Shown: positions 1-64,000 of the stretch, in pieces
Layout of the letters: the number at the start of each line of letters is the position of its first letter
Numbering within the stretch: the first letter of the stretch is position 1
Assembly: GCA_964648715.1 (NCBI GenBank)
Contig: CAZYNM010000002.1
Location: 25,056 to 89,055 of the forward strand
From: an uncultured Pseudomonadales bacterium
Lineage (GTDB): Bacteria; Patescibacteriota; Microgenomatia; UBA1400; PJMF01
Reading direction: 5' to 3'
Length of the DNA stretch: 64,000 nucleotides
Made by a program: the position numbers and the translations under genes
The notes under the pieces: model-generated
What the model saw: only the letters and a program-made list of their open reading frames with translations
Database searches by the model: none
Told to the model about the DNA's origin: nothing

Positions 1-1
1 A

Positions 2-412
2 TTTGACATCGCAAATAGTATTGGGACACCTGTCTATGCACCTTTTCCAGGGAAGGTATGTGACAAAGGCACTGATACAAAGCCCAGTGGTGGCTACGGT
101 CGCTATGCAAGCCTTGAGTTTTCTATGGGGTCTGCGACAGGTTTAGTTTTGTATTTTGGGCACTTTGCTCAGGGTCCAATGGAAGTGAGCGACGGTTTTG
201 ATAGCAGTCGCTGCAAGATGGTTAATCCGGGAGATATTATTGGTAAAATGGATGATACTGGCTATTCATTTGGCTCACACTTGCACTACGAACTACTTCG
301 TAACAGCCACGGTGTAAAATTGAAAGATCTTATTTTGGATTCGCCCCAAGTCATGAATAACTTTAATTCTGGTAAAGCAGTGTTTGTTAACCACTGTTTC
401 CCAGGAAAGTAA
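2..412 (+). CDS. M23 family peptidoglycan endopeptidase, C-terminal part (5' end lies outside the window)
   Basis: Reading frame is open from position 2: FDIANSIGTPVYAPFPGKV...GGYGRYASLEF...GDIIGKMDDTGYSFGSHLHYEL matches the M23/LytM catalytic core (xDI...GTPVxA, GYG, HLHYE). The track ORF 125..412 is the internal Met only. Confidence 0.7.
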   Translation, partial: FDIANSIGTPVYAPFPGKVCDKGTDTKPSGGYGRYASLEFSMGSATGLVLYFGHFAQGPMEVSDGFDSSRCKMVNPGDIIGKMDDTGYSFGSHLHYELLRNSHGVKLKDLILDSPQVMNNFNSGKAVFVNHCFPGK

Positions 413-416
413 CCAC

Positions 417-1409
417 ATGGAGTATATTGTTCAAGATCCAGTTCAACAAAAAAAACCAATCCCCTGGTTAGTTTATTTATTAGGAATAGTACTCATATTC
501 CTTGCTTTTAATTACGTATTAGCTTTCTTTACACCAAAAGGAGTGCCAGAACAGCCACTCCTCAGTACAAACTATGACGACACGAGCACGGCATTCTCTG
601 CAATTACGTATAGCGGAGTTCCTCCACAACTACCTTCTACACTACCAATCGCACAAGTGAGTACCACCTATAGTGACGCAGATGGATTTGAGAAGCGCGT
701 AAAAGATACCTATACTCTCAAACCTTTCCCTCAAATTTCAAACATGTGGGAGAGTGCTGAGTATTCACTCACTAAGCTGTCTCAACCAACACAATATATT
801 CTTATACGAAAAAATACAGAGCCGATTAACAAGACGATCATTGTTTCTGACGCACTAAGCACAGCACAAAAAGCGGTGAGTCAATTGTTTCCAGAAGAAA
901 AACTATCACCCATTAGTCAAACAGTAAAATTGTATCGTGTTCTTGATACTCCACACCCCGAACCAGCAGATCAACAAACAGCGAACTCTCTTGAAGTTTC
1001 TTTTGGCTACCAGTTGGGTCCCTATCCTGTTTTCTATCGAAAGGACTACACCTATCCTGTTACCATAATTGTGACTGCAGACGGGAAAGTTGGTAAAGTA
1101 ACGACCCAGCCATTTACTGCTGTTTTTTCAGAAAAAGGGAGTTATAAAACTGTCACGCTGAGCGAAGCATTAAAAAACATTGAGGCTGGAGATGGCGCAA
1201 TTATCTATCAGTCATTTCTAGGTTCAGGAACCCCATCGCTTAAAACCATATTACACGGTACGTTTACCTCTGTTTCACTTGAATATCGTGCTGACGAAAG
1301 CTCTGATTATCTGGTCCCTTACTACCGATTAAAAGGGACACTCACAAACAATGAAAATATTGATTTTGAAGCAGAAGTTATTACTCCCGCAATTCCAATA
1401 AAGCGGTAA
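417..1409 (+). CDS. Hypothetical membrane-anchored protein (one N-terminal TM helix, large extracytoplasmic domain)
   Basis: Track ORF 384..1409 begins at a TTG. The ATG at 417 lies 5 nt after the M23 stop and is preceded by GGAAAG. TM helix PIPWLVYLLGIVLIFLAFNYVLAFF. No recognisable catalytic motif. Confidence 0.5.
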   Translation: MEYIVQDPVQQKKPIPWLVYLLGIVLIFLAFNYVLAFFTPKGVPEQPLLSTNYDDTSTAFSAITYSGVPPQLPSTLPIAQVSTTYSDADGFEKRVKDTYTLKPFPQISNMWESAEYSLTKLSQPTQYILIRKNTEPINKTIIVSDALSTAQKAVSQLFPEEKLSPISQTVKLYRVLDTPHPEPADQQTANSLEVSFGYQLGPYPVFYRKDYTYPVTIIVTADGKVGKVTTQPFTAVFSEKGSYKTVTLSEALKNIEAGDGAIIYQSFLGSGTPSLKTILHGTFTSVSLEYRADESSDYLVPYYRLKGTLTNNENIDFEAEVITPAIPIKR

Positions 1410-1426
1410 AATAATAGGTGCTGCCC

Positions 1427-2611
1427 ATGAAAGAACACCCAATCCCGCAAGATATCACCAACTACCGCTTCCATATCGTGGGAAGCATGACACTCAAACA
1501 GTTTGGTGAGGTTGCAGCTGGTGTTGTCATTGCTTTTGTACTCTACAATACAAGTCTCATTGGCATTCTAAAGTGGCCACTTATAGCTATTTTTGCTCTT
1601 GGCGGCGCTGCCGCCGCCTTTGTTCCCATTGAAGAACGTCCTTTAAGCCATTGGATACAGACATTTATTGGTATTCTGTACCGGCCCACCCAGTTTTTTT
1701 GGAAACGCTCGTATAACATACCCGCACCTTTTTTGTTCAAAGGGAACGCAGAACAAGTTGTGCAGCTTAAGGAAATTGATTTAACACCAGCTCGTCGGCA
1801 ACGAATTAAAGAATTCATTTCTTCAACCCACGAACTTGAATCACATTCTTACACAGATGATGAAGTCACAAAAATGAACTCAGTCCTGACCTTGTTTGCT
1901 GATACAACTGTACGAGTACAGACTCGCTCAAAAGCAAGAGAAGTTGAAAAGCCCAGTCTTGAGGTTCGTGTACGCAGTATGCGTCAATTACATACCACTG
2001 AGATTGCATTGCCACATTCTGATGATCACGTTGCAATAAATGCACTTGATGGTGGAATTCGTATTGAAGATACCTACACCTTAGAAGATGTTGCTGCAAC
2101 CCGCGAGTACTCAGATAAGAAAACTGCTTACCTTGATCCATCACAAGTAGCACAATCACTACAAGTTCCTGAAATTGAAACAGTTAATCTTGATGTAAAA
2201 GTACTAACAGATGAAGCAGAAGCGTTGAGAAATCAACAAATATATTCTGGCGAGAGAGCCTTCAGTCCACAAACAGCACCAGAAAATAAGCCTGTGGCTG
2301 CCACAGAAACCGCGCTGTTTAATGCGACACTCCCGTTCCCAACAAAACCCAGTGTCCCCAATAAACTTGTGGGTATGGTTCTCACTCCACACAATGAGCT
2401 TATACCAGGTGCAATTGTTGAGATTAAAACATTGGAGGGACACGTTATTCGGGCTGTAAAAACAAACGCACTTGGCCAGTTCTTCATTACCACCCCACTC
2501 CTCAATGGGCAGTATGTAGTGAATGTTGAAAAAGATGGAAAATCCTTTATTCCTCAGTCTGTGGTGCTTGTGGGCGAAGTTGTAGAACCGCTTGAGATTC
2601 GTAGCAGTTAA
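1427..2611 (+). CDS. PrgI/VirB3-like T4SS membrane protein fused to a C-terminal carboxypeptidase-regulatory-like beta-sandwich domain
   Basis: N-terminus (ITNYRFHIVGSMTLKQFGEVAAGVVIAFVLY...WPLIAIFALGGAAAAFVPIE) fits the PrgI family pattern (short cytoplasmic lead, two TM helices). C-terminus (VGMVLTPHNELIPGAIVEIKTLEGHVIRAVKTNALGQFFITTPLLNGQYVVNVEKDGKSF) fits a CarboxypepD_reg-like fold. ATG at 1427 preferred over the GTG at 1418 (AGGTG 7 nt upstream). Confidence 0.5.
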   Translation: MKEHPIPQDITNYRFHIVGSMTLKQFGEVAAGVVIAFVLYNTSLIGILKWPLIAIFALGGAAAAFVPIEERPLSHWIQTFIGILYRPTQFFWKRSYNIPAPFLFKGNAEQVVQLKEIDLTPARRQRIKEFISSTHELESHSYTDDEVTKMNSVLTLFADTTVRVQTRSKAREVEKPSLEVRVRSMRQLHTTEIALPHSDDHVAINALDGGIRIEDTYTLEDVAATREYSDKKTAYLDPSQVAQSLQVPEIETVNLDVKVLTDEAEALRNQQIYSGERAFSPQTAPENKPVAATETALFNATLPFPTKPSVPNKLVGMVLTPHNELIPGAIVEIKTLEGHVIRAVKTNALGQFFITTPLLNGQYVVNVEKDGKSFIPQSVVLVGEVVEPLEIRSS

Positions 2612-2641
2612 AAATAGCCAAATACACGGTATACTAAACGT

Positions 2642-3613
2642 ATGTCTGAAGTTATCCAATCAACTACTCAGCAATTTTTGGATATATTTGATATAACCAA
2701 TAATTACGTCATCATGAAGGACGGAACCGCATCCGTTATCTTAACAGTTGATGCCATGAACTTTGGTTTGCTCGCTGAAGAGGAACAAGATGCCATTATG
2801 TATGCATATGCAGGACTCCTCAATTCGCTCAACTATCCTATCCAAATCTTAGTGCAGTCGCGCACAAAAGACGTAACAGCATACCTCAAACTACTTCAAG
2901 AACAAGAGGTGTCCACTGATAACCAGACAATGCAGCACAGAATACGCATGTATCGTGAGTTTGTAAGTAATTTAATTCATGAACGGAATGTGCTTGATAA
3001 GAAATTCTACGTAGTCATACCCGCCACAGCCATTGAAATGGGCATTGCTTCAGTAAAAGGACTTCTTCCTGGTCAAGCCCAGGTTGATCTTTCTACAGTA
3101 GAACGATCAGTCTTACTAGAAAAAGCACAAAACCTTCTTGATCCCAAGAGGGATCATTTAATCGCACAATTTGCACGCATTGGTTTGTATTCAAGACAGC
3201 TCAATACTCAAGAAATTATTCAGCTCTTCTACGTTCGGTACAATCCTGAGGCAGCAGAAGGTCAACAGATAGGAGAAAGTAGCAGCTACACCACACCATT
3301 GGTGAAAGCAAGTATGCAAGGTGCAGCTATAGCCGCAATCACTCAAGCGTCACAATTGGGTACTCCACAAGAGAGTACTACGGCATCACTTGTGAACACG
3401 CCAGATATACAACCCCCACAAGAATACTATGAACCTGCTCAACCCACTTTTGAACAACCTGAGGTATTACCACCAGTACAACCAATAGAAGAAATCCTGC
3501 CTCCACAAGTAGACACACCGCAACCAGTGGCTACAGAAGAGCTTCAACCTCTTTTCCCCTCTGTTGATGAAGCACCAGCCCCTGCCCTTCCCCCTCTACC
3601 TGAAATAAAGTAA
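2642..3613 (+). CDS. Hypothetical T4SS-associated protein; N-terminal ~100 aa reminiscent of the N-domain of VirB4/TrbE/PrgJ ATPases; P/Q-rich C-terminal tail
   Basis: DIFDITNNYVIMKDGTASVILTVDAMNFGLLAEEEQDAI...YPIQILVQSRTKDV resembles the conserved N-terminal segment of CagE/TrbE/VirB4. It sits directly upstream of the VirB4 ATPase gene. No P-loop. Confidence 0.4.
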   Translation: MSEVIQSTTQQFLDIFDITNNYVIMKDGTASVILTVDAMNFGLLAEEEQDAIMYAYAGLLNSLNYPIQILVQSRTKDVTAYLKLLQEQEVSTDNQTMQHRIRMYREFVSNLIHERNVLDKKFYVVIPATAIEMGIASVKGLLPGQAQVDLSTVERSVLLEKAQNLLDPKRDHLIAQFARIGLYSRQLNTQEIIQLFYVRYNPEAAEGQQIGESSSYTTPLVKASMQGAAIAAITQASQLGTPQESTTASLVNTPDIQPPQEYYEPAQPTFEQPEVLPPVQPIEEILPPQVDTPQPVATEELQPLFPSVDEAPAPALPPLPEIK

Positions 3614-3654
3614 GGCTTTGCTATTCGCTGTGTAGATAGGGTAAAATAGAAGTA

Positions 3655-5655
3655 ATGCCTAGTTTGTTGCCCACACTACCGCTGCCATTTCTTGGTAAGA
3701 AAAAACAAGAACCTACCTTAACGCCAGAACAACTCCAAGAAGAAAAAAACATGGAGAAGCTGCGTCAATTTTCTCGGGGACTCGTTACAATCCAGGATAT
3801 CATTGCACCAGAAGCTATTGAGGTAGACTTCACGTTTCAAAAAATTAATTCAACCTATACACGCACACTTTTTGTTGCAGGCTATCCACGCAGTGTTCCG
3901 GCCAACTGGCTTGCTCCGCTCATTAATTATCCCCATCAGATTACAACCAGCATGTTTGTATTTCCCGTTGATTCAGCAGAAATTCTTGACAACCTTAAGC
4001 GCAAAATCACCGAAATGGAAGCTGAAATTCAGTCAGATTTACGCGCAGGTAAGATTAGTAACATCAATACAGAAGTCAAACTCGAAGATGCCCGTTTTAT
4101 ACGTGAAGAGCTCGCAAAAGGATCAGAGCGGTTCTTCCAATTTGGCTTATATGTAACTATTCAAGCAAAAGACAAAGAAGAGCTTGATAGAGTCACCAAA
4201 AGTATTCAGTCAACACTCGGCGCTCTTTTGATTGTATCCAAAAAAGCCACTCTACAAATGGACGAAGGCTTCAAAACTACGCTCCCCATGGGAACCGATA
4301 AGTTACTGGTTACCCGTAACATGGATACTACTTCACTCGCTACGACATTTCCCTTTACTTCATCTGAGCTCACCATGGAGTCTGGCATTATGTATGGCAT
4401 CAATGAGCACAACGACTCTCTTGTCATCTTTGATCGCTTCAAAATGGAAAATGCGAACATGGTAATATTTGCTAAATCTGGTGCGGGTAAGTCATACACT
4501 GTCAAACTAGAGATTTTGCGCCAACTCATGTTTGGTGCTGAAGTAATTGTTATGGACCCCGAACATGAATATGAAGATCTCACAAAAGCAGTTGATGGTG
4601 AATACATTAATTTCACGTTTAACTCTAAATCAAAAATTAATCCCTTTGATCTAGCTAATCTGTACGAAGAAGGAGAAAATGAATTGGGACAAAAAATAAT
4701 CTCACTTCATGGACTTCTTAAAGTTATGTTGGGCGAGATGACTCCTCAGCAAGATGCCCTTCTTGATAGAGCGCTCGTTGCTGCCTATAAAGCCAAGGGT
4801 ATTACTCCCGATCCAGGGACTCAAAACAATGAACCCCCACTCATGGAGGATGTCTACAAAGCATTGATAGGCATGGAAAGCAAAGATGCAGACGATATTT
4901 CAGCTCGTTTAGAGAAGTTTATCACTGGTTCTTTTAGAGGTATATTTGATCAAAAATCAAATATAGATTTAACAAAACAACTCACTGTTTTTTCGGTAAA
5001 AGAAATGGAAGAAGAGATGCGTCCAATTGCTATGTATATTATCTTGGACTTTATCTGGACACGTGTACGAAAATCAATGAAAAAACGCTTACTTATTATT
5101 GATGAGGCTTGGTATTTTATGAAACACCCAGATTCTGCCTCATTTATTTATTCTATGGTGAAGAGAGCTCGTAAATATTACTTAGGGATCACTACGATCA
5201 CTCAAGACGTTGAAGACTTTTTACATACTGATTTCGGAAAAGCTATTGTTACCAATGCATCAATTCAGTTTCTTATGAAACAATCGACAGCATCTATTCC
5301 TGTGCTGGCTGAAACCTTTTACCTTTCACAAGGTGAACGGCAACTTTTGGTAACTGCAGATGTTGGTGAAGGAATTTTCTTTGCTGGACAAAACCATGTT
5401 GCTTTGCGTGTTGTCGCAAGCGATGAAGAACACACCCTTATCACTACCAATCCAGAAGAAGTTATGGCCCGTAAACAAACAATTCTCCAGCAAAGAACTA
5501 CTGTTACCATGCAGCAGCCTATTGCCCAAGCTCCTGTACAGACAGTCCAACCTATTGCAAAAGCAACGGTCCAACAAGCTTCCCAACCAGCCCAGCCCCG
5601 TCAATTAACATCATACGACTCAATTGAGAACTACGTTCCACCTCAAAGATCATAG
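3655..5655 (+). CDS. virB4: VirB4/TrbE/CagE-family type IV secretion ATPase
   Basis: N-domain pattern (TRTLFVAGYPRSVPANWLAPL), Walker A FAKSGAGKSYT, Walker B LLIIDEAWYF, 666 aa. Confidence 0.75.
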   Translation: MPSLLPTLPLPFLGKKKQEPTLTPEQLQEEKNMEKLRQFSRGLVTIQDIIAPEAIEVDFTFQKINSTYTRTLFVAGYPRSVPANWLAPLINYPHQITTSMFVFPVDSAEILDNLKRKITEMEAEIQSDLRAGKISNINTEVKLEDARFIREELAKGSERFFQFGLYVTIQAKDKEELDRVTKSIQSTLGALLIVSKKATLQMDEGFKTTLPMGTDKLLVTRNMDTTSLATTFPFTSSELTMESGIMYGINEHNDSLVIFDRFKMENANMVIFAKSGAGKSYTVKLEILRQLMFGAEVIVMDPEHEYEDLTKAVDGEYINFTFNSKSKINPFDLANLYEEGENELGQKIISLHGLLKVMLGEMTPQQDALLDRALVAAYKAKGITPDPGTQNNEPPLMEDVYKALIGMESKDADDISARLEKFITGSFRGIFDQKSNIDLTKQLTVFSVKEMEEEMRPIAMYIILDFIWTRVRKSMKKRLLIIDEAWYFMKHPDSASFIYSMVKRARKYYLGITTITQDVEDFLHTDFGKAIVTNASIQFLMKQSTASIPVLAETFYLSQGERQLLVTADVGEGIFFAGQNHVALRVVASDEEHTLITTNPEEVMARKQTILQQRTTVTMQQPIAQAPVQTVQPIAKATVQQASQPAQPRQLTSYDSIENYVPPQRS

Positions 5656-5669
5656 AATTTCCCCCTTGC

Positions 5670-5720
5670 GCTGTGGGGAAAACTCTGTGTATAACTACAG
5701 TACTTTCCTTGCCACAAACA
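5670..5720. promoter_or_regulatory. DnaA-box-like 9-mers upstream of dnaA (TGTGGGGAA at 5673..5681, TGTGTATAA at 5686..5694)
   Basis: Reverse complements TTCCCCACA and TTATACACA match the TTATnCACA DnaA-box pattern at 7 or 8 of 9 positions; typical autoregulatory placement. Confidence 0.35.
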
Positions 5721-5743
5721 GTAGTATGTAGGATCAGAGGTGT

Positions 5744-7213
5744 ATGTCTCGTGATATTATTTCTCTTTGGAACCAATATTGTGCTGAGATAACCACAAAA
5801 GTGAGTCCAGCGGTTTACAACACTTGGATTCTTTCCAACCCCATCACTGATTATTCTGACCAGAATTTGAATTCACGAGTTACTATTACCTGCCCCACTG
5901 CATTTCATGCGACTAATTTACAAAAGAACCTTCACATGACAATACAGTCTGTCCTTGAAGGCGTACTGGGTAAGCCATGTACTATACAATATGAAGTGGG
6001 AGACCCCATTGCACAGAAGAAAGAGCATAATGCACAACCTTCATCTGCAACGACACCCCCTCTTCTCGACCCCTTTACTCATTTTTCTCAGGCTCAGACG
6101 CAATCACCTCGAGTTGAAGAACTTTTTTCACAGCATACGCTTCAGTCTGCACAAGAAGATAGATTTCAACTTCAAGCACGAACAATTGGTCTACGAACAG
6201 ACTATACGTTTGCGACCTTTGCTGTCTCAACAACCAACGAGATGGCGCATGCTGCAGCTACTGCTGTGTCTAATAGGCCCGGACTTTCCTATAATCCACT
6301 TTTCCTGTATGGAGGTGTTGGTGTTGGAAAAACACATCTAATGCACGCTATTGGCAGTAATATCTTACAAGCCAATCCTATGACCAAGATTATCTATTGC
6401 ACTGGAGAAGAATTTACCAACGACATTGTGCATGCCATTCAGACAAAGAAAGCGACTTCATTTAAAGATAAGTTTCGTTCTCCCAATGTTCTTTTAATAG
6501 ATGACATCCAGTTCATAGCAGGTAAAAATGCCGTACAAGAAGAATTTTTTCATACATTCAACGCGCTTATTAAGCAGCAAAGCCAGGTAGTACTCACCTC
6601 AGACCGACCTCCACATGAAATCACGTTATTGGAAGACCGTCTTCGTTCCCGCTTTGAAGCTGGCTTAATGATTGATATCCAGCAACCATCATTTGAGTTA
6701 CGAACCGCAATTGTGTTGGTAAAAGCCAAGGCACAAATGATTGCTATGTCTATAGATATGGCAAAAATTATTGCATCCAAAGTAGAAAGTGCTCGCAAGA
6801 TCGAAGGAGTGATTACAAGTATTCGTTCAGCAATAGAGTTACGTCATAGAAGCTTGGATGCAGATTTACTTGATGAACTTTTACAGTCAGAAATAGAAAC
6901 TAAACGAAATAGAATCAAAGTTGCTCCTGCTGACGTAATTAAGACGGTTGCCAATCACTATCATATAAAACAAGCATCATTAAAGGGAACAAGTCGTCTA
7001 AAAAATTTAGTTACTGCACGTCATATTGCCATGTATCTGTTAAAAAAAGAGCTTTCACTTCCCTTGGTTGAGATTGGCCGTTGGTTTACCGGCAGAGATC
7101 ATACCAGTGTTCTACATGCTGTCAAAAAAATTGAAAAAGACATTGTTTTTGACGAACAATTAAAACAAGATATTTCCGCTCTTCAAACAACCCTTTCTGC
7201 TATTTCAAGATAG
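5744..7213 (+). CDS. dnaA: Chromosomal replication initiator protein DnaA
   Basis: AAA+ Walker A LFLYGGVGVGKTHLMHAIG; LLIDDIQFIAGKNAVQEEFFHTFNAL; sensor/box VIII LTSDRPP; C-terminal DNA-binding domain (RHIAMYLLKKELSLPLVEIGRWFTGRDHTSVLHAVKKI). RBS AGAGG upstream. Confidence 0.95.
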   Translation: MSRDIISLWNQYCAEITTKVSPAVYNTWILSNPITDYSDQNLNSRVTITCPTAFHATNLQKNLHMTIQSVLEGVLGKPCTIQYEVGDPIAQKKEHNAQPSSATTPPLLDPFTHFSQAQTQSPRVEELFSQHTLQSAQEDRFQLQARTIGLRTDYTFATFAVSTTNEMAHAAATAVSNRPGLSYNPLFLYGGVGVGKTHLMHAIGSNILQANPMTKIIYCTGEEFTNDIVHAIQTKKATSFKDKFRSPNVLLIDDIQFIAGKNAVQEEFFHTFNALIKQQSQVVLTSDRPPHEITLLEDRLRSRFEAGLMIDIQQPSFELRTAIVLVKAKAQMIAMSIDMAKIIASKVESARKIEGVITSIRSAIELRHRSLDADLLDELLQSEIETKRNRIKVAPADVIKTVANHYHIKQASLKGTSRLKNLVTARHIAMYLLKKELSLPLVEIGRWFTGRDHTSVLHAVKKIEKDIVFDEQLKQDISALQTTLSAISR

Positions 7214-7487
7214 AGGTTATGCACAGATGTGCATAACACTGTGCAGAACTACACAACAGCCTGTGAAAAAAAATAGTACTTATGCACTGCTTACACAGTT
7301 TTAAAAGTTGTTCACAAAATACTCCCCACATTGTGCACAGAGAAATACACAGATAGCACCAGGTCATATTCACAGGCTGTACACAGTAGTATTTCCAGAT
7401 GTATACTAGGGCATTCTCCACATTTTCCGACTGCCCTACTATTACTACAACTAATATATAGTAAGAAAAATAGAGAAAAGAACTTTC
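7202..7487. promoter_or_regulatory. oriC candidate (dnaA-dnaN intergenic): cluster of DnaA-box-like 9-mers plus AT-rich unwinding tract
   Basis: TTATGCACA at 7207..7215 and its inverted partner TGTGCATAA at 7218..7226 form a near-perfect palindrome TTATGCACAGATGTGCATAA. Further boxes: TGTGCAGAA at 7230..7238, TTATGCACT near 7280, TTGTTCACA near 7310, TTGTGCACA near 7332, TGTACACAG near 7378. AT-rich stretch ACTAATATATAGTAAGAAAAATAGAGAAAAG immediately upstream of dnaN. Confidence 0.6.
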
Positions 7488-8594
7488 ATGCAATTTCATA
7501 TACAACAAAAAGAATTAGAGCGTGCATTGAACTTCCTCCAAAAGGCAATTCCTGCTCGTCCACAATTGCCAGTACTTTCTGCTCTGCTCATTACCACTAC
7601 GAAAGATACGTGTAGTATTGCCGCAACAGATCTGTATTTTGGAGTACGGGTAACTATGCCAATTACTGAATCACAAGAGGGTTCTGTAGCTGTTCCGGGG
7701 AAAGAGTTCAGAGAACTTATTCAGTCTTTGCCTTCAACTGCAACTGTACAACTCACCTTGAATGAGAATACAGTGACTCTAACTGCTGGAAAGATTAGAT
7801 GCACGTTACAATGCCTGGATAGTAAAGATTATCCAGCTTTTCCAGAACTATCTGGTGAGACCATCTCACTCAGTAGTACATTACTTCAACAAGTTGTTAA
7901 GTATGTAACCCAAAGCACTTCGCTAGATCAAGCACGCCCGCTGCTAACTGGTATTCTCTTCTCTTTTTCTGATAGCACAGTCCGTTGTGTAGGAACAGAT
8001 GGCTTTCGTCTGTCTATTCTTGATGCTGAAAGTATGAGCTCTTATGCAGAATCATTTATATTGCCAGCCAAGACCCTTGCAGAAGCTGTTAGAATCATTG
8101 ACCAGTTATCAGTTTCAGAGGCTGTTTTGACCATCTCCAAGACCCTTAAACAAGTGTATTGCACAGCAGAGGGGGTTGAGATTTTTATGCGTTTGCTAGA
8201 AGGTGAATATCCTCCGTACCAAAAAATAATCCCTGTTACTCATGCTACAGAGCTAGTTGTGTCTGCAGAAGTTCTTATAGAACAAGTGAAACGGGCACTA
8301 ATCTACTCGCGAGATTCTTCAAGCGTGATTACTTTTTCTATAACAGAGCAACACTGCAGTATCTCAGCAACATCTTCCACTCTAGGTAACTACCATGCAG
8401 AAGTAGAAGAAGCTCAAGTAAAAGGTACTGATGTTACTATCTCATTTAAAGCAAAGTACTTGCTCGATTTTTTAAGTACAGTTCCTGATTCAGATATCTG
8501 GATGGGAATGAACGAAAGTCTCAAACCTGTGCTCTTCAAAGCACAAAAAGTGTCGAACCTCCAGTATGTTGTTATGCCCTTCCGAGTAACGTAA
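7488..8594 (+). CDS. dnaN: DNA polymerase III beta subunit (sliding clamp)
   Basis: MQFHIQQKELERALNFLQKAIPARPQLPVLSALLITT...; three-domain length of 368 aa; canonical position after dnaA. Confidence 0.9.
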   Translation: MQFHIQQKELERALNFLQKAIPARPQLPVLSALLITTTKDTCSIAATDLYFGVRVTMPITESQEGSVAVPGKEFRELIQSLPSTATVQLTLNENTVTLTAGKIRCTLQCLDSKDYPAFPELSGETISLSSTLLQQVVKYVTQSTSLDQARPLLTGILFSFSDSTVRCVGTDGFRLSILDAESMSSYAESFILPAKTLAEAVRIIDQLSVSEAVLTISKTLKQVYCTAEGVEIFMRLLEGEYPPYQKIIPVTHATELVVSAEVLIEQVKRALIYSRDSSSVITFSITEQHCSISATSSTLGNYHAEVEEAQVKGTDVTISFKAKYLLDFLSTVPDSDIWMGMNESLKPVLFKAQKVSNLQYVVMPFRVT

Positions 8595-8617
8595 TCATCT
8601 GATATACTACGCATCTT

Positions 8618-8755
8618 ATGACAAAACGAACGTGGAACCCTAAAAAAAGAAAACGAGCTCGAACACACGGCTTTTTACGCCGTATGAAAAGCGTGGGTGG
8701 TATGAAGGTGCTTAAACGACGCCGCGCCAAAGGTCGTGCACGGCTTGCTGTATAA
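8618..8755 (+). CDS. rpmH: 50S ribosomal protein L34
   Basis: Manual translation gives [45 protein letters not shown] (45 aa), the classic L34 sequence. Absent from the supplied ORF track because it is under 60 aa. Confidence 0.85.
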
Positions 8756-8759
8756 CTCC

Positions 8760-9110
8760 ATGGTAGCACGGCAGAAAAAAGTACCGCTGAGAACAATCCC
8801 TCAGTATTTTTCATTGGCTCAAAAAAGAAAAGTTGGAAGATTGATACTCTATGTAGTACCAACAACTACAAGAAGAGTGCGTTTCTCCTGTATCATATCT
8901 TCTCAGAAACAATCATTTACAGCGGTAGAACGAAATAGAATTAAGCGCTTGCTGTACAGGGGGATCGAAGATCTGCTTACTATGAAACTAGTGTATAATC
9001 TTGACATTGTCTGCGTCGCATTTTGTGCTCCCACAGTGCAAGAGCTACAGTCAATACGCCATGAAATATCTCTTCTTGCCGTATCACCTACTCCGAGTAT
9101 TCAGGCATAG
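8760..9110 (+). CDS. rnpA: Ribonuclease P protein component
   Basis: Basic protein with RnpA signature ...RNRIKRLLYRGIED...; canonical rpmH-rnpA adjacency. ATG at 8760 chosen, 4 nt after the rpmH stop; the track ORF starts earlier at 8736. Confidence 0.8.
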   Translation: MVARQKKVPLRTIPQYFSLAQKRKVGRLILYVVPTTTRRVRFSCIISSQKQSFTAVERNRIKRLLYRGIEDLLTMKLVYNLDIVCVAFCAPTVQELQSIRHEISLLAVSPTPSIQA

Positions 9111-9252
9111 TGTGCTTTTGGCTGTTTTTGGGAGTGTGAGTTACTGCAAACATACACCAAGTTGCAGTGTATTTATGCAGCAAAGTATGAAGGAAAAAGG
9201 AATACTTAAAGGCGGCATGCTTGGGTTACAAAGAGTACTCAGCTGTTGGTAA
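9061..9252 (+). CDS. yidD: YidD-like membrane protein insertion efficiency factor (short form)
   Basis: MKYLFLPYHLLRVFRHSVLL...YCKHTPSCSVFMQQSMKEKGILKGGMLGLQRVLSCW matches the YidD core (FYxxxISPLLxxxCRFxPTCSxYAxEAIxxHGxxKGxWLxxKRxLRC) but lacks the C-terminal HPxGGxDPVP tail. Overlaps the rnpA 3' end out of frame. Confidence 0.55.
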   Translation: MKYLFLPYHLLRVFRHSVLLAVFGSVSYCKHTPSCSVFMQQSMKEKGILKGGMLGLQRVLSCW

Positions 9253-9255
9253 TAT

Positions 9256-10008
9256 ATGCAATTTTTATTTGACACATTTACTCACCTTATTCTTTTCTTG
9301 TATCAAACCACAGGAAACTTGGGCCTGGCACTCATCGTTTTCACTCTTGGTGTGCGCACTGTTCTCTTCCCTCTCTCTCACTCCTCACTTAAAGCGGCAA
9401 AAGCTATGAAAGAGCTGCAACCGGAACTAAAAAAACTGCAAAAGAAACATAAAGGTGACTCAGTTAAGCTACAAGCTGCCCAGTCGGAACTCTATAAAAA
9501 ATACAATGTTAATCCTTTTGCTGGATGTATTCCTCAAGTTGCACAAATTGTAATTCTCATTTTTCTCTACAATGTACTCTCTAAATTTTTCACACATTCA
9601 GAAATAAATGGAGTTGCAATTAATGCTTCATTTTTAGGGCTGCAGCTGAATCATCCAGATCCTACATATATAATTCCCGTTCTTGCTGGAGCAACACAGT
9701 TACTTCTCTCTCTCATGATCGCTCCTGGAGCGGAACAACCAGATATTGTTCCCAATGATAGTACTCAGAAAAAAGTTCAGAAGGAAAATGAAAAAGAAGA
9801 AGATATTGCCGAAATGGCTTCAAGCATGCAAAAGCAGATGCTGTTTATCATGCCAATAATGACCGGATTTATAGCAATTAAATTTCCTGCAGGGCTGGGC
9901 CTCTACTGGATCATTACCACTGTGGTGAGTATTGCACAACAATGGTATGTTTCAGGTTGGGGAGGCGTCACGCTCTACATACAACGTTTAAAAACAAAAC
10001 TAGGTTAA
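9256..10008 (+). CDS. yidC: YidC/Oxa1-family membrane protein insertase (short monoderm-type)
   Basis: LGLALIVFTLGVRTVLFPLSHSSLKAAKAMKELQPELKKLQKKHKGD...YNVNPFAGCIPQVAQIVILIFLYNVL; five predicted TM helices. Confidence 0.85.
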   Translation: MQFLFDTFTHLILFLYQTTGNLGLALIVFTLGVRTVLFPLSHSSLKAAKAMKELQPELKKLQKKHKGDSVKLQAAQSELYKKYNVNPFAGCIPQVAQIVILIFLYNVLSKFFTHSEINGVAINASFLGLQLNHPDPTYIIPVLAGATQLLLSLMIAPGAEQPDIVPNDSTQKKVQKENEKEEDIAEMASSMQKQMLFIMPIMTGFIAIKFPAGLGLYWIITTVVSIAQQWYVSGWGGVTLYIQRLKTKLG

Positions 10009-10021
10009 CCAGAAAGGGATT

Positions 10022-10480
10022 ATGACCATAGAACAATTTGTGACAACTGTGTGTGAACACTGTGGTGTTGCTGCAGAAGATATTAGTGTTCAACTTGAAG
10101 AATCTGAGGGAATGATGCATGTACACATCACTCTTCCAGAAGAAGATTCAGGTAGATTCATTGGTTTCCATGGGGAAAGTCTTGAAGCATTGCAACGTGT
10201 TGCTCGTGTGGTGTTCGCAAAGGAATATCCAGAAACGAAATTGGTGATTAATATTAACCAATACCGAGAAGAAAGAAGTGAAAAACTGCAAGAGCTTACT
10301 AAATCTATTGTAGAACGTGTTCTTTCTACAGGAATGCCGTATACATTCCAGTCATATCTTCCAGCTCACGAACGTTTTATTATTCACTCCACCATATCTC
10401 AGGTAGAAGGTGCTGACGAAGTGCAAAGCATTTCAGAAGGTGAAGGAAAAAACAGACGTCTTACTATTCGCAAAAAATAA
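10022..10480 (+). CDS. jag: Jag/KhpB-like R3H-domain RNA-binding protein
   Basis: KH-like then R3H region (GRFIGFHGESLEALQRVARVVF...SQVEGADEVQSISEGEGKNRRLTIRK); canonical yidC-jag adjacency. Confidence 0.75.
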   Translation: MTIEQFVTTVCEHCGVAAEDISVQLEESEGMMHVHITLPEEDSGRFIGFHGESLEALQRVARVVFAKEYPETKLVININQYREERSEKLQELTKSIVERVLSTGMPYTFQSYLPAHERFIIHSTISQVEGADEVQSISEGEGKNRRLTIRKK

Positions 10481-10482
10481 CT

Positions 10483-10896
10483 ATGAAGCTAGAAATCTAT
10501 ACTGATGGTGGCTCACGAGGCAATCCAGGTGCCGCAGCAAGTGCTTTTATTGTTGTTGATGCAGAATCCCAGACCACCTTACAAGAAAAGGGTTTGAGCT
10601 TGGGAGTCGCAACCAACAACGAAGCTGAGTATCAAGCGTTTATAGAATCTCTGAAGTGGATTACAGAACAATCGTTTACACTTGAGAATGTGCTATGGAA
10701 GCTCGACTCTCTCTTGGTCGTACAACAGCTCAATAAAGTATGGAAAATTAAAGATGAACGGATGCAAAGCTTTGCACAAAAAGCCTGGACTCTTCTCCAA
10801 GAACTTGCTGTTCCCTACTCCATACAACATATCCCAAGAGAACAGAATGCACGTGCTGACGCAGTAGTGAACTCCACCCTAGATTCTTTATCCTGA
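10483..10896 (+). CDS. rnhA: Ribonuclease HI
   Basis: IYTDGGSRGNPGAAASAFIVV...TNNEAEYQAFIESLK...DSLLVVQQLNKVWKIKDE...HIPREQNARADAVVN contains the RNase H catalytic D-E-D-D residues in conserved contexts. Confidence 0.8.
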   Translation: MKLEIYTDGGSRGNPGAAASAFIVVDAESQTTLQEKGLSLGVATNNEAEYQAFIESLKWITEQSFTLENVLWKLDSLLVVQQLNKVWKIKDERMQSFAQKAWTLLQELAVPYSIQHIPREQNARADAVVNSTLDSLS

Positions 10897-10956
10897 ACTA
10901 TACGAACAGCAGGAAATTTTTTACAATGAGATATACGTCCAAGAACGTATTCCTCT

Positions 10957-13875
10957 ATGTCTCACTTTAACGTAACTACTGAAGTATACGAGCACACCAT
11001 ACCGGTTGTTATTTTTGATGAAAAAAGCATTCTCTCAGAAGAAATTCAGAAAGGATTAGCGCATTATCCTACCAGTATTTCTTGTTTAGAAGTATGGTCA
11101 GCAAAAATAGACTATGTAAAAATGTTGGAATCTGCATATAAAATTGTATGTGTTATCCACCCACAACAGTTTTCTGAAGAACAAATAACTCTTCTTAAAG
11201 AACTGGGCCCCTATCAGGAAAGCGTTGTTCTGGTTATTCCCATTTTTAGTGTTTTTTCACAAGAAATAGTGGGTGAAATTCCTCGACTTGAAGATGCATA
11301 TTACCAACAAAAATCTTGTATTGAGCTATGTAATACACTATTACCTCGTGCTACCTGTATCTTCATTAAAGACATGATATCCAAGCCAGGTACTGGCACA
11401 ATCCTTGATTATTTCTTTCAAAGTTTACAGGCAGACTTTGCCTTTATACCTACAGCAACCATGACGCTAGTTTCAAAAGAGCTTGCGATAGATACAGTTG
11501 TTCGTGAACTACTCAGACCTGAAAGAACCAGTAGCTGCATTCAGGGGCAAAAAAAAAGCTGTGAACAAGCCATAAAAAAAATTGCTTTTTTCTACGATCA
11601 ATATCATAGACACGACACAACCTTCCAAGTAGTGAAAGGACAAGAAGCTGCAAGCATACCTTTTAGCGTAAAGACGGTTGTCTTGAAAGAAAGCTTTGAA
11701 GATGTGTGTAGAACATATAGCCAAGAATTGCCAGCCCCTTCCCTCCTTCCTTTTGAGCTCCTCAAATCATCGGTAGATCTATCTCAAAGACACAGTAGTT
11801 TACCGGAAGAACAGCAAGTAGATGCAGTAATAACGCATGAAGAGTTGTCAGATGATTTTCAACAAACTGTATCTGGTAATGAGTTTGAACAAACTGAGCA
11901 AAAGGCAGCTCTACTGGATTCCATCCCCACTGAACAACAATTTGATTTGCAATCTGAACTGCAAAAGATATTTATTCCCAGTCGGAAAGAACAAAAGCGC
12001 GAACGAGTAGCTCAAGTACTTACAACTGTGCATACGATTGAAAAGAAAAAGAAAAAAAGAGCAGCACTATTTTATGGTGGGCTGGTATTTACCTTGGCGG
12101 GCGTTTGCGCTGGTGTTGCTAGTTGTATTTTTATTGTTTCATCTCACTTATACACACAAGTACTAGAAGATTATCTCTCTGCGCTGCTTACCGATAAACC
12201 AATCTCACAATCACTTACCAAAAAAGTTGAATTTTTCTCTGGAATTGTAAGTAAGCAAGTTGATATTTACACAACACTTTTTGAACTTCCTGCACTTGAT
12301 GAAGCAAAACACCTTCTCACCTTGCCAGCAGAAGCACGAGAAGTTTCTCTAAAAAAAAGAGAAAAAAATGAACGCCTTTTATTACTTATAAAAAGTATTC
12401 TCGGTAAGAGTGCGTCAGTATCTATTCATGACGAAATTGCGGCACTTGAAGGGCTAGAAAACCCAGAAAAAAACTACCAGTTCAATAGTGCTGTTCAGGT
12501 ACTTACTTTATCAGAGGAAGCACAAAAATCGCTTAAAGAGAAATTTAGCGGTGCCCAAGATACTTCAAAACAAGAAGAAAAGACTCTGCAGTTTGTGCAA
12601 ACAGCAGCACCATCCCTTTTTGGAGAGTCTTCTGAAAAGGTGTATGCGATTATTCTTCAAAATAATCAAGAATTACGACCTACCGGTGGTTTTATGGAAG
12701 CTGTTGCTTTGGCACATTTTAAGAATGGCTCACTCACGGATGTTCCTGTGTATTCATCGTATGAAATTGACAAAAAGTTACCCGGAGAAATTCCCGCACC
12801 AGCCGAGATAGCTCATTATACAGGAGAAAAAAGACTCACATTTTTTGAGACAAATTGGGAGCCAGACCTTCCAACGTCAGCTGAAAAGATACGCTTTTAT
12901 CTTCAAAAAAGTCTGGGAGTATCTGTGGATGGAGTTCTCACTCTAGACTTGTACGCTCTGCAACATATTCTTGAAGTGACTGGACCACTTGATGTTCCAG
13001 AACACAATGAAGTGATCACCAGCAAAAACATTTTTGAACGTATGGAAGCACACTCAGAAGTGGTGTTAATTCCCACCGCTGAACGCCGTGAGTATCGAGT
13101 GTTGATACTAGAAAAAATCTTAGAAAAAATGAGAACATTATCAGACGAAAAAATGATTCCACTTTTATCTGCTTTGCTCACTAATCTCTCAACCAGATCT
13201 CAACTGTTTACTACTTTTGACGCTGAAACTCAGGCTGGTTTGCAAAATCTTGGCTGGACCGGAAGTGTGATCTCTCCACCCTGCCCTACCGAGTTCCAAG
13301 ATCCTTGTCTGGTTGATACATTCTTAAACGTTGAAACAAATGTTGGTGTTAATAAAGCCAATGCTTCAATTCACCGCACAAGCACACACCGTATTGAGTT
13401 AACGGGAACAACAGTAGTACATACACACCTTCTTGAATTAACAAATACAGCTCTGTCTGGTGCCTGGCCAAAAGGTCCTTACAAGGTTTTCATGAGGACA
13501 TACTTGCCCTCCTCTGCTCGCTCAGTGCAAGTTGCTGTTGATAGCTCTCCTCTGCCCGCTACACAAATACAAATTGCTTCTGCATATGGCAAGAAAGTAG
13601 TGGCTTTCGCCTCCGAAGTCCCTTTGGCTTCTACAAAAAAGATAAGTATCTCCTACACAATCGATGCACCGTTACATGATTCAAGTTATGTTTTTGCCCT
13701 GCAAAAACAGGCCGGTTTATCTCAAGAGGCTGTTGCTGTCACTGTTTCTGTTCACCCTTCTCTTTCTCCGCAACTTATCACTCCAATAACTGACGTGATT
13801 GAACATGTGTATACCTTTCCTCCTCAAATAAAGCCCGTTGAGGTGTACGGATTCCAGTTCCATCAAGCAAAATAA
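10957..13875 (+). CDS. Large envelope protein with a DUF4012-like domain (single internal TM helix)
   Basis: 972 aa. TM helix AALFYGGLVFTLAGVCAGVASCIFIVSS around aa 365. Downstream motif QNNQELRPTGGFMEAVALAHFKNGSL matches the conserved RPTGGF core that I recall for DUF4012; the domain name is from memory. Confidence 0.45.
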   Translation: MSHFNVTTEVYEHTIPVVIFDEKSILSEEIQKGLAHYPTSISCLEVWSAKIDYVKMLESAYKIVCVIHPQQFSEEQITLLKELGPYQESVVLVIPIFSVFSQEIVGEIPRLEDAYYQQKSCIELCNTLLPRATCIFIKDMISKPGTGTILDYFFQSLQADFAFIPTATMTLVSKELAIDTVVRELLRPERTSSCIQGQKKSCEQAIKKIAFFYDQYHRHDTTFQVVKGQEAASIPFSVKTVVLKESFEDVCRTYSQELPAPSLLPFELLKSSVDLSQRHSSLPEEQQVDAVITHEELSDDFQQTVSGNEFEQTEQKAALLDSIPTEQQFDLQSELQKIFIPSRKEQKRERVAQVLTTVHTIEKKKKKRAALFYGGLVFTLAGVCAGVASCIFIVSSHLYTQVLEDYLSALLTDKPISQSLTKKVEFFSGIVSKQVDIYTTLFELPALDEAKHLLTLPAEAREVSLKKREKNERLLLLIKSILGKSASVSIHDEIAALEGLENPEKNYQFNSAVQVLTLSEEAQKSLKEKFSGAQDTSKQEEKTLQFVQTAAPSLFGESSEKVYAIILQNNQELRPTGGFMEAVALAHFKNGSLTDVPVYSSYEIDKKLPGEIPAPAEIAHYTGEKRLTFFETNWEPDLPTSAEKIRFYLQKSLGVSVDGVLTLDLYALQHILEVTGPLDVPEHNEVITSKNIFERMEAHSEVVLIPTAERREYRVLILEKILEKMRTLSDEKMIPLLSALLTNLSTRSQLFTTFDAETQAGLQNLGWTGSVISPPCPTEFQDPCLVDTFLNVETNVGVNKANASIHRTSTHRIELTGTTVVHTHLLELTNTALSGAWPKGPYKVFMRTYLPSSARSVQVAVDSSPLPATQIQIASAYGKKVVAFASEVPLASTKKISISYTIDAPLHDSSYVFALQKQAGLSQEAVAVTVSVHPSLSPQLITPITDVIEHVYTFPPQIKPVEVYGFQFHQAK

Positions 13876-13883
13876 AAAAAAGC

Positions 13884-13892
13884 TGGTATAAT
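13884..13892 (+). promoter_or_regulatory. Extended -10 promoter element TGGTATAAT upstream of rplY
   Basis: TGnTATAAT consensus about 90 nt upstream of the rplY ATG, in an otherwise noncoding A-rich gap. Confidence 0.35.
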
Positions 13893-13984
13893 CTATACCC
13901 TGTTGTGCTCAACACTCACGCATGTAGTAGTACTATAATTCAGGAAAAGAGAAAAAGATACATATTTCTTACTCATTAATAGAT

Positions 13985-14656
13985 ATGAAAAACACAGATG
14001 CGCATATATTTCACGTGTTAGCTCGCGATGTCCAAGGTAAAAAGAACAAAACCCTGTTGAATCAAGGTAAAATACCCGCAAACATCTTTGGACTGGGAGA
14101 CACATCTGCTCAGATAAGTATTGATTCAGCAATTATTACAAAACATCTCAAAGAGCAGGGCGATTCTGGTTTGGTGTATTTGCAAATCGGTGAAGGAAAA
14201 CAAATTCCTGTGCTTATTGAAGAAGTTCAATCAAATGCACTAACTGGTCAACCTATTCATATTTCATTCAAACGCGTAAACATGAATGTAAAAATAGTCT
14301 CAGAAGTTGCGCTTGAACTCACTGGTACACTTGAACTAGCAAATGCAACTGCACTCTTAACACAAAATGTGTTGAGTGTTGAAGCTTTACCAGCTGACCT
14401 TCCTGAGGGTATCGTTATTGATATATCTAAGCTTACCGAGGTGGGGCAGGGGATATACCTCAAAGATTTACCAATTGATCACTCAAAAATTACTGTGCTC
14501 TTATCTGAAGAAGAAAAAGAACAACCACTTGTCATAGTTAAAGAAGTAAAAGAAGAAGTAGTGGAAGAAACAACTCCTTCTGAAGCTACTGGAGAAGGTG
14601 CGGAAACACCTACCGAGACATCTGCCGCTGAAGAAGTAGCAGATAAGACTGAGTAA
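13985..14656 (+). CDS. rplY: 50S ribosomal protein L25 / general stress protein Ctc (long form)
   Basis: ARDVQGKKNKTLLNQGKIPANIFGLGDTSAQISID...FKRVNMNVKIVSEV plus an acidic C-terminal tail typical of Ctc-type L25. Confidence 0.8.
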   Translation: MKNTDAHIFHVLARDVQGKKNKTLLNQGKIPANIFGLGDTSAQISIDSAIITKHLKEQGDSGLVYLQIGEGKQIPVLIEEVQSNALTGQPIHISFKRVNMNVKIVSEVALELTGTLELANATALLTQNVLSVEALPADLPEGIVIDISKLTEVGQGIYLKDLPIDHSKITVLLSEEEKEQPLVIVKEVKEEVVEETTPSEATGEGAETPTETSAAEEVADKTE

Positions 14657-14668
14657 TTTTCAGTATTT

Positions 14669-15091
14669 TTACTGTTTTTTAAACACCTGTGCGTTGGGAT
14701 CTAGTCTCTGTGCTTGTTCGAAGCTCTCTTGAGAGATTGAGTCTTTCCCGATGCTATGCGTGAGCAAACTGATGTTAATAAGAACATCTCGATGTGGGAG
14801 ATATGTCTGTTGTAATGAACGTAGTTGTCTATATCTTTCTTCTGCAGACGACAGCGTGAATGACACATCAGCGTGTGGTACATCCTGTGGTAGTGTAACT
14901 GGCAGTAATTGTTTATTTTCCGATACAAGCTTTGTTTGCTGGATGTGCACCAACATGCTCACCACAATGACAGACATCAATGCAATCGTATAAAAAAACG
15001 TTCGAATCTGCTTAACATGTAGCCAAAAGAGGCTGTGTAAAAAAAGAATTAGCACACAAAGAAGACGGATCCGAAACAGGAAAAAGGACAT
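14669..15091 (-). CDS. Hypothetical small membrane protein
   Basis: 140 aa with two hydrophobic helices (LLCVLILFLHSLFWL; IALMSVIVVSMLV). Lies 23 nt downstream of valS on the same strand. Could be a spurious ORF. Confidence 0.3.
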   Translation of the reverse strand: MSFFLFRIRLLCVLILFLHSLFWLHVKQIRTFFYTIALMSVIVVSMLVHIQQTKLVSENKQLLPVTLPQDVPHADVSFTLSSAEERYRQLRSLQQTYLPHRDVLINISLLTHSIGKDSISQESFEQAQRLDPNAQVFKKQ

Positions 15092-15114
15092 GCTCTTTTT
15101 ATAGCAGAAAATAC

Positions 15115-17352
15115 TTATCCTGCCCAGGATGAAGTAATCAAAAATTCTTCACTTACCAGTCCAATAGTCTTTAATTCCTGCCAGACTGCTTCGGTTACAA
15201 AAGGAATAAAAGGGTGTAATAACCTGAGGAAGGTAATTAAAATCTGTGTTGTCGCTTGTGAAGAAATGGTGCCTGCTTTTTGTGCTTCAATACACTCATC
15301 ACAAAACCAATGCCAAAATTCGTTATAGAGCGTATCCGCTACTAAACCAACCTTGTGCTCAGTCATGTTCTCTGTGACTTCTTTAACGATAGTGTTCAGT
15401 TTAGTCAATGCTGCAGCGTCACCCGTATGTGGAGCAGAATCAGCTTCATTTTTCTGATTCTCTAATATACAAAATCGACTCGCATTCCACACTTTGTTGG
15501 CAAAATTACGCGCTGCTTTGAAATCCTGTTCTCCCACTGACTTGTCTTGACCTGGGGTAGAGCGAATGATAAGCGCTAGTCGTAGCGCGTCTGCGCCATA
15601 TTTTTCTACAATAGCCAAGGGATTAATCACATTTCCTTTGCTTTTACTCATTTTTTGACCTTTTTCATCACGAACTAACCCATGCAGATACACATCACTA
15701 AAAGGTGCTTTGTCGGTGAGGTAGATGCTCATGAGCATCATACGCATCACCCAAAAGGGCAAAATATCATACCCAGTTTCCATAACTGAAGTAGGGTAGA
15801 AACGTTCAAAATCAGTGGGTTTCCCCGTTTTCAATGTTACAACAGGCCATTGTGCAGAAGAAAACCAAGTATCAAAGGTATCTGTCTCTGGTAAATACTG
15901 CTTGTTTGTTTGTGGTGCTTTTACAGAAATAGAGTAGGGGACATCGTTATCTGCAAAAAGTTGTTGCAAACCGCTGATTACATCTGAAAGTGTGTGCGTG
16001 TGCAGAATGTCGGACAACACTCCTTGTTTGAGTTCTTGATCTTTGGTTATGAACGAAACAGTTATCTTATCCTCATATCCTTCTACTTCGTACCATACAG
16101 GAATACGAATGCCCCACACAATTTGTCTGCTAATGTTCCAATCCTTGAGGTTTTCTAGCCAATGACGCAGAATCTTTTCCCTACCTGCTCCCAAGACTCG
16201 CGTCTCTCCAGAATCAAGTGCGCTAAGTGCAGCTCGGGTTAAGCTTTTATGAGAATCATTTACTTTGATAAAAAACTGAGGGAGTGGAAGTGGCTCTAAA
16301 ACACGACCACAACGATAACATGTTCCAATTCTATTTTGGTATGTTGTATCAATTTTTTCTATACAACCTTTTGTAGTAAGATCTGCCACAACTGCTTCAC
16401 GAGCAGCCTTCGTTGAAAGTCCGGTATACACACCTGCCTGAGAGGTCATCTTACCTCTTCTATCCACGGCTACAATAATGGGCAGACCATGCTTTTTAGC
16501 AACAGCAAAGTCATTGAAGTCATGTGCTGGTGTTAGCTTCACAATGCCAGTTCCAAACTCTTGATCAACAAACTCGTCTGCAATTATTTGCATTGGTGCG
16601 TCAGTTAAGGGATTCTTAACTTTTTTACCAATGAGATGCTTCGTCTTGGCGTTATCGGGATGAACAGCTAGATGTGTGTCTGCCCAGATGGGCTCAGGAC
16701 GCGTAGTAGCTAGTGTAATATACTGGGTTGGAGCGTCTACAAAGAAGTATTTTATGTAATACAACTGTGTGGTTTGGTCAATGTGATTTACTTCAAGTTC
16801 AGAAAAAGAGGTACCACAGTTCACGCAAAAATTTACCAACTGTAAGTCTCGGTAAACAAGTTTGTCTGCAGCTAATTTTTTAAATGTATCAGTAACATAG
16901 GCAATTACATCGTCATCAAGCGTAAAGGTAAAACGGCTCCAATCTGCACTTGCTCCAAGTTTTTTTATTTGATTGACCGCAATATCTGAATTTTCTTTTA
17001 CATAGGACATAATGTTGTTAAAAAGCGTTTGGCGATCAAAGTCAAATCGTGACTGATTATTCTTCTTTAATTTCTTCTCGTACACAAACTGTGTTTCAAT
17101 ACCCGCATGATCTGTACCCGGTATCCACACTGTGGCATCACCAACCATACGATGAAATCGTGTTAATGCGTCTTCGATAGAAACAAACATTGCATGACCA
17201 ATGTGAAGAGGATCATTGGCATTAGGTGGTGGCATAATAATACAGAATGTTTTTCCTGTTCGTGCATGTGCAACAGGTGCGAAACAACCAGCCTGTTCCC
17301 AGGATGTATAGATGTGTGTTTCTTGTGAGATATGCTCAAAGCGAGATTCCAT
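15115..17352 (-). CDS. valS: Valyl-tRNA synthetase (compact form)
   Basis: Class I motifs: PPPNANDPLHIGHA (ValRS-type PPPNxxGxLHxGHA) and KMSKSKGNVI. At 745 aa it is shorter than proteobacterial ValRS; the C-terminal coiled-coil is presumably absent. Confidence 0.85.
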   Translation of the reverse strand: MESRFEHISQETHIYTSWEQAGCFAPVAHARTGKTFCIIMPPPNANDPLHIGHAMFVSIEDALTRFHRMVGDATVWIPGTDHAGIETQFVYEKKLKKNNQSRFDFDRQTLFNNIMSYVKENSDIAVNQIKKLGASADWSRFTFTLDDDVIAYVTDTFKKLAADKLVYRDLQLVNFCVNCGTSFSELEVNHIDQTTQLYYIKYFFVDAPTQYITLATTRPEPIWADTHLAVHPDNAKTKHLIGKKVKNPLTDAPMQIIADEFVDQEFGTGIVKLTPAHDFNDFAVAKKHGLPIIVAVDRRGKMTSQAGVYTGLSTKAAREAVVADLTTKGCIEKIDTTYQNRIGTCYRCGRVLEPLPLPQFFIKVNDSHKSLTRAALSALDSGETRVLGAGREKILRHWLENLKDWNISRQIVWGIRIPVWYEVEGYEDKITVSFITKDQELKQGVLSDILHTHTLSDVISGLQQLFADNDVPYSISVKAPQTNKQYLPETDTFDTWFSSAQWPVVTLKTGKPTDFERFYPTSVMETGYDILPFWVMRMMLMSIYLTDKAPFSDVYLHGLVRDEKGQKMSKSKGNVINPLAIVEKYGADALRLALIIRSTPGQDKSVGEQDFKAARNFANKVWNASRFCILENQKNEADSAPHTGDAAALTKLNTIVKEVTENMTEHKVGLVADTLYNEFWHWFCDECIEAQKAGTISSQATTQILITFLRLLHPFIPFVTEAVWQELKTIGLVSEEFLITSSWAG

Positions 17353-17365
17353 AGGCGATAGTATA

Positions 17366-17842
17366 TCACCTGAGAGCCTTGTAGAGCGATTTTATTTCGT
17401 CAGAAAGGAGGAGCACAGCAGGTACGATAATAGTCAGTATGAAACCCCATGGCGTTCGTATGAACTGTACAACGTACCCAAATTTTGGGATGACAAGTAT
17501 AACGGTGCCTACTATTTGTGAAAGTGAAATCGTTTCGGTATCTGGAGTTTGATTGGCATCACCCTTGGTGGTGTAGCTGGGCGGTTGGGTTGTTCGTACA
17601 GCAGTAATGCGGTGTGTGATGGTGTGTTTGTTTTCATCCTTAAACGTTATGACTTCATTAAGTTGGTATGAATTGTGTTTTGCAATGATAATAATATCTC
17701 CCACACGTATTGTGGGTTCCATAGAACCAGATTGCACGACATAGCTTTTAAAAGGAGTATGTGTGCGGAAAAAGCGAACTGCTGCATACGTTGTAACTCC
17801 GGCTAAAATGGCAATAAAAAGTAAGAACAGAAATTGACGCAT
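17366..17842 (-). CDS. sipW: Signal peptidase I, SipW/archaeal-eukaryotic type (S26), copy 1
   Basis: N-terminal TM helix then VVQSGSMEPTIRVGDIIII (Ser nucleophile in the SGSMEP context typical of SipW/Sec11-type SPases); 158 aa. Confidence 0.8.
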   Translation of the reverse strand: MRQFLFLLFIAILAGVTTYAAVRFFRTHTPFKSYVVQSGSMEPTIRVGDIIIIAKHNSYQLNEVITFKDENKHTITHRITAVRTTQPPSYTTKGDANQTPDTETISLSQIVGTVILVIPKFGYVVQFIRTPWGFILTIIVPAVLLLSDEIKSLYKALR

Positions 17843-17848
17843 AGCTAA

Positions 17849-18517
17849 CTATTCTTGAGTTGGTGATGAGGTTGCCCCGGGCAGTACTTGTCTCAGTTGG
17901 AAGGTAGTTGCAAAAGTGACACTGTCACTTTGTACCTCGTTCTCAAAATGGCTTTCTGCGACAGACCAAGAAAGCTCTACTGTTTTTGTTTCACCCGGTG
18001 GAATTATCACCTTTCCAGCTTTTTCCTGCCACAGTTGTGCAAATGTTTCACTTCCTTGAGTGCTTAGTATATGGCTAAAAAGTGTGGTAGATGAGCCGCC
18101 ATCTTTAAGTGAAACTGTGGTAGTGATGTGCTGGCCAAGTTCACCTTGATTGTCACCTGGGTCAGCACAAGTGGTATCAACCAGCGCCTCGGGTTCATTA
18201 CAACCGTTTTCAAGGTTGTGGATATTTGTTACCGCAAAATGCAGTTCACCTGGTAGTGTACCTACGTTTTTGATGTTCCATCGTTTTCCACCGTTTGTGA
18301 TATGTTGCGCACCTATGCCTTGTACTGTAAGGGTATCAGCTTGAGTAGAGGATTCTCCGCTCACAGTCATGTCTAGTGTACCCACTACAAATTGATTTTC
18401 ACCAGAAGTCTCTCGATCAATAAAAAGAGCTTGGGTGGTCATAAAGCCTACTACGGCAATCACAGAAAAAATAAAAACACTCTTTACTGCTATCAATGAA
18501 TGACTCTTTTTTTTCAT
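17849..18517 (-). CDS. TasA/camelysin-like secreted protein with SipW-cognate class signal peptide, copy 1
   Basis: MKKKSHSLIAVKSVFIFSVIAVVGFMTTQALFIDRETSGENQFVVGTLDMTVSG fits the AxFxDxExSxxNxFxxGTLD(L/M) signature of SipW-dependent signal peptides. ATG at 18517 preferred; the track ORF starts at a GTG at 18526. Confidence 0.7.
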   Translation of the reverse strand: MKKKSHSLIAVKSVFIFSVIAVVGFMTTQALFIDRETSGENQFVVGTLDMTVSGESSTQADTLTVQGIGAQHITNGGKRWNIKNVGTLPGELHFAVTNIHNLENGCNEPEALVDTTCADPGDNQGELGQHITTTVSLKDGGSSTTLFSHILSTQGSETFAQLWQEKAGKVIIPPGETKTVELSWSVAESHFENEVQSDSVTFATTFQLRQVLPGATSSPTQE

Positions 18518-18540
18518 GCTCCACACATCATTGTCTCATT

Positions 18541-19194
18541 TTACTGCTGGTGCGTCCATGCACCCGTCGTTACTGTGTTTTGTAGTACTTCAGTATCGGA
18601 AAAGTGATCTTCTTCTGTTCGTTGTGTTGAAAAATCAAAAGCAAAGTGACAACTGCTATTCATAAGTTCAGACTCACTTCCTGGTAGCTCAAGAGCAAAG
18701 ACATAATCAAGTGCTGCGCTACCACTAGGAAGAACATCTGAAAAGTGTGCTTCAAGTAGAGGACCACTATAGACTGCTGCCCAATTCTTGAATATTTTAA
18801 GTTGTAAATTGACACACACTGCAGCTGTGCCACCTGTCTGGCGCGTGGAAAGGGTAAATGGTGTGCTCTGCTGCCCGGTATTTTTTATTCTCACGCTTTC
18901 TACTGCTAATCCTGTATATTTCATGTCAGAAATGGAGAAGAGGAGTGAAGTATCTTGTTCTGTTGCCGAGTTTAATTGGGAAAAGTCGAGTGTTGTTGCT
19001 TGCAGAGAGTGTGGGCTAACAACTTCTTCATCAAATAAATCCGCGTCAGTGAAATCGGAATAGCCAGCAAATAATGCTGTAATGAAAATGACAAGTAGGA
19101 GGAAACGTACTCCGTGCTTCACCGTATCTTTATGTACTTGTACGTTGTTTCTTAAATACTTCAGATGCAGCAATGACAACAAGTGGAGTGACAA
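18541..19194 (-). CDS. Third SipW-cognate-signal protein (TapA-like accessory or minor subunit?)
   Basis: ...KHGVRFLLLVIFITALFAGYSDFTDADLFDEEVVSPHSLQATTLDFSQ has h-region + ALF + acidic + TLD(F) like the two TasA-like proteins. Start uncertain: TTG at 19194 (overlaps sipW-2 by 65 nt) or GTG at 19122 (gives M-K-H-G-V-R + hydrophobic core, no overlap). Confidence 0.45.
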   Translation of the reverse strand: MSLHLLSLLHLKYLRNNVQVHKDTVKHGVRFLLLVIFITALFAGYSDFTDADLFDEEVVSPHSLQATTLDFSQLNSATEQDTSLLFSISDMKYTGLAVESVRIKNTGQQSTPFTLSTRQTGGTAAVCVNLQLKIFKNWAAVYSGPLLEAHFSDVLPSGSAALDYVFALELPGSESELMNSSCHFAFDFSTQRTEEDHFSDTEVLQNTVTTGAWTHQQ

Positions 19195-19630
19195 TTAGGA
19201 TGAAAACACCTGGTCTACTACTGGCGTATAAAAGAACCTTTCCAATTTTTGGAATTGAAAATAGTAGCTTTCCAATAACTTTATCTTGAGACACAGGATC
19301 AACATCTTTGGTTTTATTGTTATCACCCTTGGTTGTATAGGAGAAAGCGTCCGTGGTTTTTTTCTCGATAATCCTGTGCGTAATGACAGAGTCTTTTGTT
19401 CCTCTAAAGGTAATGACATCATGTACTGCATACTCCGGTGCTTCACGAGTAAAAATTACGTCGCCCGGTGTGAGCATAGGAAGCATAGAGCCTGTTGTGA
19501 CGATGAAACTGCGAAAAGGTAATCCACTTGATTGTCGTGCAGATGCACCAATTAAAAGAGATGCAATTGCATAGCTACAGTACACAATCCAAAAAAGTAT
19601 TTGTGCCAAGTGAAGTAAAGCATGTTTCAT
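19130..19630 (-). CDS. sipW: Signal peptidase I, SipW type (S26), copy 2
   Basis: TM helix then IVTTGSMLPMLTPGDVIFT; 166 aa; paralogous to 17366..17842. Confidence 0.8.
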   Translation of the reverse strand: MKHALLHLAQILFWIVYCSYAIASLLIGASARQSSGLPFRSFIVTTGSMLPMLTPGDVIFTREAPEYAVHDVITFRGTKDSVITHRIIEKKTTDAFSYTTKGDNNKTKDVDPVSQDKVIGKLLFSIPKIGKVLLYASSRPGVFILIVTPLVVIAASEVFKKQRTST

Positions 19631-19697
19631 TGTTTCTTTCCTTTAACGCAAAGAGGAGGGGACACCCCTCCTCATATGCGTTTAGTGTTCGTTAGTA

Positions 19698-20342
19698 TTA
19701 AGATGGTGTTACTTGTGTTAGGTCGAACTGAACTCCAAAAGTGAGACTGTCACTTTGAATTTCATTGCCATATGAAGAAGGATCGTTGGCCCAGTTCATC
19801 TTAACTTTAACTTGGCCGCCAGCTGGAATTGTGACTGTACCTGCATTTGTGCCCCATTGTGTGGCGTATTGAGGTTGGTTGGCAGTTGCTAGATTTGCTG
19901 AGACGACTGTTTGATATGTCTCACTAGATCCAGCACCATCTTTATCAAGTTGCACAGTTGTTGCTACTGCGTTACCAAGTTCTCCCTCGCCATTGCCGGG
20001 GGTACTGCACGTTGTATCAACAATAGCTTCTGGCTCATTGCAGCCATTTTCTGTATTGGTAAGAGAGTTAAGTCTGAAGGTTAAAGTTCCTGGCACGGTT
20101 CCAGAATTTCGAATAACCCACTCTTTTTCTCCAGAAACTGTTCCATCAACACCAATGTTATTAACTGCAATAGTGTCAAAAGCCGTTCCGTTGTTACCAT
20201 CAACAGTCATATCTAATGTACCAGCAGTAAGTGCGTTTGTCCCTGAAGTTTCTGTATCACTGAACAGAGCTTGCGTGAGCGCATAGCCACCTCCAATAAG
20301 TGATGCAGTTACCAGAAGAAAGAGCAGAATTTTTTTCTTCAT
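19698..20342 (-). CDS. TasA/camelysin-like secreted protein with SipW-cognate class signal peptide, copy 2
   Basis: MKKKILLFLLVTASLIGGGYALTQALFSDTETSGTNALTAGTLDMTVDG. Shares a conserved core with copy 1 (NGCNEPEAIVDTTCSTPGNGEGELG versus NGCNEPEALVDTTCADPGDNQGELG). Confidence 0.7.
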   Translation of the reverse strand: MKKKILLFLLVTASLIGGGYALTQALFSDTETSGTNALTAGTLDMTVDGNNGTAFDTIAVNNIGVDGTVSGEKEWVIRNSGTVPGTLTFRLNSLTNTENGCNEPEAIVDTTCSTPGNGEGELGNAVATTVQLDKDGAGSSETYQTVVSANLATANQPQYATQWGTNAGTVTIPAGGQVKVKMNWANDPSSYGNEIQSDSLTFGVQFDLTQVTPS

Positions 20343-20611
20343 ATTTCCTTTTATATTTTTGTACTAGTACGCTTTCCTATACTTTTATTTTTACTGCTTT
20401 ATATCTGTGTATCGCATGTTTCTTTGATGCATACATGATGCACATTGGTATTTGGCTTTGTTATGCATAAAATGGAATTGTCTGTCTATTTTTGATGTTT
20501 ATTACACTGATTGATAATAAAAAATATATGACAATAACACTGCAACTCATCTAGCATACGTACTATGAGTGACAGCGTCAACTGAATACAAAATGATCAA
20601 AGATACACAAT

Positions 20612-21691
20612 CTATTCTTGGGATGATGAATCACGTTTTTTTCTCCAGAAGAGAAAAAAGAAAAGCCACAATAGTGCAACAAAACAAAAAACAGCATAAA
20701 GCAATATAATTGATCTCTTTGCACTAGATGCATTCCTGTACTCTTGCTTTATTGGTTGAGGTACCGTAGTGGTAGCGCCTAAAACAATACCACTTTGGGT
20801 AGCTGGTGTTGCTGAGGGGAGTGATTGATGATGTTCTGCTTTTTCTTTAGCAAGAACAGTGAGAAGTACGGGTTCGCTCATGCCACACCTATTACTTGAG
20901 CGTATGTCCACTCTATGTGTCTCTGTAGTAGAGAGTCCCGCTACATCCCAGTGAGAAGCGTGTTCAACCTGAATGTTGTCAAACTGCTTATTTGTCTCTA
21001 GCGCATGGATGGTAATGTGATAAGTAACAGCAGGCTGCGTTGTCCAACTTATACGGAGTTTTTTCTCTTTCCACACAGCTGTAACATCTGTGGGTGAGAT
21101 TGGAATAACGCAGTGCGGGGGGGGACTTGCAGTTGGCACTGGGGAGGAAGTTGGCAGTGCTGTAGGTGGAAGGGGAGCGTGAAAATCTGGACCACACATT
21201 GTATGAAAGGTAAAGAAAAACGATGTTGTTTTGTTTTGATATGTGTTATCTGCATTTTGTGGAAATAGTATTTGCCACGTTGTGTGTGCGACTGCGTTGG
21301 GATTAACAATAAGGAGTGTTGTAGGGGTTGAGCGAGAAAATAACGTTGCTAGAAGTACTGGGGTAACTAATTGTTGTGGATATGCAGCTTGGTAAAGTGA
21401 CAGCTGTAGAACAGTGGCGAGCTCCTGCGAGGTTCCCTCTGTGGGGTGTGTCTGGAATGAAACTGAACAGCCATATCGTGGATGGGTATTGTGAAACACG
21501 ACTTCTTTAGAAAGAATGGTCCCCGGAACAAAGCTTGTTTGTGAAAACAGTACTGGTTGCTCTGGAACAGTTTTGCAATCTGATTCACCATCACACACAA
21601 TCTTGACCTCTTCAGCATCCGCGAGCGTTTCCTCAGGAATGCTAAGAAAAAGTATAGAAAAAAGTAACAAAAGAAGAAGGGTTTTTTTCAC
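20612..21691 (-). CDS. Secreted surface protein: signal peptide, Cys-containing extracellular domain, C-terminal TM anchor with basic tail
   Basis: MKKTLLLLLLFSILFLSIPEETLA...; C-terminus IILLYAVFCFVALLWLFFFLFWRKKRDSSSQE. GTG start. No LPXTG seen before the anchor. Confidence 0.5.
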   Translation of the reverse strand: MKKTLLLLLLFSILFLSIPEETLADAEEVKIVCDGESDCKTVPEQPVLFSQTSFVPGTILSKEVVFHNTHPRYGCSVSFQTHPTEGTSQELATVLQLSLYQAAYPQQLVTPVLLATLFSRSTPTTLLIVNPNAVAHTTWQILFPQNADNTYQNKTTSFFFTFHTMCGPDFHAPLPPTALPTSSPVPTASPPPHCVIPISPTDVTAVWKEKKLRISWTTQPAVTYHITIHALETNKQFDNIQVEHASHWDVAGLSTTETHRVDIRSSNRCGMSEPVLLTVLAKEKAEHHQSLPSATPATQSGIVLGATTTVPQPIKQEYRNASSAKRSIILLYAVFCFVALLWLFFFLFWRKKRDSSSQE

Positions 21692-21700
21692 AAAGTACAG

Positions 21701-23443
21701 TTATACACCCTTTAAGTACTTTGCTGCCCATGGTCGATACTTGGACACGTAGATATCCTCTCTGATAACAGAACCGTTTTTGTCCTTTATCACGTTCTTA
21801 AAACTGGCATCAATTCCTGGTGCAGCCCAATCAACTTGTACAATCTTTCCTGGTGGTAGTGTTGGGTCTGGAATATACTGTGGTGGGAGAGCAGGACGTG
21901 CATTCCACGTTTTATGATCTACAATTTCTGTAGTCCTACCATCTGAGGTTCCATAGAGTTCCACGTACATAGCAAGTTTCTTACTATCTGCCTGTGCATA
22001 GACTAAAATATGGTGATCAGTATCATTGATAAATCTAAAATCAGTTTCACCAGAATAGACAGTCGCGTCAACTCCTGGCTTTCTATCAAGTTCGTAGTAA
22101 CTTACACGATAGCTGTGTGGCAATCTTCGAGTAACATGTAAACCAGCATTTAAAACGGATCGAAAGAGCGTTGTGCTTACTTGACATACCCCACCACCGT
22201 CACCAAGTGTTGTTTGCCCATTCTTAATAACATAGGCAGATTTATATCCAGTTTGTGCAGAAACATCGCCTACTGTTTTATTAAAAGAGAACTCCTCACC
22301 AGGCTTAACTATATGGAGGCTGATACGTTCTGTAGTAAGGGCAACGTTATGAACTCTATTGGGTATGGAGTGGGCATAGTAACTTTCGCCAAAACCAATG
22401 CGTTCTGCAATTCCAAGGTCATTAGTTTCAGCAAGTCCTTTGGTGGGGGGAGTAAATACAAGCTTGAGATCAAGTACAGTTTCCTTAGCTGTTAGGGGTG
22501 TTAGTGAATGTATGTATGTCATCAATGCTTCTTGTAAAGCTAAAAGTGATAGCTTTCGTCCATCACGAGGTGGTGTGAACGAAGTGACCACCAATGTCTG
22601 GGGATTATAGGTAAACTCTGCTTCTATCGGATCTGTCTCTACTTGCTTTTGCCAAAGGGCGATTTCTTTTTCAAAAGCAGCAGGAATGATCTGTGCATCT
22701 GGGTCTACCAATGAAATGAGTGTTTGATCAGTAAGCGTATGTGAAAACCGTTCAGCTTTCAAAATAATGCTTTTACCTACAAGGCGTGTATACATTTCTT
22801 TTGCTGCTTGTAGTTGTAACTCTGTCAGTACTTTCCCAGTAGGTTCAAGGACTGGAGTAATACGGGCAGATTTCCCTTCATGTAATGAAATGAGTGTGTT
22901 GAGTGTTTTATCCTCCTGCAGCTCAGCGCCTTGTGTACCTGCATCAATGATAAGACTTTGGAGAGAGCCAGAGGTTTTGAGGACTGCTTTGGGAAGTGTG
23001 GGCATTCGATCAACTTGTTTTTTAAAAACACTTACAAATTCTCGACTGCGTTCTTCATTATAAATAGTCTTTACTGGTAGATCATGCTCTTGAAAGAAAA
23101 ATTGATAACTCTGCCAGATTTTCTGTAGACTCAATGGTGCCTGATGTATCGCTTCAAACTGGTCAATAATTTCATTGGTTGTGTAACGAGCCCCCAGTTC
23201 TGCAGAACTCGAAGCAAGTGTGGCGTCTTCATAGGAAAGAGTCAATACATGTGGCGGTACTTCTGAAAAGTGAGTGCTCAATAGGATTTGCGCAGCGCTT
23301 GGTGAAAGGAGCCCAATATTGACTCCACCAACCAATGTTCGAATAGGAAGATGTGTGCTTGTAATCTGGTAGCCAAGTACTCCAGCAATGAGTGCCAGCA
23401 TAGTTGCTTTAATAGGCAGTGGTACTTGAGGGAAATGTCGCAT
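21701..23443 (-). CDS. VanW family protein
   Basis: N-terminal TM helix. C-terminal region FSFNKTVGDVSAQTGYKSAYVIKNGQTTLGDGGGVCQVSTTLFRSVLNAGLHVTRRLPHSYRVSYYE matches the VanW core (GGGVCQVSSTLYxAxLxAGL). Confidence 0.75.
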   Translation of the reverse strand: MRHFPQVPLPIKATMLALIAGVLGYQITSTHLPIRTLVGGVNIGLLSPSAAQILLSTHFSEVPPHVLTLSYEDATLASSSAELGARYTTNEIIDQFEAIHQAPLSLQKIWQSYQFFFQEHDLPVKTIYNEERSREFVSVFKKQVDRMPTLPKAVLKTSGSLQSLIIDAGTQGAELQEDKTLNTLISLHEGKSARITPVLEPTGKVLTELQLQAAKEMYTRLVGKSIILKAERFSHTLTDQTLISLVDPDAQIIPAAFEKEIALWQKQVETDPIEAEFTYNPQTLVVTSFTPPRDGRKLSLLALQEALMTYIHSLTPLTAKETVLDLKLVFTPPTKGLAETNDLGIAERIGFGESYYAHSIPNRVHNVALTTERISLHIVKPGEEFSFNKTVGDVSAQTGYKSAYVIKNGQTTLGDGGGVCQVSTTLFRSVLNAGLHVTRRLPHSYRVSYYELDRKPGVDATVYSGETDFRFINDTDHHILVYAQADSKKLAMYVELYGTSDGRTTEIVDHKTWNARPALPPQYIPDPTLPPGKIVQVDWAAPGIDASFKNVIKDKNGSVIREDIYVSKYRPWAAKYLKGV

Positions 23444-23559
23444 AAGTACTAGGGGCTTTTACCGTCAATATATGGTATGATGTACATGTGTTTTTGTTAT
23501 AGAAAGACACCTTATATTTTGTCAGAATACCACGTATCATACCAGCAGTAACTTGTTCT

Positions 23560-25755
23560 ATGCCAAACTTACCTCTGCCAAAGCCCGCTGCTCCTACTAC
23601 ACTAAAACCAGTGACTTCTACTGCGCCTGCAGCTCAGACACCTCCAGTAGTTACACCAAAGCCACTTGTAGTTCCCGTTGCTGCGAATACTCAGATTCAA
23701 CAGCCCTCAGCACCGCCCCTTGTGTCTGGTCAACCTATCTCAACTCCGCAGCTTGTGCCAAAACAACCTGTGTCACCCAATAGTTCACCACGTTCACAAG
23801 TAGCTTCTGCAGCTTCTCGTATACCACAGGCCCCACCAACAACTCCTCTGGTCGCCAAGCAATCAGTTCAGCCTGTTCAGACCCCCTTGGTAGCAACGTC
23901 AAAAGCGAGTGCTCCAGCAGCTATGCCAGCGCCACAGAAAGCTCCTCAGAATCCAGCCATCTCTACCACCGTTCCTGTGAGCGCAGTACCTGCAAACAAG
24001 ACCTCCATTACTTCGTCTGTACCTGCTCAATCAGCAAGTGCTGCTCCTACGCCAGTTCCTAAACCTCCTCAGATGCTAACTTCAATGGGTACACAACTTG
24101 TGCAAAAAACAGCGCCTGTAGCCCAACCAGTACGTGTGCAGCAGCCACCTCAAACGCTTACAGCACTTTCTTCGATGGCAAGTAACAAATTGCCCACAGG
24201 TGCTTTGAAGACCACGCCAGAAGTTCAAGCGGATGCAGCTCCCGATGCAGCAAAAAAAGCAGCTGCCCAACCAACAGCACCCAATGAGCCCACTCTTGGA
24301 CCTCAGAAGCCACAGCCGGAGTTTGTCCAGCCCAGGCAATCTGTTTTCCGATTTCTGCCCTTTATTGCTGGCGGTATTCTCCTGCTTCTGATTGTGGCAT
24401 TCGTATTTCTGCGTTTCTTTGGAAGTTCACGAACATCAGTGACAAGCGCCCCAACTCAATCAGGAGGAACGAGTACTTCTGGAACAACCAACTCTGGCAG
24501 TGGCACTTCTTCAGGAACTAATTCTAATTCAACAACACCAGCAAACACTTCAACTGGTAAACAAGTAACACTTGAGTACTGGGGCTTGTGGGAACCAACG
24601 GAAGCGATGACAGAGGTTATTAAGGGTTTCGAGTCGCAAAATTCTGGTATTACTATTAAGTATGTTAAACAGTCTCACAAAGATTATAGAACACGTTTGC
24701 AATCGGCAATTAATTCGGGGAATGGACCAGATATTTATCGGTTCCATGCCTCTTGGGTGCCAATGCTCAAACAAGAACTCTCCCCGTTACCATCAGCGAT
24801 AATGTCTGCCTCAGAATATCAATCTACCTACTATCCCGTTGCAGTGCAACAGTTACAAAATAATGGTCAGCTAGTTGGTATTCCTCTCATGTATGATGGG
24901 CTTGTGTTGTACTACAACACAGATATTTTCAAAACTGCAGTTGTTGATCCTCCCAAAACCTGGCCAGACTTAAGGACACTTGCGAGTAAATTAACAGTCA
25001 AAGCAGATGGGAAGCTCACCCGAAGCGGTATTGCCTTGGGAAATGCTGTTAACGTTGAGCATTTTGCGGATATACTTGCGGTACTTATCTTGCAGAATGG
25101 TGGTGATTTAACAAAACCTAATTCTGCAGAGGTGCGCGATGCGTTATTGTTCTACACCAATTTTATTAAAACTGATGCAGTTTGGAATGATACATTACCC
25201 AGCTCAACCGTTGCTTTTGCACGAGGTGAGGCCGCGATGATGTTTGCACCATCTTGGAGAGCTCACGAGGTCAAAGCTATTAATCCCAATTTGCAGTTTG
25301 CCACCGTACCTCTTCCTCAGCTTTCTGATAAGCGTATCGCTTGGGGAAGCTACTGGGCGGAAGGTGTCAGTGCTAAAAGTGGTAACAAAGATGAAGCTTG
25401 GAAGTTCATTAAGTATTTAAGCTCCAAAGAGGCACAGCAAAAAATGTTTGCAGAGCAAGCAAAGACACGCAGCTTCGGTGAGCTGTATGCGCGCAAAGAC
25501 CTTGCAGACACATTAGCCAAGGATCCGGTAGTAGCTAGTGTCTTACAGGATGCTGGATACGCACAAGGTTGGCACATGAGTACATTTACTCATGATAATG
25601 GTATCAACGATCAAATAATTCAATACTACAAAGATGCTGTAACTGGTTTACTTGAAGGTAAATCCATAGATGAGGTGTTAGTAACATTAGATACAGGTGT
25701 ATCTCAGGTACTTCGTCAATATGGTGTGACGCAAGGCACTGGACAGGCACGATAA
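23560..25755 (+). CDS. ABC transporter substrate-binding protein (family 1, sugar type) with ~260-aa Pro/Ala/Thr/Gln-rich N-terminal region and single TM anchor
   Basis: TM helix FLPFIAGGILLLLIVAFVFLRFF, S/T/G linker, then TLEYWGLWEPTEAMTEVIKGFESQNSGITIKYVKQSHKDYRTRLQSAINSGNGPDIYRFHASWVPML, typical of the SBP_bac_1 N-lobe. The N-terminal low-complexity region is in frame from the ATG at 23560; the true start could be an internal Met. Confidence 0.7.
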   Translation: MPNLPLPKPAAPTTLKPVTSTAPAAQTPPVVTPKPLVVPVAANTQIQQPSAPPLVSGQPISTPQLVPKQPVSPNSSPRSQVASAASRIPQAPPTTPLVAKQSVQPVQTPLVATSKASAPAAMPAPQKAPQNPAISTTVPVSAVPANKTSITSSVPAQSASAAPTPVPKPPQMLTSMGTQLVQKTAPVAQPVRVQQPPQTLTALSSMASNKLPTGALKTTPEVQADAAPDAAKKAAAQPTAPNEPTLGPQKPQPEFVQPRQSVFRFLPFIAGGILLLLIVAFVFLRFFGSSRTSVTSAPTQSGGTSTSGTTNSGSGTSSGTNSNSTTPANTSTGKQVTLEYWGLWEPTEAMTEVIKGFESQNSGITIKYVKQSHKDYRTRLQSAINSGNGPDIYRFHASWVPMLKQELSPLPSAIMSASEYQSTYYPVAVQQLQNNGQLVGIPLMYDGLVLYYNTDIFKTAVVDPPKTWPDLRTLASKLTVKADGKLTRSGIALGNAVNVEHFADILAVLILQNGGDLTKPNSAEVRDALLFYTNFIKTDAVWNDTLPSSTVAFARGEAAMMFAPSWRAHEVKAINPNLQFATVPLPQLSDKRIAWGSYWAEGVSAKSGNKDEAWKFIKYLSSKEAQQKMFAEQAKTRSFGELYARKDLADTLAKDPVVASVLQDAGYAQGWHMSTFTHDNGINDQIIQYYKDAVTGLLEGKSIDEVLVTLDTGVSQVLRQYGVTQGTGQAR

Positions 25756-25766
25756 AATAGAGTGGC

Positions 25767-26684
25767 ATGAAAGTATCCGCCCTTAAGCGTGCTGTATTGA
25801 TAACGCTTGGCTACACACATCATTTTTCTTTTCCTTTAACAGCTCGTGAGTTGTTTGTGCGCCTCATTCTGCCTCATGAAAAGGAAAAGATAACGCCCAC
25901 ATTGTTTGCAGCTGCACTCTACGCATTACGAATTGAAGGGCACATTATCCAAAGTGGAGAGTATTTCTCACTCTCGCGCATGTTGGCGAATCAGGCTGAA
26001 GAGATACGAACCAGAAGAAAAAAAGAGTCAGAGCGCAAAATACGAGAACTCATGCCCTTACTTGAATGGATGACCATCCTCCCCTGGGTAGTTGCAGTAG
26101 GAGTAACTGGCTCTGTCGCCGTGGGAAGTGCTGAAGAAGCTGATGATACTGATATCTTCATAGTAGTTGAACCAGGAAGTTTGTGGCTGACTCGCCCGTT
26201 ACTTGTTGGTTTATCACTTTGGTATAAGAAAAGACGAACCTGGCATTCAGAGGAACCACGTAGCTGGTGTTTAAATCTCTGGCTTGAGAGCAGTCATCTT
26301 GCATTGCCTCCCAGCCGTTGGAGTGTCTACAGTGCATACGAAGTATGTCAGATTAAATGGCTCATAGATAAAAACGGGATTTGCAAATCATTTTTGACAA
26401 AAAATAGATGGGTAAGCTACTATCTTCCGCAGTATTTTGCAGTATGTATGCTACAGTGCAGTGCACATCAAAGAAATAGAATCACCACGATTCTTCTGTA
26501 CTTCTTAAGAGTATGGACGATACCACTGAACGCTTTAGCATTTATTGCTCAGTGGTGGTATATGCTGCCACACATGACAAGAGAGAAGGTCTCATACAAT
26601 ACAGCATTTTTTCATCCTCGTAATACGGGATATTTATTGACAGAAAGATGGCGAGACAGCTTACAAAAGTACATCAGCATCTAG
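25767..26684 (+). CDS. Hypothetical protein with nucleotidyltransferase-fold motif
   Basis: GVTGSVAVGSAEEADDTDIFIVV resembles the Pol-beta-type NTase hGSxxxG...DxD signature. Rest unrecognised. Confidence 0.4.
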   Translation: MKVSALKRAVLITLGYTHHFSFPLTARELFVRLILPHEKEKITPTLFAAALYALRIEGHIIQSGEYFSLSRMLANQAEEIRTRRKKESERKIRELMPLLEWMTILPWVVAVGVTGSVAVGSAEEADDTDIFIVVEPGSLWLTRPLLVGLSLWYKKRRTWHSEEPRSWCLNLWLESSHLALPPSRWSVYSAYEVCQIKWLIDKNGICKSFLTKNRWVSYYLPQYFAVCMLQCSAHQRNRITTILLYFLRVWTIPLNALAFIAQWWYMLPHMTREKVSYNTAFFHPRNTGYLLTERWRDSLQKYISI

Positions 26685-28051
26685 CGCTGCTTCTCATAAG
26701 CAGCTGGCTATGTGTAGGCACTTTGGCGAGTGTCGCTGGTTTTGTGGGACTATACTCTTGGCCGCTTGTGTTTTTCCTTTTCCTGCCGGGAATTATTTTA
26801 ATTGTTCTCATATCCAAAGTGTTTGTGGTTATGCAAAGATGGGGAATAAGAGAACAATCTCTTGTGTACTTATTGGCTACAACATGGCTTATTCACTTGG
26901 TTAGTGTGTTTGTTCCTGAACACGGTTTTGATGCCGTCTGGTATCACTTGCCTCTTATACAAACTTATAGTGAGGCAAGCCGATTTGTTTTTTTGCCCCA
27001 GTTTTATCAGTCGGTAAACCCTCAGTTCTCAGATGCACTTTTAGGGTTGGGCTACTTTGTAGCACAAGATACTGGTGTGAAGATGGTTGCCTATGCACTC
27101 GCAGTAACTCTTGCAGCGCTAACCTACTTTTCAGCGCGGTTATGGATAGAACGCAGGTGGGCACTTCTCATTGCTTGTGTCGTTTCGCTCATGCAAGTGG
27201 TTGCTTGGCAAGCAAGTAGCGCGTATGTTGATGTCGCAAAAGCACTGTGGGAAGTTGGGGCCGTGATGGTTGCTTGGCAAGTTTCACAGATAAAAAGTAA
27301 CTTCAAGATACGTACTCTGCTCGTACTTCTCTATGGAGCATTATGTGGCGCTAGTTTAGCAACAAAGCTGTTTTCAGTTATCTTACTCCCTGTCTTCATC
27401 TATATGCTCTGGGAAATGAGGCCACATATTCGTGTTTTCCTTATGTCTATGATGCTGATGATAGCTTTTGCTGTTCCGTTTTGGGCATGGAGTTGGTACC
27501 ACACGGGTAATGCATTTGTGTCTGCGGGCATACACCTAGATAAACTCACCGAACTTACCGGTGCACACTCATGGTCAGCGTACATTCAAGAAAAAACTAT
27601 TTACAGCTGGGAGGCACCCTTTGTAGCTTCTTTTGGAATCCGTGATTACACCAATCCATGTATGTGGCTCTTTATTGCATACATCCTGTATATCATGGTA
27701 CGGCGTCGCATCATGCAGCAAGTTATCGGTAGTCTTTTATTTGCTTTTTTCCAGGTATGTATATGGTGGTATATACCACCATTATCAACTAGATATGCAC
27801 TTTCTGGCTTTATCATTATTCCATTGATTTTTTGTATACACTTTGTGCAAGATGCTAGGGTACAATGGCTTGAGCGTCTGTTGTATATGGGGATAGCAGC
27901 CTCGTGTGTGGCCTTGCTCGTGCCACGACTATTCGTCACCGCACGTGACTTGCAGTATCTCTTGGGCTACCAAACAAAAAAAAACTACATAGAACAATTC
28001 TATGATGGGAATGCTGACACACACTTACGATCTTGGCATCAGCTTCCCTAG
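26648..28051 (+). CDS. Polytopic integral membrane protein (about 11-13 TM helices), GT-C glycosyltransferase-like
   Basis: Continuous hydrophobic helices throughout. Architecture resembles ArnT/PMT/O-antigen-related GT-C enzymes, but no catalytic motif was verified. Overlaps the upstream gene by 37 nt. Confidence 0.45.
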   Translation: MARQLTKVHQHLALLLISSWLCVGTLASVAGFVGLYSWPLVFFLFLPGIILIVLISKVFVVMQRWGIREQSLVYLLATTWLIHLVSVFVPEHGFDAVWYHLPLIQTYSEASRFVFLPQFYQSVNPQFSDALLGLGYFVAQDTGVKMVAYALAVTLAALTYFSARLWIERRWALLIACVVSLMQVVAWQASSAYVDVAKALWEVGAVMVAWQVSQIKSNFKIRTLLVLLYGALCGASLATKLFSVILLPVFIYMLWEMRPHIRVFLMSMMLMIAFAVPFWAWSWYHTGNAFVSAGIHLDKLTELTGAHSWSAYIQEKTIYSWEAPFVASFGIRDYTNPCMWLFIAYILYIMVRRRIMQQVIGSLLFAFFQVCIWWYIPPLSTRYALSGFIIIPLIFCIHFVQDARVQWLERLLYMGIAASCVALLVPRLFVTARDLQYLLGYQTKKNYIEQFYDGNADTHLRSWHQLP

Positions 28052-28060
28052 AAAGCATAC

Positions 28061-28507
28061 ATGAAACGTCCATTAGTGCTGGTGACCGGAGTCTTTGATT
28101 TACTCCATGCAGAGCACATAGCCTTTTTGCAAAAAGCCAAAGCACTTGGTGGGTCTTTGTACGTTGGGGTAGAGTGTGATGCACGAGTAAAAAAAATAAA
28201 AGGTGAGGGGAGACCGGTTCAAACTGCTGAAACTCGTGTGCAGGCAATTGAAAATCTCAAAATAGCTGAGAAAGTTTTCGTGCTTCCCGAGCACTTTGAC
28301 TTGCCCGAGCAACACCGCCAATTGTTGATAAAAATACTTCCCGATATCCTTGCAATCTCCTCACATACAGCGCACCAACCTGAAAAACACAAACTAATGG
28401 AAGAGATTGGTGGAACTGTGGTGGTTGTCCATCCACACAATCCAGCCATATCAACAACGCAACTCCTAGCGAACAGCAACTATAAGGAGCATGCATGCCA
28501 AAGCTAA
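28061..28507 (+). CDS. Cytidylyltransferase-family nucleotidyltransferase (TagD/RfaE-domain-II-like)
   Basis: LVLVTGVFDLLHAEHIAFLQKAKALG carries the (T/H)xGH motif (GxFDxxHxxH) of class-I-like cytidylyltransferases; 148 aa. Confidence 0.7.
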   Translation: MKRPLVLVTGVFDLLHAEHIAFLQKAKALGGSLYVGVECDARVKKIKGEGRPVQTAETRVQAIENLKIAEKVFVLPEHFDLPEQHRQLLIKILPDILAISSHTAHQPEKHKLMEEIGGTVVVVHPHNPAISTTQLLANSNYKEHACQS

Positions 28508-29877
28508 AGACAGTTTTTGTTTGCCATACTTGCGGAAGTGAATTCCCCCGTTGGAGTGGCCAATGTAGCAACTGCGGAGCATGGAATACCCTTGTAGAAG
28601 AAGTTAAAGAGAAGAATCAAACCAAGACCTCTAGCGTTCTCGCCGAAAAAAGTAGTATCTTCTTTTCTCAAGTCGAGCTCGTAAAAGGCTCAAAAAAGCG
28701 TTTTTCTACGGGAGTTAGTGAGTTGGATAGGGTATTGGGTGGAGAAAAAAGTGAACAAGGTATGATTGCTGGTGCTGTTATGCTCTTGGGTGGAGAACCG
28801 GGGATTGGAAAGTCAACTTTACTTACCCAAGTTGTGCTACATGCTCTAAAACAACAAGGTACTAATAGTCCTGCTCCTGTGGTGTATGTCTGTGGTGAAG
28901 AGAGTCCAAGTCAAATAGCATTAAGAATCAATAGATTATTAGAATCAGAACAAGAAAAAAACAGTGACACTTCATACGTTAAAAATCTCTTGTTCGTGAC
29001 AACTACGGATATTGACGCCGTCGCAGCTGTTCTGGAACAGGAAAAACCTTCACTTGTCATTGTTGATAGTATTCAGACAGTACATACCGAGCAATTGTCG
29101 GGTGGAGCAGGTAGTGTGGGGCAAGTGCGCTACTGTACAGAGATCCTTACTGAGCTTGCAAAGAAGTTAAGCTTCCCATTATTTCTGGTGGGTCATGTCA
29201 CTAAGGAAGGTCAGATTGCTGGTCCCAAGGTTCTAGAACATGTAGTTGATGCAGTCATTGAACTCACCGGGGAGCGAACGGGGGAATTGCGATTACTTCG
29301 GGCTATTAAAAATAGATTTGGTGCCACCGATGAAGTAGGTGTGCTTCAATTGACTGAGTACGGTTTTTACTCAGTTGAAAACGCAAGTAGCTTTTTTATT
29401 GAGCATCAAGAAAAAGCAGTGCCCGGCTCAGTATGTACCTGTGTGCTTGAAGGTACGCGACCATTGGCTCTGGAAGTTCAAGCACTGGTTGTTAAGTCAC
29501 CCCTAGCAATGCCAAGGCGAGTAGGCAGAGGAGTGGAAATAAGCAGGTTGCAAGTTATTACCGCAGTATTACAGAAATATTCCCGCATGCCGTTTGATGA
29601 GTATGATATTTTTGTTAGTTTAGCTGGTGGCTATACCACCAAAGAGCCTGCACTTGATTTAGCAATAGCAGTAGCACTGGTGAGTTCACTTAAAAACACC
29701 AGTATTCAGGCTGGTACGGCTGTAGTAGGAGAGGTGGGACTTTTGGGTGAAGTTCGGTCTGTGCAGTTGTTGGACAGGAGAAAGAAGGAACTTGAAAGAA
29801 TAGGATTTAAAAACATTTTTCTTCCAAATGAGTACAAAAATGTAAAAAATGTGCTAGCTGAATTAAAGCTACTGTAA
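28495..29877 (+). CDS. radA: DNA repair protein RadA/Sms
   Basis: N-terminal zinc finger CHTCGSEFPRWSGQCSNCGAWNT; Walker A GGEPGIGKSTLL; RadA KNRFG motif (AIKNRFGATDEVGV); Lon-like C-terminal domain. Confidence 0.9.
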   Translation: MPKLKTVFVCHTCGSEFPRWSGQCSNCGAWNTLVEEVKEKNQTKTSSVLAEKSSIFFSQVELVKGSKKRFSTGVSELDRVLGGEKSEQGMIAGAVMLLGGEPGIGKSTLLTQVVLHALKQQGTNSPAPVVYVCGEESPSQIALRINRLLESEQEKNSDTSYVKNLLFVTTTDIDAVAAVLEQEKPSLVIVDSIQTVHTEQLSGGAGSVGQVRYCTEILTELAKKLSFPLFLVGHVTKEGQIAGPKVLEHVVDAVIELTGERTGELRLLRAIKNRFGATDEVGVLQLTEYGFYSVENASSFFIEHQEKAVPGSVCTCVLEGTRPLALEVQALVVKSPLAMPRRVGRGVEISRLQVITAVLQKYSRMPFDEYDIFVSLAGGYTTKEPALDLAIAVALVSSLKNTSIQAGTAVVGEVGLLGEVRSVQLLDRRKKELERIGFKNIFLPNEYKNVKNVLAELKLL

Positions 29878-29880
29878 CAA

Positions 29881-32019
29881 CTACTTTTTATTTGCAGCGT
29901 AACGCTCACGACTTACTTTAACCACTTTATCTTTGTTTTTATTGCTACTCTTTGCCAGAGGGAGTGTCTCGGCTGGGAAGGGCTCCGAGATCATGTTGTT
30001 GATGGTAATTTTATTGACTATTTGATGTTTACCTAATGAAACAAGTTCATCTGCTGTGTAGCGGTTGTTAAATTCACGAGCCAGAACACCTGCATCCTCA
30101 GATCCAGTGACAAAGCTCACTATACTACCACAGTTGCCGAAAATTGCTTTTTGTACATCTTCTGGAATCTGTCCCATATATTGGTTAGCAAGAATAAGGT
30201 CAAGACGATACTTACGTGCTTCAGATAGAATCTTGGTAAATGATTCGGTTGCGAAGTTCTGGAACTCGTCTACGTACAAATAAAAATCGCGCCGTTCCTC
30301 TTCAGGAATATGAACACGAGCCATAGCAGCAAGCTGAATCTTGGTGATAAGCATGGCTCCTAGCAGTGTCGCATTATCTTCTCCCAACTTGCCTTGTGAT
30401 AGGTTGACCAAGATAATCTTGCCGGTATCCATCGCTTCTTCAATACTAAACGAACTATAGCGCGAATTGACCACATCACGAACCAATGGAGAGGAAACAA
30501 ACTGTCCCACTTTATTTAAGATAGGAGCAATTGCCTCGGTGCGTAACTTCTCTTGCATGGTGTCAAACTCTTGTTCCCAGAAATTCTTGAGAATATCATC
30601 ATCAAGTTGGGCAACCAGTTTTTGACGGAATGACTTGTTGGTAAGCATCTCAATAATGTCCGACAAGCGCGCTGTCTCACTCTTAAGGAGGGTTAGTAGT
30701 GCATTGCGTAGAATGTACTCAAGCCTAGGTCCCCAGGAGTAGGCATATAACTTGCGAAAAACAGACACGATACCAGATGCAATAAGTTCACGATGCACAA
30801 TATTAGTTCCCTCAAAGAGGTTTATCTGAACTGTTTTTTCTGGATCGCTGGGATCAAAGTAAATGACGTCATTAATACGACGTGAGGGAATATAGTTAAG
30901 GAGTGTCTCAACTAAATCGCCATGAGGATCAATCACACACATCCCCTCATCATTCTTTAAGTCACTGATAGCCATGTTGGCCAATAGAGTAGATTTACCG
31001 GTGCCGGTTTTTCCGATTACGTACATATGACGTCGTCTATCAACACGATGAACACCATACACATTTGCCACGTTCTTATAAATTGTTCTAGCAAAGGCAT
31101 TAATGTCTTTTTTCTGTTCCGCAGGAGTTTGAGCGGTGATCACAGGGAGATTCTCTGGTGGTTCACCCAGTAACTTTCTGCCCCAGGCAATGTTGGGAAT
31201 ACTAGCAATAACTGGAGTAGGGAGATGAAACATCGTGGCCAACTCATCAACCGAAAAATGTTGGGTGTCAAACAGGCCAAATGACCGATCGAGTATTTTT
31301 TGTTTAAGCAGCTCGGGAAAGAAATATGCTCGTTTCAAACTCAGCGAATTGCTTTCACTTTTAGTGATTCCTTGGAATGTTTGTGCGATTGTCTCGAGCA
31401 AATGGACGCTTCTGTGTTTTGTTTCTGCACCCACAAGTATCCGCAGGGCAACATCACACGATTGCTGGTTCCGTTTCATATCTATGAGTGCTTGTTGGGG
31501 ATGTGGTGTAGAGGAAGTAGAGAGTGCAGAAGAAGGAAAATAGTGACTTGGTCTACTAATTACATACTGAATCACTGCATGATCTTGTGCCCTTAATTGT
31601 GAGAGTGTTGCTATAAGTGGCATGAGTGGATCTGTCTGTGAGAAGTCTTTGTATGTTTTGAGCGGCAGAGCGGAGCCGTTTGAAAGCACCATGGTTCCAA
31701 CTGTGTACTCTCTTGGTTGTCCAGTAGCTGAAGTAAAGAGAGGATCGTGATCAAGTTTGGTGACATGCACATCCGGGTATGCAGCAGTGAGAATACTAAT
31801 AGTGTAATCAGCTACTCTCTCTGGACAATATAAAACAAAGCTAATCCGCTGTTCTTTGACATGAATCTCAAGACTCATATGTTCAAAACGCTGCAGAAGG
31901 TGATCCCACCAATAGTTGTGTAGATCTGGAAGCGTAGAGATAAACTGAATTATTGCCTCTGAGGTGTATGTGTTCGTTTTGGACACTTTAAGCTCGTATG
32001 CTACATGGCTTACTGACAT
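29881..32019 (-). CDS. P-loop NTPase of the FtsK/HerA/TraG-VirD4 (AAA-like, DUF87-type) superfamily; possible type IV coupling-protein-like ATPase
   Basis: Walker A MYVIGKTGTGKSTLLANM; Walker B DFYLYVDEFQNFAT; 712 aa with no N-terminal TM helices. Family assignment is approximate. Confidence 0.5.
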   Translation of the reverse strand: MSVSHVAYELKVSKTNTYTSEAIIQFISTLPDLHNYWWDHLLQRFEHMSLEIHVKEQRISFVLYCPERVADYTISILTAAYPDVHVTKLDHDPLFTSATGQPREYTVGTMVLSNGSALPLKTYKDFSQTDPLMPLIATLSQLRAQDHAVIQYVISRPSHYFPSSALSTSSTPHPQQALIDMKRNQQSCDVALRILVGAETKHRSVHLLETIAQTFQGITKSESNSLSLKRAYFFPELLKQKILDRSFGLFDTQHFSVDELATMFHLPTPVIASIPNIAWGRKLLGEPPENLPVITAQTPAEQKKDINAFARTIYKNVANVYGVHRVDRRRHMYVIGKTGTGKSTLLANMAISDLKNDEGMCVIDPHGDLVETLLNYIPSRRINDVIYFDPSDPEKTVQINLFEGTNIVHRELIASGIVSVFRKLYAYSWGPRLEYILRNALLTLLKSETARLSDIIEMLTNKSFRQKLVAQLDDDILKNFWEQEFDTMQEKLRTEAIAPILNKVGQFVSSPLVRDVVNSRYSSFSIEEAMDTGKIILVNLSQGKLGEDNATLLGAMLITKIQLAAMARVHIPEEERRDFYLYVDEFQNFATESFTKILSEARKYRLDLILANQYMGQIPEDVQKAIFGNCGSIVSFVTGSEDAGVLAREFNNRYTADELVSLGKHQIVNKITINNMISEPFPAETLPLAKSSNKNKDKVVKVSRERYAANKK

Positions 32020-32257
32020 ATATTTAGTATACCATTGAAGAGAGTAGGAGTTTTTTTACATCTTTTCCACTGTGTGTTTTTGATGTTAATAAGTTCAGAT
32101 TCAGTTGGCTTTATTTTATAAAATATTAATTATGAGATATTAAAAAATGAGGGTATAGATAGTTATAGGTTGACGATGATAAGGCGAAACGCTATACTAT
32201 CAGCACAGCACAAATAACCTTGAGTGCAGTAAGAACTAACAGCATGGGGGGAGACGA

Positions 32258-32306
32258 AAAAAAGCATCATTATCGCTGGACAGACCACGTATAACAATGC
32301 TTTTTT
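32258..32306. terminator. Imperfect hairpin flanked by A-run (5') and T-run (3'): candidate bidirectional intrinsic terminator
   Basis: AAAAAGCATCATTATCGCTGGACAGACCACGTATAACAATGCTTTTTTCTG. Stem GCATCAtTAT / ATAacAATGC, followed by TTTTTT on the plus strand and an equivalent T-run on the minus strand. Confidence 0.3.
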
Positions 32307-32546
32307 CTGAATATCTCCATCTTTTAAGGGATGGAAAAGTGTAAGTAGGGTTACTATAGATGTATCCAACTACTTTGTAAACAAAATCTTTCTCCATCCT
32401 TGTGTATACAAGTGTGCTAAAGTGTTGAATGGAGGTTCGGCAGTTGGGCAGGCAGCCGAGCTTCCATCCAGCACTTATTGATATATTACTTAATAATATC
32501 CTATATTGTTGTATATTTTGCCTATCTTTGATATACTACACGAACG

Positions 32547-33299
32547 ATGTCGTTAGTTCTTGCAACCCATGGACAGCTCCTCCAAACGAACTTTCCTAGA
32601 GTACGTAATCGTCTTGTTGGTGTACGTTTGGCAGGACTTCCACAAAGAAGTGCGACAATTAAAAAATTAAAAGCGTATAGCATTGTTGTTCTACGCTTTG
32701 TTTTATTTTCCATTATTATCACCGCATGTCTCGTTATTGGTAGTTTGGTTATACCTGAGTTAAGCAGTCGTCTGTTCTCAGACACCCAAGAAGGGGTTTT
32801 TGTACAGGCGGGTGAGCAACATGTAGAACCCAGTACTGCTCAAGTAAAAAAACCTATTGAGCGTCCTGTTGATGCAACACTGCCACAGGGGACATGGATC
32901 CGCATTCCGTCAATAGGGGTCAATACTCAAGCGAGACCTTTGCAGAATGCAGATGAAGCGCTGGCCGAAGGTGCGTGGATGGTCCCTGATTTTGGCAGAC
33001 CAGGAGACGAGACACAACCAACTATTATGGCTGCGCATCGATATGGCTGGAAGTGGTGGTGGCAAAGTGACTATTGGAAGCTAAACTCATTTTATCTGCT
33101 CACCGAAACAAAACCAGGAGACACAATTGAGGTTGTGTCTGATCAAAAGAAGTATATATACGAGATTTATGCCAGTGGGGAAGGTGAAGAGATAACCGAC
33201 TACTCAGCAGACTTAATCTTATACACCTGTAAGTTTATGAACTCTCCAATTCGCTATTTTAGATATGCCAAACTACACCCCTATGTGGACGCAGTTTAG
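32547..33299 (+). CDS. Sortase-family transpeptidase (membrane-anchored)
   Basis: N-terminal TM helix, then TWIRIPSIGVNTQARPLQ...TIMAAHRYGW...LILYTC: conserved sortase His (AHR) and catalytic Cys (YTC) contexts. Confidence 0.7.
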   Translation: MSLVLATHGQLLQTNFPRVRNRLVGVRLAGLPQRSATIKKLKAYSIVVLRFVLFSIIITACLVIGSLVIPELSSRLFSDTQEGVFVQAGEQHVEPSTAQVKKPIERPVDATLPQGTWIRIPSIGVNTQARPLQNADEALAEGAWMVPDFGRPGDETQPTIMAAHRYGWKWWWQSDYWKLNSFYLLTETKPGDTIEVVSDQKKYIYEIYASGEGEEITDYSADLILYTCKFMNSPIRYFRYAKLHPYVDAV

Positions 33300-33302
33300 T
33301 TT

Positions 33303-34979
33303 CTAGAGCTGTGATGGTATCTGTGAAATCTGTTGCGCTAGTTGGTCCAAGACAACAGGCTCTCCTTTGATGGCTGAAAATATTTGTGTAGCACCTTCCA
33401 TAATATCTGAATCATGATTAATGAGATCTGGATAGAGGATAGCAAACTTAATCAGCTCGGCATATTGCTCATGAATGCAGCTTTTAAAGGTCTCAGAAAA
33501 CAGTTCCTTAAAGTATCCTTTTAGATGGATCTGACCTCCAGCAACCTGAGATGCAAAATCCACCATATTTGACCGCTCAAAAACGGCCTTCGGTTCAACA
33601 CCACCTTTCCCGTCTGGCTGACAAAAAAGCGAAAGAAACTTGATGGCATCCTCTTCTGTTTCAAAAAGATTGAGTCTGTCTTTGCCAATGACATCATGGA
33701 AGTGCATCGTCATATATTCATTAAATTTCTTAAACATATCGCTGATTGTTGTGTCATCAGGGTGATTAAGAAAGAGATCGGGAAAATTAAACACCCTTGT
33801 CACCATGCGAGCTTTGCCGTGCAGTACACGAACATACACTTCTGGAGAAAACTGATTCACTTCTAATTCAGGGTCGGTGCCGTGGCCAGCAACTTCGTGC
33901 AAGAAGTATTCAGCACACTCACTGAGTGGATATATGCTCTGCATACTAGCGGGAATAAGAAGTTTGTGTTCAGACGGAGAAAAGGCTGTTTGCTCAGGAT
34001 TAGTGGGATCCGTATATGAACCTATACAAATTTGATGCTCATGCTCACCAAAACAGCATGCAGTAAATTTCTCAAGATAGCGTGTATACACTTCATTTTT
34101 GAAGTCTACACGGTGCTGGTATTCTTGGCTGATGTGCATCTCAGCTTTCTGCCAAAGTTCTTCATCAATATTTTTATCAAAGTTTTCTGGCAGCTCAGGA
34201 AGACCGAGGAGACTACGATAATATTTTATTTCTCCCACGAGTCTACGTAGTTCTGCCTCACTCGCTTCTTGAGACGCAGTGTGAGCTTCAGAGTAAGAAG
34301 TATTGGACATAGTCGCTGCGACATCAGCCGATTCTTTTGTTCTACCGCTTAACCACCCAAACTTACTTCCTGCTGCTCCAAGTGCGGCGCTGCCCAAGAG
34401 CCCAAGCGTCCCATACAAGAATCTTCTTCTTGAAGGATCTGACACCCTCTGAGCCTGTTGCTTGCTGACTTGGACGACTTTGTGCTCACTGATTACTTGG
34501 CTGCCACAGCACTGGATACGTATGTTTTGAGAAATGAGGAACAGCTCTGCTGAGGCTAATGCTTTCATCCCCAGATCAATAAGTTTTTGATTGGGCACGT
34601 TTTTTCCAAGTTCTTTTTGTAAAATATACGCAAGTGCATTGATATGTTCAAAGATCGTTGACTCGAGAACCGAAGTAGAGTTGCAGCTTTCTGGGTTGGC
34701 AATGAGTGTGAGCAAGGCAACAACCGCCGGTTGTACTGCTTCTGGCGCGTGCTCTTCTCGCAGGCGCTGGGGACGAGAGCCAGCGCGAAAAAACTGAAGC
34801 GTAACCCCATCACGCATAATATCCAATTGACTCTGTGCCAGTGTGAGTGTGTGTTGTGTAAGTTTCTCTGGAGGCGTGTGACTATGTGACTCAACCATCA
34901 ATGAGAATGCACTGTTGATTCTTGTGAGATGGGATGAGCTATACGGCTCGTGGGCACCGTTGTTGTCTTCAATTGCCAT
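33303..34979 (-). CDS. Hypothetical protein (558 aa) with an internal Tat-like/TM segment
   Basis: No family recognised. Internal SRRRFLYGTLGLLGSAALGAAGS around aa 180 resembles a twin-arginine signal but is not N-terminal. Confidence 0.4.
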   Translation of the reverse strand: MAIEDNNGAHEPYSSSHLTRINSAFSLMVESHSHTPPEKLTQHTLTLAQSQLDIMRDGVTLQFFRAGSRPQRLREEHAPEAVQPAVVALLTLIANPESCNSTSVLESTIFEHINALAYILQKELGKNVPNQKLIDLGMKALASAELFLISQNIRIQCCGSQVISEHKVVQVSKQQAQRVSDPSRRRFLYGTLGLLGSAALGAAGSKFGWLSGRTKESADVAATMSNTSYSEAHTASQEASEAELRRLVGEIKYYRSLLGLPELPENFDKNIDEELWQKAEMHISQEYQHRVDFKNEVYTRYLEKFTACCFGEHEHQICIGSYTDPTNPEQTAFSPSEHKLLIPASMQSIYPLSECAEYFLHEVAGHGTDPELEVNQFSPEVYVRVLHGKARMVTRVFNFPDLFLNHPDDTTISDMFKKFNEYMTMHFHDVIGKDRLNLFETEEDAIKFLSLFCQPDGKGGVEPKAVFERSNMVDFASQVAGGQIHLKGYFKELFSETFKSCIHEQYAELIKFAILYPDLINHDSDIMEGATQIFSAIKGEPVVLDQLAQQISQIPSQL

Positions 34980-35016
34980 ATAATCATAGTAGCATTAGCC
35001 TACCCAAGGCGTAAAC

Positions 35017-35045
35017 TTGACAAAATGATTAGTATTTGCGATACT
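35017..35045 (+). promoter_or_regulatory. Sigma-70-like promoter candidate upstream of rho (TTGACA-17-GATACT)
   Basis: TTGACA at 35017..35022, 17-nt spacer, GATACT at 35040..35045, about 100 nt upstream of the rho ATG. Confidence 0.3.
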
Positions 35046-35149
35046 ATCACTGTTGTTTTTCTGTTTGTTTTAGAGATATTTTCACACTTGATGATTTTCA
35101 CCGTTTTGAACAATTGTAGTATGTAGTGTCATAAAAGGGTGGCGTATAT

Positions 35150-36487
35150 ATGCCAAAGACTGCGACAGTAAAAAAAGAAGAAGTGGTGCAAGAACCTGTA
35201 GCTAGTGAGATTCAAGCGCCAGCAAAGGTTATTCCCATTGTCCCTGTGGTCCCTGTTGTACCTGCACAGCCATCACCAGTTAAACCATTACCTAAAATCA
35301 TGCCGTTACGCACACCTGCTCCTCAGCACCGTGAAGAGCGTGTAGAGAAGGATGTGCCAAGTGCAGTGGTGACGGGTATCCTTGATACTTCAAAAGATGG
35401 TCATGGAGTCCTGCGTGTTCACATGAGTGGAGATGATGAAAATGATATCTATATATCCACCTCTCAAATTCGTCGTTCCAAGTTAAGACCTGGTGATGTT
35501 ATTACTGGTCCTGCTCGCTATCCTAAAGAAAATGAGCGGTATTGGGGATTGCTTAAAATTGATTCAGTAAATGGCTATCCAATCGAAGAGTTCTTGCAAC
35601 TGGATCGCATTAAGTTCAAATCACTTACGCCTGTTTATCCAAATGAGCAGATAAAACTGGAGACTGGAGAAGAACCTCTTGCGCTACGTGTAATTGATCT
35701 TATCGCACCAATTGGCAAAGGGCAGAGAAGCTTGATCGTTTCTCCTCCCAAAGCAGGTAAAACCACTCTTCTCAAGGAAATTGCAACTGGTGTGGCTGCC
35801 AATCACCCAGAGATTCATGTAATGGCAGTTCTGGTTGGAGAACGCCCTGAAGAAGTGACTGATATTCGTCGTCATATTGACCAGATCACCAAAGGAAAAG
35901 GAGAAGTAGCTGCCAGTAATTTTGATGAGTCTGCAGATGATCAGTGCCGAGTCGCTGAGCTGGCGCTTGAAAAAGCAAAGCGCATGGTTGAAGCAGGTAA
36001 AGATGTTTTGATCCTCCTGGACTCAATTACCCGTCTGGCTCGTGCTTACAATCTCTCAATTCCTACATCAGGTAGGACGTTATCGGGTGGATTTGATCCG
36101 GCAGCGTTGTTCCCTCCCAAGAAGTTCTTTGGAGCAGCTCGTAACTTTGAAGTTCAAGGCTCATTGACCATCATTGGTACTGCTTTGGTTGATACTGGTT
36201 CGCGCATGGACGACCTCGTCTACGAAGAGTTTAAAGGAACTGGTAACCAAGAAGTACATCTAGATCGTCGTTTGGCTGAGCGAAGGATTTTTCCTGCGAT
36301 TGACGTTCAGAGATCTGGTACACGCAGAGATGATCTCCTAGTGGATAGTATGACCTATCAGTCTGTTGCAACATTGCATCGCATGCTTGATACCTTTGAT
36401 AAAGAAGAACGAACACAAATACTCATTGAACAACTTAAAAAGAGTAAATCAAACAAGGCATTCTTAGCATCTCTAAAAGAGGGCTAA
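35150..36487 (+). CDS. rho: Transcription termination factor Rho
   Basis: Walker A LIVSPPKAGKTTLLKEIA; Q- and R-loop region; RNA-binding CSD-like GVLRVHMSGDD. N-terminal ~70 aa are Pro/Val-rich low complexity instead of the usual helical subdomain. Confidence 0.9.
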   Translation: MPKTATVKKEEVVQEPVASEIQAPAKVIPIVPVVPVVPAQPSPVKPLPKIMPLRTPAPQHREERVEKDVPSAVVTGILDTSKDGHGVLRVHMSGDDENDIYISTSQIRRSKLRPGDVITGPARYPKENERYWGLLKIDSVNGYPIEEFLQLDRIKFKSLTPVYPNEQIKLETGEEPLALRVIDLIAPIGKGQRSLIVSPPKAGKTTLLKEIATGVAANHPEIHVMAVLVGERPEEVTDIRRHIDQITKGKGEVAASNFDESADDQCRVAELALEKAKRMVEAGKDVLILLDSITRLARAYNLSIPTSGRTLSGGFDPAALFPPKKFFGAARNFEVQGSLTIIGTALVDTGSRMDDLVYEEFKGTGNQEVHLDRRLAERRIFPAIDVQRSGTRRDDLLVDSMTYQSVATLHRMLDTFDKEERTQILIEQLKKSKSNKAFLASLKEG

Positions 36488-36534
36488 TCTATCTTGCGCT
36501 GTACTGCATGTGTGCTCGTATAATGGAGTGAGGT

Positions 36535-37653
36535 ATGTTTCATACAGTGAAAGTAAAGCTTCACGAAGTAACTAGCGAAGTAAGAGAGTTTGGTGCATTT
36601 ATTGTTCACTACATGAGAGTGCGCTCATATGTCTGGTTTCATAAATTTGAAGTAGTAAAAGACGCTCTTGTTGACTTGCTGTATCGCAAGCGAGGTCGCT
36701 ATGTCAGGCCATTCTTGCACCTTGGGACTATCGGTCTTATTTTCTTGGTTATTACTGTCGGTCCAGTGATTTTTGCGAGCGAAGAGGAAAAAGCGAAACA
36801 AGGAGGAGGCATTCTTGATACAGGGACACAAGTAGTTTCTTTATATACTGAGCAGGCAGAGGAGGTGCGTGCATTCCGCGGTGGTGAAATAACGGTACAT
36901 GTTGTCTCGCAAGGAGAAACACTTTCTAGCATTGCTGAGCGGTATGGATTGCAAGTGAGTACAATAGTTTGGGAGAACAAGATCCAGGAGAAAGCCGCAC
37001 TCAAGCCTGGAACTGAACTTAAGATTTTGCCTGTGGATGGTGTACGTCACCAGGTACAGCGCGGTGAAACAATTTTCTCTATTGCGAAGAAATATGGTCT
37101 AGATAGCTCTCAAGCCCAGGTAATTGTTGACTATCCATTTAATGAGTTCCTGAATGATGAAACATTTGAATTAGCAACTGGGCAGTTCTTGATGGTGCCA
37201 GATGGTGTGCCTCCGGTTGAGGAAAGCATCCAGCCCAAGATTGCTCAAAAAGTTATTCTTACACCAGATGCGGGTTCTGTGTCGGCAACCGGTTCATTCC
37301 GCTGGCCTGCGGCAGGCACAATTACTCAGGGATATCGCTTCTACCACAAAGCAATTGACATTGCTAATAGAGCGGGAGGACCAATTTTAGCTGCAGACAG
37401 TGGAGTAGTGGTTGGTGCGGGATGGGATACAAGTGGCTATGGTAATAGAGTTCTGATAGACCATGGGAATGGATATGTTACACTCTATGCCCACATGAGT
37501 GTCTTGCAAGTTACTCCTGGACAAAAACTTAATAGAGGTGATGTAGTAGGACAAATGGGAAGTACAGGAAGATCAACAGGTACCCACCTGCACTTTGAAA
37601 TTAGACAAAGTGGAGCGCTCTTGAATCCGCTCACGTTCTTGGGAGGTGGCTAA
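36535..37653 (+). CDS. LysM-domain M23 family peptidase
   Basis: TM helix, two LysM motifs (VVSQGETLSSIAERYGL; VQRGETIFSIAKKYGL), M23 core (HKAIDIANRAGGPILAADSGVV...GYGNRVLIDHGNGYVTLYAHMS...GSTGRSTGTHLHFEI). A TATAAT at 36517..36522 and GGAG-rich RBS lie upstream. Confidence 0.85.
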   Translation: MFHTVKVKLHEVTSEVREFGAFIVHYMRVRSYVWFHKFEVVKDALVDLLYRKRGRYVRPFLHLGTIGLIFLVITVGPVIFASEEEKAKQGGGILDTGTQVVSLYTEQAEEVRAFRGGEITVHVVSQGETLSSIAERYGLQVSTIVWENKIQEKAALKPGTELKILPVDGVRHQVQRGETIFSIAKKYGLDSSQAQVIVDYPFNEFLNDETFELATGQFLMVPDGVPPVEESIQPKIAQKVILTPDAGSVSATGSFRWPAAGTITQGYRFYHKAIDIANRAGGPILAADSGVVVGAGWDTSGYGNRVLIDHGNGYVTLYAHMSVLQVTPGQKLNRGDVVGQMGSTGRSTGTHLHFEIRQSGALLNPLTFLGGG

Positions 37654-38874
<1,221 letters not shown>

Positions 38875-38884
38875 GAACTGCTCG

Positions 38885-41005
38885 CTAAGGTGCCGGAGTA
38901 GGAGAAGGCTTTGCACCTTCAAGCTCACCGCTGAGGGTGGTTTTCTTATCAGCTGGCACATCATTACTCACAGGCGCTTTGATGACGCTGCTCTCATTCT
39001 CTCCAAGACTTTGATCTAAAATTGAGGGAGGTTTCTTACCGTCGCTTGTTTGTTGTTGCTGAGTCGTCCCAGCTTTCTTTGCAGCATTCTTTTCATCTTC
39101 TGCAACCAATTTATTGATCTGCTCAAGCTCTGCACTAACCTTCTTATATTCCTCTGTCTCAGTTCCAGTTGTGCTCTGCAAGAGGGTTACTAGAGTAGCA
39201 TAGGATGCTTGAGCTTCTTTATGCGCGCCCAACTGCATATAAGCATATCCAAGATTGTAGTAAGCATTGGGAAAATCCTGCTTTATATCAACAGCTTGCT
39301 GGAATATGGAAGCGGCTTGTTGATATTGCTTTTGGTCAAGAAAGATACCTCCTAATGCAATTCTTAAACCTGGATTGGTGGGGTCATTGTTAATTGCTTG
39401 AATATAGGATTGTACGGCAAATTGATCCGCTTGATCTACAGCTCCAATCATGTTTTTGTATACTTGTGCGAGTACTGCCCAATTTTCAACATCGAGCGAA
39501 TCAAGCAGTGTTGCAGAACGTGCTTCACGAACTGCCTGTTGAAGAAGTTGCGCAATCTGTTGCTTTTCCGCATCTGTTACATCTGTTTTACTCGAGAGTG
39601 ATGTCGCGATAAACATATTTGTCAAAGCATAATCGCGTCGCAAGACGTCAATGTATGGATTGAGTTGAATAGCCTTTTGTTGCAATTCATAGGTCTTCAC
39701 CACATCTTGAGCAGCGAGTGCTCTTGATGCTTGCATAACTGTGTAGCTTGCCAAAGCAAACTTACTGAAATGGTAACCACTGAACAGCACACCAATTAAA
39801 AGTACCCCACTCATAATAAATACGGGGAATGAGGCTTTCTGAGCAGTGGCTCCATGTACATGAGGAGAGTCAACTTCCATGGTCATTGTTAAGGCTTGGA
39901 GCTTGAAAACAGGAAGCTTCTCACTTTGTGCAGCAAAAAGAGCAGTTATCAATACAGCCTGAACAATAACTATACTCAGCGTAGTAGGGAATAAAAGTTG
40001 GAGTACAAACAGAGCTGCTACCATAGCTGCCACAGCTCTTGATGTACCTGTGTAAGCTTGGAACATACGAACACTCTGCCATGCAACTAAAGTCCATGTG
40101 GCAAGTCCGAAGAAGCCCATCGTTACAAGTAGCGTAAATGGGACGTTGCTTGCTTGTGAGAAAGGTACATTCCAAGTGCTGAGTGCGTTCAACCAAATTG
40201 GTTTAAATCGCAAATACAAATTTGAATATGATGATGCACCACCACCAATAAGTGCTGCTTTTGGTGAACGTATGGTGTCAAGTGCAATAGACCAGCTGCC
40301 TGTCCACGAAGCAGTAGTGACGGCACCAGGTTTTCCAGGTAATACTGTCCACAAATGGAGGACAATTCCCACAACAAGTATGGGAGTAACTGCGAGCATC
40401 CATTTACTAATATGTTTGTGAGAAATCGCATCTACAGCAATACCAATCATAGCAATGATCAGAATTTGCAAAGCAAAGAAGCTACTTCCTGCAAGACTAA
40501 ACCCAGTAGCACCTGTTGTGGGAATTGTGACACCGAAGAGTGCATTAAGTAATTGAACTGGTCCATAGCCAATCATTTGTGCTGCCAATGCAACAGTAAG
40601 TACAACACCAATCGCGCCAAGCATTGGAAGCACTTTCTTGGCTAAGCCGGAACTCGCTACACTTCCACCTAAAAGGCTCATGATGACCAAAGCCATATAT
40701 GCGCCACCAAATCCCAACACTGCCTCTACAGGATAATTATTGGTGAAAAATGTAGATGCGGTAGCTGCAAGCCCAAACAAAAAGAGTGGCAAAGTAAGAG
40801 GTGAGATCTTAACCTCAATAGTTTTTTTGCTGAGGGTGTAAAAAATATATACTATCGCAGTAAGGAGTGTGCCAACTACAAAAAAAGCATACTTAGAAAA
40901 GAAGACAAAGTTATCAAAAAGAGGAACAACTGCCAACACACCCAAGACAAGCGTTGTGAGCAACACACTATCAATTGTTTTCTTGAGCATGTTTGTGGTA
41001 ACCAT
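38885..41005 (-). CDS. Polytopic membrane protein (>=10 TM helices) with C-terminal TPR repeats; O-antigen-ligase/Wzy-like architecture
   Basis: N-terminal 450 aa are continuous TM helices. C-terminal region has TPR-like repeats (AYYNLGYAYMQLGAHKEAQASY; WAVLAQVYKNMIGA...) and a Lys/Pro-rich tail. Confidence 0.5.
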   Translation of the reverse strand: MVTTNMLKKTIDSVLLTTLVLGVLAVVPLFDNFVFFSKYAFFVVGTLLTAIVYIFYTLSKKTIEVKISPLTLPLFLFGLAATASTFFTNNYPVEAVLGFGGAYMALVIMSLLGGSVASSGLAKKVLPMLGAIGVVLTVALAAQMIGYGPVQLLNALFGVTIPTTGATGFSLAGSSFFALQILIIAMIGIAVDAISHKHISKWMLAVTPILVVGIVLHLWTVLPGKPGAVTTASWTGSWSIALDTIRSPKAALIGGGASSYSNLYLRFKPIWLNALSTWNVPFSQASNVPFTLLVTMGFFGLATWTLVAWQSVRMFQAYTGTSRAVAAMVAALFVLQLLFPTTLSIVIVQAVLITALFAAQSEKLPVFKLQALTMTMEVDSPHVHGATAQKASFPVFIMSGVLLIGVLFSGYHFSKFALASYTVMQASRALAAQDVVKTYELQQKAIQLNPYIDVLRRDYALTNMFIATSLSSKTDVTDAEKQQIAQLLQQAVREARSATLLDSLDVENWAVLAQVYKNMIGAVDQADQFAVQSYIQAINNDPTNPGLRIALGGIFLDQKQYQQAASIFQQAVDIKQDFPNAYYNLGYAYMQLGAHKEAQASYATLVTLLQSTTGTETEEYKKVSAELEQINKLVAEDEKNAAKKAGTTQQQQTSDGKKPPSILDQSLGENESSVIKAPVSNDVPADKKTTLSGELEGAKPSPTPAP

Positions 41006-41099
41006 AGAGTGCCTCTCAGGTTGAAGAAAGTACCATTCATTTAAGCAAATGTGAGCCCCTCTTGTAAAGAGATAAATATGCTACACTTTGTAGGTAGCA

Positions 41100-41585
41100 A
41101 TGAAAAAAAAGACATCAGCTGGCATGACGCTCATTGAAGTTATGATTGTAGTAGGCACTCTTGTTGTCCTGATGACTGCACTTATGGTGAGCATTCTTCC
41201 TGCACTAGCTAAAGGAAGAGATGGAAGAAGAAAAGCAGATTTAGAACGTATTTCCAAAGCCCTTGAAGAGTATTATAACGATAATGGGGGATATCCAGCA
41301 TCCTTAGATACCTGTGGGAGGGGCACTGTCTTAGCTCCGTACCTCGCTGATGTGCCTTGTGATCCCATTACGAAAGAGGAGTACACCTATTATGTAAATA
41401 CTGATGATCAATGTACTCCTTTGTGTAGAAGTTACACCCTTTACACAAACCTTGATAATAAAAAAGATCCTCAAATTGAAAAAATAGGCTGTGGGGGGGC
41501 AAGTGGATGTTATACATCTGCACCACCCTCAAATACTAAATATAATTATGGTGTTGCATCTTCTAATAGATCGGTGAAACGGTAA
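41100..41585 (+). CDS. Type IV pilin / pseudopilin (prepilin-type N-terminal cleavage/methylation domain)
   Basis: MKKKTSAGMTLIEVMIVVGTLVVLMTAL: G|MTLIE class III signal peptide; Cys-rich C-terminal domain. Confidence 0.75.
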   Translation: MKKKTSAGMTLIEVMIVVGTLVVLMTALMVSILPALAKGRDGRRKADLERISKALEEYYNDNGGYPASLDTCGRGTVLAPYLADVPCDPITKEEYTYYVNTDDQCTPLCRSYTLYTNLDNKKDPQIEKIGCGGASGCYTSAPPSNTKYNYGVASSNRSVKR

Positions 41586-41608
41586 ACAAAATGTGCTACA
41601 ACTATAGT

Positions 41609-42142
41609 ATGCGGACAAAACGCGGTTTTACCCTTATAGAACTGTTGGTAGCTATAACCATACTGGGTGTTTTGGTATCGGTGGGATTAGGGGCTTTTGC
41701 TTCTTCCCAGAAGAAGGCTCGAGATTCTAAAAGAAAAACTGATCTAGAAAGCATCTCAAGAGCAATGGAGTTGTACTATAACGACTGCGGTGCATATCCC
41801 ACTACAAGTGGCTCGGGTGATATTGTTGGTTGTGGAAATACTGGAAGCTGTAATACGAGCGCTGCCACATGTACCCCCGGACAACAATGGATACGAAATG
41901 GCATTATTTATATGCAGGAACTACCTTCTGACCCACTTGGCAATTACTATTATGATTGGTCATCTAGTGGCTATGTTTTGTATGCTCGTTTAGAGAACAC
42001 CAGTGATAGCGCTGTGCCTCATTCTGGAGGCACGCCACTTGGATATAAAGATATTTGGTGCAGAGTCAGCCCTCATGATCAATGTAATTATGGATTAGCT
42101 GGTCCAGGGGCAAGCGTGAGCACGCTAACAGTGGTTGACTAG
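41609..42142 (+). CDS. Type IV pilin / pseudopilin
   Basis: MRTKRGFTLIELLVAITILGVLVSVGL (G|FTLIE). Track ORF starts 18 nt earlier (MCYNYS...), but the ATG at 41609 gives the canonical short leader. Confidence 0.75.
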   Translation: MRTKRGFTLIELLVAITILGVLVSVGLGAFASSQKKARDSKRKTDLESISRAMELYYNDCGAYPTTSGSGDIVGCGNTGSCNTSAATCTPGQQWIRNGIIYMQELPSDPLGNYYYDWSSSGYVLYARLENTSDSAVPHSGGTPLGYKDIWCRVSPHDQCNYGLAGPGASVSTLTVVD

Positions 42143-42145
42143 ATT

Positions 42146-42577
42146 ATGAAAAAGATAACGCAACTGAATGGCTTTACACTAATCGAGGTGCTCGTAGTAA
42201 TTTCTATCATTGGTATTCTTGCCTCGTTTATTTTACCCAACCTACTGGGAATGCGGCAGCGTGCAGCTGACACCAAAACAAAAAATAATATGAATCAGTT
42301 TAAGAACGCGCTCAGATTATATTATAATGATAACCAAGCATATCCAGATGTGGCAAGCGAAACAGACTGCAACGCAGCCTCATTAACATCTGCCCTGGCT
42401 CCTTATATCGACACAGATAATATTCCACTCGGTTGCAAGTATCTTGATCAAGACTCAGCAAATGGCTTTTATGCCTATGTTTCACTTGCTACAAGTGCAG
42501 GTACTGAGGATACAGAAAGTGCTGACCAATGTGGAAGAACGTCAATTGACCAGAGATATTATGTATGCGGCAAGTAG
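42146..42577 (+). CDS. Type IV pilin / pseudopilin
   Basis: MKKITQLNGFTLIEVLVVISIIGILASFILPNL (G|FTLIE). Confidence 0.75.
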   Translation: MKKITQLNGFTLIEVLVVISIIGILASFILPNLLGMRQRAADTKTKNNMNQFKNALRLYYNDNQAYPDVASETDCNAASLTSALAPYIDTDNIPLGCKYLDQDSANGFYAYVSLATSAGTEDTESADQCGRTSIDQRYYVCGK

Positions 42578-43047
42578 GTTTTACTCTCATTGAGATACTT
42601 GTGGTTGTAGCAGTAATTGGTGTATTGACTGCTGTTCTTCTTGTTAATATCACAAGCATACGTGAACGTGCTGCTGATACTAAAAAAATTCAAAAACTCG
42701 AGCAGTTTATGTTTGCGCTGCGTATGTATTACAACGATAATAAAAAATATCCTGAGACAGGTGGGCCGCAAAATGCGCGTAATATTACTGGAGCATCAAG
42801 CATATATATGAAGAAGTACTTTGGTGAGCTTATGTATTACAATCGTTTGCTTTCTCATAGGAATGCAGCAAATGAAATGCAGTTTGATGCAGTTGTGGCC
42901 TGCATAGTCGTTTCCAGTTCAAGCCAAAAAGAGATTGAGAGGTCGCAGGCAAAGTGCTTCCCCAATGGCATAGATGCAAACCAGGACAACGAACTTACTA
43001 TCTACAACTGCCGTAAGGCCACTTGCTACTGTGACTGTATCTTCTAG
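42565..43047 (+). CDS. Type IV pilin / pseudopilin
   Basis: MRQVGFTLIEILVVVAVIGVLTAVLLVNI (G|FTLIE). Overlaps the preceding pilin gene by 13 nt; Cys-rich C-terminus. Confidence 0.7.
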   Translation: MRQVGFTLIEILVVVAVIGVLTAVLLVNITSIRERAADTKKIQKLEQFMFALRMYYNDNKKYPETGGPQNARNITGASSIYMKKYFGELMYYNRLLSHRNAANEMQFDAVVACIVVSSSSQKEIERSQAKCFPNGIDANQDNELTIYNCRKATCYCDCIF

Positions 43048-43058
43048 TCTCACTCAGC

Positions 43059-44387
43059 TTATGGAGTTACTATCAAAGGAAAGTATAGGTAGTTTTTTTC
43101 TTCAACTGGTTTTTCTATCTCAGCAGGAAGTTGTGTGTGTGTATCAGGAGAACCATCTCCATTGGTATCGATAGCGATAGGAATATTAACATCAGCACCG
43201 TGGGACTGCTCTATAGCAGCGGCAACTTCACGTGTATTGAGACTTATGCTCCCAGAAGAAAATGAATCTGGACTGATGAAACTTTTGGTAGTTGTACCAT
43301 CCGCAAATCCTACGCTAAGTGTGAAGCCGTCTGCGTCGCCAGTTGTGGCTGCCACAGTGATATCATAGTCTGCGGTTGCAAGTGAGGTGGCCTCGGCTGC
43401 GCCCACTAATTCGTTGGATGAGAGCGATAGCTCTCCAGAAGTCTCAAAGTCTGACACTTCAACATGTGTGCCATCTGGACTGCTATTAAGACCAATGGTA
43501 TCACTCAACACAACCCCAGATATATCTAAGTTAATAGGAAGTGGAGTCGGGGATGATTGATCTGGAGTCGGAGTGATTATTGGTGTAGGCGTCAAATCTG
43601 GAGTTTCAGTAGGTGCTGTTGTTGCAGTTGACTCTGGGTTTTGAGTAGGCGCTTGAGTTGCAGTTGGCTCTTCTGTTGCAGTGGCTGCTGGAGTAGCTGT
43701 GGGCTCATCATCGTATGCACCAGCGCCTCTGAGCTGGAGTGCTGATTGGTGAGTGGTAGAAACCTCAACAGACGAAGTTAAATGTTCGCCTTCTTCATGG
43801 GTAAGTACTATTTTATTAAATAATTGATTGTTGGTATCAACAGTGTATACAGCTTTTTCTACCATATTTGGGCCAGTGGTAGAGAGGCTGGCAGTTTGAC
43901 CATCAAGAAAGGCCTCTGAGACTGATCCTTCTATGCCTGTTGTCGACATGCTGTCTTGTTGTGGATCCTCTTTGTGGATAGTTATTGGTTCATCCGCAAC
44001 TGGTTGATTATTCCTGTCATACACAGTGACTGAAATAATCGAGTACGTATCTTGTGAATGGTCTACTGTGGGAGTAGCTGTGGGCTCAGCTGGTGTAGGG
44101 GTAGCCGTGACATCTGCTTGTTGTTCACTTGTAGCGGTTGCAGTAGGTGCTTCTGGGGTGGGTGTGGAGACAGTAGGGGTTGGGGTCGCGGCTTCTGTTG
44201 TTGGTGTATCGGTAGGGTCAGGAATTGTTTGGTTAAATTCACGTCCTATGCTAGACCGATTGTTGATCACATTGAGCGCAGCATGAGCAACGGAGGGTTG
44301 ATCAGCACCATAGCTCATTCCTACGAACGCCATAAGAGCAGAAAGCAGCCCTGCCCCGATAAGTTGTTCACGCCGCAACATGCTCAT
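43059..44387 (-). CDS. Secreted Thr/Pro/Ala/Glu-rich protein (signal peptide, PT-linker repeats)
   Basis: MSMLRREQLIGAGLLSALMAFVGMSYGADQPSVAHA signal peptide; multiple TPTPT/ATATEEPTAT linkers. Starts 45 nt downstream of the giant gene stop on the same strand. Confidence 0.5.
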   Translation of the reverse strand: MSMLRREQLIGAGLLSALMAFVGMSYGADQPSVAHAALNVINNRSSIGREFNQTIPDPTDTPTTEAATPTPTVSTPTPEAPTATATSEQQADVTATPTPAEPTATPTVDHSQDTYSIISVTVYDRNNQPVADEPITIHKEDPQQDSMSTTGIEGSVSEAFLDGQTASLSTTGPNMVEKAVYTVDTNNQLFNKIVLTHEEGEHLTSSVEVSTTHQSALQLRGAGAYDDEPTATPAATATEEPTATQAPTQNPESTATTAPTETPDLTPTPIITPTPDQSSPTPLPINLDISGVVLSDTIGLNSSPDGTHVEVSDFETSGELSLSSNELVGAAEATSLATADYDITVAATTGDADGFTLSVGFADGTTTKSFISPDSFSSGSISLNTREVAAAIEQSHGADVNIPIAIDTNGDGSPDTHTQLPAEIEKPVEEKNYLYFPLIVTP

Positions 44388-44431
44388 AAAACCTCCGCCA
44401 TACTAGTACCTAGTATAGTACACTTTTTATA

Positions 44432-47400
44432 TTAATTCACGATCCACCAGTTGAAGCTCACATCGCCAGAAACTGCGGCGTCAAACCCCACTACAAACTT
44501 ACCTTCTTTTTCTGAGGTAGAAATGTTTTCTGTTGTTTGTGATTTGACATACAGCACTTGATTTTGAGTACTGCCAACAGGTGTTACATAGATAAGTGAA
44601 GTATCAGTTATACTTTCTGACTCAATGGTGATCTCTGAAGTGCCAGCGGGAACTTTTGCTTTTCCAGAAGTCTTTTGTGCAGAAACAGTAACGGAACTGC
44701 CGCTCGCTACAGAAGGAACTGCTATCTCTTCACTCCCAACACCAATGCCTCCAGCAAAGTTGGCTTTACCTTCTGCAGAAATTGTTGCAACAGGGGTGCC
44801 CAGTTCATTGATAATCTCAAAGCGTGATTTTTTAAGCTCACCAGATTGAGTAGAAATACCAGCCACTTGCACCTGGAATGGATTACCAAAGTCAGCTGGC
44901 TGAATGAGATTGGTAAGCAATGTATTCGTTTTGGTTTTACCAGCAATAGTAAGATCACCAGCAATAGTTGCGGTACCGTTTTGGAGCGTGATGAGGCCCG
45001 CCAAGATCTCTACTTTTCCTGTTCCACTTGGCTGAATTTGTAATACGGTGGTAGCTGGTGAAGTGCCAGTATACGCAATCACGCCGTCAGTGATGATAGT
45101 ACCGGCTCCAATCTGTAATGTCTCGCCAATTCCCAGTGCCTTAGTAACATAGGCCACACCATTCACCTCGAGATACTTACGCACAAAGACGGCAGCTGAA
45201 TCAATAAGTACATCACCGGTCACGAGTGAAACACCTTCGTGCTCAGCAAAGAACGTAGGATTCACTGGAGTGTAACCAGCTGAGCTGACTGGCTCGTATA
45301 CACTTATTGGATTCGCAGCGGGTGGAGGAGTTGGTTCATTGCCAGTCAAGAGATCTATAAAATTAGGCTGCTGGATGGCGCTGGCAATCTTAGCATCAAG
45401 GTCAGCAATATTTTGCGCGTACAAAGTGCCAGAGACTGTTGCATCAAACAGTTCTGCTGTGGTAGCTTGAACCGCCATTAATTGTGCCTGTTGTGCCTCA
45501 ATTTGTGCCAAGCGAGTACTGCCTGATATGGTGAGATTTTGTGCAATAAGTTCACCACTGATACTTGCAGTTTGAGCTGTTAAGCTGCCACTAATACTTG
45601 CTGATTCTGCCAGGAGAACGCCCAGCTGACTTTGACCGGTTGCAGTGAGTGTCCCTGCAACACTTAAATCTTGAGTAGAGAGTTGATCTACCGTTGCAAT
45701 CTCAGCATGGAGGCTTCCACTTACCGTAGCAACTTGTGTAGTCAGAGTAGTGGCATCAAGATTGGCTACACTTGCTCGCTCACTCACAAAGAGTTCTCTC
45801 GTCTGAAGGAAGCTGGTCTTCATTTTTGCGCTCATTACCTGTGCTGCTGCAATAATGTTGCTCAGAACAGTGCCATTTTGTTGAGCAGTAATGGTGTAAT
45901 TTGATTGTCCTGTACCGTTAAAAACTAATTCACCCTCAGAACCAAAAATCATGTTTGGATAGTAGTATCCTGCATGGACGTATAATAGAATTTTTCCTTC
46001 ACCTTGATCTGTAGGATCAATAGGTTCAGCGTTAAACTTAGCAATATTATTTGCACGGAGTGCTTCTTGTTCACGTGTGCCTGTTGAAACTATTGGAGAG
46101 TTTTCATTGAAGCTCTCGATTGCGTAACCAATAATCTTACCTGGTCTAATCGCTTTTGCAGCTACACCTGGGGTAGAGGATTCGGTTAATGCGTCACCTG
46201 CGGAGATTGGTCCATTGCTCAGATTGACTCTTACTGGCACTCTACCTGCAAGACCTATAGCTACTGGATTCTCTGTCGAGCTATAAAGCTCATGACCGAG
46301 CGGCTTCCCAAACTGACCTACAGGGAAGGTTGAGACTACGCCAAAAACTGAAGCTCCTTGAATTGATGAAGAACTAACCAATGTTGGGACTCCACTAATC
46401 TCAGTGAGAGAGACAACATCTCCTGGTCTAAGGCCAGCTTCAGCTCGGTAAAACTCGGCAATATCTGATGGAGTACCATTACATTCTCTGAATTCTGTAG
46501 CCGTACTTGTGCCGTCTGCTGTATTTTTGCAGACACCGATTGTTGTGTCATTTGCGGTATCAATGTCAAACTGTATTTGTCCTGCGACGTCAAGTTTCTG
46601 TGAAGCTGATGTAGCGCCAATGCCCACATTCGCCCCAGAGTTAAAATAAGATACAGTTGCCGAGTTTGCAGATAGCTTCACATCAATGTTGCCACTGAGG
46701 TCTTTGATATTGATATCACCATCCTGTGTACTTCCACCACCAATGTAGAGGTCATTACCTCCTTCGCCATACCACATGCCTACCTGCGTAGTTGTTGTGT
46801 TTGAGACCTGGAATGTTGTGCTAGACCCGTAGACGTGAAGTTTTGCTGTAGGCCCTGTTGTACCAACACCCACGTTGCCGGAGCTGTATGCATAGGCATT
46901 GAGGGTGATAGGGCTGGTACCTTTGGATAAGAAATTGAGATCTTGGTTGGTGTTTGTACCGGCTTGATAAATGGTGTTGTAACCAAATCCGATACCTTGT
47001 GTAGCGTTATCGTGCCTGAACTCTATGTTACCTGTACCACCACCTGTTTGCCCACTTTGCATGGTGCCGGTAACATACATTGTCTGTGTGTTCGTATGCG
47101 TGCCCGAACGTGTCGCACCACGAATATCCAGTTTACCCACCGTACTTGTAGTGCCTATACCCAGATTGCCACCATTAAAGTAACTATCACCTGCAGAGTT
47201 AAGAGTAACCGCTGTAACTGCTGAAAGGTTAAGTACATTAATGTTTCCATCTTGTGTTGAACTTCCACCAATATAGAGGTTGTTATTAGATTCTGAGTAA
47301 TACATGCCTCTCTGTGCTGTGGTTGTGCTGGCAATTTGGAAAGTTGTGTTTGCACCATAGACATTGAGATTGGTATTGGGTACTGTTGTGCCAATACCCA

Positions 47401-50400
47401 CATTCCCAGAAAAGTACGTGCGTCCGGATGTGCCTCCTGCTATGGTAAGGTGTGCCGCAGTATCATTGCTAATGGTGCCTCTCTGGATTAAAGAACCAGC
47501 ATTGTATAAAGTTCCACCATTATTAAACATGCCAGATGTAAATTCACACAGGGTACTTGAACCGACATTATTTTGACAGAAAATATCTGGGTAATTTGCT
47601 GAGACAGATTGTTTGAGTACTAGAGCAACTTCGCTGGATGAGCCAGAATCTACCTGCAGTCTTCCGGAAGTAGATGTGGTTCCTACACCCACATTTCCTG
47701 AAGACAGAAGCACCAAGTTATTTCTCCAATCCCATGCCGCGCCTGTGTAGTAGCGTGTTTGTAAATACATCCTTCCTGATGCATCACCATTGCTACTATT
47801 GTCTGCTGCACCTAGAATGCGTGCCTGATCCCAAATATTAGTACCATCAGTATTTGCAGCTGAAGCAAATGCGAGAGCAGCACCGTTTCCTGCAGTTCGA
47901 TTGCCTGTTCCATAAATACTGGCGTTTGAAGTAGTCACCGAATTGGTGTCTGATGCAGACTTGGCAGCTCCTACAACGTTGAAAGTAGTTAATGGGTTAG
48001 TAGTGTTGATACCTACATATCCATTACTATCAATATTAATTCTGTCGGCACCTGCAGTGGAATCATAGATTCTTAAATTGGTGCTAGGTGTTCCATTTCC
48101 CGCAATAATAGACCAGACTCTATCTGTTCCTGTCATGGTTGTTTTGAGGGAAATAGCCGCATGTGCGTCGTTTGAGACTGGCTCAATATACAGTTGTCCA
48201 GTCCATGGTGATCCTGCCGTTTCATCTTTTCTAATGTGTAAGCCGTTATTGGCAGTTGTAGTACCAATACCCACATTTCCACCACTCAAGGCCAAGAATG
48301 CTCCTTGTGAAGTTGTAAGCTCGCCATAGGCAAGGTTCTTACCTTGATAGTAACCAACATTAAGATTACTGGCTGTCTCCACACTGGGACTTTCATCAAC
48401 ACCAGTGACATGTACGCTTGCGACATCCCATGTAAAGGCAGCATTTGATCCGCTATCAACGTACCAGAATCCTATGGTGCTCAGGGTGCCGCCAGTTCCA
48501 ATTGTCTGCACGATAATGTACTCTTGCCAGTTGCCCGTGCCGGCTTGGGAAGTTAACCACTGGTAGTTACCTCCTGTGCCATATGCGTTGTTTGCATAAT
48601 ATAACGATCTACCAGATGGGATGTTTGCCCATATGCGCACAACATAGCGGTTACCTTCTCGGTAACAGTATGTATTCACGCCATTATTGGTGCCACCACA
48701 CACAGGAATGCTAGCGTAAAAGCCACCATATCCTGGATTTGGGTTACTATTTGGAGTACCCGTTCCATTGTATGAAATACGCAGTGCTTGCCCAGAAGTA
48801 TTGGGGGCAGTTGTACTCGCAACTGCACTCAAAGTTGTCTTTCCACCAGCTGAGTTATCATAGACAGTGTATCCAGTGGTGCCATCTAACATTTCTGCAT
48901 TCCGGTTGATTAATCTCCCTGCCATACTACCCAGCAAGTTGATAAGGTAGTTGTTGCGAGAAGCACTGTAATTTGTGGAGTTTCTTAAGTAAATGGAGCC
49001 AACGTTTGCTACCGCACTTGCATCAAATGTTGTGTTACCAGAAAGAACGTTGTAATCAAGAGAAGTGCCGTTTGTAGTAATAGTTAAGCCGTTACTCACA
49101 CCGGTTTGTCCGGCACGGAAGATGTTTGCTGAACCTGCTGCTACCTGGGTATCAAGTTTGTATGACGCCCCTGTTGTGCCAATACCCACGTTACCAGCAA
49201 ATGTGTTGATATCAGCTGAGCCAGCCTGAAGAATACCGTATCCAGTCCCTACACCAGATACATCCTGTGGCCAAATATACGCACCCACTGCATTGGTAAT
49301 TGCTCCAGCAGTGACAGCGGGAGAATTAGCATTGAGACCAACAGCTGTTGAGATGGTGCCACCAGCATTATTAAGCTTTATCCCAGTGTCTACACCGATA
49401 GCAGTGGGAATGGTGCCAGATCCAGTACTTTGTGCATAGAAGTATCCAGCTGTTACATTGCCAGTATTGCTGTTGCTGACAGTACCCTTAATACCGTAAA
49501 TACTACCCGCACTGTTAAAGCTGGTAGCTCCTGTGTCAAAGCTGAGTACATAGCTGCCAAAACTTTCGGTTGCACTGTTAAGACGTAATCGACCATTACT
49601 ATCAACCACGAAGTTGTCAGAACTACCAACAGTAAGCAAACCAGAAGGTGTTGTATCACCCACACCAACATTAGTGCCGTCATCCCACAAGACACCAGTG
49701 CCGATAGAGCCGGTGCCAGTCCATCGGGCAACTCTGTTGGTGACGCCACTACCAGTGACGAAGCTACCAGAACAATCAGTCAATACACCACTTCCGTCTT
49801 TACACACTGCTGTTGTGGTGCCCGCACCGTATGTTCGTACACGTAAGGTACCATTCACATCAAGAGTATTGGTGGGGCCTGTTGTGCCAATACCAGTATT
49901 CCCGTTGTTGAGTAGGGTAAGTTTGGCGGCAAGACCATTATCACCACCCGGTGAGGTTTGGAAGTCAAGTCTTCCACCATTGAGCATATCAATTGTACTG
50001 ACGGTGGTGTTACGTAGTACCAGTGAGCCAGAAGCAGATGCATCGCCAGCCACATCAAGTTTGGCAGTTGGGGTAGTGGAGCCCACACCAACATTACCAG
50101 TACCATTTGGAGAAAGTATGATGTGTCCATTCCCCGCGTTTGTAGCCAAAGTAAGGTTCCCAGTGCTTGTGCGAATGGTTGAGGCACCATTGCTTTCAAG
50201 TTGCCCACCTGATAAAACACTCCATTTTAAACTGCCATTTGTGTTGAAGCGAACAGCGTTGGCACCCGTAGCACTTATATCTAGGTTCCCTGCGTATGTG
50301 TATAGTGGACTATCGACAGAAGTGTTGAAATAGCCAGTTCCATATTTGAGTGAAGCAGTACCAAGGTTTAAGCCATTATTTGTAGCAGGCTGCAGAGCGG

Positions 50401-53400
50401 TGCCATTTAGTTCCAATTCAGCTGTTCCTGATGAGGCACTAGTACCCCCAACTCTCCAGCGGAATGTAGAAGCACTCCAGTTGGTAAGGGTACTTGACTC
50501 GATACCAGTTCCATAGTTGGTAGAGTACCAGTAAATCTTATCTGTGACTTCATCTGCAAAATCAATTTGAACGCCTGTCCCTCCGGTAATATCGGCTCCT
50601 GAGACATCGACACCACTACTCACATCAAGGTTGCCAGTGATGTTTGTATTGCCATTAACATCGAGCTTGGCTATAGGTGCAATACTTCCTATTCCTATGT
50701 TCCCGTTGTTGAGGAGGGTAAGTTTGGCGGCAAGACCATTATCACCACCCGGTGAGGTTTGGAAGTCAAGTCTTCCACCATTGAGCATATCAATTGTACT
50801 GATGGTGGTGTTACGTAGTACTAGTGAGCCAGAAGCAGATGCATCGCCAGCCACATCAAGTTTGGCATTTGCGATGGTCGTGCCAATTCCCACATTTCCG
50901 GCAGTATCTATTCTCATTCGCTCAACACCATCTGTGCCGGCATTTGTGTAGAACTGAATGCCAGAGGCACTATTCGTTCTTGAAGACAATATGAGATGAC
51001 CGGTACTATCAACAATAATTTGTGCAGGCAGGACGTTGTCTACGACGCCTGTTGCATGTCCATAGCCAATCTTAAGACGTTCAGATGTATCCCCAATACC
51101 CACATAGTTTTCGGTATTGCTACTACCTGCCACGGTGAGCTTCTGTGAGGCAGTCGTGGTGCCAATTCCCACACTACCGGCAAATAATCCAGATGTACTT
51201 GTAAGGCCAGGCTCAATGTAGTAATTTTGACTATCAATATCAATGTAGCGTTTGGCATAGACATATCCAGACAAGTTTGAACCACCATTGCCACTACCTG
51301 TTACCCTAAAGGTTGCAGCGACGGTTGATGTTCCACCAATGGCTAAGTCACTGACAGCTCCATATTCATTCCGTGGGTGTAGAACATTTTCTGTGTTATC
51401 CCACCACCCAGAATCAAGGAGTGTCTCAGGGTTTATCCATGAAGTACCGGTTCCAGTAGAAGTGAAGATGTATCCGTTTGATCCTGGACTATTTGATGCA
51501 TCGTAGAGTGCCCCCGTAATACGAGCATTACCCGCTACATGTAAGCCCTGAGTAGGGGCAGTAGTGCCTATACCAACACTTCCCATAAACCAGTTAGTGC
51601 CAGTTCCACCAAAAGTTGCATGAGCATTGCCGCCATTATTGATTTCGCTCCCACTCATGCTCTTGGTAGCCCAGTCAACTACAGAGAAAGTGCCACGATG
51701 TCCTTCACCGTGACCAGAAAGAACTTCCATGACCGTTACTTCAACAGAATCATCAAAGTTTCCTGCGGCAGCAGCGCGGTCATCATCGGTGAGCGTCCAT
51801 TGAATTTCTAAGTTAGCACCCGAGTTAGTAACTTCGTATGCACGAACTTTCTTGGTACCAGAAATACGTTGCATGGTATATGCATACCCATTGCTGTTGT
51901 ATTGTGCCTGGGTACCAAAGTACCATACTTCATCGAGTTGGATGTTTGAGTCGTCTCTGGCTTTAAAGTAGATCATGAATGAAGCAGTCCCATACCCACC
52001 TCCTGTACTATCTGCGTACTTCAAAACCATTGGTGCATTGGCTACGTTGTAGGTTTGTGGTCCATACTTGTAACGCATCAATTGAGTCCCTGCTACTTCA
52101 AATGCAGGGAGTGTAGTTCCTGCTATTTCCAACACTGAACTTGGTGTCGTTGTTCCAATTCCCACGTTGCCTCCACTTGGCTGAATATTGACGTAGGAAC
52201 TGGTTCGTGTCGTGTGGCTTGTACCTTGAATGACCAGATCCCCATCGGATCCTGATGATCCATTCAGTGTGCCTCCAGTTGCACTTGCACCAAGAGTGAT
52301 AACAGCACTGTTACCCAAGTTGAGTGCTGTTGTGGAAGTCATACCCAAAGTTGCATTCGTAGTAAAGGTTGCTAGTGAAGAAGCGGTGATGGTGCTAGTT
52401 CCTGATAATGTCGTGGTGCTATTGCTTAATGTAGTCGTTGATCCAAGGGTCAGACGAGTTGCATCTCCAGAGTCAGTGATGAGATTCCCTCGTACACGCA
52501 GGTTACCACTAATATCTAGCGATTGAGCAGGCGTTGTAATATTACCAATACCTATGTTCCCATTACTTGCAATAAATATTCTTGAGGTAAGACCAGCATT
52601 GCCCCCGGGACTTTGACGTATATTAAGTGTGCCATCATCCAGAATATCAAGTGTAGAGCCAGGAGTTGATCCAGTTGGTACGGTGAGTGCAAGGTTACCA
52701 GAAATCGAAGCTGTGGGTGAACCAGCTGCAATATTTGTAAATGCAAACTTGGCTGATGCAGTTGATGTTCCGCCAATAAGCACGTCAGCGACACTTGCAA
52801 ACTCATTACGAGGGTGGAATGCGTTTTGGTTGTTTTGCCACAAGCCAGCGTTACTACAGTTGCCAGAAAGGTCACATACTTGGTAGTTGCCCTGATATAA
52901 GGCAGTACCATAAATGTTGTTCCAACGAAGTGAGTTTGAACCCAGGTTGTAGGTAGTCGTGGCAGATGGTCCCACATCACCGCCAACTTGAAGTTTAAAC
53001 GAAGATGCAGAGCCATCATTAATACCTACATTTCCTGCTGCATCAACATAGATGCGTTGGGTGTTGTTGCTGATGATGCCAAAACTATGGTTGGATTCAG
53101 TTCCTGCATACCCAAAAGTATCAAGGGCCTGCAATTTAGTAATAACATTGTTCGTGCTATCTTGTGCGCGTAGGTATGGATTGGTGGGACCAAATGAGCG
53201 TATGGAAGCAGTGCCTGTACTTTGAACATCGAGTGTTTGGCCGGGTGAATTGGTCCCTACACCTATACTGCCTCCAGAAGAAATGAGTGTGGGAGTAGCG
53301 GTGCCAGAAGTATTGATTGCTACGGTTCCTGTTGCTCCAGATAGGCCACCAATCACGATACCGCCACTGGCACCATAGATATCGGGGGTTGTGTAACCAG

Positions 53401-56400
53401 TGCCAGCACTCCTATTTAAGATCAAGGAATGAAGATTAGAGGCAGCAGCATTTTCAGAAAGATAATAGGTGCCACTACCATCCAGACTTACTCTGTTGCC
53501 GGTACTATTGAGTGTTAAGTAACCATTTGTGTCAGTGCTAACGTTGGCATATACAGCACCACTGTAATTTAAGCGCAACTGGGTACCTGTTGATTCAATG
53601 GTTGTTCGAGCATTAGATGTAGTTGTGGTACCTATACCTACGTTTCCTGCTAGAACTCCTGCCGTTGTAGTGTTACCAGGTTCAACGTAGTAGTTGGCGT
53701 CCTCTACGTCAAGGTAGCGACGGGCATAGGTGTAGCCGCTCAAGTTTGTTGTCCCATTGCCTTTGCCTGTAACTCGGAATCCAGCAGATGCGGTAGATGT
53801 ACCACCCACAGTCACGTCTACAACTTCTCCCCATTCATTACGAGGATGATAGACGTTATCTGTGCGGGCCCATAGACCTGAAGTGGTACAGTTGCCTGAG
53901 CTGTCGCAAACATCATTCCCAGCTTGTTTAAAGGATGTTGCATACACAGTAGCCCATCGAAGTGCATTAGAACCTAAATCATAGCTATTGTTTGTTTGCG
54001 GACCAATGGATCCATTCACTTGGAGCTTGAAAGTTGAGGGATTCGTTGTCCCTATACCCACATTGCCCAAGTTACTGACGCGCACCTGTTCTGTTCCTCC
54101 AGTCGATATAGCGAAGTTACCAGAGGAGGGCAGGAAACTGCCCGTTGTTGCATCACTCGAGAAGGTTTGTGCCGGTGAACCCGCGTTGCCATTGGCTGTT
54201 TGAAGTATTCTGCCTGAAGTGAGAACTGTTGTTCCACCAATTGCAAAGTTATCACCGGTAGCGATGGACAGAGTGTCGGTACCGCTTCGGTAGAGATCAA
54301 CGTCACTTCCAAAACCGATGCCACCTGTTACAGCAGTGTGGTCGGCGAGTTCAATCTTGTTGTTAATGGTGCTCGTGCCAAATCCAATGTTGCCAGCGAA
54401 GTATGATGGAGTATTTGTACCTGCTGAGTAAATTGCATAATCTAATGAAGATCCTTTGGCTAATGAGTCAATATAAATACCGTAATTGTTTGTGATGGCT
54501 CCTGCACCTGTGGGATCAGTGATTCTTATCCCATAAACATCAGTGATGGTTGCACCAGAACCAACAGCCAAGGACTCATAATATGCATGGTATGAACTGT
54601 TGGTATTATTGACTGTTGCCTGGGAATTAACTCCGTATACTGTAGTGGAGCTATCAGTGAAAGTTGGCGATGAATAGATACCAACTCTACTTAAATAGCC
54701 TGCGCTGCCTGCTGCGATTCTTGATGCAGCATTATTGGCAAGAAATGAGCCTGTAATAGTAAGTTGTTGAGAAGGGGTTGCGCCAATTCCCACACTACCT
54801 GCAAATACACCAGCAGTTCCAGTATTACCCGGCTCAACGTAATAGTTAGTGTCATCAATATCAAGATAGCGTTTTGCATACACATATCCAGGCAGATTTG
54901 TTGTACCATTTCCTTGACCAGTCACTCTGAACTCAGCAGAGAGAGTAGCTGTTCCTCCAATGAGTAAGTCTGCAACCTGTCCAAACTCATTGCGAGGGTG
55001 GAGTGCATTTTGATTGTTTTGCCATAAACCAGCGTTACTACAGTTGCCTGAGCTGTCACACACTTGATAGGCAGTCCCTGATTGGTACTGGTACACTGAA
55101 GCACCATAGATAGAACCATCTGCTTCTATGTTACTCTGTACATACAGATCAGCACCAGCGGTAGGGTTGGTAAACGTAAATCCAGTTGTGGCTACGTAGG
55201 TATCACCAGCCACCTGCAATCTCCCGTTACTTGTTGTGGTGGTACCTATGGAAATGTTTCCAGCACCATCTATACGCATTCGTTCGGTGAGAGCTGTGTT
55301 GTTACTGGTATATAGACCTAAAGTATCAGCAGCTGCATAGCCAACAGCAGCACCATCTGCAGCAAGTGTAGATGCACCACCTGGACCAAAAGAGATTGCA
55401 GCTTGTCCACTTCCAGCACCGTCTCTCCCAATCTGGAAACGAGGGTTGGCCTCTGCCTGGTAGTATTCGGCAAATGCGCCATTTGCGAACCTAAAGTTTC
55501 CACTTGATACATCAAAAACTTGTAGTTTGGCGAGTGGTGCAGTAGTTCCAACACCAAGATTTCCGTTAGAAAGGAGAGATACCTTTGCGGCAAGACCATT
55601 GTCACCACCCGGTGAGGTCTGGAAGTCAAGTCTTCCACCATTGAGCATATCAATTGTACTGAATGTAGTACTGCGTAGTACCAATGAGCCAGAAGCAGAT
55701 GCATCACCTGCCACATCAAGCTTGGCACGAACATTTGCAGCAGTAACACCTATACCTAGATTGCCAGCGGCATTGCCACCTGTAAGGGTCATGCCTACTG
55801 CATTGTTGGTGACAAAGTTGATGCTGCCAAAAAGTCCTCCAGCGGCGGTGTAGTTATTTACGATATTTGTATCAATATATGTGCCATAGCGGAAGGGCGA
55901 GGTACTACTATTGTTTTGTTCAAAATCACTGGTATTTGTCCCCGCAGTTACTCTACTAATAGTACTACCACCACCGTTCACAGGTGCACTCTGGATGTTT
56001 GAGAGTACTAAGTTTGTGCCTGTTGCAAGTGAATCATAGACATTGAGTCGAGCGCCAGGACTCGTACTGTTGATACCAATATTGCCGTTATTACTAATGT
56101 AGAGACGTGAGTTTGTTACTGCATCTCCACCAACCGATGTCCGGAAGTTAATACTGCCACCATTAAATGCAGTGTACGTTGTAGTGGGGTTAGAGCCTGT
56201 TGGAGAAGCGATGGCCAAGTTGCCTGATATACTAGCCGTTGGTGTTCCACTCATGACGTTCATGAATGCAAACTTTGCTGATGTTGTTGCATTTCCACCA
56301 ATCAGCACATCAGAGTTGTTTGTATAGGGAGAGGAAGGAGAAATAGCACCATTAACGTACTGCCAGAAATTGCCTATAGCAGAACAATTGCCAGACGTAT

Positions 56401-59400
56401 CACAGACTTGGTTATTTCCTTGGTAGATGGTTGTGCCATAAATATTGTTCCATCTCAGGGCATTTGATCCAAGGTCATAGGTGGCGCTTGCTTGTGGTCC
56501 AACACCCCCCTGCACTTGTACTTTGAAACCTGTAGCAGCTGTGGTGCCAATTCCCAAATTGCCTCCAGCTGAAACAAGTGTTGAGGTTCCGCTTGATGTG
56601 TTGAGAACATTATTGCCCGCACCGGTGGTAACAGAGTCATAAAAGTAAAAGCCAGAAGTTGCATCGGTATCGACATGCGCATACGTCGCATTCTGTGCAC
56701 CAATACGGACAAACTTTCCAGAAGATACTAAGTTCAGTGGATACTGTGATGTGGCACCTAAGTCGACATGAAGCGCATAGGCTGGTGCAGTCGTCCCAAT
56801 ACCAACACTTCCTCCAACTTGTCTGATGGCTGTTGCACTATAGTACGCAGTAGGAGCAGCAACACTTGAAGTAGAGGTTGATGCAGTAAAGCTATCTGTG
56901 TGGATGCCTTCTTGTCTAATGACAACATACGCTGTGCCAGCTGTGGAACCTGCCGTGCGGCGTATTCTCAAAGATGTAGTCCCGTTATTGACGTTTACAT
57001 CAAGATCAAAATCATTTGATGAGTACACACCTGTGTCACTGATAGGTTGTGCAATCACCCAGGTATTAGTTGTTTCGTTATATGCAATAGGGATGTTGTA
57101 TTCTTTTGCTACAGAAAACGAGCCGCTTGGTACCGTGATTGAAACCCAGAGAGAAGCCCCACCATTTGTAAAGCTAAAAGAACCAATGTCTACAACATCA
57201 TTCACCACTGTTGGCATGGTGCGAGTCATAGTCCGGGTTCGAGCATTGTTCTGTAGAATATCGCCCGCGACTTGGAGTGTTTCTGTAGGGTTAATGGTCC
57301 CTATGCCAAAATTACCATTACTAAGTAACGTTAGTTTACTCACCAGGCCAGCGTCACCACCAGGTGATGTTTGAATGTCGAGGCGGTTACCGTTGAGGAT
57401 ATCAATTGTTGATGGGTTGGTGCCTCTTAACACAAGAGAGCCAGAAGCGGATGCATCTCCTATAACATCAAGCTTCGCTCTGGAGACTGTAGTACCAATA
57501 CCAACGTTCCCTTCTACAAGTAGTCCTTGAGTAGGAGGAGTAGTTGTTAGGTATGTTCCAGATCCAATTCCAACACCTCCCGCAGCATTGATTGCCATTC
57601 GTACATTACTATACCCGCTGGTATAAAAGCGTAGATTGGTTGCTTGATCGGTCCCCATTTCGAATACACCAGAGTTTCTGGGGAAGTAAGAGAAAATTGG
57701 ATTGGTGGTACTGTAGGTATCATTGTAGATTTGGGCGGCATAGGGTGTTTCACTGGGTGCATGAATGCCCAGTGCAGTAACAGATCCGGTAGCTTTTACT
57801 TCTAGTGTATGGGTGGGAATCGTCGTTCCTATACCAATATTGCCGTTATTATTGATGTAGAGACGTGAGTTTGTTACTGCATCACCACCAACTGATGTGC
57901 GGAAGTTAAAGGTACCGCCATTATAGGCAGTGAACGTAGTAGCAGGATTGGAACCAGTTGGAGACGCAATAGCAAGGGTACCTGAGATGGAGGCAGTGGG
58001 TGTGCCACTATTTACATTGATAAAAGCGAACTTTGCTGCACTTGTTGCATTGCTACCTAAGAGGAGATCTGCTACACCCGCATATTCAGCTCTTGGGTGT
58101 AGCGCGTTCTGAGTATTATCCCACCACCCAATGTCATACAGAGTATTCCCATCTACCCATTGGGTGGCACTACCGGTGCTTTTGAGCACATACCCATTTG
58201 TTCCGACTGAGTTGGTGCTGTCATACAATCCACCTACTAGACGCATATTGTTCTGGACATGCAGAGACTGAGTAGGGCCAGTTGTTCCTATGCCCAAGCT
58301 TCCTTCAAAAATCGCATTGTTTGCGCCCGGATTAGTTGAGTAGTAGGTACTTCCAAAAGAAAGCCCTCCGGCTGCACTTATCTGCATTCTGTTTGTATTG
58401 TTGGTATAGAAGCGCAATGGGGAGTTTGAACTTAAACCAAGATATCCATCAGAGGAAGTTACACCCTGCTCAAGTGTATGGGTGGTATTAGTAACTGTTT
58501 CTTGTACCGTTCCCGAAGTCCCGTAGAGAACGAGCTTTGTGTTGGGATTTGTGGTGCCCAATCCAAGATTACCGTTATTTAGTATCGAAACTTTACTCGC
58601 AAGGCCCGCATCGCCCCCTGGGGAGGTATTGATATCAAGCCGCTGCCCATCAAGTACATCGATTGAAGAAGTTCCTGTTCTGAGTACAAAACTTCCAGAT
58701 ACAGATGCGTCTCCTGCTGCATCAAGAGTAGCTCTTGTACTCGTTGTTCCAATGCCGATATTGCCCGTGGCAGAAATAACACCCAAGGTACTTCCTGCGC
58801 TTGATTGCCATTTAACAATATCCGCTGTCGCGCTGGGGCCAGCTTTGAGGGTGAGGGCAGTGCCTCCAGCATAGGTTGCAGATAGCGTCGCTCCTGGTGC
58901 ACCGATATAATCTCGAGCAATGATTTGTCCGAGACCGTCTGGGTCAAGCACAATGTTGCCGTTTGATCCAGATGTCGTCTGCAGGTTGAGCGTCGTTCCC
59001 TCGAGAGTGAGCGAAGTGCTAGAAGCCTTTAATTTGGGCGTTGCTCCACCGAGTACTACCTCACCACTGTTATTCATAACAACCACCGTATTTGCGGTGG
59101 CGGGGTCTGCAGGTGGAAATCCTTGAAGTGTTTCAGAGTTGAGTGCGTATGCGACACTTTTAATGCTTTGACGGGGAGAGAGAGTCTCAGCACCTACTTC
59201 AACCTGTAACCATACGTTTGCATTCTCACTAAAGACGCTGGAGGCAATCTCTGTTCCACAATCTGAGCCAAGACCGGAAGAAAAAATGCCGTCTTGGTCG
59301 GGCGTAATGCTGCATGTGCCAGAATCCCATAACTGTGTGCCGCTTCCAGTCCCGGGACCTGAATCATAGAGACGGAACCTAAAGTTTGTAGCTGCTGTGA

Positions 59401-60328
59401 TAGGGTTTTGTGCTGTATCAGTCAAACGGCCTTGAAAAGAAAGCGTTCTATTGGGTCGCGTAAGTGTACTGGGGAATGCGAGTGGCTTATCTGGAGTAAC
59501 AATAAACTGTTGATAGCCAAAATAACTAAATGAAATCAAAAAGAGTAATATCATCGCTACATTTGCATAGCGAGTAATAAAAGAATCACCCTTCTTTTGA
59601 AGAGACTGCTGTAATAATCGTGCGTTTTCTTTGATGATTTGAGTGTATTCTTGTGATTTATTTGCCTTTTGTTTGTGTGTTAGATCTCCCTGAGGAGAAA
59701 GAAGCGCACTTAGTGAGAACCGCTTGCGTAGGCCACTGATAACTCGATCTCCTCTTAAGTCATGAGGTTGCTCATCATGACTGAGATTCTCTAACCAAGA
59801 ATAAGTACCGGCTGTGACAACACCTAGTGTTTCTAGCCATAAGCTAAATTGGGCTAGGCTCACTAATTTGCGTTTAATTGTAGCTCCCGCCAAGTTGCTG
59901 CTTCTTTGAGAGCGGATAAACTCGAGGACTTTTTGTTTAGTTAGGGTTTTTGTTAGTTCTGCTGATTTAGAAAATTCAATAAATTGATTGATATCACTGC
60001 GATAATTTTTTATGGTTGATGTTGAGCAGTTGGCAGACTTAAGTGCTAATAGGTATTCTGAGAGGAAGACATCCATCTGGGAAAGGGAAAATGAACTCAC
60101 AAACTGAGTCACACTGGTACACGCATTTTCAGAGAAGGAATGCTTCTTGGCTAGCTCTTGAATACAAGATGCTGGCTCTACAAAATCTGTTACAGAAACT
60201 AGTGAACGTAGTACAGTAACGAGAAGCGCATGTGCTTCTTCAAAACGAGAATCATCAACACCTATGGTCTTCATGAATGTAGAAAACAGTTTGCGGACGC
60301 TGGTGATATACAGTTCCTGGGCAGTCAT
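44432..60328 (-). CDS. Giant (5298-aa) repeat-rich fibrous cell-surface protein: N-terminal cytoplasmic integrase-SAM-like domain, single TM helix, >4900-aa extracellular tail-fibre-like repeat region, C-terminal coiled-coil-like segment
   Basis: A single uninterrupted 15,897-nt ORF. TM helix ANVAMILLFLISFSYFGYQQFIV (aa ~255-277). At least 25 copies of GN(I/V/L)GIGTTxP...L(D/H/Q)V. Several module families each repeated 3-5 times (e.g. VAGDASASGSLVLRNTTISTIDMLNGGRLDFQTSPGGDNGLAAK...; PRNEFxxVxDxxIGGTxTxSAxFRVTGxGNGTTNLxGYxYAxRYLDxDxxNYYxEPGNTxTAG). Recurrent QVCDxSGNCS Cys pairs. Confidence 0.85.
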   Translation of the reverse strand: MTAQELYITSVRKLFSTFMKTIGVDDSRFEEAHALLVTVLRSLVSVTDFVEPASCIQELAKKHSFSENACTSVTQFVSSFSLSQMDVFLSEYLLALKSANCSTSTIKNYRSDINQFIEFSKSAELTKTLTKQKVLEFIRSQRSSNLAGATIKRKLVSLAQFSLWLETLGVVTAGTYSWLENLSHDEQPHDLRGDRVISGLRKRFSLSALLSPQGDLTHKQKANKSQEYTQIIKENARLLQQSLQKKGDSFITRYANVAMILLFLISFSYFGYQQFIVTPDKPLAFPSTLTRPNRTLSFQGRLTDTAQNPITAATNFRFRLYDSGPGTGSGTQLWDSGTCSITPDQDGIFSSGLGSDCGTEIASSVFSENANVWLQVEVGAETLSPRQSIKSVAYALNSETLQGFPPADPATANTVVVMNNSGEVVLGGATPKLKASSTSLTLEGTTLNLQTTSGSNGNIVLDPDGLGQIIARDYIGAPGATLSATYAGGTALTLKAGPSATADIVKWQSSAGSTLGVISATGNIGIGTTSTRATLDAAGDASVSGSFVLRTGTSSIDVLDGQRLDINTSPGGDAGLASKVSILNNGNLGLGTTNPNTKLVLYGTSGTVQETVTNTTHTLEQGVTSSDGYLGLSSNSPLRFYTNNTNRMQISAAGGLSFGSTYYSTNPGANNAIFEGSLGIGTTGPTQSLHVQNNMRLVGGLYDSTNSVGTNGYVLKSTGSATQWVDGNTLYDIGWWDNTQNALHPRAEYAGVADLLLGSNATSAAKFAFINVNSGTPTASISGTLAIASPTGSNPATTFTAYNGGTFNFRTSVGGDAVTNSRLYINNNGNIGIGTTIPTHTLEVKATGSVTALGIHAPSETPYAAQIYNDTYSTTNPIFSYFPRNSGVFEMGTDQATNLRFYTSGYSNVRMAINAAGGVGIGSGTYLTTTPPTQGLLVEGNVGIGTTVSRAKLDVIGDASASGSLVLRGTNPSTIDILNGNRLDIQTSPGGDAGLVSKLTLLSNGNFGIGTINPTETLQVAGDILQNNARTRTMTRTMPTVVNDVVDIGSFSFTNGGASLWVSITVPSGSFSVAKEYNIPIAYNETTNTWVIAQPISDTGVYSSNDFDLDVNVNNGTTSLRIRRTAGSTAGTAYVVIRQEGIHTDSFTASTSTSSVAAPTAYYSATAIRQVGGSVGIGTTAPAYALHVDLGATSQYPLNLVSSGKFVRIGAQNATYAHVDTDATSGFYFYDSVTTGAGNNVLNTSSGTSTLVSAGGNLGIGTTAATGFKVQVQGGVGPQASATYDLGSNALRWNNIYGTTIYQGNNQVCDTSGNCSAIGNFWQYVNGAISPSSPYTNNSDVLIGGNATTSAKFAFMNVMSGTPTASISGNLAIASPTGSNPTTTYTAFNGGSINFRTSVGGDAVTNSRLYISNNGNIGINSTSPGARLNVYDSLATGTNLVLSNIQSAPVNGGGSTISRVTAGTNTSDFEQNNSSTSPFRYGTYIDTNIVNNYTAAGGLFGSINFVTNNAVGMTLTGGNAAGNLGIGVTAANVRAKLDVAGDASASGSLVLRSTTFSTIDMLNGGRLDFQTSPGGDNGLAAKVSLLSNGNLGVGTTAPLAKLQVFDVSSGNFRFANGAFAEYYQAEANPRFQIGRDGAGSGQAAISFGPGGASTLAADGAAVGYAAADTLGLYTSNNTALTERMRIDGAGNISIGTTTTSNGRLQVAGDTYVATTGFTFTNPTAGADLYVQSNIEADGSIYGASVYQYQSGTAYQVCDSSGNCSNAGLWQNNQNALHPRNEFGQVADLLIGGTATLSAEFRVTGQGNGTTNLPGYVYAKRYLDIDDTNYYVEPGNTGTAGVFAGSVGIGATPSQQLTITGSFLANNAASRIAAGSAGYLSRVGIYSSPTFTDSSTTVYGVNSQATVNNTNSSYHAYYESLAVGSGATITDVYGIRITDPTGAGAITNNYGIYIDSLAKGSSLDYAIYSAGTNTPSYFAGNIGFGTSTINNKIELADHTAVTGGIGFGSDVDLYRSGTDTLSIATGDNFAIGGTTVLTSGRILQTANGNAGSPAQTFSSDATTGSFLPSSGNFAISTGGTEQVRVSNLGNVGIGTTNPSTFKLQVNGSIGPQTNNSYDLGSNALRWATVYATSFKQAGNDVCDSSGNCTTSGLWARTDNVYHPRNEWGEVVDVTVGGTSTASAGFRVTGKGNGTTNLSGYTYARRYLDVEDANYYVEPGNTTTAGVLAGNVGIGTTTTSNARTTIESTGTQLRLNYSGAVYANVSTDTNGYLTLNSTGNRVSLDGSGTYYLSENAAASNLHSLILNRSAGTGYTTPDIYGASGGIVIGGLSGATGTVAINTSGTATPTLISSGGSIGVGTNSPGQTLDVQSTGTASIRSFGPTNPYLRAQDSTNNVITKLQALDTFGYAGTESNHSFGIISNNTQRIYVDAAGNVGINDGSASSFKLQVGGDVGPSATTTYNLGSNSLRWNNIYGTALYQGNYQVCDLSGNCSNAGLWQNNQNAFHPRNEFASVADVLIGGTSTASAKFAFTNIAAGSPTASISGNLALTVPTGSTPGSTLDILDDGTLNIRQSPGGNAGLTSRIFIASNGNIGIGNITTPAQSLDISGNLRVRGNLITDSGDATRLTLGSTTTLSNSTTTLSGTSTITASSLATFTTNATLGMTSTTALNLGNSAVITLGASATGGTLNGSSGSDGDLVIQGTSHTTRTSSYVNIQPSGGNVGIGTTTPSSVLEIAGTTLPAFEVAGTQLMRYKYGPQTYNVANAPMVLKYADSTGGGYGTASFMIYFKARDDSNIQLDEVWYFGTQAQYNSNGYAYTMQRISGTKKVRAYEVTNSGANLEIQWTLTDDDRAAAAGNFDDSVEVTVMEVLSGHGEGHRGTFSVVDWATKSMSGSEINNGGNAHATFGGTGTNWFMGSVGIGTTAPTQGLHVAGNARITGALYDASNSPGSNGYIFTSTGTGTSWINPETLLDSGWWDNTENVLHPRNEYGAVSDLAIGGTSTVAATFRVTGSGNGGSNLSGYVYAKRYIDIDSQNYYIEPGLTSTSGLFAGSVGIGTTTASQKLTVAGSSNTENYVGIGDTSERLKIGYGHATGVVDNVLPAQIIVDSTGHLILSSRTNSASGIQFYTNAGTDGVERMRIDTAGNVGIGTTIANAKLDVAGDASASGSLVLRNTTISTIDMLNGGRLDFQTSPGGDNGLAAKLTLLNNGNIGIGSIAPIAKLDVNGNTNITGNLDVSSGVDVSGADITGGTGVQIDFADEVTDKIYWYSTNYGTGIESSTLTNWSASTFRWRVGGTSASSGTAELELNGTALQPATNNGLNLGTASLKYGTGYFNTSVDSPLYTYAGNLDISATGANAVRFNTNGSLKWSVLSGGQLESNGASTIRTSTGNLTLATNAGNGHIILSPNGTGNVGVGSTTPTAKLDVAGDASASGSLVLRNTTVSTIDMLNGGRLDFQTSPGGDNGLAAKLTLLNNGNTGIGTTGPTNTLDVNGTLRVRTYGAGTTTAVCKDGSGVLTDCSGSFVTGSGVTNRVARWTGTGSIGTGVLWDDGTNVGVGDTTPSGLLTVGSSDNFVVDSNGRLRLNSATESFGSYVLSFDTGATSFNSAGSIYGIKGTVSNSNTGNVTAGYFYAQSTGSGTIPTAIGVDTGIKLNNAGGTISTAVGLNANSPAVTAGAITNAVGAYIWPQDVSGVGTGYGILQAGSADINTFAGNVGIGTTGASYKLDTQVAAGSANIFRAGQTGVSNGLTITTNGTSLDYNVLSGNTTFDASAVANVGSIYLRNSTNYSASRNNYLINLLGSMAGRLINRNAEMLDGTTGYTVYDNSAGGKTTLSAVASTTAPNTSGQALRISYNGTGTPNSNPNPGYGGFYASIPVCGGTNNGVNTYCYREGNRYVVRIWANIPSGRSLYYANNAYGTGGNYQWLTSQAGTGNWQEYIIVQTIGTGGTLSTIGFWYVDSGSNAAFTWDVASVHVTGVDESPSVETASNLNVGYYQGKNLAYGELTTSQGAFLALSGGNVGIGTTTANNGLHIRKDETAGSPWTGQLYIEPVSNDAHAAISLKTTMTGTDRVWSIIAGNGTPSTNLRIYDSTAGADRINIDSNGYVGINTTNPLTTFNVVGAAKSASDTNSVTTSNASIYGTGNRTAGNGAALAFASAANTDGTNIWDQARILGAADNSSNGDASGRMYLQTRYYTGAAWDWRNNLVLLSSGNVGVGTTSTSGRLQVDSGSSSEVALVLKQSVSANYPDIFCQNNVGSSTLCEFTSGMFNNGGTLYNAGSLIQRGTISNDTAAHLTIAGGTSGRTYFSGNVGIGTTVPNTNLNVYGANTTFQIASTTTAQRGMYYSESNNNLYIGGSSTQDGNINVLNLSAVTAVTLNSAGDSYFNGGNLGIGTTSTVGKLDIRGATRSGTHTNTQTMYVTGTMQSGQTGGGTGNIEFRHDNATQGIGFGYNTIYQAGTNTNQDLNFLSKGTSPITLNAYAYSSGNVGVGTTGPTAKLHVYGSSTTFQVSNTTTTQVGMWYGEGGNDLYIGGGSTQDGDINIKDLSGNIDVKLSANSATVSYFNSGANVGIGATSASQKLDVAGQIQFDIDTANDTTIGVCKNTADGTSTATEFRECNGTPSDIAEFYRAEAGLRPGDVVSLTEISGVPTLVSSSSIQGASVFGVVSTFPVGQFGKPLGHELYSSTENPVAIGLAGRVPVRVNLSNGPISAGDALTESSTPGVAAKAIRPGKIIGYAIESFNENSPIVSTGTREQEALRANNIAKFNAEPIDPTDQGEGKILLYVHAGYYYPNMIFGSEGELVFNGTGQSNYTITAQQNGTVLSNIIAAAQVMSAKMKTSFLQTRELFVSERASVANLDATTLTTQVATVSGSLHAEIATVDQLSTQDLSVAGTLTATGQSQLGVLLAESASISGSLTAQTASISGELIAQNLTISGSTRLAQIEAQQAQLMAVQATTAELFDATVSGTLYAQNIADLDAKIASAIQQPNFIDLLTGNEPTPPPAANPISVYEPVSSAGYTPVNPTFFAEHEGVSLVTGDVLIDSAAVFVRKYLEVNGVAYVTKALGIGETLQIGAGTIITDGVIAYTGTSPATTVLQIQPSGTGKVEILAGLITLQNGTATIAGDLTIAGKTKTNTLLTNLIQPADFGNPFQVQVAGISTQSGELKKSRFEIINELGTPVATISAEGKANFAGGIGVGSEEIAVPSVASGSSVTVSAQKTSGKAKVPAGTSEITIESESITDTSLIYVTPVGSTQNQVLYVKSQTTENISTSEKEGKFVVGFDAAVSGDVSFNWWIVN
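49900..50066. repeat. Intragenic direct repeat copy A (~165 bp) within the giant gene
   Basis: tcccgttgttgagtagggtaagtttggcggcaagaccattatcaccacccggtgaggtttggaagtcaagtcttccaccattgagcatatcaattgtactga... About 96% identical to copy B at 50700..50866. Confidence 0.8.
50700..50866. repeat. Intragenic direct repeat copy B (~165 bp)
   Basis: Near-identical to copy A (differences such as gagtaggg/gaggaggg, gacggtgg/gatggtgg, accagtg/actagtg); 800 bp downstream of copy A. Confidence 0.8.
55585..55730. repeat. Intragenic direct repeat copy C (~145 bp, ~90% identity to A/B)
   Basis: cctttgcggcaagaccattgtcaccacccggtgaggtctggaagtcaagtcttccaccattgagcatatcaattgtactgaatgtagtactgcgtagtaccaatgagccagaagcagatgcatcacctgccacatcaag. 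More diverged copies occur near 57340 and 58600. Confidence 0.7.
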
Positions 60329-60863
60329 GATGAATATTTTTCTTGCAGCTCTTGTCTTGTGTCTAATCCAGATTGATTAGACTATTTTTTCTCAACAAGT
60401 TACAGTGTACGGATTTCCTCAAGTACAAGTCAAGAAGTCATACATAGTCAAAAAACGCCAGTTTTTCACATTGCAAGTTTCTCTGGTATCAATGCAGAAA
60501 AAAGAACACTTTTCACCTTTTTCATGAATATCAATCAATATCAAACAAAGCTAACTATGAAAAAAATTGAAGCAAAGAGTTGCATAAATGATGTATTGTT
60601 GACTAATAATCTAGGCTGTTGAAATGTGTTTTTTTTTGAAGTATAGTAATCAAAAATTAATAATACATATAAAAAACATCTGCGCATGCCTTTAAAAGTT
60701 GTTTTTTATCCACAGCTTAATCACCATTTATTAAAAAGTAGATGGATTCGTGTTGAATGCACAAGTTTGCCGCAACTCATGTGTCATTTTGAGTAGTTGA
60801 TATTTATGAATAAAAAGAAGTAAATATACTAAATTCGAGTTATTTTCGCATATATACTAGAGT

Positions 60864-61622
60864 ATGGCCCTAAAACAAAACACATTAAAAGTGCTTCTCG
60901 TACTTGCTGCAACAAGTTCTACAGAGGCTCAAGGCTTACCAAGCCCCATAATTAAAGCGCTTCTCCCAGATATAACCATAACGGGAACTAGATCTCTCTT
61001 GGTTCTCTTAGTGCGTAAGAAACTTATTTACAAACGTAGGGTGTTTGGAACTACTACGTTTCACATTTCTGAGCAAGGACAGCGCAGCTTAAATACAGCA
61101 TTTCCGGCTTTACATGCAACCTGGCACGATTGGGACGGTAGCTGGGTTGTAGTGGTCTTTTTAGACGCGCCTAAAGGTGACTCACAGTTTCGTTACCTAC
61201 GTAAACTCATTCTTAGTCATGCGGGTATGCAAGTAACTAGAGGTATGTATGCAAAAGCGGGAGGGTTTGCTCCTGAAGTATTGGCTCAGCTACAGAACAC
61301 ATACCTGGGGCATGTTATTATTTTTTCGGTCTTTAAGTGGATTCAAGGCTTTGATAAGCCTGTAGTATTTGAATACTACAACCTACCAGATAAGGCAACG
61401 GCCTTGTCTGGAATTAGCAATGAAGTTAATGAACTGCTAAATATTATCAATAGAGAAAAAAGATTGACTGAGAAACAAAAAATTAATATAGTTACTCTTG
61501 TTGATCGGTTTATCGATTTCTTGAGGGAAGATCCCGGATTTATTCATTATTATTTTCCAGGCACACCAGATGAAGGTGAGTTACTAGCAAATATCGGCAC
61601 ACTGTTATCCTTATGGGACTAA
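60864..61622 (+). CDS. PaaX-like winged-helix transcriptional regulator (tentative)
   Basis: WDGSWVVVVF (PaaX WDGxW), YLRKLILSHAGMQVTRGMYAKAG (PaaX LRxxLxxxGFGxLxxGVWISP-like) and C-terminal LREDPGFIHYYFPGTPDEGELL (PaaX DPxLPxxLLPxxWPG-like). Stand-alone gene between AT-rich spacers. Confidence 0.4.
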   Translation: MALKQNTLKVLLVLAATSSTEAQGLPSPIIKALLPDITITGTRSLLVLLVRKKLIYKRRVFGTTTFHISEQGQRSLNTAFPALHATWHDWDGSWVVVVFLDAPKGDSQFRYLRKLILSHAGMQVTRGMYAKAGGFAPEVLAQLQNTYLGHVIIFSVFKWIQGFDKPVVFEYYNLPDKATALSGISNEVNELLNIINREKRLTEKQKINIVTLVDRFIDFLREDPGFIHYYFPGTPDEGELLANIGTLLSLWD

Positions 61623-62044
61623 AATGCGCAACCGAAGAAAAATGTATGTCGGTGTGTGAAAAAAATATTTGTCCTGACTAAAGTATTGTTATTAATATTT
61701 CCATAAGTGATGGGTGAAAATGGTCAAATCTGTTTCGGGTATGTTTTTTCATAGCTTTACACTTTTATACTTATATATAGTTAAGTACAGTAATAATAAA
61801 AAAAATCAAAAGCGAAAATAAAATTCCAGATCTAATTTCATTTGCGTAAAATATGCAATATATTTATTTCTTGCGATTAATCTGGGAAAAAAATTCGGAA
61901 AATAAAATAGAAAAGGCGAATGTTCTCTTTATCTGGAAAAAAGTGAATAACTTTTGCCTTTTGTATGCCGAAGATAATGCGTATGTGATAATGGAGAGCT
62001 AAAACTAATCTTTTGTGTTTCCCGTAAGCATGGGGGAGAGCTCA

Positions 62045-63955
62045 TTATCGGATGAAATTGATAACACGTGGGGACGGTATAACGATCTGCTCCATGGTGT
62101 TGACCTGTTCTAGTTCAGAGAGAATAGTGTGCTCAAAGTCTATGTACTGAATAGTTGATGTGGTATGAGTTTTGATTAACACAGTGCCGTGCTCGTCTGT
62201 TTGGCATATTTCGTCCGTATGCGTTTTATCGTCTCGTATAGACATAACAACAGAGTGTACTGTTGGTGTACCTAGACGACTTTGATATAGCTTTTTAATA
62301 AAGTATCCACGAGAACGAGCTTTCTTCCTCAGATACAGTGCACTATAAAGCATAAGAGTGATGGCGTTGATAAGTGATGGGTTTAAAAACACCAAAACAA
62401 AGCATCCAGTAGTCACTGGAGCGTTGAGGAGTGGTGCCTCTAATATCCACTTTCTGAATGGTGATTTCTGTTGATATTTTTCAGTTTTATCAACGGGAAT
62501 ACACAGTGGTGGTTCTGGCCTCTCTTGTGTGATGCTAATTGGTGAACCTCGATAGAAGGTAGTCTCCGAGAGATGCTCTGGCTGTGAGCGCAGTGTCGGG
62601 AAAATACAGCCATCTTCTGTCACGGTATAGGAGAATGTTCCTTTTGGAAGGTCCAGGCGAAAGAAAATACCTTCTTTATTGGTAACTGTCTCTGTATGGT
62701 AGGGTTGTTTATTGTCTTCAGTGCCAGCAAGATGAACGGGTGCAAACGGGAGGGCAATCTGAGTTCTACTGTCAACCACAATACCCTGTGGATGAGCATC
62801 ATTCAGAATACCTATGGCTCTCCATATATTTCTCAAGGTAGAAAAAGAAAGGCTAAAACCAAAAGGTTGAGCTAGTAGTACCGTTTTAATGAGAGGGTGC
62901 AAGAGAAGTATTACTAAGCCAGCATAGTTAAGTATGGTGAGCCAGCTCTGGTTCGTTGAACGCGGGGACGGACGAACTGGTCCAGTCGCGCTTATGAGTT
63001 GCTGTACAGTTGGTGGTGCATAGGTGAGTAGAGAAGATACAATCTTTTCTTTCATTTCAACTGCACTGATAATGGGAACTGAAATAACTATTGGAGTAGT
63101 GGGTACGGGTATAACAATTTCTTTTGAATAGACAATAATAGGTACGTCCTCAAGTGCGCTTATATTTCCTGCTGTATCTGTGATGAGAAAATCAAGATAG
63201 ATGATGACATCTCTCGGTATACGATCAAGCTGTTGAGACCAAGTGCCGTCAGAAGCAATGGTGAATGTTGAGGTAAGCTGCGGGGAAGAACCATCCCGAA
63301 CGGTAAGACGTACCGTACTTCCTGCCTCACCGGTTCCTTTAAGTAGTGGCTCAATGCTAGTACTCACCACAGGTTTCTCTGGAACGGTACTAAGGTCTTG
63401 TGCAGAAATACTTACTTTGGTTATGTCTATGATCGTAATAACAAAGATGGGAGCTCGAGAATCTATGGTAAAGGTCCATGTTACCGAGCTGGTTTGATTA
63501 CTATAAAAATCATAGGCAACGATCTTCCAACTATGTGACCCTTCAGTAAGTCCTGATTTTGGTACAAGTGTGTACTCTTTGGTAGTTCCTGAGTAGCTGA
63601 GACTAAAAGCACTAGTATCTGTGTTGGTAAGGGGAATGGGGGCAAACGTTGTGATTCCATCTAGAATCAACTCGTATTTCTGCACCGCAAAGTTATCTAC
63701 CGACTCTTTCCAGACAAATGTAGGAGTATTGGTAACAACAATGCTGGTGTTAGCAGGAGCAATTAAGATAGGGGTGCTTGGTGCTTCTGTGTCACGTATA
63801 CCTGCTGTTACCTTCGTGGCGCGAGTCTTGGGTTGACTCAAGGTCTCACCAGGCTCAATCTCAAGTCCCTGCGCATGGACAGAGGTAACAGCAAAAAAGC
63901 AGAGCATTATGCAGAAGCAACTATAGAATGCAGTTAGAATTGACTTCCTGAGCAT
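62045..63955 (-). CDS. Hypothetical secreted/membrane surface protein (signal peptide, beta-rich extracellular region, internal and C-terminal hydrophobic segments)
   Basis: MLRKSILTAFYSCFCIMLCFFAVTSVHAQG signal peptide; 636 aa; hydrophobic segments around aa 335-365 and 520-545. No family recognised. Confidence 0.45.
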   Translation of the reverse strand: MLRKSILTAFYSCFCIMLCFFAVTSVHAQGLEIEPGETLSQPKTRATKVTAGIRDTEAPSTPILIAPANTSIVVTNTPTFVWKESVDNFAVQKYELILDGITTFAPIPLTNTDTSAFSLSYSGTTKEYTLVPKSGLTEGSHSWKIVAYDFYSNQTSSVTWTFTIDSRAPIFVITIIDITKVSISAQDLSTVPEKPVVSTSIEPLLKGTGEAGSTVRLTVRDGSSPQLTSTFTIASDGTWSQQLDRIPRDVIIYLDFLITDTAGNISALEDVPIIVYSKEIVIPVPTTPIVISVPIISAVEMKEKIVSSLLTYAPPTVQQLISATGPVRPSPRSTNQSWLTILNYAGLVILLLHPLIKTVLLAQPFGFSLSFSTLRNIWRAIGILNDAHPQGIVVDSRTQIALPFAPVHLAGTEDNKQPYHTETVTNKEGIFFRLDLPKGTFSYTVTEDGCIFPTLRSQPEHLSETTFYRGSPISITQERPEPPLCIPVDKTEKYQQKSPFRKWILEAPLLNAPVTTGCFVLVFLNPSLINAITLMLYSALYLRKKARSRGYFIKKLYQSRLGTPTVHSVVMSIRDDKTHTDEICQTDEHGTVLIKTHTTSTIQYIDFEHTILSELEQVNTMEQIVIPSPRVINFIR

Positions 63956-64000
63956 TACTCTTCATATTGCTTGAGGTCTTGTCCTTGAGCTCGCTTTAAC

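Follow-up and report, generated by a model that had tools for sequence, protein, structure and literature searches.

How did two tracts of DNA come to be nearly identical inside one gene whose other related segments are ancient? The question is raised by a giant open reading frame in a 64,000-nucleotide stretch of DNA from a Patescibacteria bacterium (the window, i.e. the whole stretch that was analysed). The main features of the encoded protein, numbered from the first letter of the window, are:

44432–60328, minus strand: giant open reading frame of 5298 aa, a membrane-anchored tail-fibre-like surface fibre (translation, PHROG, PDB and Foldseek)
59834–60064, minus strand: N-terminal phage-integrase SAM-like domain, predicted to be cytoplasmic (aa 89–165; Pfam PF02899 and PF13495)
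59498–59569, minus strand: single hydrophobic transmembrane segment YANVAMILLFLISFSYFGYQQFIV (aa ~254–277, read from the translation)
44435–46657, minus strand: conserved C-terminal ~740 aa, colinear with the relative L003 (blastp, 52% identity)

The homology searches were run on sub-regions of this protein. They match two PHROG tail-fibre families (9942 and 18345) and, in the PDB, the Bdellovibrio MAT fibres 8OND, 8OML and 8ON4. With phmmer, 8OND is found at E=4.5e-9, along with 8OML, and the ERMRIDTxGNxGxGT...P...L.V motifs are aligned. The top 14 Foldseek matches are all MAT fibres (probability 1.0), and the best-scoring PDB alignments of the module-region query lie in shaft segments. The motif-bounded units align, in both sequence and fold, with the beta-helix domains of the Bd2133, Bd1334 and Bd3182 fibres, which are known from their structures to form trimeric beta-helices that carry capping loops (PMC10769870). 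By analogy with these homologues, a trimeric assembly of the giant fibre is suggested. No catalytic integrase domain was found beside the SAM-like domain, and no Pfam domain, S74 included, was detected in aa 2401–5298 at E<=0.01. The recombination protein RadA is also encoded within the window.

The near-identical tracts (A and B in what follows) each form the core of a module of this fibre:

49899–50066, minus strand: copy A, the near-identical core tract of module M5 (aa ~3422–3477)
50700–50867, minus strand: copy B, the near-identical core tract of module M4 (aa ~3155–3210)
49847–50098, minus strand: the whole of M5 with both GNxGxG(T/S)T capping-type motifs (aa 3411–3494; HMM 144.5 bits)
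50648–50899, minus strand: the whole of M4 with both bounding motifs (aa 3144–3227; HMM 149.7 bits)
50099–50647, minus strand: unique spacer of ~183 aa between M4 and M5, without an internal paralogue in the protein self-comparison

Both copies lie inside the single minus-strand frame and are the same at 165/168 nt (98%), and up to 88 consecutive nt agree perfectly; the initial annotation had described them as direct repeats in one frame at ~96% identity. The register offset is 801 nt (267 codons) and not the 800 bp given there, at which just 43/167 bases agree. A 62-nt pattern from the shared core occurs twice exactly and once with 2 mismatches, compared with 0 occurrences expected from shuffles; the pair is real and far above chance level.

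Each of the tracts codes for the core of a ~84-aa module placed between two GNVGIGTTxPxxKLxV motifs. There are five such modules (M1–M5) in the 5,298-residue protein, and motifs of the bounding type are present 28 times according to a motif scan. In the AF2 model, the pLDDT values are 75–91 for M5 and mostly 77–93 for M4, and the spacer between them is partly poorly modelled (pLDDT <50). The 801-bp unit therefore consists of one ~84-aa module and the unique spacer. The remaining modules have the following cores:

55560–55727, minus strand: copy C, the core of M3, of intermediate divergence (aa ~1535–1590)
57312–57479, minus strand: core of M2, an old copy (aa ~951–1006; 68% nucleotide identity)
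58568–58732 (approximate), minus strand: core of M1, an old copy (aa ~533–587; one-codon deletion; HMM 132.6 bits)

In the case of copy C, the identity to A/B is 89% over 55585–55730, in agreement with the ~90% first proposed for that interval, and 86% over the full 168-nt core; the dS is ~0.6 and the perfect run is 43 nt. Diverged copies had also been placed near 57340 and 58600. Both positions do correspond to diverged copies of the module, the former (M2) still visible in DNA, although its 68% identity equals synonymous saturation (dS 1.5–2.7), and the latter (M1) at the protein level only. The in-frame relation among the copies was borne out by a self-comparison of the gene, in which nine DNA-level matches were obtained, all with offsets divisible by 3, as expected because these matches encode the same module in one frame. 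At the protein level the self-comparison was made with chunked queries, as BLAST of the whole protein against itself returned the identity match alone. As a whole, the gene is not a periodic array but combines several ancient types of module in a mosaic.

The substitution pattern separates the A/B core clearly from its surroundings. In the core, dS is 0.09 and dN is 0.02, whereas the flanking motif codons, which are conserved in protein, show a dS of at least 1.26. Synonymous differences are found in 3/55 core codons versus 11/15 flank codons (Fisher p=1.9e-7). As a null, the modules were back-translated with the gene's own codon usage in 20,000 trials. Against this expectation, M4 and M5 show 4 differences instead of 45.2±4.6 (z ~ -9; null minimum 28), M3 and M4 show 25 instead of 50±4.6, and M2 and M4 show 55 instead of 62, which is not significant (P=0.09). 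For almost every other pair of modules in the gene, synonymous sites have reached saturation, and the A/B signal is therefore local and recent. The two tracts share recent DNA ancestry, for which protein constraint and codon bias are insufficient.

The edges of the tract are sharp. Identity falls from 98% to ~50–67% within a few codons on either side, so that the tracts are indeed more alike in nucleotides than the modules around them, as the initial annotation stated, and at both ends the edges lie ~6–7 codons short of the bounding motifs. A low-dS tract with discrete edges, relative to both the flanks and the paralogues, is what gene conversion or concerted evolution is recognised by.

A constraint acting on the nucleotides themselves, i.e. 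an RNA structure, a regulatory site, an antisense gene or a DGR template/variable pair, was weighed as another way of keeping the copies alike. A plus-strand frame of 239 aa (49614–50333) does overlap copy A, but it has no Pfam match; the RNA folding z-scores are -0.41 and -0.38, there is no Rfam match within the window, and the equivalent codons of M1 and M2 are saturated at their synonymous sites. In respect to a DGR, two of the four M4/M5 differences (A/G, A/G, C/A and C/T in 56 codons) have A in M4 and G in M5, but the C/A and C/T differences are not adenine-specific, and no reverse transcriptase is found among the scanned window frames, where the lone RVT_3 match is a 137-aa RNase H. With folding, Rfam, the antisense frame and the reverse transcriptase all coming out against it, this explanation is effectively refuted and retains next to no probability.

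A simple tandem duplication of the 801-bp unit was also rejected, as everything beyond the 168-nt core is saturated or non-homologous. Outside the modules the sequence around A and B is not homologous, and gene conversion consequently fits better. The recent gene conversion suggested by the initial annotation is indeed the simplest reading of a core with so low a dS between saturated flanks, and we consider intragenic conversion between the M4 and M5 cores, as part of a family-wide turnover of the shaft, to be the probable explanation. M1–M5 are ancient paralogues of a ~84-aa beta-helix shaft module. In a recent non-reciprocal homologous recombination, either M4 or M5 would have had its ~168-nt core overwritten from its partner, and at each end the exchange would have stopped short of the 'GNVGIGTT' capping-type motif. 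M3 may be tied to the M4/M5 pair by a similar but older event. The direction of the recent event can be approached through M3, which at the four differing sites agrees with M5 at two, with M4 at one and with neither at one; the similarity of the right caps (28/42 versus 22/42) gives no significant direction either.

As a by-product of such a conversion, unequal recombination or slippage during replication could now act on the A/B pair, and either process would delete or duplicate exactly 801 bp (267 aa, a module and the unique spacer). In-frame recombination between the copies, as put forward in the initial annotation, is thus plausible in principle given the perfect run, and the 267-aa step was correct, but the unit concerned is no repeating module.

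The relatives of the giant gene number 436 in representative genomes, where they are usually mis-annotated as 'site-specific integrase, partial'. Gene lengths in the family run from ~1,300 (1331) aa to more than 4000 and up to over 5,000 aa, a variation of about four-fold, and in-frame tracts of at least 90 nt at 88% identity or more are present in 20/54 related genes. In L003, the closest relative, both ends are colinear with the giant protein and the shaft between them is not; the slot of M1 is occupied there by a different module, with the switch at the motif. L036 carries a tract of 1598 nt at an offset of 1509 with 2 mismatches, i.e. a tandem block duplication of 1509 nt in which the boundary repeat is present three times, an architecture that would be expected from unequal crossing-over. 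Perfect dispersed block copies are found in L034, L050, L065 and L071, where, frequently at the motif, identity falls from 1.0 to ~0.3 in the space of 30 nt. Among all tract ends, 24% are near the motif versus 11% for random positions (p=1.5e-5), about a two-fold enrichment, modest and calculated on ends that are not independent observations. Other relatives with a module-spacer-module arrangement, including L002, P0045 and P0049, were rejected as orthologues, their similarity being generic to the periodic motif. When the module region was used as the query, no relatives were obtained among genome contigs, viral contigs or GenBank phages, and two loci alone, at 28% identity, among metagenome contigs.

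The gain and loss of shaft modules is thus supported at the family level by the compared sequences. The length variation attributed to the fibre by the initial annotation holds at that level; in this organism it would be a prospective consequence of the A/B pair. In the relatives, module-scale tracts and multi-module blocks have been copied or duplicated in frame repeatedly, with the central shaft turning over in length and content and the N- and C-terminal ends being kept.

These loci come from metagenome-assembled genomes, and perfect repeats of more than 1 kb may partly be artefacts of short-read assembly. For A and B, an assembly or polishing artefact would mean that the consensus or mis-mapped reads made paralogous modules look near-identical. 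The source appears to be an uncultured Patescibacteria, and contig ends break 42/80 family loci inside the gene, a sign that assemblers struggle with it. However, the two copies keep 3–4 private differences and the contig runs through their unique flanks, while mis-mapping would require copies that were already very similar. The same phenomenon recurs in many independent assemblies, some of them with megabase-scale contigs; the L036 tract has its mismatches and L050 lies on a contig of 1.08 Mb. We regard an artefact as very improbable.

The position of the edges bears on a different mechanism, template switching, in which one core would be new, inserted or put in as a replacement by slippage of replication or by illegitimate recombination through microhomology of the short, partly conserved motif DNA rather than by RecA-type conversion between existing, diverged modules. 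The closeness of both A/B edges to the motifs and the razor-sharp block edges in the relatives agree with it, and before the event the identity of M4 and M5 was perhaps too low (~68–86%, as for M2 and M3) for homologous recombination to work efficiently. On the other hand, each of A and B is enclosed by a complete pair of capping motifs that has diverged on its own and keeps the canonical spacing (64–65 aa, as in M1 and M2), as would be predicted if a core already present had been replaced; for an insertion, two motifs with nothing between them would be required, and no such empty slot was seen, and the motif DNA is just ~63–74% identical between copies. Template switching is accordingly rated as unlikely, and gene conversion is retained. 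That the GNVGIGTT motif acts as a module-boundary signal, at the level of DNA or of selection, with whole modules and multi-module blocks copied, swapped and duplicated as cassettes at an appreciable frequency, is a tentative idea to which we assign a similarly low probability.

Periscope proteins (Rib/alpha C, SasG/Aap, SHIRT-domain) are surface stalks in which homologous recombination lengthens and shortens the repeat tracts, and they are defined as monomeric chains with highly identical tandem-repeat arrays, multimeric stalks being excluded (PMC9704523). The giant fibre resembles them as an anchored, rod-like surface protein in which near-identical repeat DNA is an in-frame substrate for length change, and in its strongly variable gene length, seen here among distant relatives only. 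It differs in having one pair above 90% nucleotide identity, 801 nt apart, in place of a tandem array, with a unique spacer between the copies and the other modules ancient and saturated; its resemblance to trimeric MAT and phage fibres also suggests a trimer, not a monomer.

With the MAT and phage S74-type fibres (PDB 8OND, 8OML and 8ONC) it shares a mosaic, modular architecture and beta-helix shaft units bounded by a G-x-G...P...L capping-type motif, and Peptidase_S74 or Peptidase_G2 domains occur in other proteins that have the module. MAT fibres measure ~1,000 aa, and all 21 begin with a signal peptide followed by a conserved beta-rich N-terminal domain of ~130 aa (PMC10769870). Here, instead, 5,298 residues start with an integrase-SAM-like domain, predicted to be cytoplasmic, and then a transmembrane anchor, neither the signal peptide nor the ~130-aa domain is seen in the translation and Pfam results, Pfam detects no S74 domain, and the host is a Patescibacteria bacterium, not an outer-membrane predator.

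Phage tail-fibre genes (T-even gp37/gp38, P2/Mu/P1) evolve by exchange and duplication of segments, with breakpoints clustered at short conserved motifs, and mostly between genomes or genes. Segments and breakpoints behave similarly here, but the exchange is within one chromosomal gene and the module region has no phage relative among those searched.

In Neisseria pilE/pilS, Borrelia vlsE and Anaplasma msp2, arrays of silent donor cassettes that lie outside the expression site feed high-frequency switching under immune selection (general review, PMC4534519). A non-reciprocal transfer of short tracts into an expressed surface-protein gene would be common to these systems and to A/B. The differences are that donor and recipient are here inside the expressed frame and that the event made copies alike, with no diversification. 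No silent donor cassettes were found when the remainder of the 64-kb window was searched with the gene (blastn) and with the module (tblastn). Programmed, selected variation, in which frequent module recombination adaptively switches fibre length or binding surface, much as in periscope proteins or in cassette-based antigenic variation, would suit the commonness of recent tracts, the hypervariable shaft with conserved ends and the enrichment of tract ends near the motif. Nevertheless, the gene has a single recent pair and no tandem array, the cassettes are missing from the rest of the window, and a passive by-product of repetitive DNA explains the pattern equally well; we find such programming rather improbable. 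The antigenic variation proposed initially is not supported, as nothing in an environmental Patescibacteria bacterium gives grounds for it, and a change in fibre length, reach or binding surface is a more defensible consequence.

That repeats in surface proteins are homogenised and mediate changes in length is already well known, and what is new here is a further example and a family-level pattern, no new principle. The homogenisation of A and B is real but of an ordinary kind, has counterparts throughout this family of proteins, and could allow segments to be added to the fibre or lost from it. Patescibacteria rely on attachment to host cells, and the surface structures that they use for it are, to our knowledge, almost uncharacterised. 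The members of this family are giant membrane-anchored fibres with beta-helix modules shared with Bdellovibrio prey-recognition fibres and phage tail fibres. Their shafts are reshaped by recent intragenic copying, which accounts for the four-fold length differences between relatives and for the breaking of about half of the assemblies inside these genes. The 801-bp junction is a concrete target for strain-resolved long-read work. If the reading of the motif as a module boundary were true, these episymbionts would have a built-in means of retuning fibre length and the lateral binding surfaces (host range) while keeping anchor and tip constant, and this chromosomal family of more than 400 members would be a trimeric-fibre analogue of the periscope proteins and of phage tail-fibre mosaicism.

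All repeat copies lie within a single open reading frame (from the ORF list and its translation), and the repeat family was delineated with a repeat finder. The features are as follows:

44432-60328, minus strand: the giant gene, 5298 aa
aa 89-165: N-terminal phage-integrase SAM-like domain, the sole Pfam match in the whole protein
aa ~254-277: the single hydrophobic segment in the translation
Shaft, ~4,300 aa: Gly, Thr, Ser and Asn abundant, with 28 copies of the motif GN(V/I)G(I/V)G(T/S)T
C-terminal region, ~740 aa: without this motif
49887-50098: first repeat copy, containing copy A
50688-50899: second repeat copy, containing copy B, 801 nt from the first
55548-55759: third repeat copy, containing copy C, a further 4860 nt away
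57300-57511: fourth repeat copy, a further 1752 nt away

Copies A (49899-50066) and B (50700-50867) are near-identical, with 165 of 168 bases matching in the correct register and a longest perfect run of 88 nt. A search with a 62-nt core pattern gives two exact hits and a third hit with two mismatches, while shuffled sequences contain none. The feature is real and was correctly spotted in the initial annotation, in which strand, offset and identity needed slight correction. The two copies had been placed 800 bp apart in the same frame; the frame holds, but the true offset is 801 nt (267 codons), as register 800 gives just 43 of 167 matching bases. For copy C the proposed ~90% identity agrees with the 89% measured over 55585-55730, and the value is 86% across the full 168-nt core. 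Two more diverged copies had also been reported; the one near 57340 shows 68% nucleotide identity, and the one near 58600 is recognisable at the protein level only.

The repeat forms the core of a module of ~84 aa that carries one GN(V/I)G(I/V)G(T/S)T motif at each end. With a module HMM, the giant protein shows five strong copies, M1-M5 (starting at aa 522, 940, 1522, 3144 and 3411, with 133-150 bits), and three further diverged ones; copies A, B and C are the cores of M5, M4 and M3, respectively. The extra-module sequence between the copies is unalignable, and the protein is a mosaic of several differing recurrent module types with no periodic array. The 801-bp (267-aa) step, previously taken for a whole module, therefore consists of one module and a unique ~183-aa spacer and is not a repeating unit.

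The identity of M4 and M5 exceeds what protein constraint explains, and it is local, recent and bounded by discrete edges. Over the 57-codon core the dS is 0.09 and the dN 0.02, whereas in the motif codons next to it, whose amino acids are conserved, the dS is 1.26 on the left and saturated on the right. Among codons for the same amino acid, the core has 3 differing out of 55 and the flanks have 11 out of 15 (Fisher p=1.9e-7). When both peptides were independently back-translated with the giant gene's own codon usage (20,000 trials), 45.2±4.6 differences were expected and the minimum was 28, compared with 4 observed. The recent DNA-level homogenisation that had been suspected was thus right. 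In the case of M3 the values against M4 or M5 are intermediate (dS ~0.6, 25 differences vs 50±4.6 expected, a 43-nt perfect run), and M1 and M2 are synonymously saturated, indistinguishable from the codon-usage null. All 14 other paralogous module pairs in the giant gene are saturated overall, with one local dip between aa 805-840 and aa 1391-1426 (pS ~0.27), which is probably an older homogenisation event. This dip pair (57809-57916 and 56051-56158, respectively) belongs to a different module type, with values of ~0.6-0.8 elsewhere.

Intragenic gene conversion between M4 and M5 explains the data best: one pre-existing paralogous module core would have been overwritten by the sequence of the other. 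A simple tandem duplication of 801 bp is ruled out, since everything beyond the core is saturated or non-homologous. Copies A and B each sit between their own diverged pair of motifs at the canonical spacing of 64-65 aa, as predicted if an existing core was replaced, which supports conversion; that the core arose instead by a template-switch copy, with the motif DNA serving as microhomology, we consider improbable. Comparison with M3 and the right cap assigned neither a donor nor a recipient to the conversion. An assembly artefact could also produce two near-identical copies, but A and B retain private differences and unique flanks, and the same phenomenon recurs in independent assemblies, so that this explanation is unlikely.

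The window gene is neither a target of a diversity-generating retroelement (DGR) nor a cassette-type antigenic variation locus. The M4/M5 differences are A/G, A/G, C/A and C/T; no reverse transcriptase was found among the window ORFs scanned (the RVT_3 match is a 137-aa RNase H), and nothing in the rest of the window resembles the giant gene as a silent donor cassette would. RNA structure was likewise considered: the folding z-scores are -0.4 in both copies A and B, and no Rfam family is present within the window. Antisense to copy A lies a 239-aa plus-strand ORF with a TTG start (49614-50333), which has no Pfam match and was rejected as an antisense gene; this frame, which faces the Gly/Thr/Ser-rich coding strand, is most likely spurious. 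In the minus frame dN is much lower than dS, which identifies this frame as the one under selection.

The label of a fibre is supported by homology, through profile, PDB and Foldseek matches. PHROG tail-fibre profiles match the shaft, and the module region matches crystal structures of Bdellovibrio bacteriovorus fibres, namely Bd2133 (8OND, E=4.5e-9) and Bd1334 (8OML, 8ON4), through segments of the type ERMRIDTxGNxGxGT..P...L.V. AlphaFold2 modelled aa 3101-3520 at a mean pLDDT of 70 (~75-93 for M4/M5 and <50 for much of the spacer), and the model's best Foldseek PDB matches are all mosaic adhesive trimer (MAT) fibres, with probability 1.0. MAT fibres contain trimeric beta-helix domains with capping loops at their limits; the consensus of these loops is similar to the GN(V/I)G(I/V)G(T/S)T motif, and the fibres are related to those of phages T5 and K1F (PMC10769870). 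By analogy with these homologues the giant fibre is probably trimeric. The shaft fold is like that of MAT and phage S74-type fibres, but the N-terminal architecture differs and no S74 domain is detectable here; module-bearing proteins elsewhere often have Peptidase_S74 or Peptidase_G2 domains too. The fibre opens (59498-60328, minus strand, aa 1-277) with a predicted cytoplasmic SAM-like domain of the DNA-binding type, without any catalytic domain, followed by one transmembrane segment. Family members routinely carry the annotation 'site-specific integrase, partial'.

With the family-specific N-terminal region as query, 80 of 436 related loci were retrieved from representative genomes. A contig end interrupts the giant gene in 42 of these 80; genes with a stop inside the retrieved locus encode 1,331 to 3,296 aa, and 15 further ones exceed 3,800 aa and are still open. 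Many loci bear the title 'uncultured Pseudomonadales bacterium'. Their gene family and neighbours are nevertheless of Patescibacteria type, and these titles are evidently placeholder or wrong taxonomic labels. The closest relative among the retrieved loci, L003 (65% identity in the best N-terminal segment), has a complete gene of 3,243 aa vs 5,298 aa in the window. The two are colinear at both ends, over ~850 aa at the N-terminus (53%) and ~740 aa at the C-terminus (52%), while the 3,700-aa middle of the window gene has no colinear counterpart in L003; in the M1 slot L003 has a different module, and the switch occurs immediately past the motif. The presumed tip (44435-46657, the C-terminal ~740 aa) is conserved and the shaft completely rearranged, opposite to phage and MAT fibres, in which the tip is the most variable part.

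Of 54 family genes with a length of 1,200 aa or more, 20 contain in-frame tracts (at least 90 nt, at least 88% identity). Among these tracts are perfect dispersed blocks, 380-1,240 nt long, for instance in L034, L050, L059, L065 and L071, and identity at block edges drops from 1.0 to ~0.3 inside 30 nt. Across genes, 24% of tract ends lie within 8 aa of a motif vs 11% for random positions (p=1.5e-5), a preference that is only suggestive because tract ends are non-independent. In L050 (HK-STAS-PATE-15, on a 1.08-Mb contig) gene-relative nt ~2500-9200 are densely filled with near-identical tracts (121 pairs of self-matches, including 1-kb ones at 100% identity), which amounts to far more homogenisation than the window gene shows. 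Another family gene, L025, contains FG-GAP-like tandem repeats of 67 aa ('GDVNGDGYDDFIIGAYADEDGG...') at 91-100% nucleotide identity (gene-relative nt ~3500-4650), so the family shaft can take in unrelated repeat types.

At 168 nt, 88 of them in one perfect run, the direct repeat is in principle long enough for a RecA-dependent or slippage-type event, and the A/B pair could then serve the deletion or duplication of 801 bp. In L036 a tract of 1,598 nt with two mismatches, at an offset of 1,509 nt (gene-relative nt 2695-5801, locus ~12575-15681), is a 503-aa block present twice in in-frame tandem, with the short boundary repeat 'DIFAINSSGNVGIGSSSPGYKLDVVGNTQ' three times. This architecture is what unequal crossing-over between two short direct repeats yields, and thus the state expected after the event foreseen for A and B. 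The module gain and loss envisaged in the initial annotation is plausible from relatives (the L036 block, the tracts in 20 of 54 genes), but the window's own population lends it no support, and no close strains of the source organism were found in the collections searched. Antigenic variation, also proposed there, is unsupported: it presupposes adaptive immunity. In an environmental episymbiont it makes more sense to expect an altered length or lateral binding surface of the fibre.

Homologue names place the source organism among Patescibacteria of the Microgenomates/Pacebacteria type. The window is chromosomal (dnaA-dnaN, yidC, leuS, rho, obg and radA are present) and, given dnaA-dnaN, lies near the replication origin. 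It also holds two ATPases resembling TraG/TrwB-type type IV secretion coupling proteins and a sortase; together with RadA and dnaA-dnaN these features are at 3655-5655, 29881-32019, 32547-33299, 28495-29877 and 5744-8594. The neighbours of the giant gene are as follows:

62045-63955: Big_13/CarboxypepD_reg protein, upstream, in 53 of 80 loci
60864-61622: divergent 252-aa ORF, upstream, in 64 of 80 loci
43059-44387, minus strand: 442-aa ORF, directly downstream, co-directional, 44-nt gap
41100-43047: four type IV pilin-like genes, downstream, three matching 10 of 80 loci each and the fourth just one
38885-41005: TPR protein, downstream, matching 10 of 80 loci

The conserved neighbourhood suggests that the fibre is functionally linked to a type IV pilus or pseudopilus. 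No Pfam domain was found in the 442-aa ORF, and none of the 80 related loci has a counterpart; it may hence be a partner or cargo gene specific to this lineage.

The process resembles that in classical streptococcal examples (M, alpha C and Rib). It is also like that of the periscope proteins (PMC9704523), but the window gene departs from their defining features in having no highly identical tandem array and in being probably trimeric. Giant surface proteins of CPR bacteria receive only generic mention (PMC8080830), and our literature search turned up no paper on this particular Patescibacteria fibre family. The repeats reflect an ordinary evolutionary process, within an under-described and biologically interesting gene family.

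Follow-up and report, generated by a model that had tools for sequence, protein, structure and literature searches.

The 64,000-nucleotide stretch of DNA analysed here (the window) carries a giant gene whose product, identical in sequence to the database protein P0003, is a surface protein with a membrane anchor from an ultra-small bacterium (Patescibacteria/CPR; Table 1). The locus lies close to the origin, dnaA/dnaN and a cluster of DnaA boxes being located ~37 kb from the 3′ end of the giant gene, and its gene neighbourhood is conserved. In 27 of 28 loci, the gene immediately upstream of the giant gene is a PaaX-like orthologue. The PaaX_M model matches 23 of the 28 orthologues (best E 5e-7); the window copy taken alone is sub-threshold (E 0.068, 13.7 bits where the cut-off is 24), and against PDB profiles the protein matches PaaX (8a39) and wHTH proteins weakly. 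The Ig-like neighbour occurs in 24 of the 28 loci and also in L041, the pilin-like arrangement is repeated in L006, L020, L024, and L041, and the only Pfam/NCBIfam matches in the polytopic membrane protein are to TPR. Distant relatives of the giant protein that carry two core-binding (CB) domains, described below, are without a PaaX-like neighbour, and a TPR protein of ~690 aa directly follows them (L040, L042). Of the 28 loci, 15 have the strict motif of the leader element ~50 nt ahead of the start of the giant gene and six have the full promoter-plus-element pattern; the element matches no family in Rfam. It could equally be an operator of the PaaX-like protein or an RNA feature.

Table 1. 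Features of the giant gene, its product, and its neighbourhood (coordinates are those of the window).
Feature	Coordinates	Strand	Remarks
Polytopic membrane protein	38885..41005	−	706 aa; ~9 hydrophobic segments, C-terminal TPR repeats
Four pilin-like genes	41100..43047	+	Downstream of giant gene; N-terminal methylation motif, T2SS-G type (Pfam)
Giant gene	44432..60328	−	5,298 aa; from ORF list
Membrane-proximal β-sandwich ectodomain	59129..59497	−	Residues 278-400; most conserved part of family
Single TM helix (signal anchor)	59498..59581	−	Residues 250-277; hydropathy and AF2 helix 250-277
Basic juxtamembrane helix	59582..59665	−	Residues 222-249; AF2 helix 222-247
Disordered variable linker	59666..59800	−	Residues 177-221
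CB (SAM-like) four-helix domain, tyrosine-recombinase type	59813..60073	−	Residues 86-172
Family-specific four-helix N-domain	60083..60328	−	Residues 1-82; cytoplasmic
Leader element GTCTAAT(C/G)AATCTGG	60361-60382		In the window forms palindrome with 8-bp stem; 54 nt before ATG
Promoter and leader-element region of giant gene	60361..60433	−	
Predicted promoter TTGACT-N18-TACACT	60433..60404	−	Consensus scan
PaaX-like regulator	60864..61622	+	252 aa; divergent; putative winged-helix N-terminus and Cas2-like middle domain
Ig-like protein	62045..63955	−	636 aa; Big_13/CarboxypepD_reg (Pfam)

The giant protein is laid out as a cytoplasmic head, one transmembrane (TM) helix, and an ectodomain of ~5,000 aa with a G/T/S/A/N-rich composition, and its sole Pfam matches over all 5,298 aa are to the SAM-like domain of the head. 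In an AlphaFold2 (AF2) model of the head built from 34 homologues, the N-domain forms helices at residues 3-22, 26-42, 52-62, and 67-79 (pLDDT 80-97); it is weakly conserved (mean pairwise identity 18.7%), and hhalign gave no relation between it and the SAM-like domain (prob 4%). The linker is more variable still (12.6%), with pLDDT below 50 at residues 192-219. The TM helix, which corresponds to the one hydrophobic segment found by hydropathy, carries the family motif N-L-A...F..GLG.FGYQQF at 38.8% mean pairwise identity, and across the 34 homologues its N-side flank contains on average 4.2 K/R vs. 0.6 on the C-side. This positive-inside bias assigns the N-terminus to the cytoplasm, and the residues beyond 277 are predicted to lie outside the cell. 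Hydropathy, AF2, and the K/R bias thus agree with the topology given in the initial annotation, that is, a cytoplasmic N-terminus, one TM helix, and a huge ectodomain. The β-sandwich that follows the membrane shows ~62% mean pairwise identity vs. 33% and 23.5% farther out in the ectodomain, is modelled by AF2 with pLDDT above 90 (model residues 21-110, equivalent to protein residues ~298-387), and in the PDB matches solely generic Ig/macroglobulin-like folds.

Profile searches and structure prediction demonstrate that the head contains a genuine CB domain of the tyrosine-recombinase type. The initial annotation had seen a SAM-like recombinase domain at 59806-60067, which corresponds to residues 88-175 with the quoted peptide matching the encoded frame exactly, and both the HMM search and the structure prediction that it suggested support that identification. 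Phage_int_SAM_1 matches significantly (33.0 bits vs. a curated cut-off of 22.3, E 7e-8) over residues 90-165 and profile positions 2-79 of 83, as does Phage_int_SAM_4 (31.9 bits vs. a gathering threshold of 27.0), and both matches stay above cut-off in a scan of 2,500 residues. Distant relatives score up to 114 bits with the Pfam Phage_int_SAM family, and a direct sequence search of the PDB returned the N-terminal domain of a Haloarcula integrase (3nrw, E 0.0027). In the AF2 model, pLDDT is ~92-97 across residues 1-180 and ~95 for the CB domain, a four-helix bundle with helices at 84-98, 103-120, 131-143, and 148-168. The high-probability Foldseek matches are CB domains only and include 3nrw (prob 1.00, rmsd 1.9 Å, 87 columns), lambda Int 1z1g (prob 0.99, 1.8 Å), 5j0n, 2kd1, the integron integrase 2a3v, and phage integrases in BFVD (for example, 1.3 Å over 81 columns), with superpositions ranging from 1.3 to 2.1 Å over 72-92 aligned columns; the weak E-values of the whole model (≥0.07) arise because the query includes other segments.

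At 44.7% mean pairwise identity vs. 12.6-18.7% for the remaining cytoplasmic part, the CB domain is, judged from the alignments, more strongly constrained than its flanks. Eight of its residues are invariant (T105, N108, Y109, S111, D112, R153, K154, and W164), and the polar residues T105, N108, S111, D112, R153, and K154 lie on the second and fourth helices, which are the CB helices that enter the major groove in the structures of Cre and XerD. T105, Y109, and D112 are common to recombinases and may be purely structural. The net charge of the CB domain is +5 in the window, and over 176 CB-like domains of the family it averages +4.95 with 92% positive, whereas the N-domain is about neutral. 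Positive charge next to the membrane is also compatible with lipid contact.

The same layout was found in all 26 Patescibacteria genome loci recovered, in nearly all of the best 150 cluster representatives from an exhaustive search, and in more than 100 related giant proteins altogether. A single CB-like domain or a pair of them comes first, followed by a linker that varies, the conserved TM helix, the very conserved β-sandwich, and an ectodomain that is variable and reaches ~7,400 aa. Identity among these relatives is 22-40%. In each of the 26 loci the open frame begins with the match, complete frames are 1,307-3,320 aa long with the others running to the end of the available DNA, and one TM helix follows the CB match (the sequence of L012 ends before it). 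With a threshold of E<1e-3 the exhaustive search returned 671 representatives, of which 109 remain at E<1e-10. Among 149 that were newly returned, 78 are at least 1,000 aa and 20 at least 4,000 aa long (maximum 7,697), the CB domain always begins within the first 160 residues, and 64 carry two copies of it. Among the genomes scanned, the family is found solely in Patescibacteria-type MAGs. These comparisons establish that a large protein family is founded on the architecture of CB head, TM helix, and ectodomain, and a literature search did not find a paper describing such a CB-headed giant surface architecture. The earlier statement that the module is as a rule confined to recombinases of the XerC/D type therefore needs qualifying, as in Patescibacteria it also stands at the head of a large membrane-protein family whose members are not recombinases. 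Of the two origins that had been offered, the conserved layout bears out the first, recruitment of a recombinase N-domain as a cytoplasmic module.

What the recruited head does is a matter of several competing readings. The role that we consider the most likely, though we hold it tentatively, is that of a membrane-tethered DNA-binding module. In recombinases, the CB domain binds the DNA of the recombination site (PMC8138268). The CB fold, the basic charge, and the invariant polar residues on putative DNA-facing helices lead us to propose that the head has kept this ancestral activity of binding duplex DNA, which is at least as likely as the anchoring or partner-binding role suggested initially. 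The head would then couple the surface fibre to the chromosome by a logic of the ToxR/CadC type, with a DNA-binding domain inside, one TM helix, and a sensor or adhesin outside, and the conserved TM helix and β-sandwich could serve as the transmission unit. The most concrete candidate target would be the promoter-proximal region of the giant gene itself, with its conserved repeat or palindrome, and the adjacent PaaX-like repressor may act alongside the head. The occurrence of the strict motif in just 15 of 28 loci, and of distant two-CB relatives without a PaaX-like gene, speaks against this own-promoter reading. Standing alone, with the catalytic half of the C-shaped clamp missing, a CB domain may also bind DNA only weakly.

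Nearly as likely is that the head has the CB fold without DNA binding and is a cytoplasmic docking or oligomerisation module. Its task could be to join the fibres into dimers or clusters, or to bind a membrane complex, for example the syntenic polytopic TPR protein. Alternatively, the head could hold the PaaX-like regulator captive at the membrane, such that engagement of the fibre would indirectly control transcription in a manner resembling Mlc/PtsG or anti-sigma systems. CB domains also form protein-protein contacts within recombinase tetramers, and such a role is further favoured by the tandem CB copies, by the TM helix, whose unusual conservation suggests intramembrane contacts, by the TPR membrane protein that adjoins even distant and short relatives, and by the near-constant adjacency of the PaaX-like gene. 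This adjacency would, however, be expected just as well if the giant gene were simply regulated in cis, the CB-like domain is usually basic across the family, and its most conserved polar residues occupy the helices with which recombinases contact DNA. Rather unlikely is a non-regulatory tether in which non-specific binding of DNA (or nascent mRNA) keeps the nucleoid, or the gene under transcription, at the place of export or attachment. A basic CB-like domain, an origin-proximal locus, and a very long export substrate (a 5,000-aa chain) would fit, but the invariance of the polar residues suggests a specific ligand and not generic electrostatics.

It is very improbable that translation begins downstream, which would make the TM helix a signal peptide and leave the head unmade. 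A strong Shine-Dalgarno sequence is absent before the ATG at 60328, but the orthologues conserve the start motif M-[TPS]-A-[QHR] and the protein sequence of the 80 residues before the CB domain, and indeed of the whole 250-residue stretch upstream. No internal Met is conserved, Met85 and Met259 of the window protein included, and the AF2 model of the head is confident; the comparison does not bear out the downstream start that the initial annotation had named as grounds for refutation. That the protein is a functional site-specific integrase is scarcely credible, even though NCBI source names of several family members read 'site-specific integrase' or 'phage integrase N-terminal SAM-like domain-containing protein'. 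Tyrosine recombinases have a catalytic domain with an RKHRH pentad and a tyrosine nucleophile (PMC8138268), and Pfam detected no Phage_integrase or other catalytic domain in the 5,298 aa or in 10 relatives. In addition, the NCBIfam XerC/XerD/XerA models align over just their N-terminal ~95 positions, with XerC/D scores (37-39 bits) far below the cut-offs of ~330, and everything past residue 277 is predicted to be extracellular. The label 'site-specific integrase' on these proteins is a mis-annotation. The second proposed origin, a recombinase fragment fused accidentally in frame upstream of an adhesin gene, as a mis-assembly or a decaying pseudogene, has nothing beyond the unusual domain combination in its favour and is refuted by the collinear architecture in 26 independent loci and ~150 representatives at 22-40% identity, by the tighter constraint on the CB domain, and by the ordinary recombinases from other phyla in the same scan, which are short (303-473 aa) with an HxxR motif, showing that the tools separate the two groups.

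The head has the same four-helix fold as the CB domains of the simple tyrosine recombinases XerC, XerD, and XerA (PF02899, PF13495) and shares their signature, T..xY..D(I/L)..F in the second helix and R(K/R)L S.. F..W/YL in the fourth; tandem CB domains likewise have a precedent in the RitA recombinases (PMC8138268). It differs from them in the extra 80-residue N-domain before the CB domain, in its own family invariants N108, S111, R153, K154, and W164, and in what comes after the CB domain, which is no catalytic domain but a linker, then the TM helix and an extracellular part thousands of residues long. With its long, repeat-poor or β-rich, G/T/S-rich anchored extracellular chain, the protein resembles the giant adhesins (Ebh, SiiE/RTX-type, and those of Omnitrophota), which likewise are often encoded by the largest gene of a small genome. 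In a preprint on giant proteins of this kind (bioRxiv 10.1101/2023.11.21.568195), the N-terminal regions described have signal peptides and peptidase domains of the C39 or S8 type, and the words 'integrase' and 'recombinase' are absent from the text. The best structural and sequence matches, 3nrw and 2kd1 from structural genomics, comprise the CB-like domain alone as soluble fragments or domains, whereas the CB domain of the giant protein heads a membrane protein. In topology there is a parallel to the membrane-bound one-component regulators ToxR, CadC, and TcpP, which have the same arrangement of a cytoplasmic N-domain of DNA-binding type, a single N-in TM helix, and an extracytoplasmic C-terminus. 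These use an OmpR-type winged helix, for which the head has no Pfam match (Trans_reg_C), its fold being the four-helix CB, and they combine it with a small periplasmic sensor where the giant protein has a fibre of several thousand residues. The likeness to ToxR and CadC is a working analogy drawn from topology, in which a putative DNA-binding CB domain takes the place of the winged helix.

The giant protein of 5,298 aa, which the ORF list of the window gives as a 15.9-kb frame, carries near its N-terminus a bona fide core-binding (CB, SAM-like) domain of the type found in tyrosine recombinases. The initial annotation had placed such a domain at 59806-60067, which corresponds to residues 88-175, and the peptide that it quoted is the exact translation of the frame. 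Sequence and structure evidence agree, and the observation is therefore confirmed. With curated Pfam gathering thresholds as cut-offs, hmmscan of the first 300 residues matched Phage_int_SAM_1 over residues 90-165 (33.0 bits versus 22.3, E 7e-8, profile positions 2-79 of 83) as well as Phage_int_SAM_4 (31.9 bits versus 27), both of which were still significant in a single scan of 2,500 residues, while no other Pfam family was matched anywhere in the 5,298 residues scanned. The NCBIfam models XerC, XerD and XerA aligned over their first ~95 positions only, far under their full-length cut-offs, so the similarity to recombinases is limited to the N-terminal domain. Searched by sequence alone, the PDB also yields 3nrw (E 0.0027). 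The giant protein is not a tyrosine recombinase, since the defining catalytic domain was looked for and is absent.

An AlphaFold2 model of residues 1-290, computed from 34 aligned members of the family, has a pLDDT of 92-97 across residues 1-180 and predicts a confident four-helix bundle that resembles core-binding domains, set between an N-terminal four-helix domain (N-domain) and a disordered linker, with a juxtamembrane helix and a long hydrophobic helix beyond (see the table). Core-binding domains were the only high-probability Foldseek matches in the PDB, namely a Haloarcula integrase N-terminal domain (3nrw, probability 1.00, rmsd 1.9 Å over 87 columns, target TM score 0.71), lambda integrase (1z1g, 1.8 Å over 85 columns, and 5j0n), the integrase-like domain 2kd1 and the integron integrase 2a3v. 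Among viral structure models, too, the high-probability matches were integrases, one of them superposing at 1.3 Å over 81 columns. The whole-model E-values were weak (at least 0.07) because the query also holds the N-domain, linker and TM helix. The N-domain was considered as a degenerate second CB copy and rejected (hhalign probability 4%).

Regions of the giant protein, with identity averaged over all sequence pairs of the 34-member alignment, and surrounding genes and elements; positions refer to the window unless a relative's locus (L040, L042) is named
Feature	Position (strand)	Residues	Identity	Note
N-domain		1-82	18.7%	four helices within 3-79 (AlphaFold2)
CB-like domain		86-172	44.7%	helices 84-98, 103-120, 131-143, 148-168 (AlphaFold2)
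Linker		177-221	12.6%	disordered at 192-219, pLDDT <50
Juxtamembrane helix		222-247	15.1%	AlphaFold2
TM helix		250-277	38.8%	long hydrophobic helix (AlphaFold2)
First ectodomain	59129-59497	278-400	~62%	identity over first ~130 extracellular residues
Ectodomain further out			33%, then 23.5%
CarboxypepD_reg-containing protein	1418-2611
TraG/VirB4-type ATPase	3655-5655 (+)			P-loop_TraG, AAA_10
dnaA	5744-7213
DnaA boxes between dnaA and dnaN	7217-7225, 7228-7236, 7262-7270			three within 55 bp
dnaN	7488-8594
Leucyl-tRNA synthetase	15115-17352
TPR protein	38885-41005 (-)			706 aa
TPR protein, L040	14092-16182
TPR protein, L042	7269-9320
ComEC and ComEA, L042	644-2322			Competence + Lactamase_B; SLBB + HHH_3
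T/P/A-rich ORF	43059-44387 (-)			442 aa
Giant gene	44432-60328 (-)			5,298 aa
Leader element	60361-60382			perfect 8-bp-stem palindrome
Promoter-like motif with leader element	60361-60433
DnaA box, intergenic	60706-60714			perfect
PaaX-like gene	60864-61622 (+)			252 aa
Big_13 protein	62045-63955 (-)			636 aa

The whole giant protein has one strongly hydrophobic segment (residues ~250-277), the 34 homologues average 4.2 K/R in the 20 residues before the TM helix and 0.6 in the 15 after it, and an N-terminal signal peptide is absent. This places the head, the part before the TM helix, in the cytoplasm and the remaining ~5,000 residues outside the cell; the hydropathy and K/R bias thus bear out the orientation proposed at the outset. 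The ectodomain (13% G, 13% T, 10% S and 8% N) has no Pfam matches and no internal repeats by BLASTP self-comparison (E ≤ 1e-5), and it plausibly forms a fibre. Some distant relatives contain the Pfam domain Peptidase_G2, an intramolecular chaperone typical of phage tail-spike and fibre proteins. The membrane-proximal first ectodomain is modeled as a generic β-sandwich with no informative structural relative; nothing else in the family is so well conserved, no Pfam model covers it, and it is marked by the motif LSFQGRLTD...PDQDGIF...WLEV...PRQ.I..V.YA.N.

This architecture is conserved. A word-indexed search returned two relatives built in this way, in one of which the CB-like domain is present twice in tandem, and scanning 185,579 species genomes with a pattern yielded 26 loci in Patescibacteria-type MAGs. 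In all 26 the CB match is at the very start of the open frame, and one TM helix follows except in L012, where the sequence ends before the TM position; complete frames span 1,307-3,320 aa and the others run to the end of the available sequence. Their records read Pacebacteria, Woesebacteria or Patescibacteria group, and many read 'Pseudomonadales', which is implausible as gene content and isolate names (one 'PATE-15') look Patescibacteria-like. Eleven weaker loci of other phyla are ordinary recombinases (303-473 aa, with an HxxR motif near the C-terminus), hence the methods distinguish true recombinases from the giant-protein family. An exhaustive HMMER search found 671 matches at E<1e-3 (109 at E<1e-10) in 1.84 billion cluster representatives, and family size statistics were taken from the 149 newly returned representatives among them. 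The CB-like domain begins within the first 160 residues in every one of these 149 and is present in two copies in 64; lengths are at least 1,000 aa in 78 and at least 4,000 aa in 20, up to 7,697 aa, and the sole lookalike of a plain recombinase has 306 aa (P0149). In a Pfam scan of ten distant relatives, two SAM-like domains of canonical type scored up to 114 bits and a catalytic domain was absent. Orthologous giant genes thus carry the same N-terminal CB-like domain, and the recurrence of the layout in 26 loci and nearly all of the 149 representatives rules out a recombinase fragment fused in frame by accident, which the initial annotation had offered as one of two explanations. A phage origin is unsupported, as 2.9 million viral contigs contained no relative.

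Regional identities within the family alignment (see the table) identify the CB-like domain, TM helix and first ectodomain as its conserved core, and constraint on the CB-like domain is strong. Eight of its residues are invariant, with T105, Y109 and D112 belonging to the recombinase signature and N108, S111, R153, K154 and W164 being family-specific, and they make polar stripes along the second and fourth CB helices, which are those that enter the DNA major groove in Cre and Xer complexes. The net charge of 176 family CB-like domains averages +4.95 and is positive in 92%, and that of the N-domain is about neutral.

The neighborhood is also conserved. Starting beyond the 3' end of the giant gene, the order is a LysM-M23 peptidase, Obg, the polytopic TPR protein, four pilin-like genes, the 442-aa ORF and the giant gene itself, then 535 bp of AT-rich intergenic DNA, a divergent 252-aa gene and the Big_13 protein, and all of this except the 442-aa ORF is kept around the distant member of 7,697 aa (P0059). 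In 27 of 28 loci an orthologue of the 252-aa gene likewise diverges from the giant gene at this place, and 24 loci encode the Big_13 protein. Once orthologues are considered, the 252-aa product is predicted to be a PaaX-like regulator: PaaX_M is sub-threshold for the window copy alone and matches 23 of the 28 orthologues (best E 5e-7), with weak PDB matches to winged-helix proteins and PaaX. The most distant two-CB relatives are without this regulator and are directly followed by the ~690-aa TPR membrane protein, and among them is a 392-aa 'short' member with almost no ectodomain. TPR proteins of this kind (~700 aa) have ~9 hydrophobic segments, C-terminal TPR repeats and an N-terminal part that matches no family, and are possibly membrane partners of the CB-TM proteins or glycosyltransferase-like enzymes acting on the S/T-rich fibre. 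The 442-aa ORF, on the same strand, begins 44 nt past the giant gene stop and has an N-terminal hydrophobic segment, only faint Ig-like matches and no BLAST counterpart in related loci. In L042, the locus of the short two-CB member P0110, the DNA-uptake genes comEC and comEA lie ~4 kb upstream and adjoin a leucyl-tRNA synthetase gene, which the window also has; this may be coincidence.

A predicted promoter (TTGACT-N18-TACACT) precedes the giant gene, and ~50 nt before the ATG is an element, GTCTAAT(C/G)AATCTGG, that is conserved in 15 of 28 loci, often with a second copy, (A/G)TCTAA(C/T), in front. Its role could be that of an operator or of an RNA element in the 5' leader; Rfam gave no family in the leader or intergenic region. 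TTGAC-N17/18-TACACT followed by the leader element recurs in the window and in relatives' loci L001, L003, L004, L006, L008, L010, L011, L013, L015, L016 and L018-L020. Intergenic repeats are merely low-information A/T-rich pairs. About 20 of 28 loci conserve a DnaA-box-like sequence (TGTGGAWAA / TTATCCACA) ~330-540 nt ahead of the giant gene, in the PaaX-like-proximal part of the intergenic region, some having two oppositely oriented copies ~210 nt apart, and a second motif, TATGTGAA(G), is found in 19 of 28 loci and absent from the window. The 535-bp region with its perfect DnaA box was rejected as a replication origin, the dnaA-dnaN region with its box cluster being the obvious oriC; the window as a whole has no more DnaA boxes than expected by chance. 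The cumulative GC skew minimum lies near 12-14 kb, and the window is origin-proximal. With the origin at dnaA-dnaN, the giant gene (minus strand, 37-53 kb rightward) would be on the lagging strand and transcribed head-on to replication. Just upstream of dnaA is the TraG/VirB4-type P-loop ATPase gene, beside unannotated ORFs and the CarboxypepD_reg-containing protein.

What the head does can be proposed only tentatively, and it may be a membrane-tethered DNA-binding module. This reading is suggested by the role of CB domains in recombinases, which is to bind recombination site DNA (PMC8138268), by the basic character that the CB-like domain keeps across the family, by the conserved polar residues on its DNA-contacting helices and by the conserved promoter-proximal element, which supplies a candidate site. 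Nearly as likely, the head is a module for protein docking or oligomerisation, with the PaaX-like regulator, the TPR membrane protein or the giant protein itself as a candidate partner; the strong conservation of the TM helix and the many tandem duplications of the CB-like domain both favor this. A non-specific nucleoid or mRNA tether is improbable, while a fusion artefact, an active integrase and a downstream translation start can each be dismissed with near certainty. If the head does bind DNA, its chromosomal site could be the conserved repeat in the leader of its own gene, and coupling to the multi-thousand-residue fibre would be mechanical or proteolytic, through the conserved TM helix and β-sandwich. 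That the family is a hitherto undescribed Patescibacteria class of membrane-tethered DNA-binding proteins, in which a catalysis-free CB domain reads specific chromosomal sites and is coupled in this way to a host-contact fibre, is a rather doubtful proposal. If true, it would link surface contact directly to DNA, for signaling or tethering, in organisms whose conventional signaling systems are very few.

The domain label is already in public records, where it was automatically assigned: at NCBI some relatives are called 'phage integrase N-terminal SAM-like domain-containing protein', and the name 'site-specific integrase' is given to membrane proteins of 2,671-5,205 aa without a catalytic domain (MBT3249409.1, HEV2339978.1 and MCB9813502.1), the 5,205-aa member among them. 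For family members the latter name is a systematic mis-annotation, which can inflate mobile-element marker counts in CPR genomes. The fold is known, and what is new is its widespread, constrained architectural context, which is undescribed in the literature searched; full-text searches returned no paper in which giant membrane proteins have a CB domain for their cytoplasmic head. In the ultra-small, host-dependent CPR/Patescibacteria, few genes are as conspicuous, or as poorly understood, as those for giant surface proteins. A conserved fold of DNA-binding type as the cytoplasmic head makes a link between fibre and cell interior directly testable, suggests that host contact could couple to the chromosome or gene expression, and provides a clean case of CB-domain exaptation away from recombination. 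The giant genes described in an Omnitrophota preprint differ in that their N-termini are of a different kind, and the CB-headed architecture is unmentioned there. In topology the giant protein has the arrangement of the ToxR/CadC-type regulators, and this is a further reason for the tentative view of its head as a tethered DNA-binding module.
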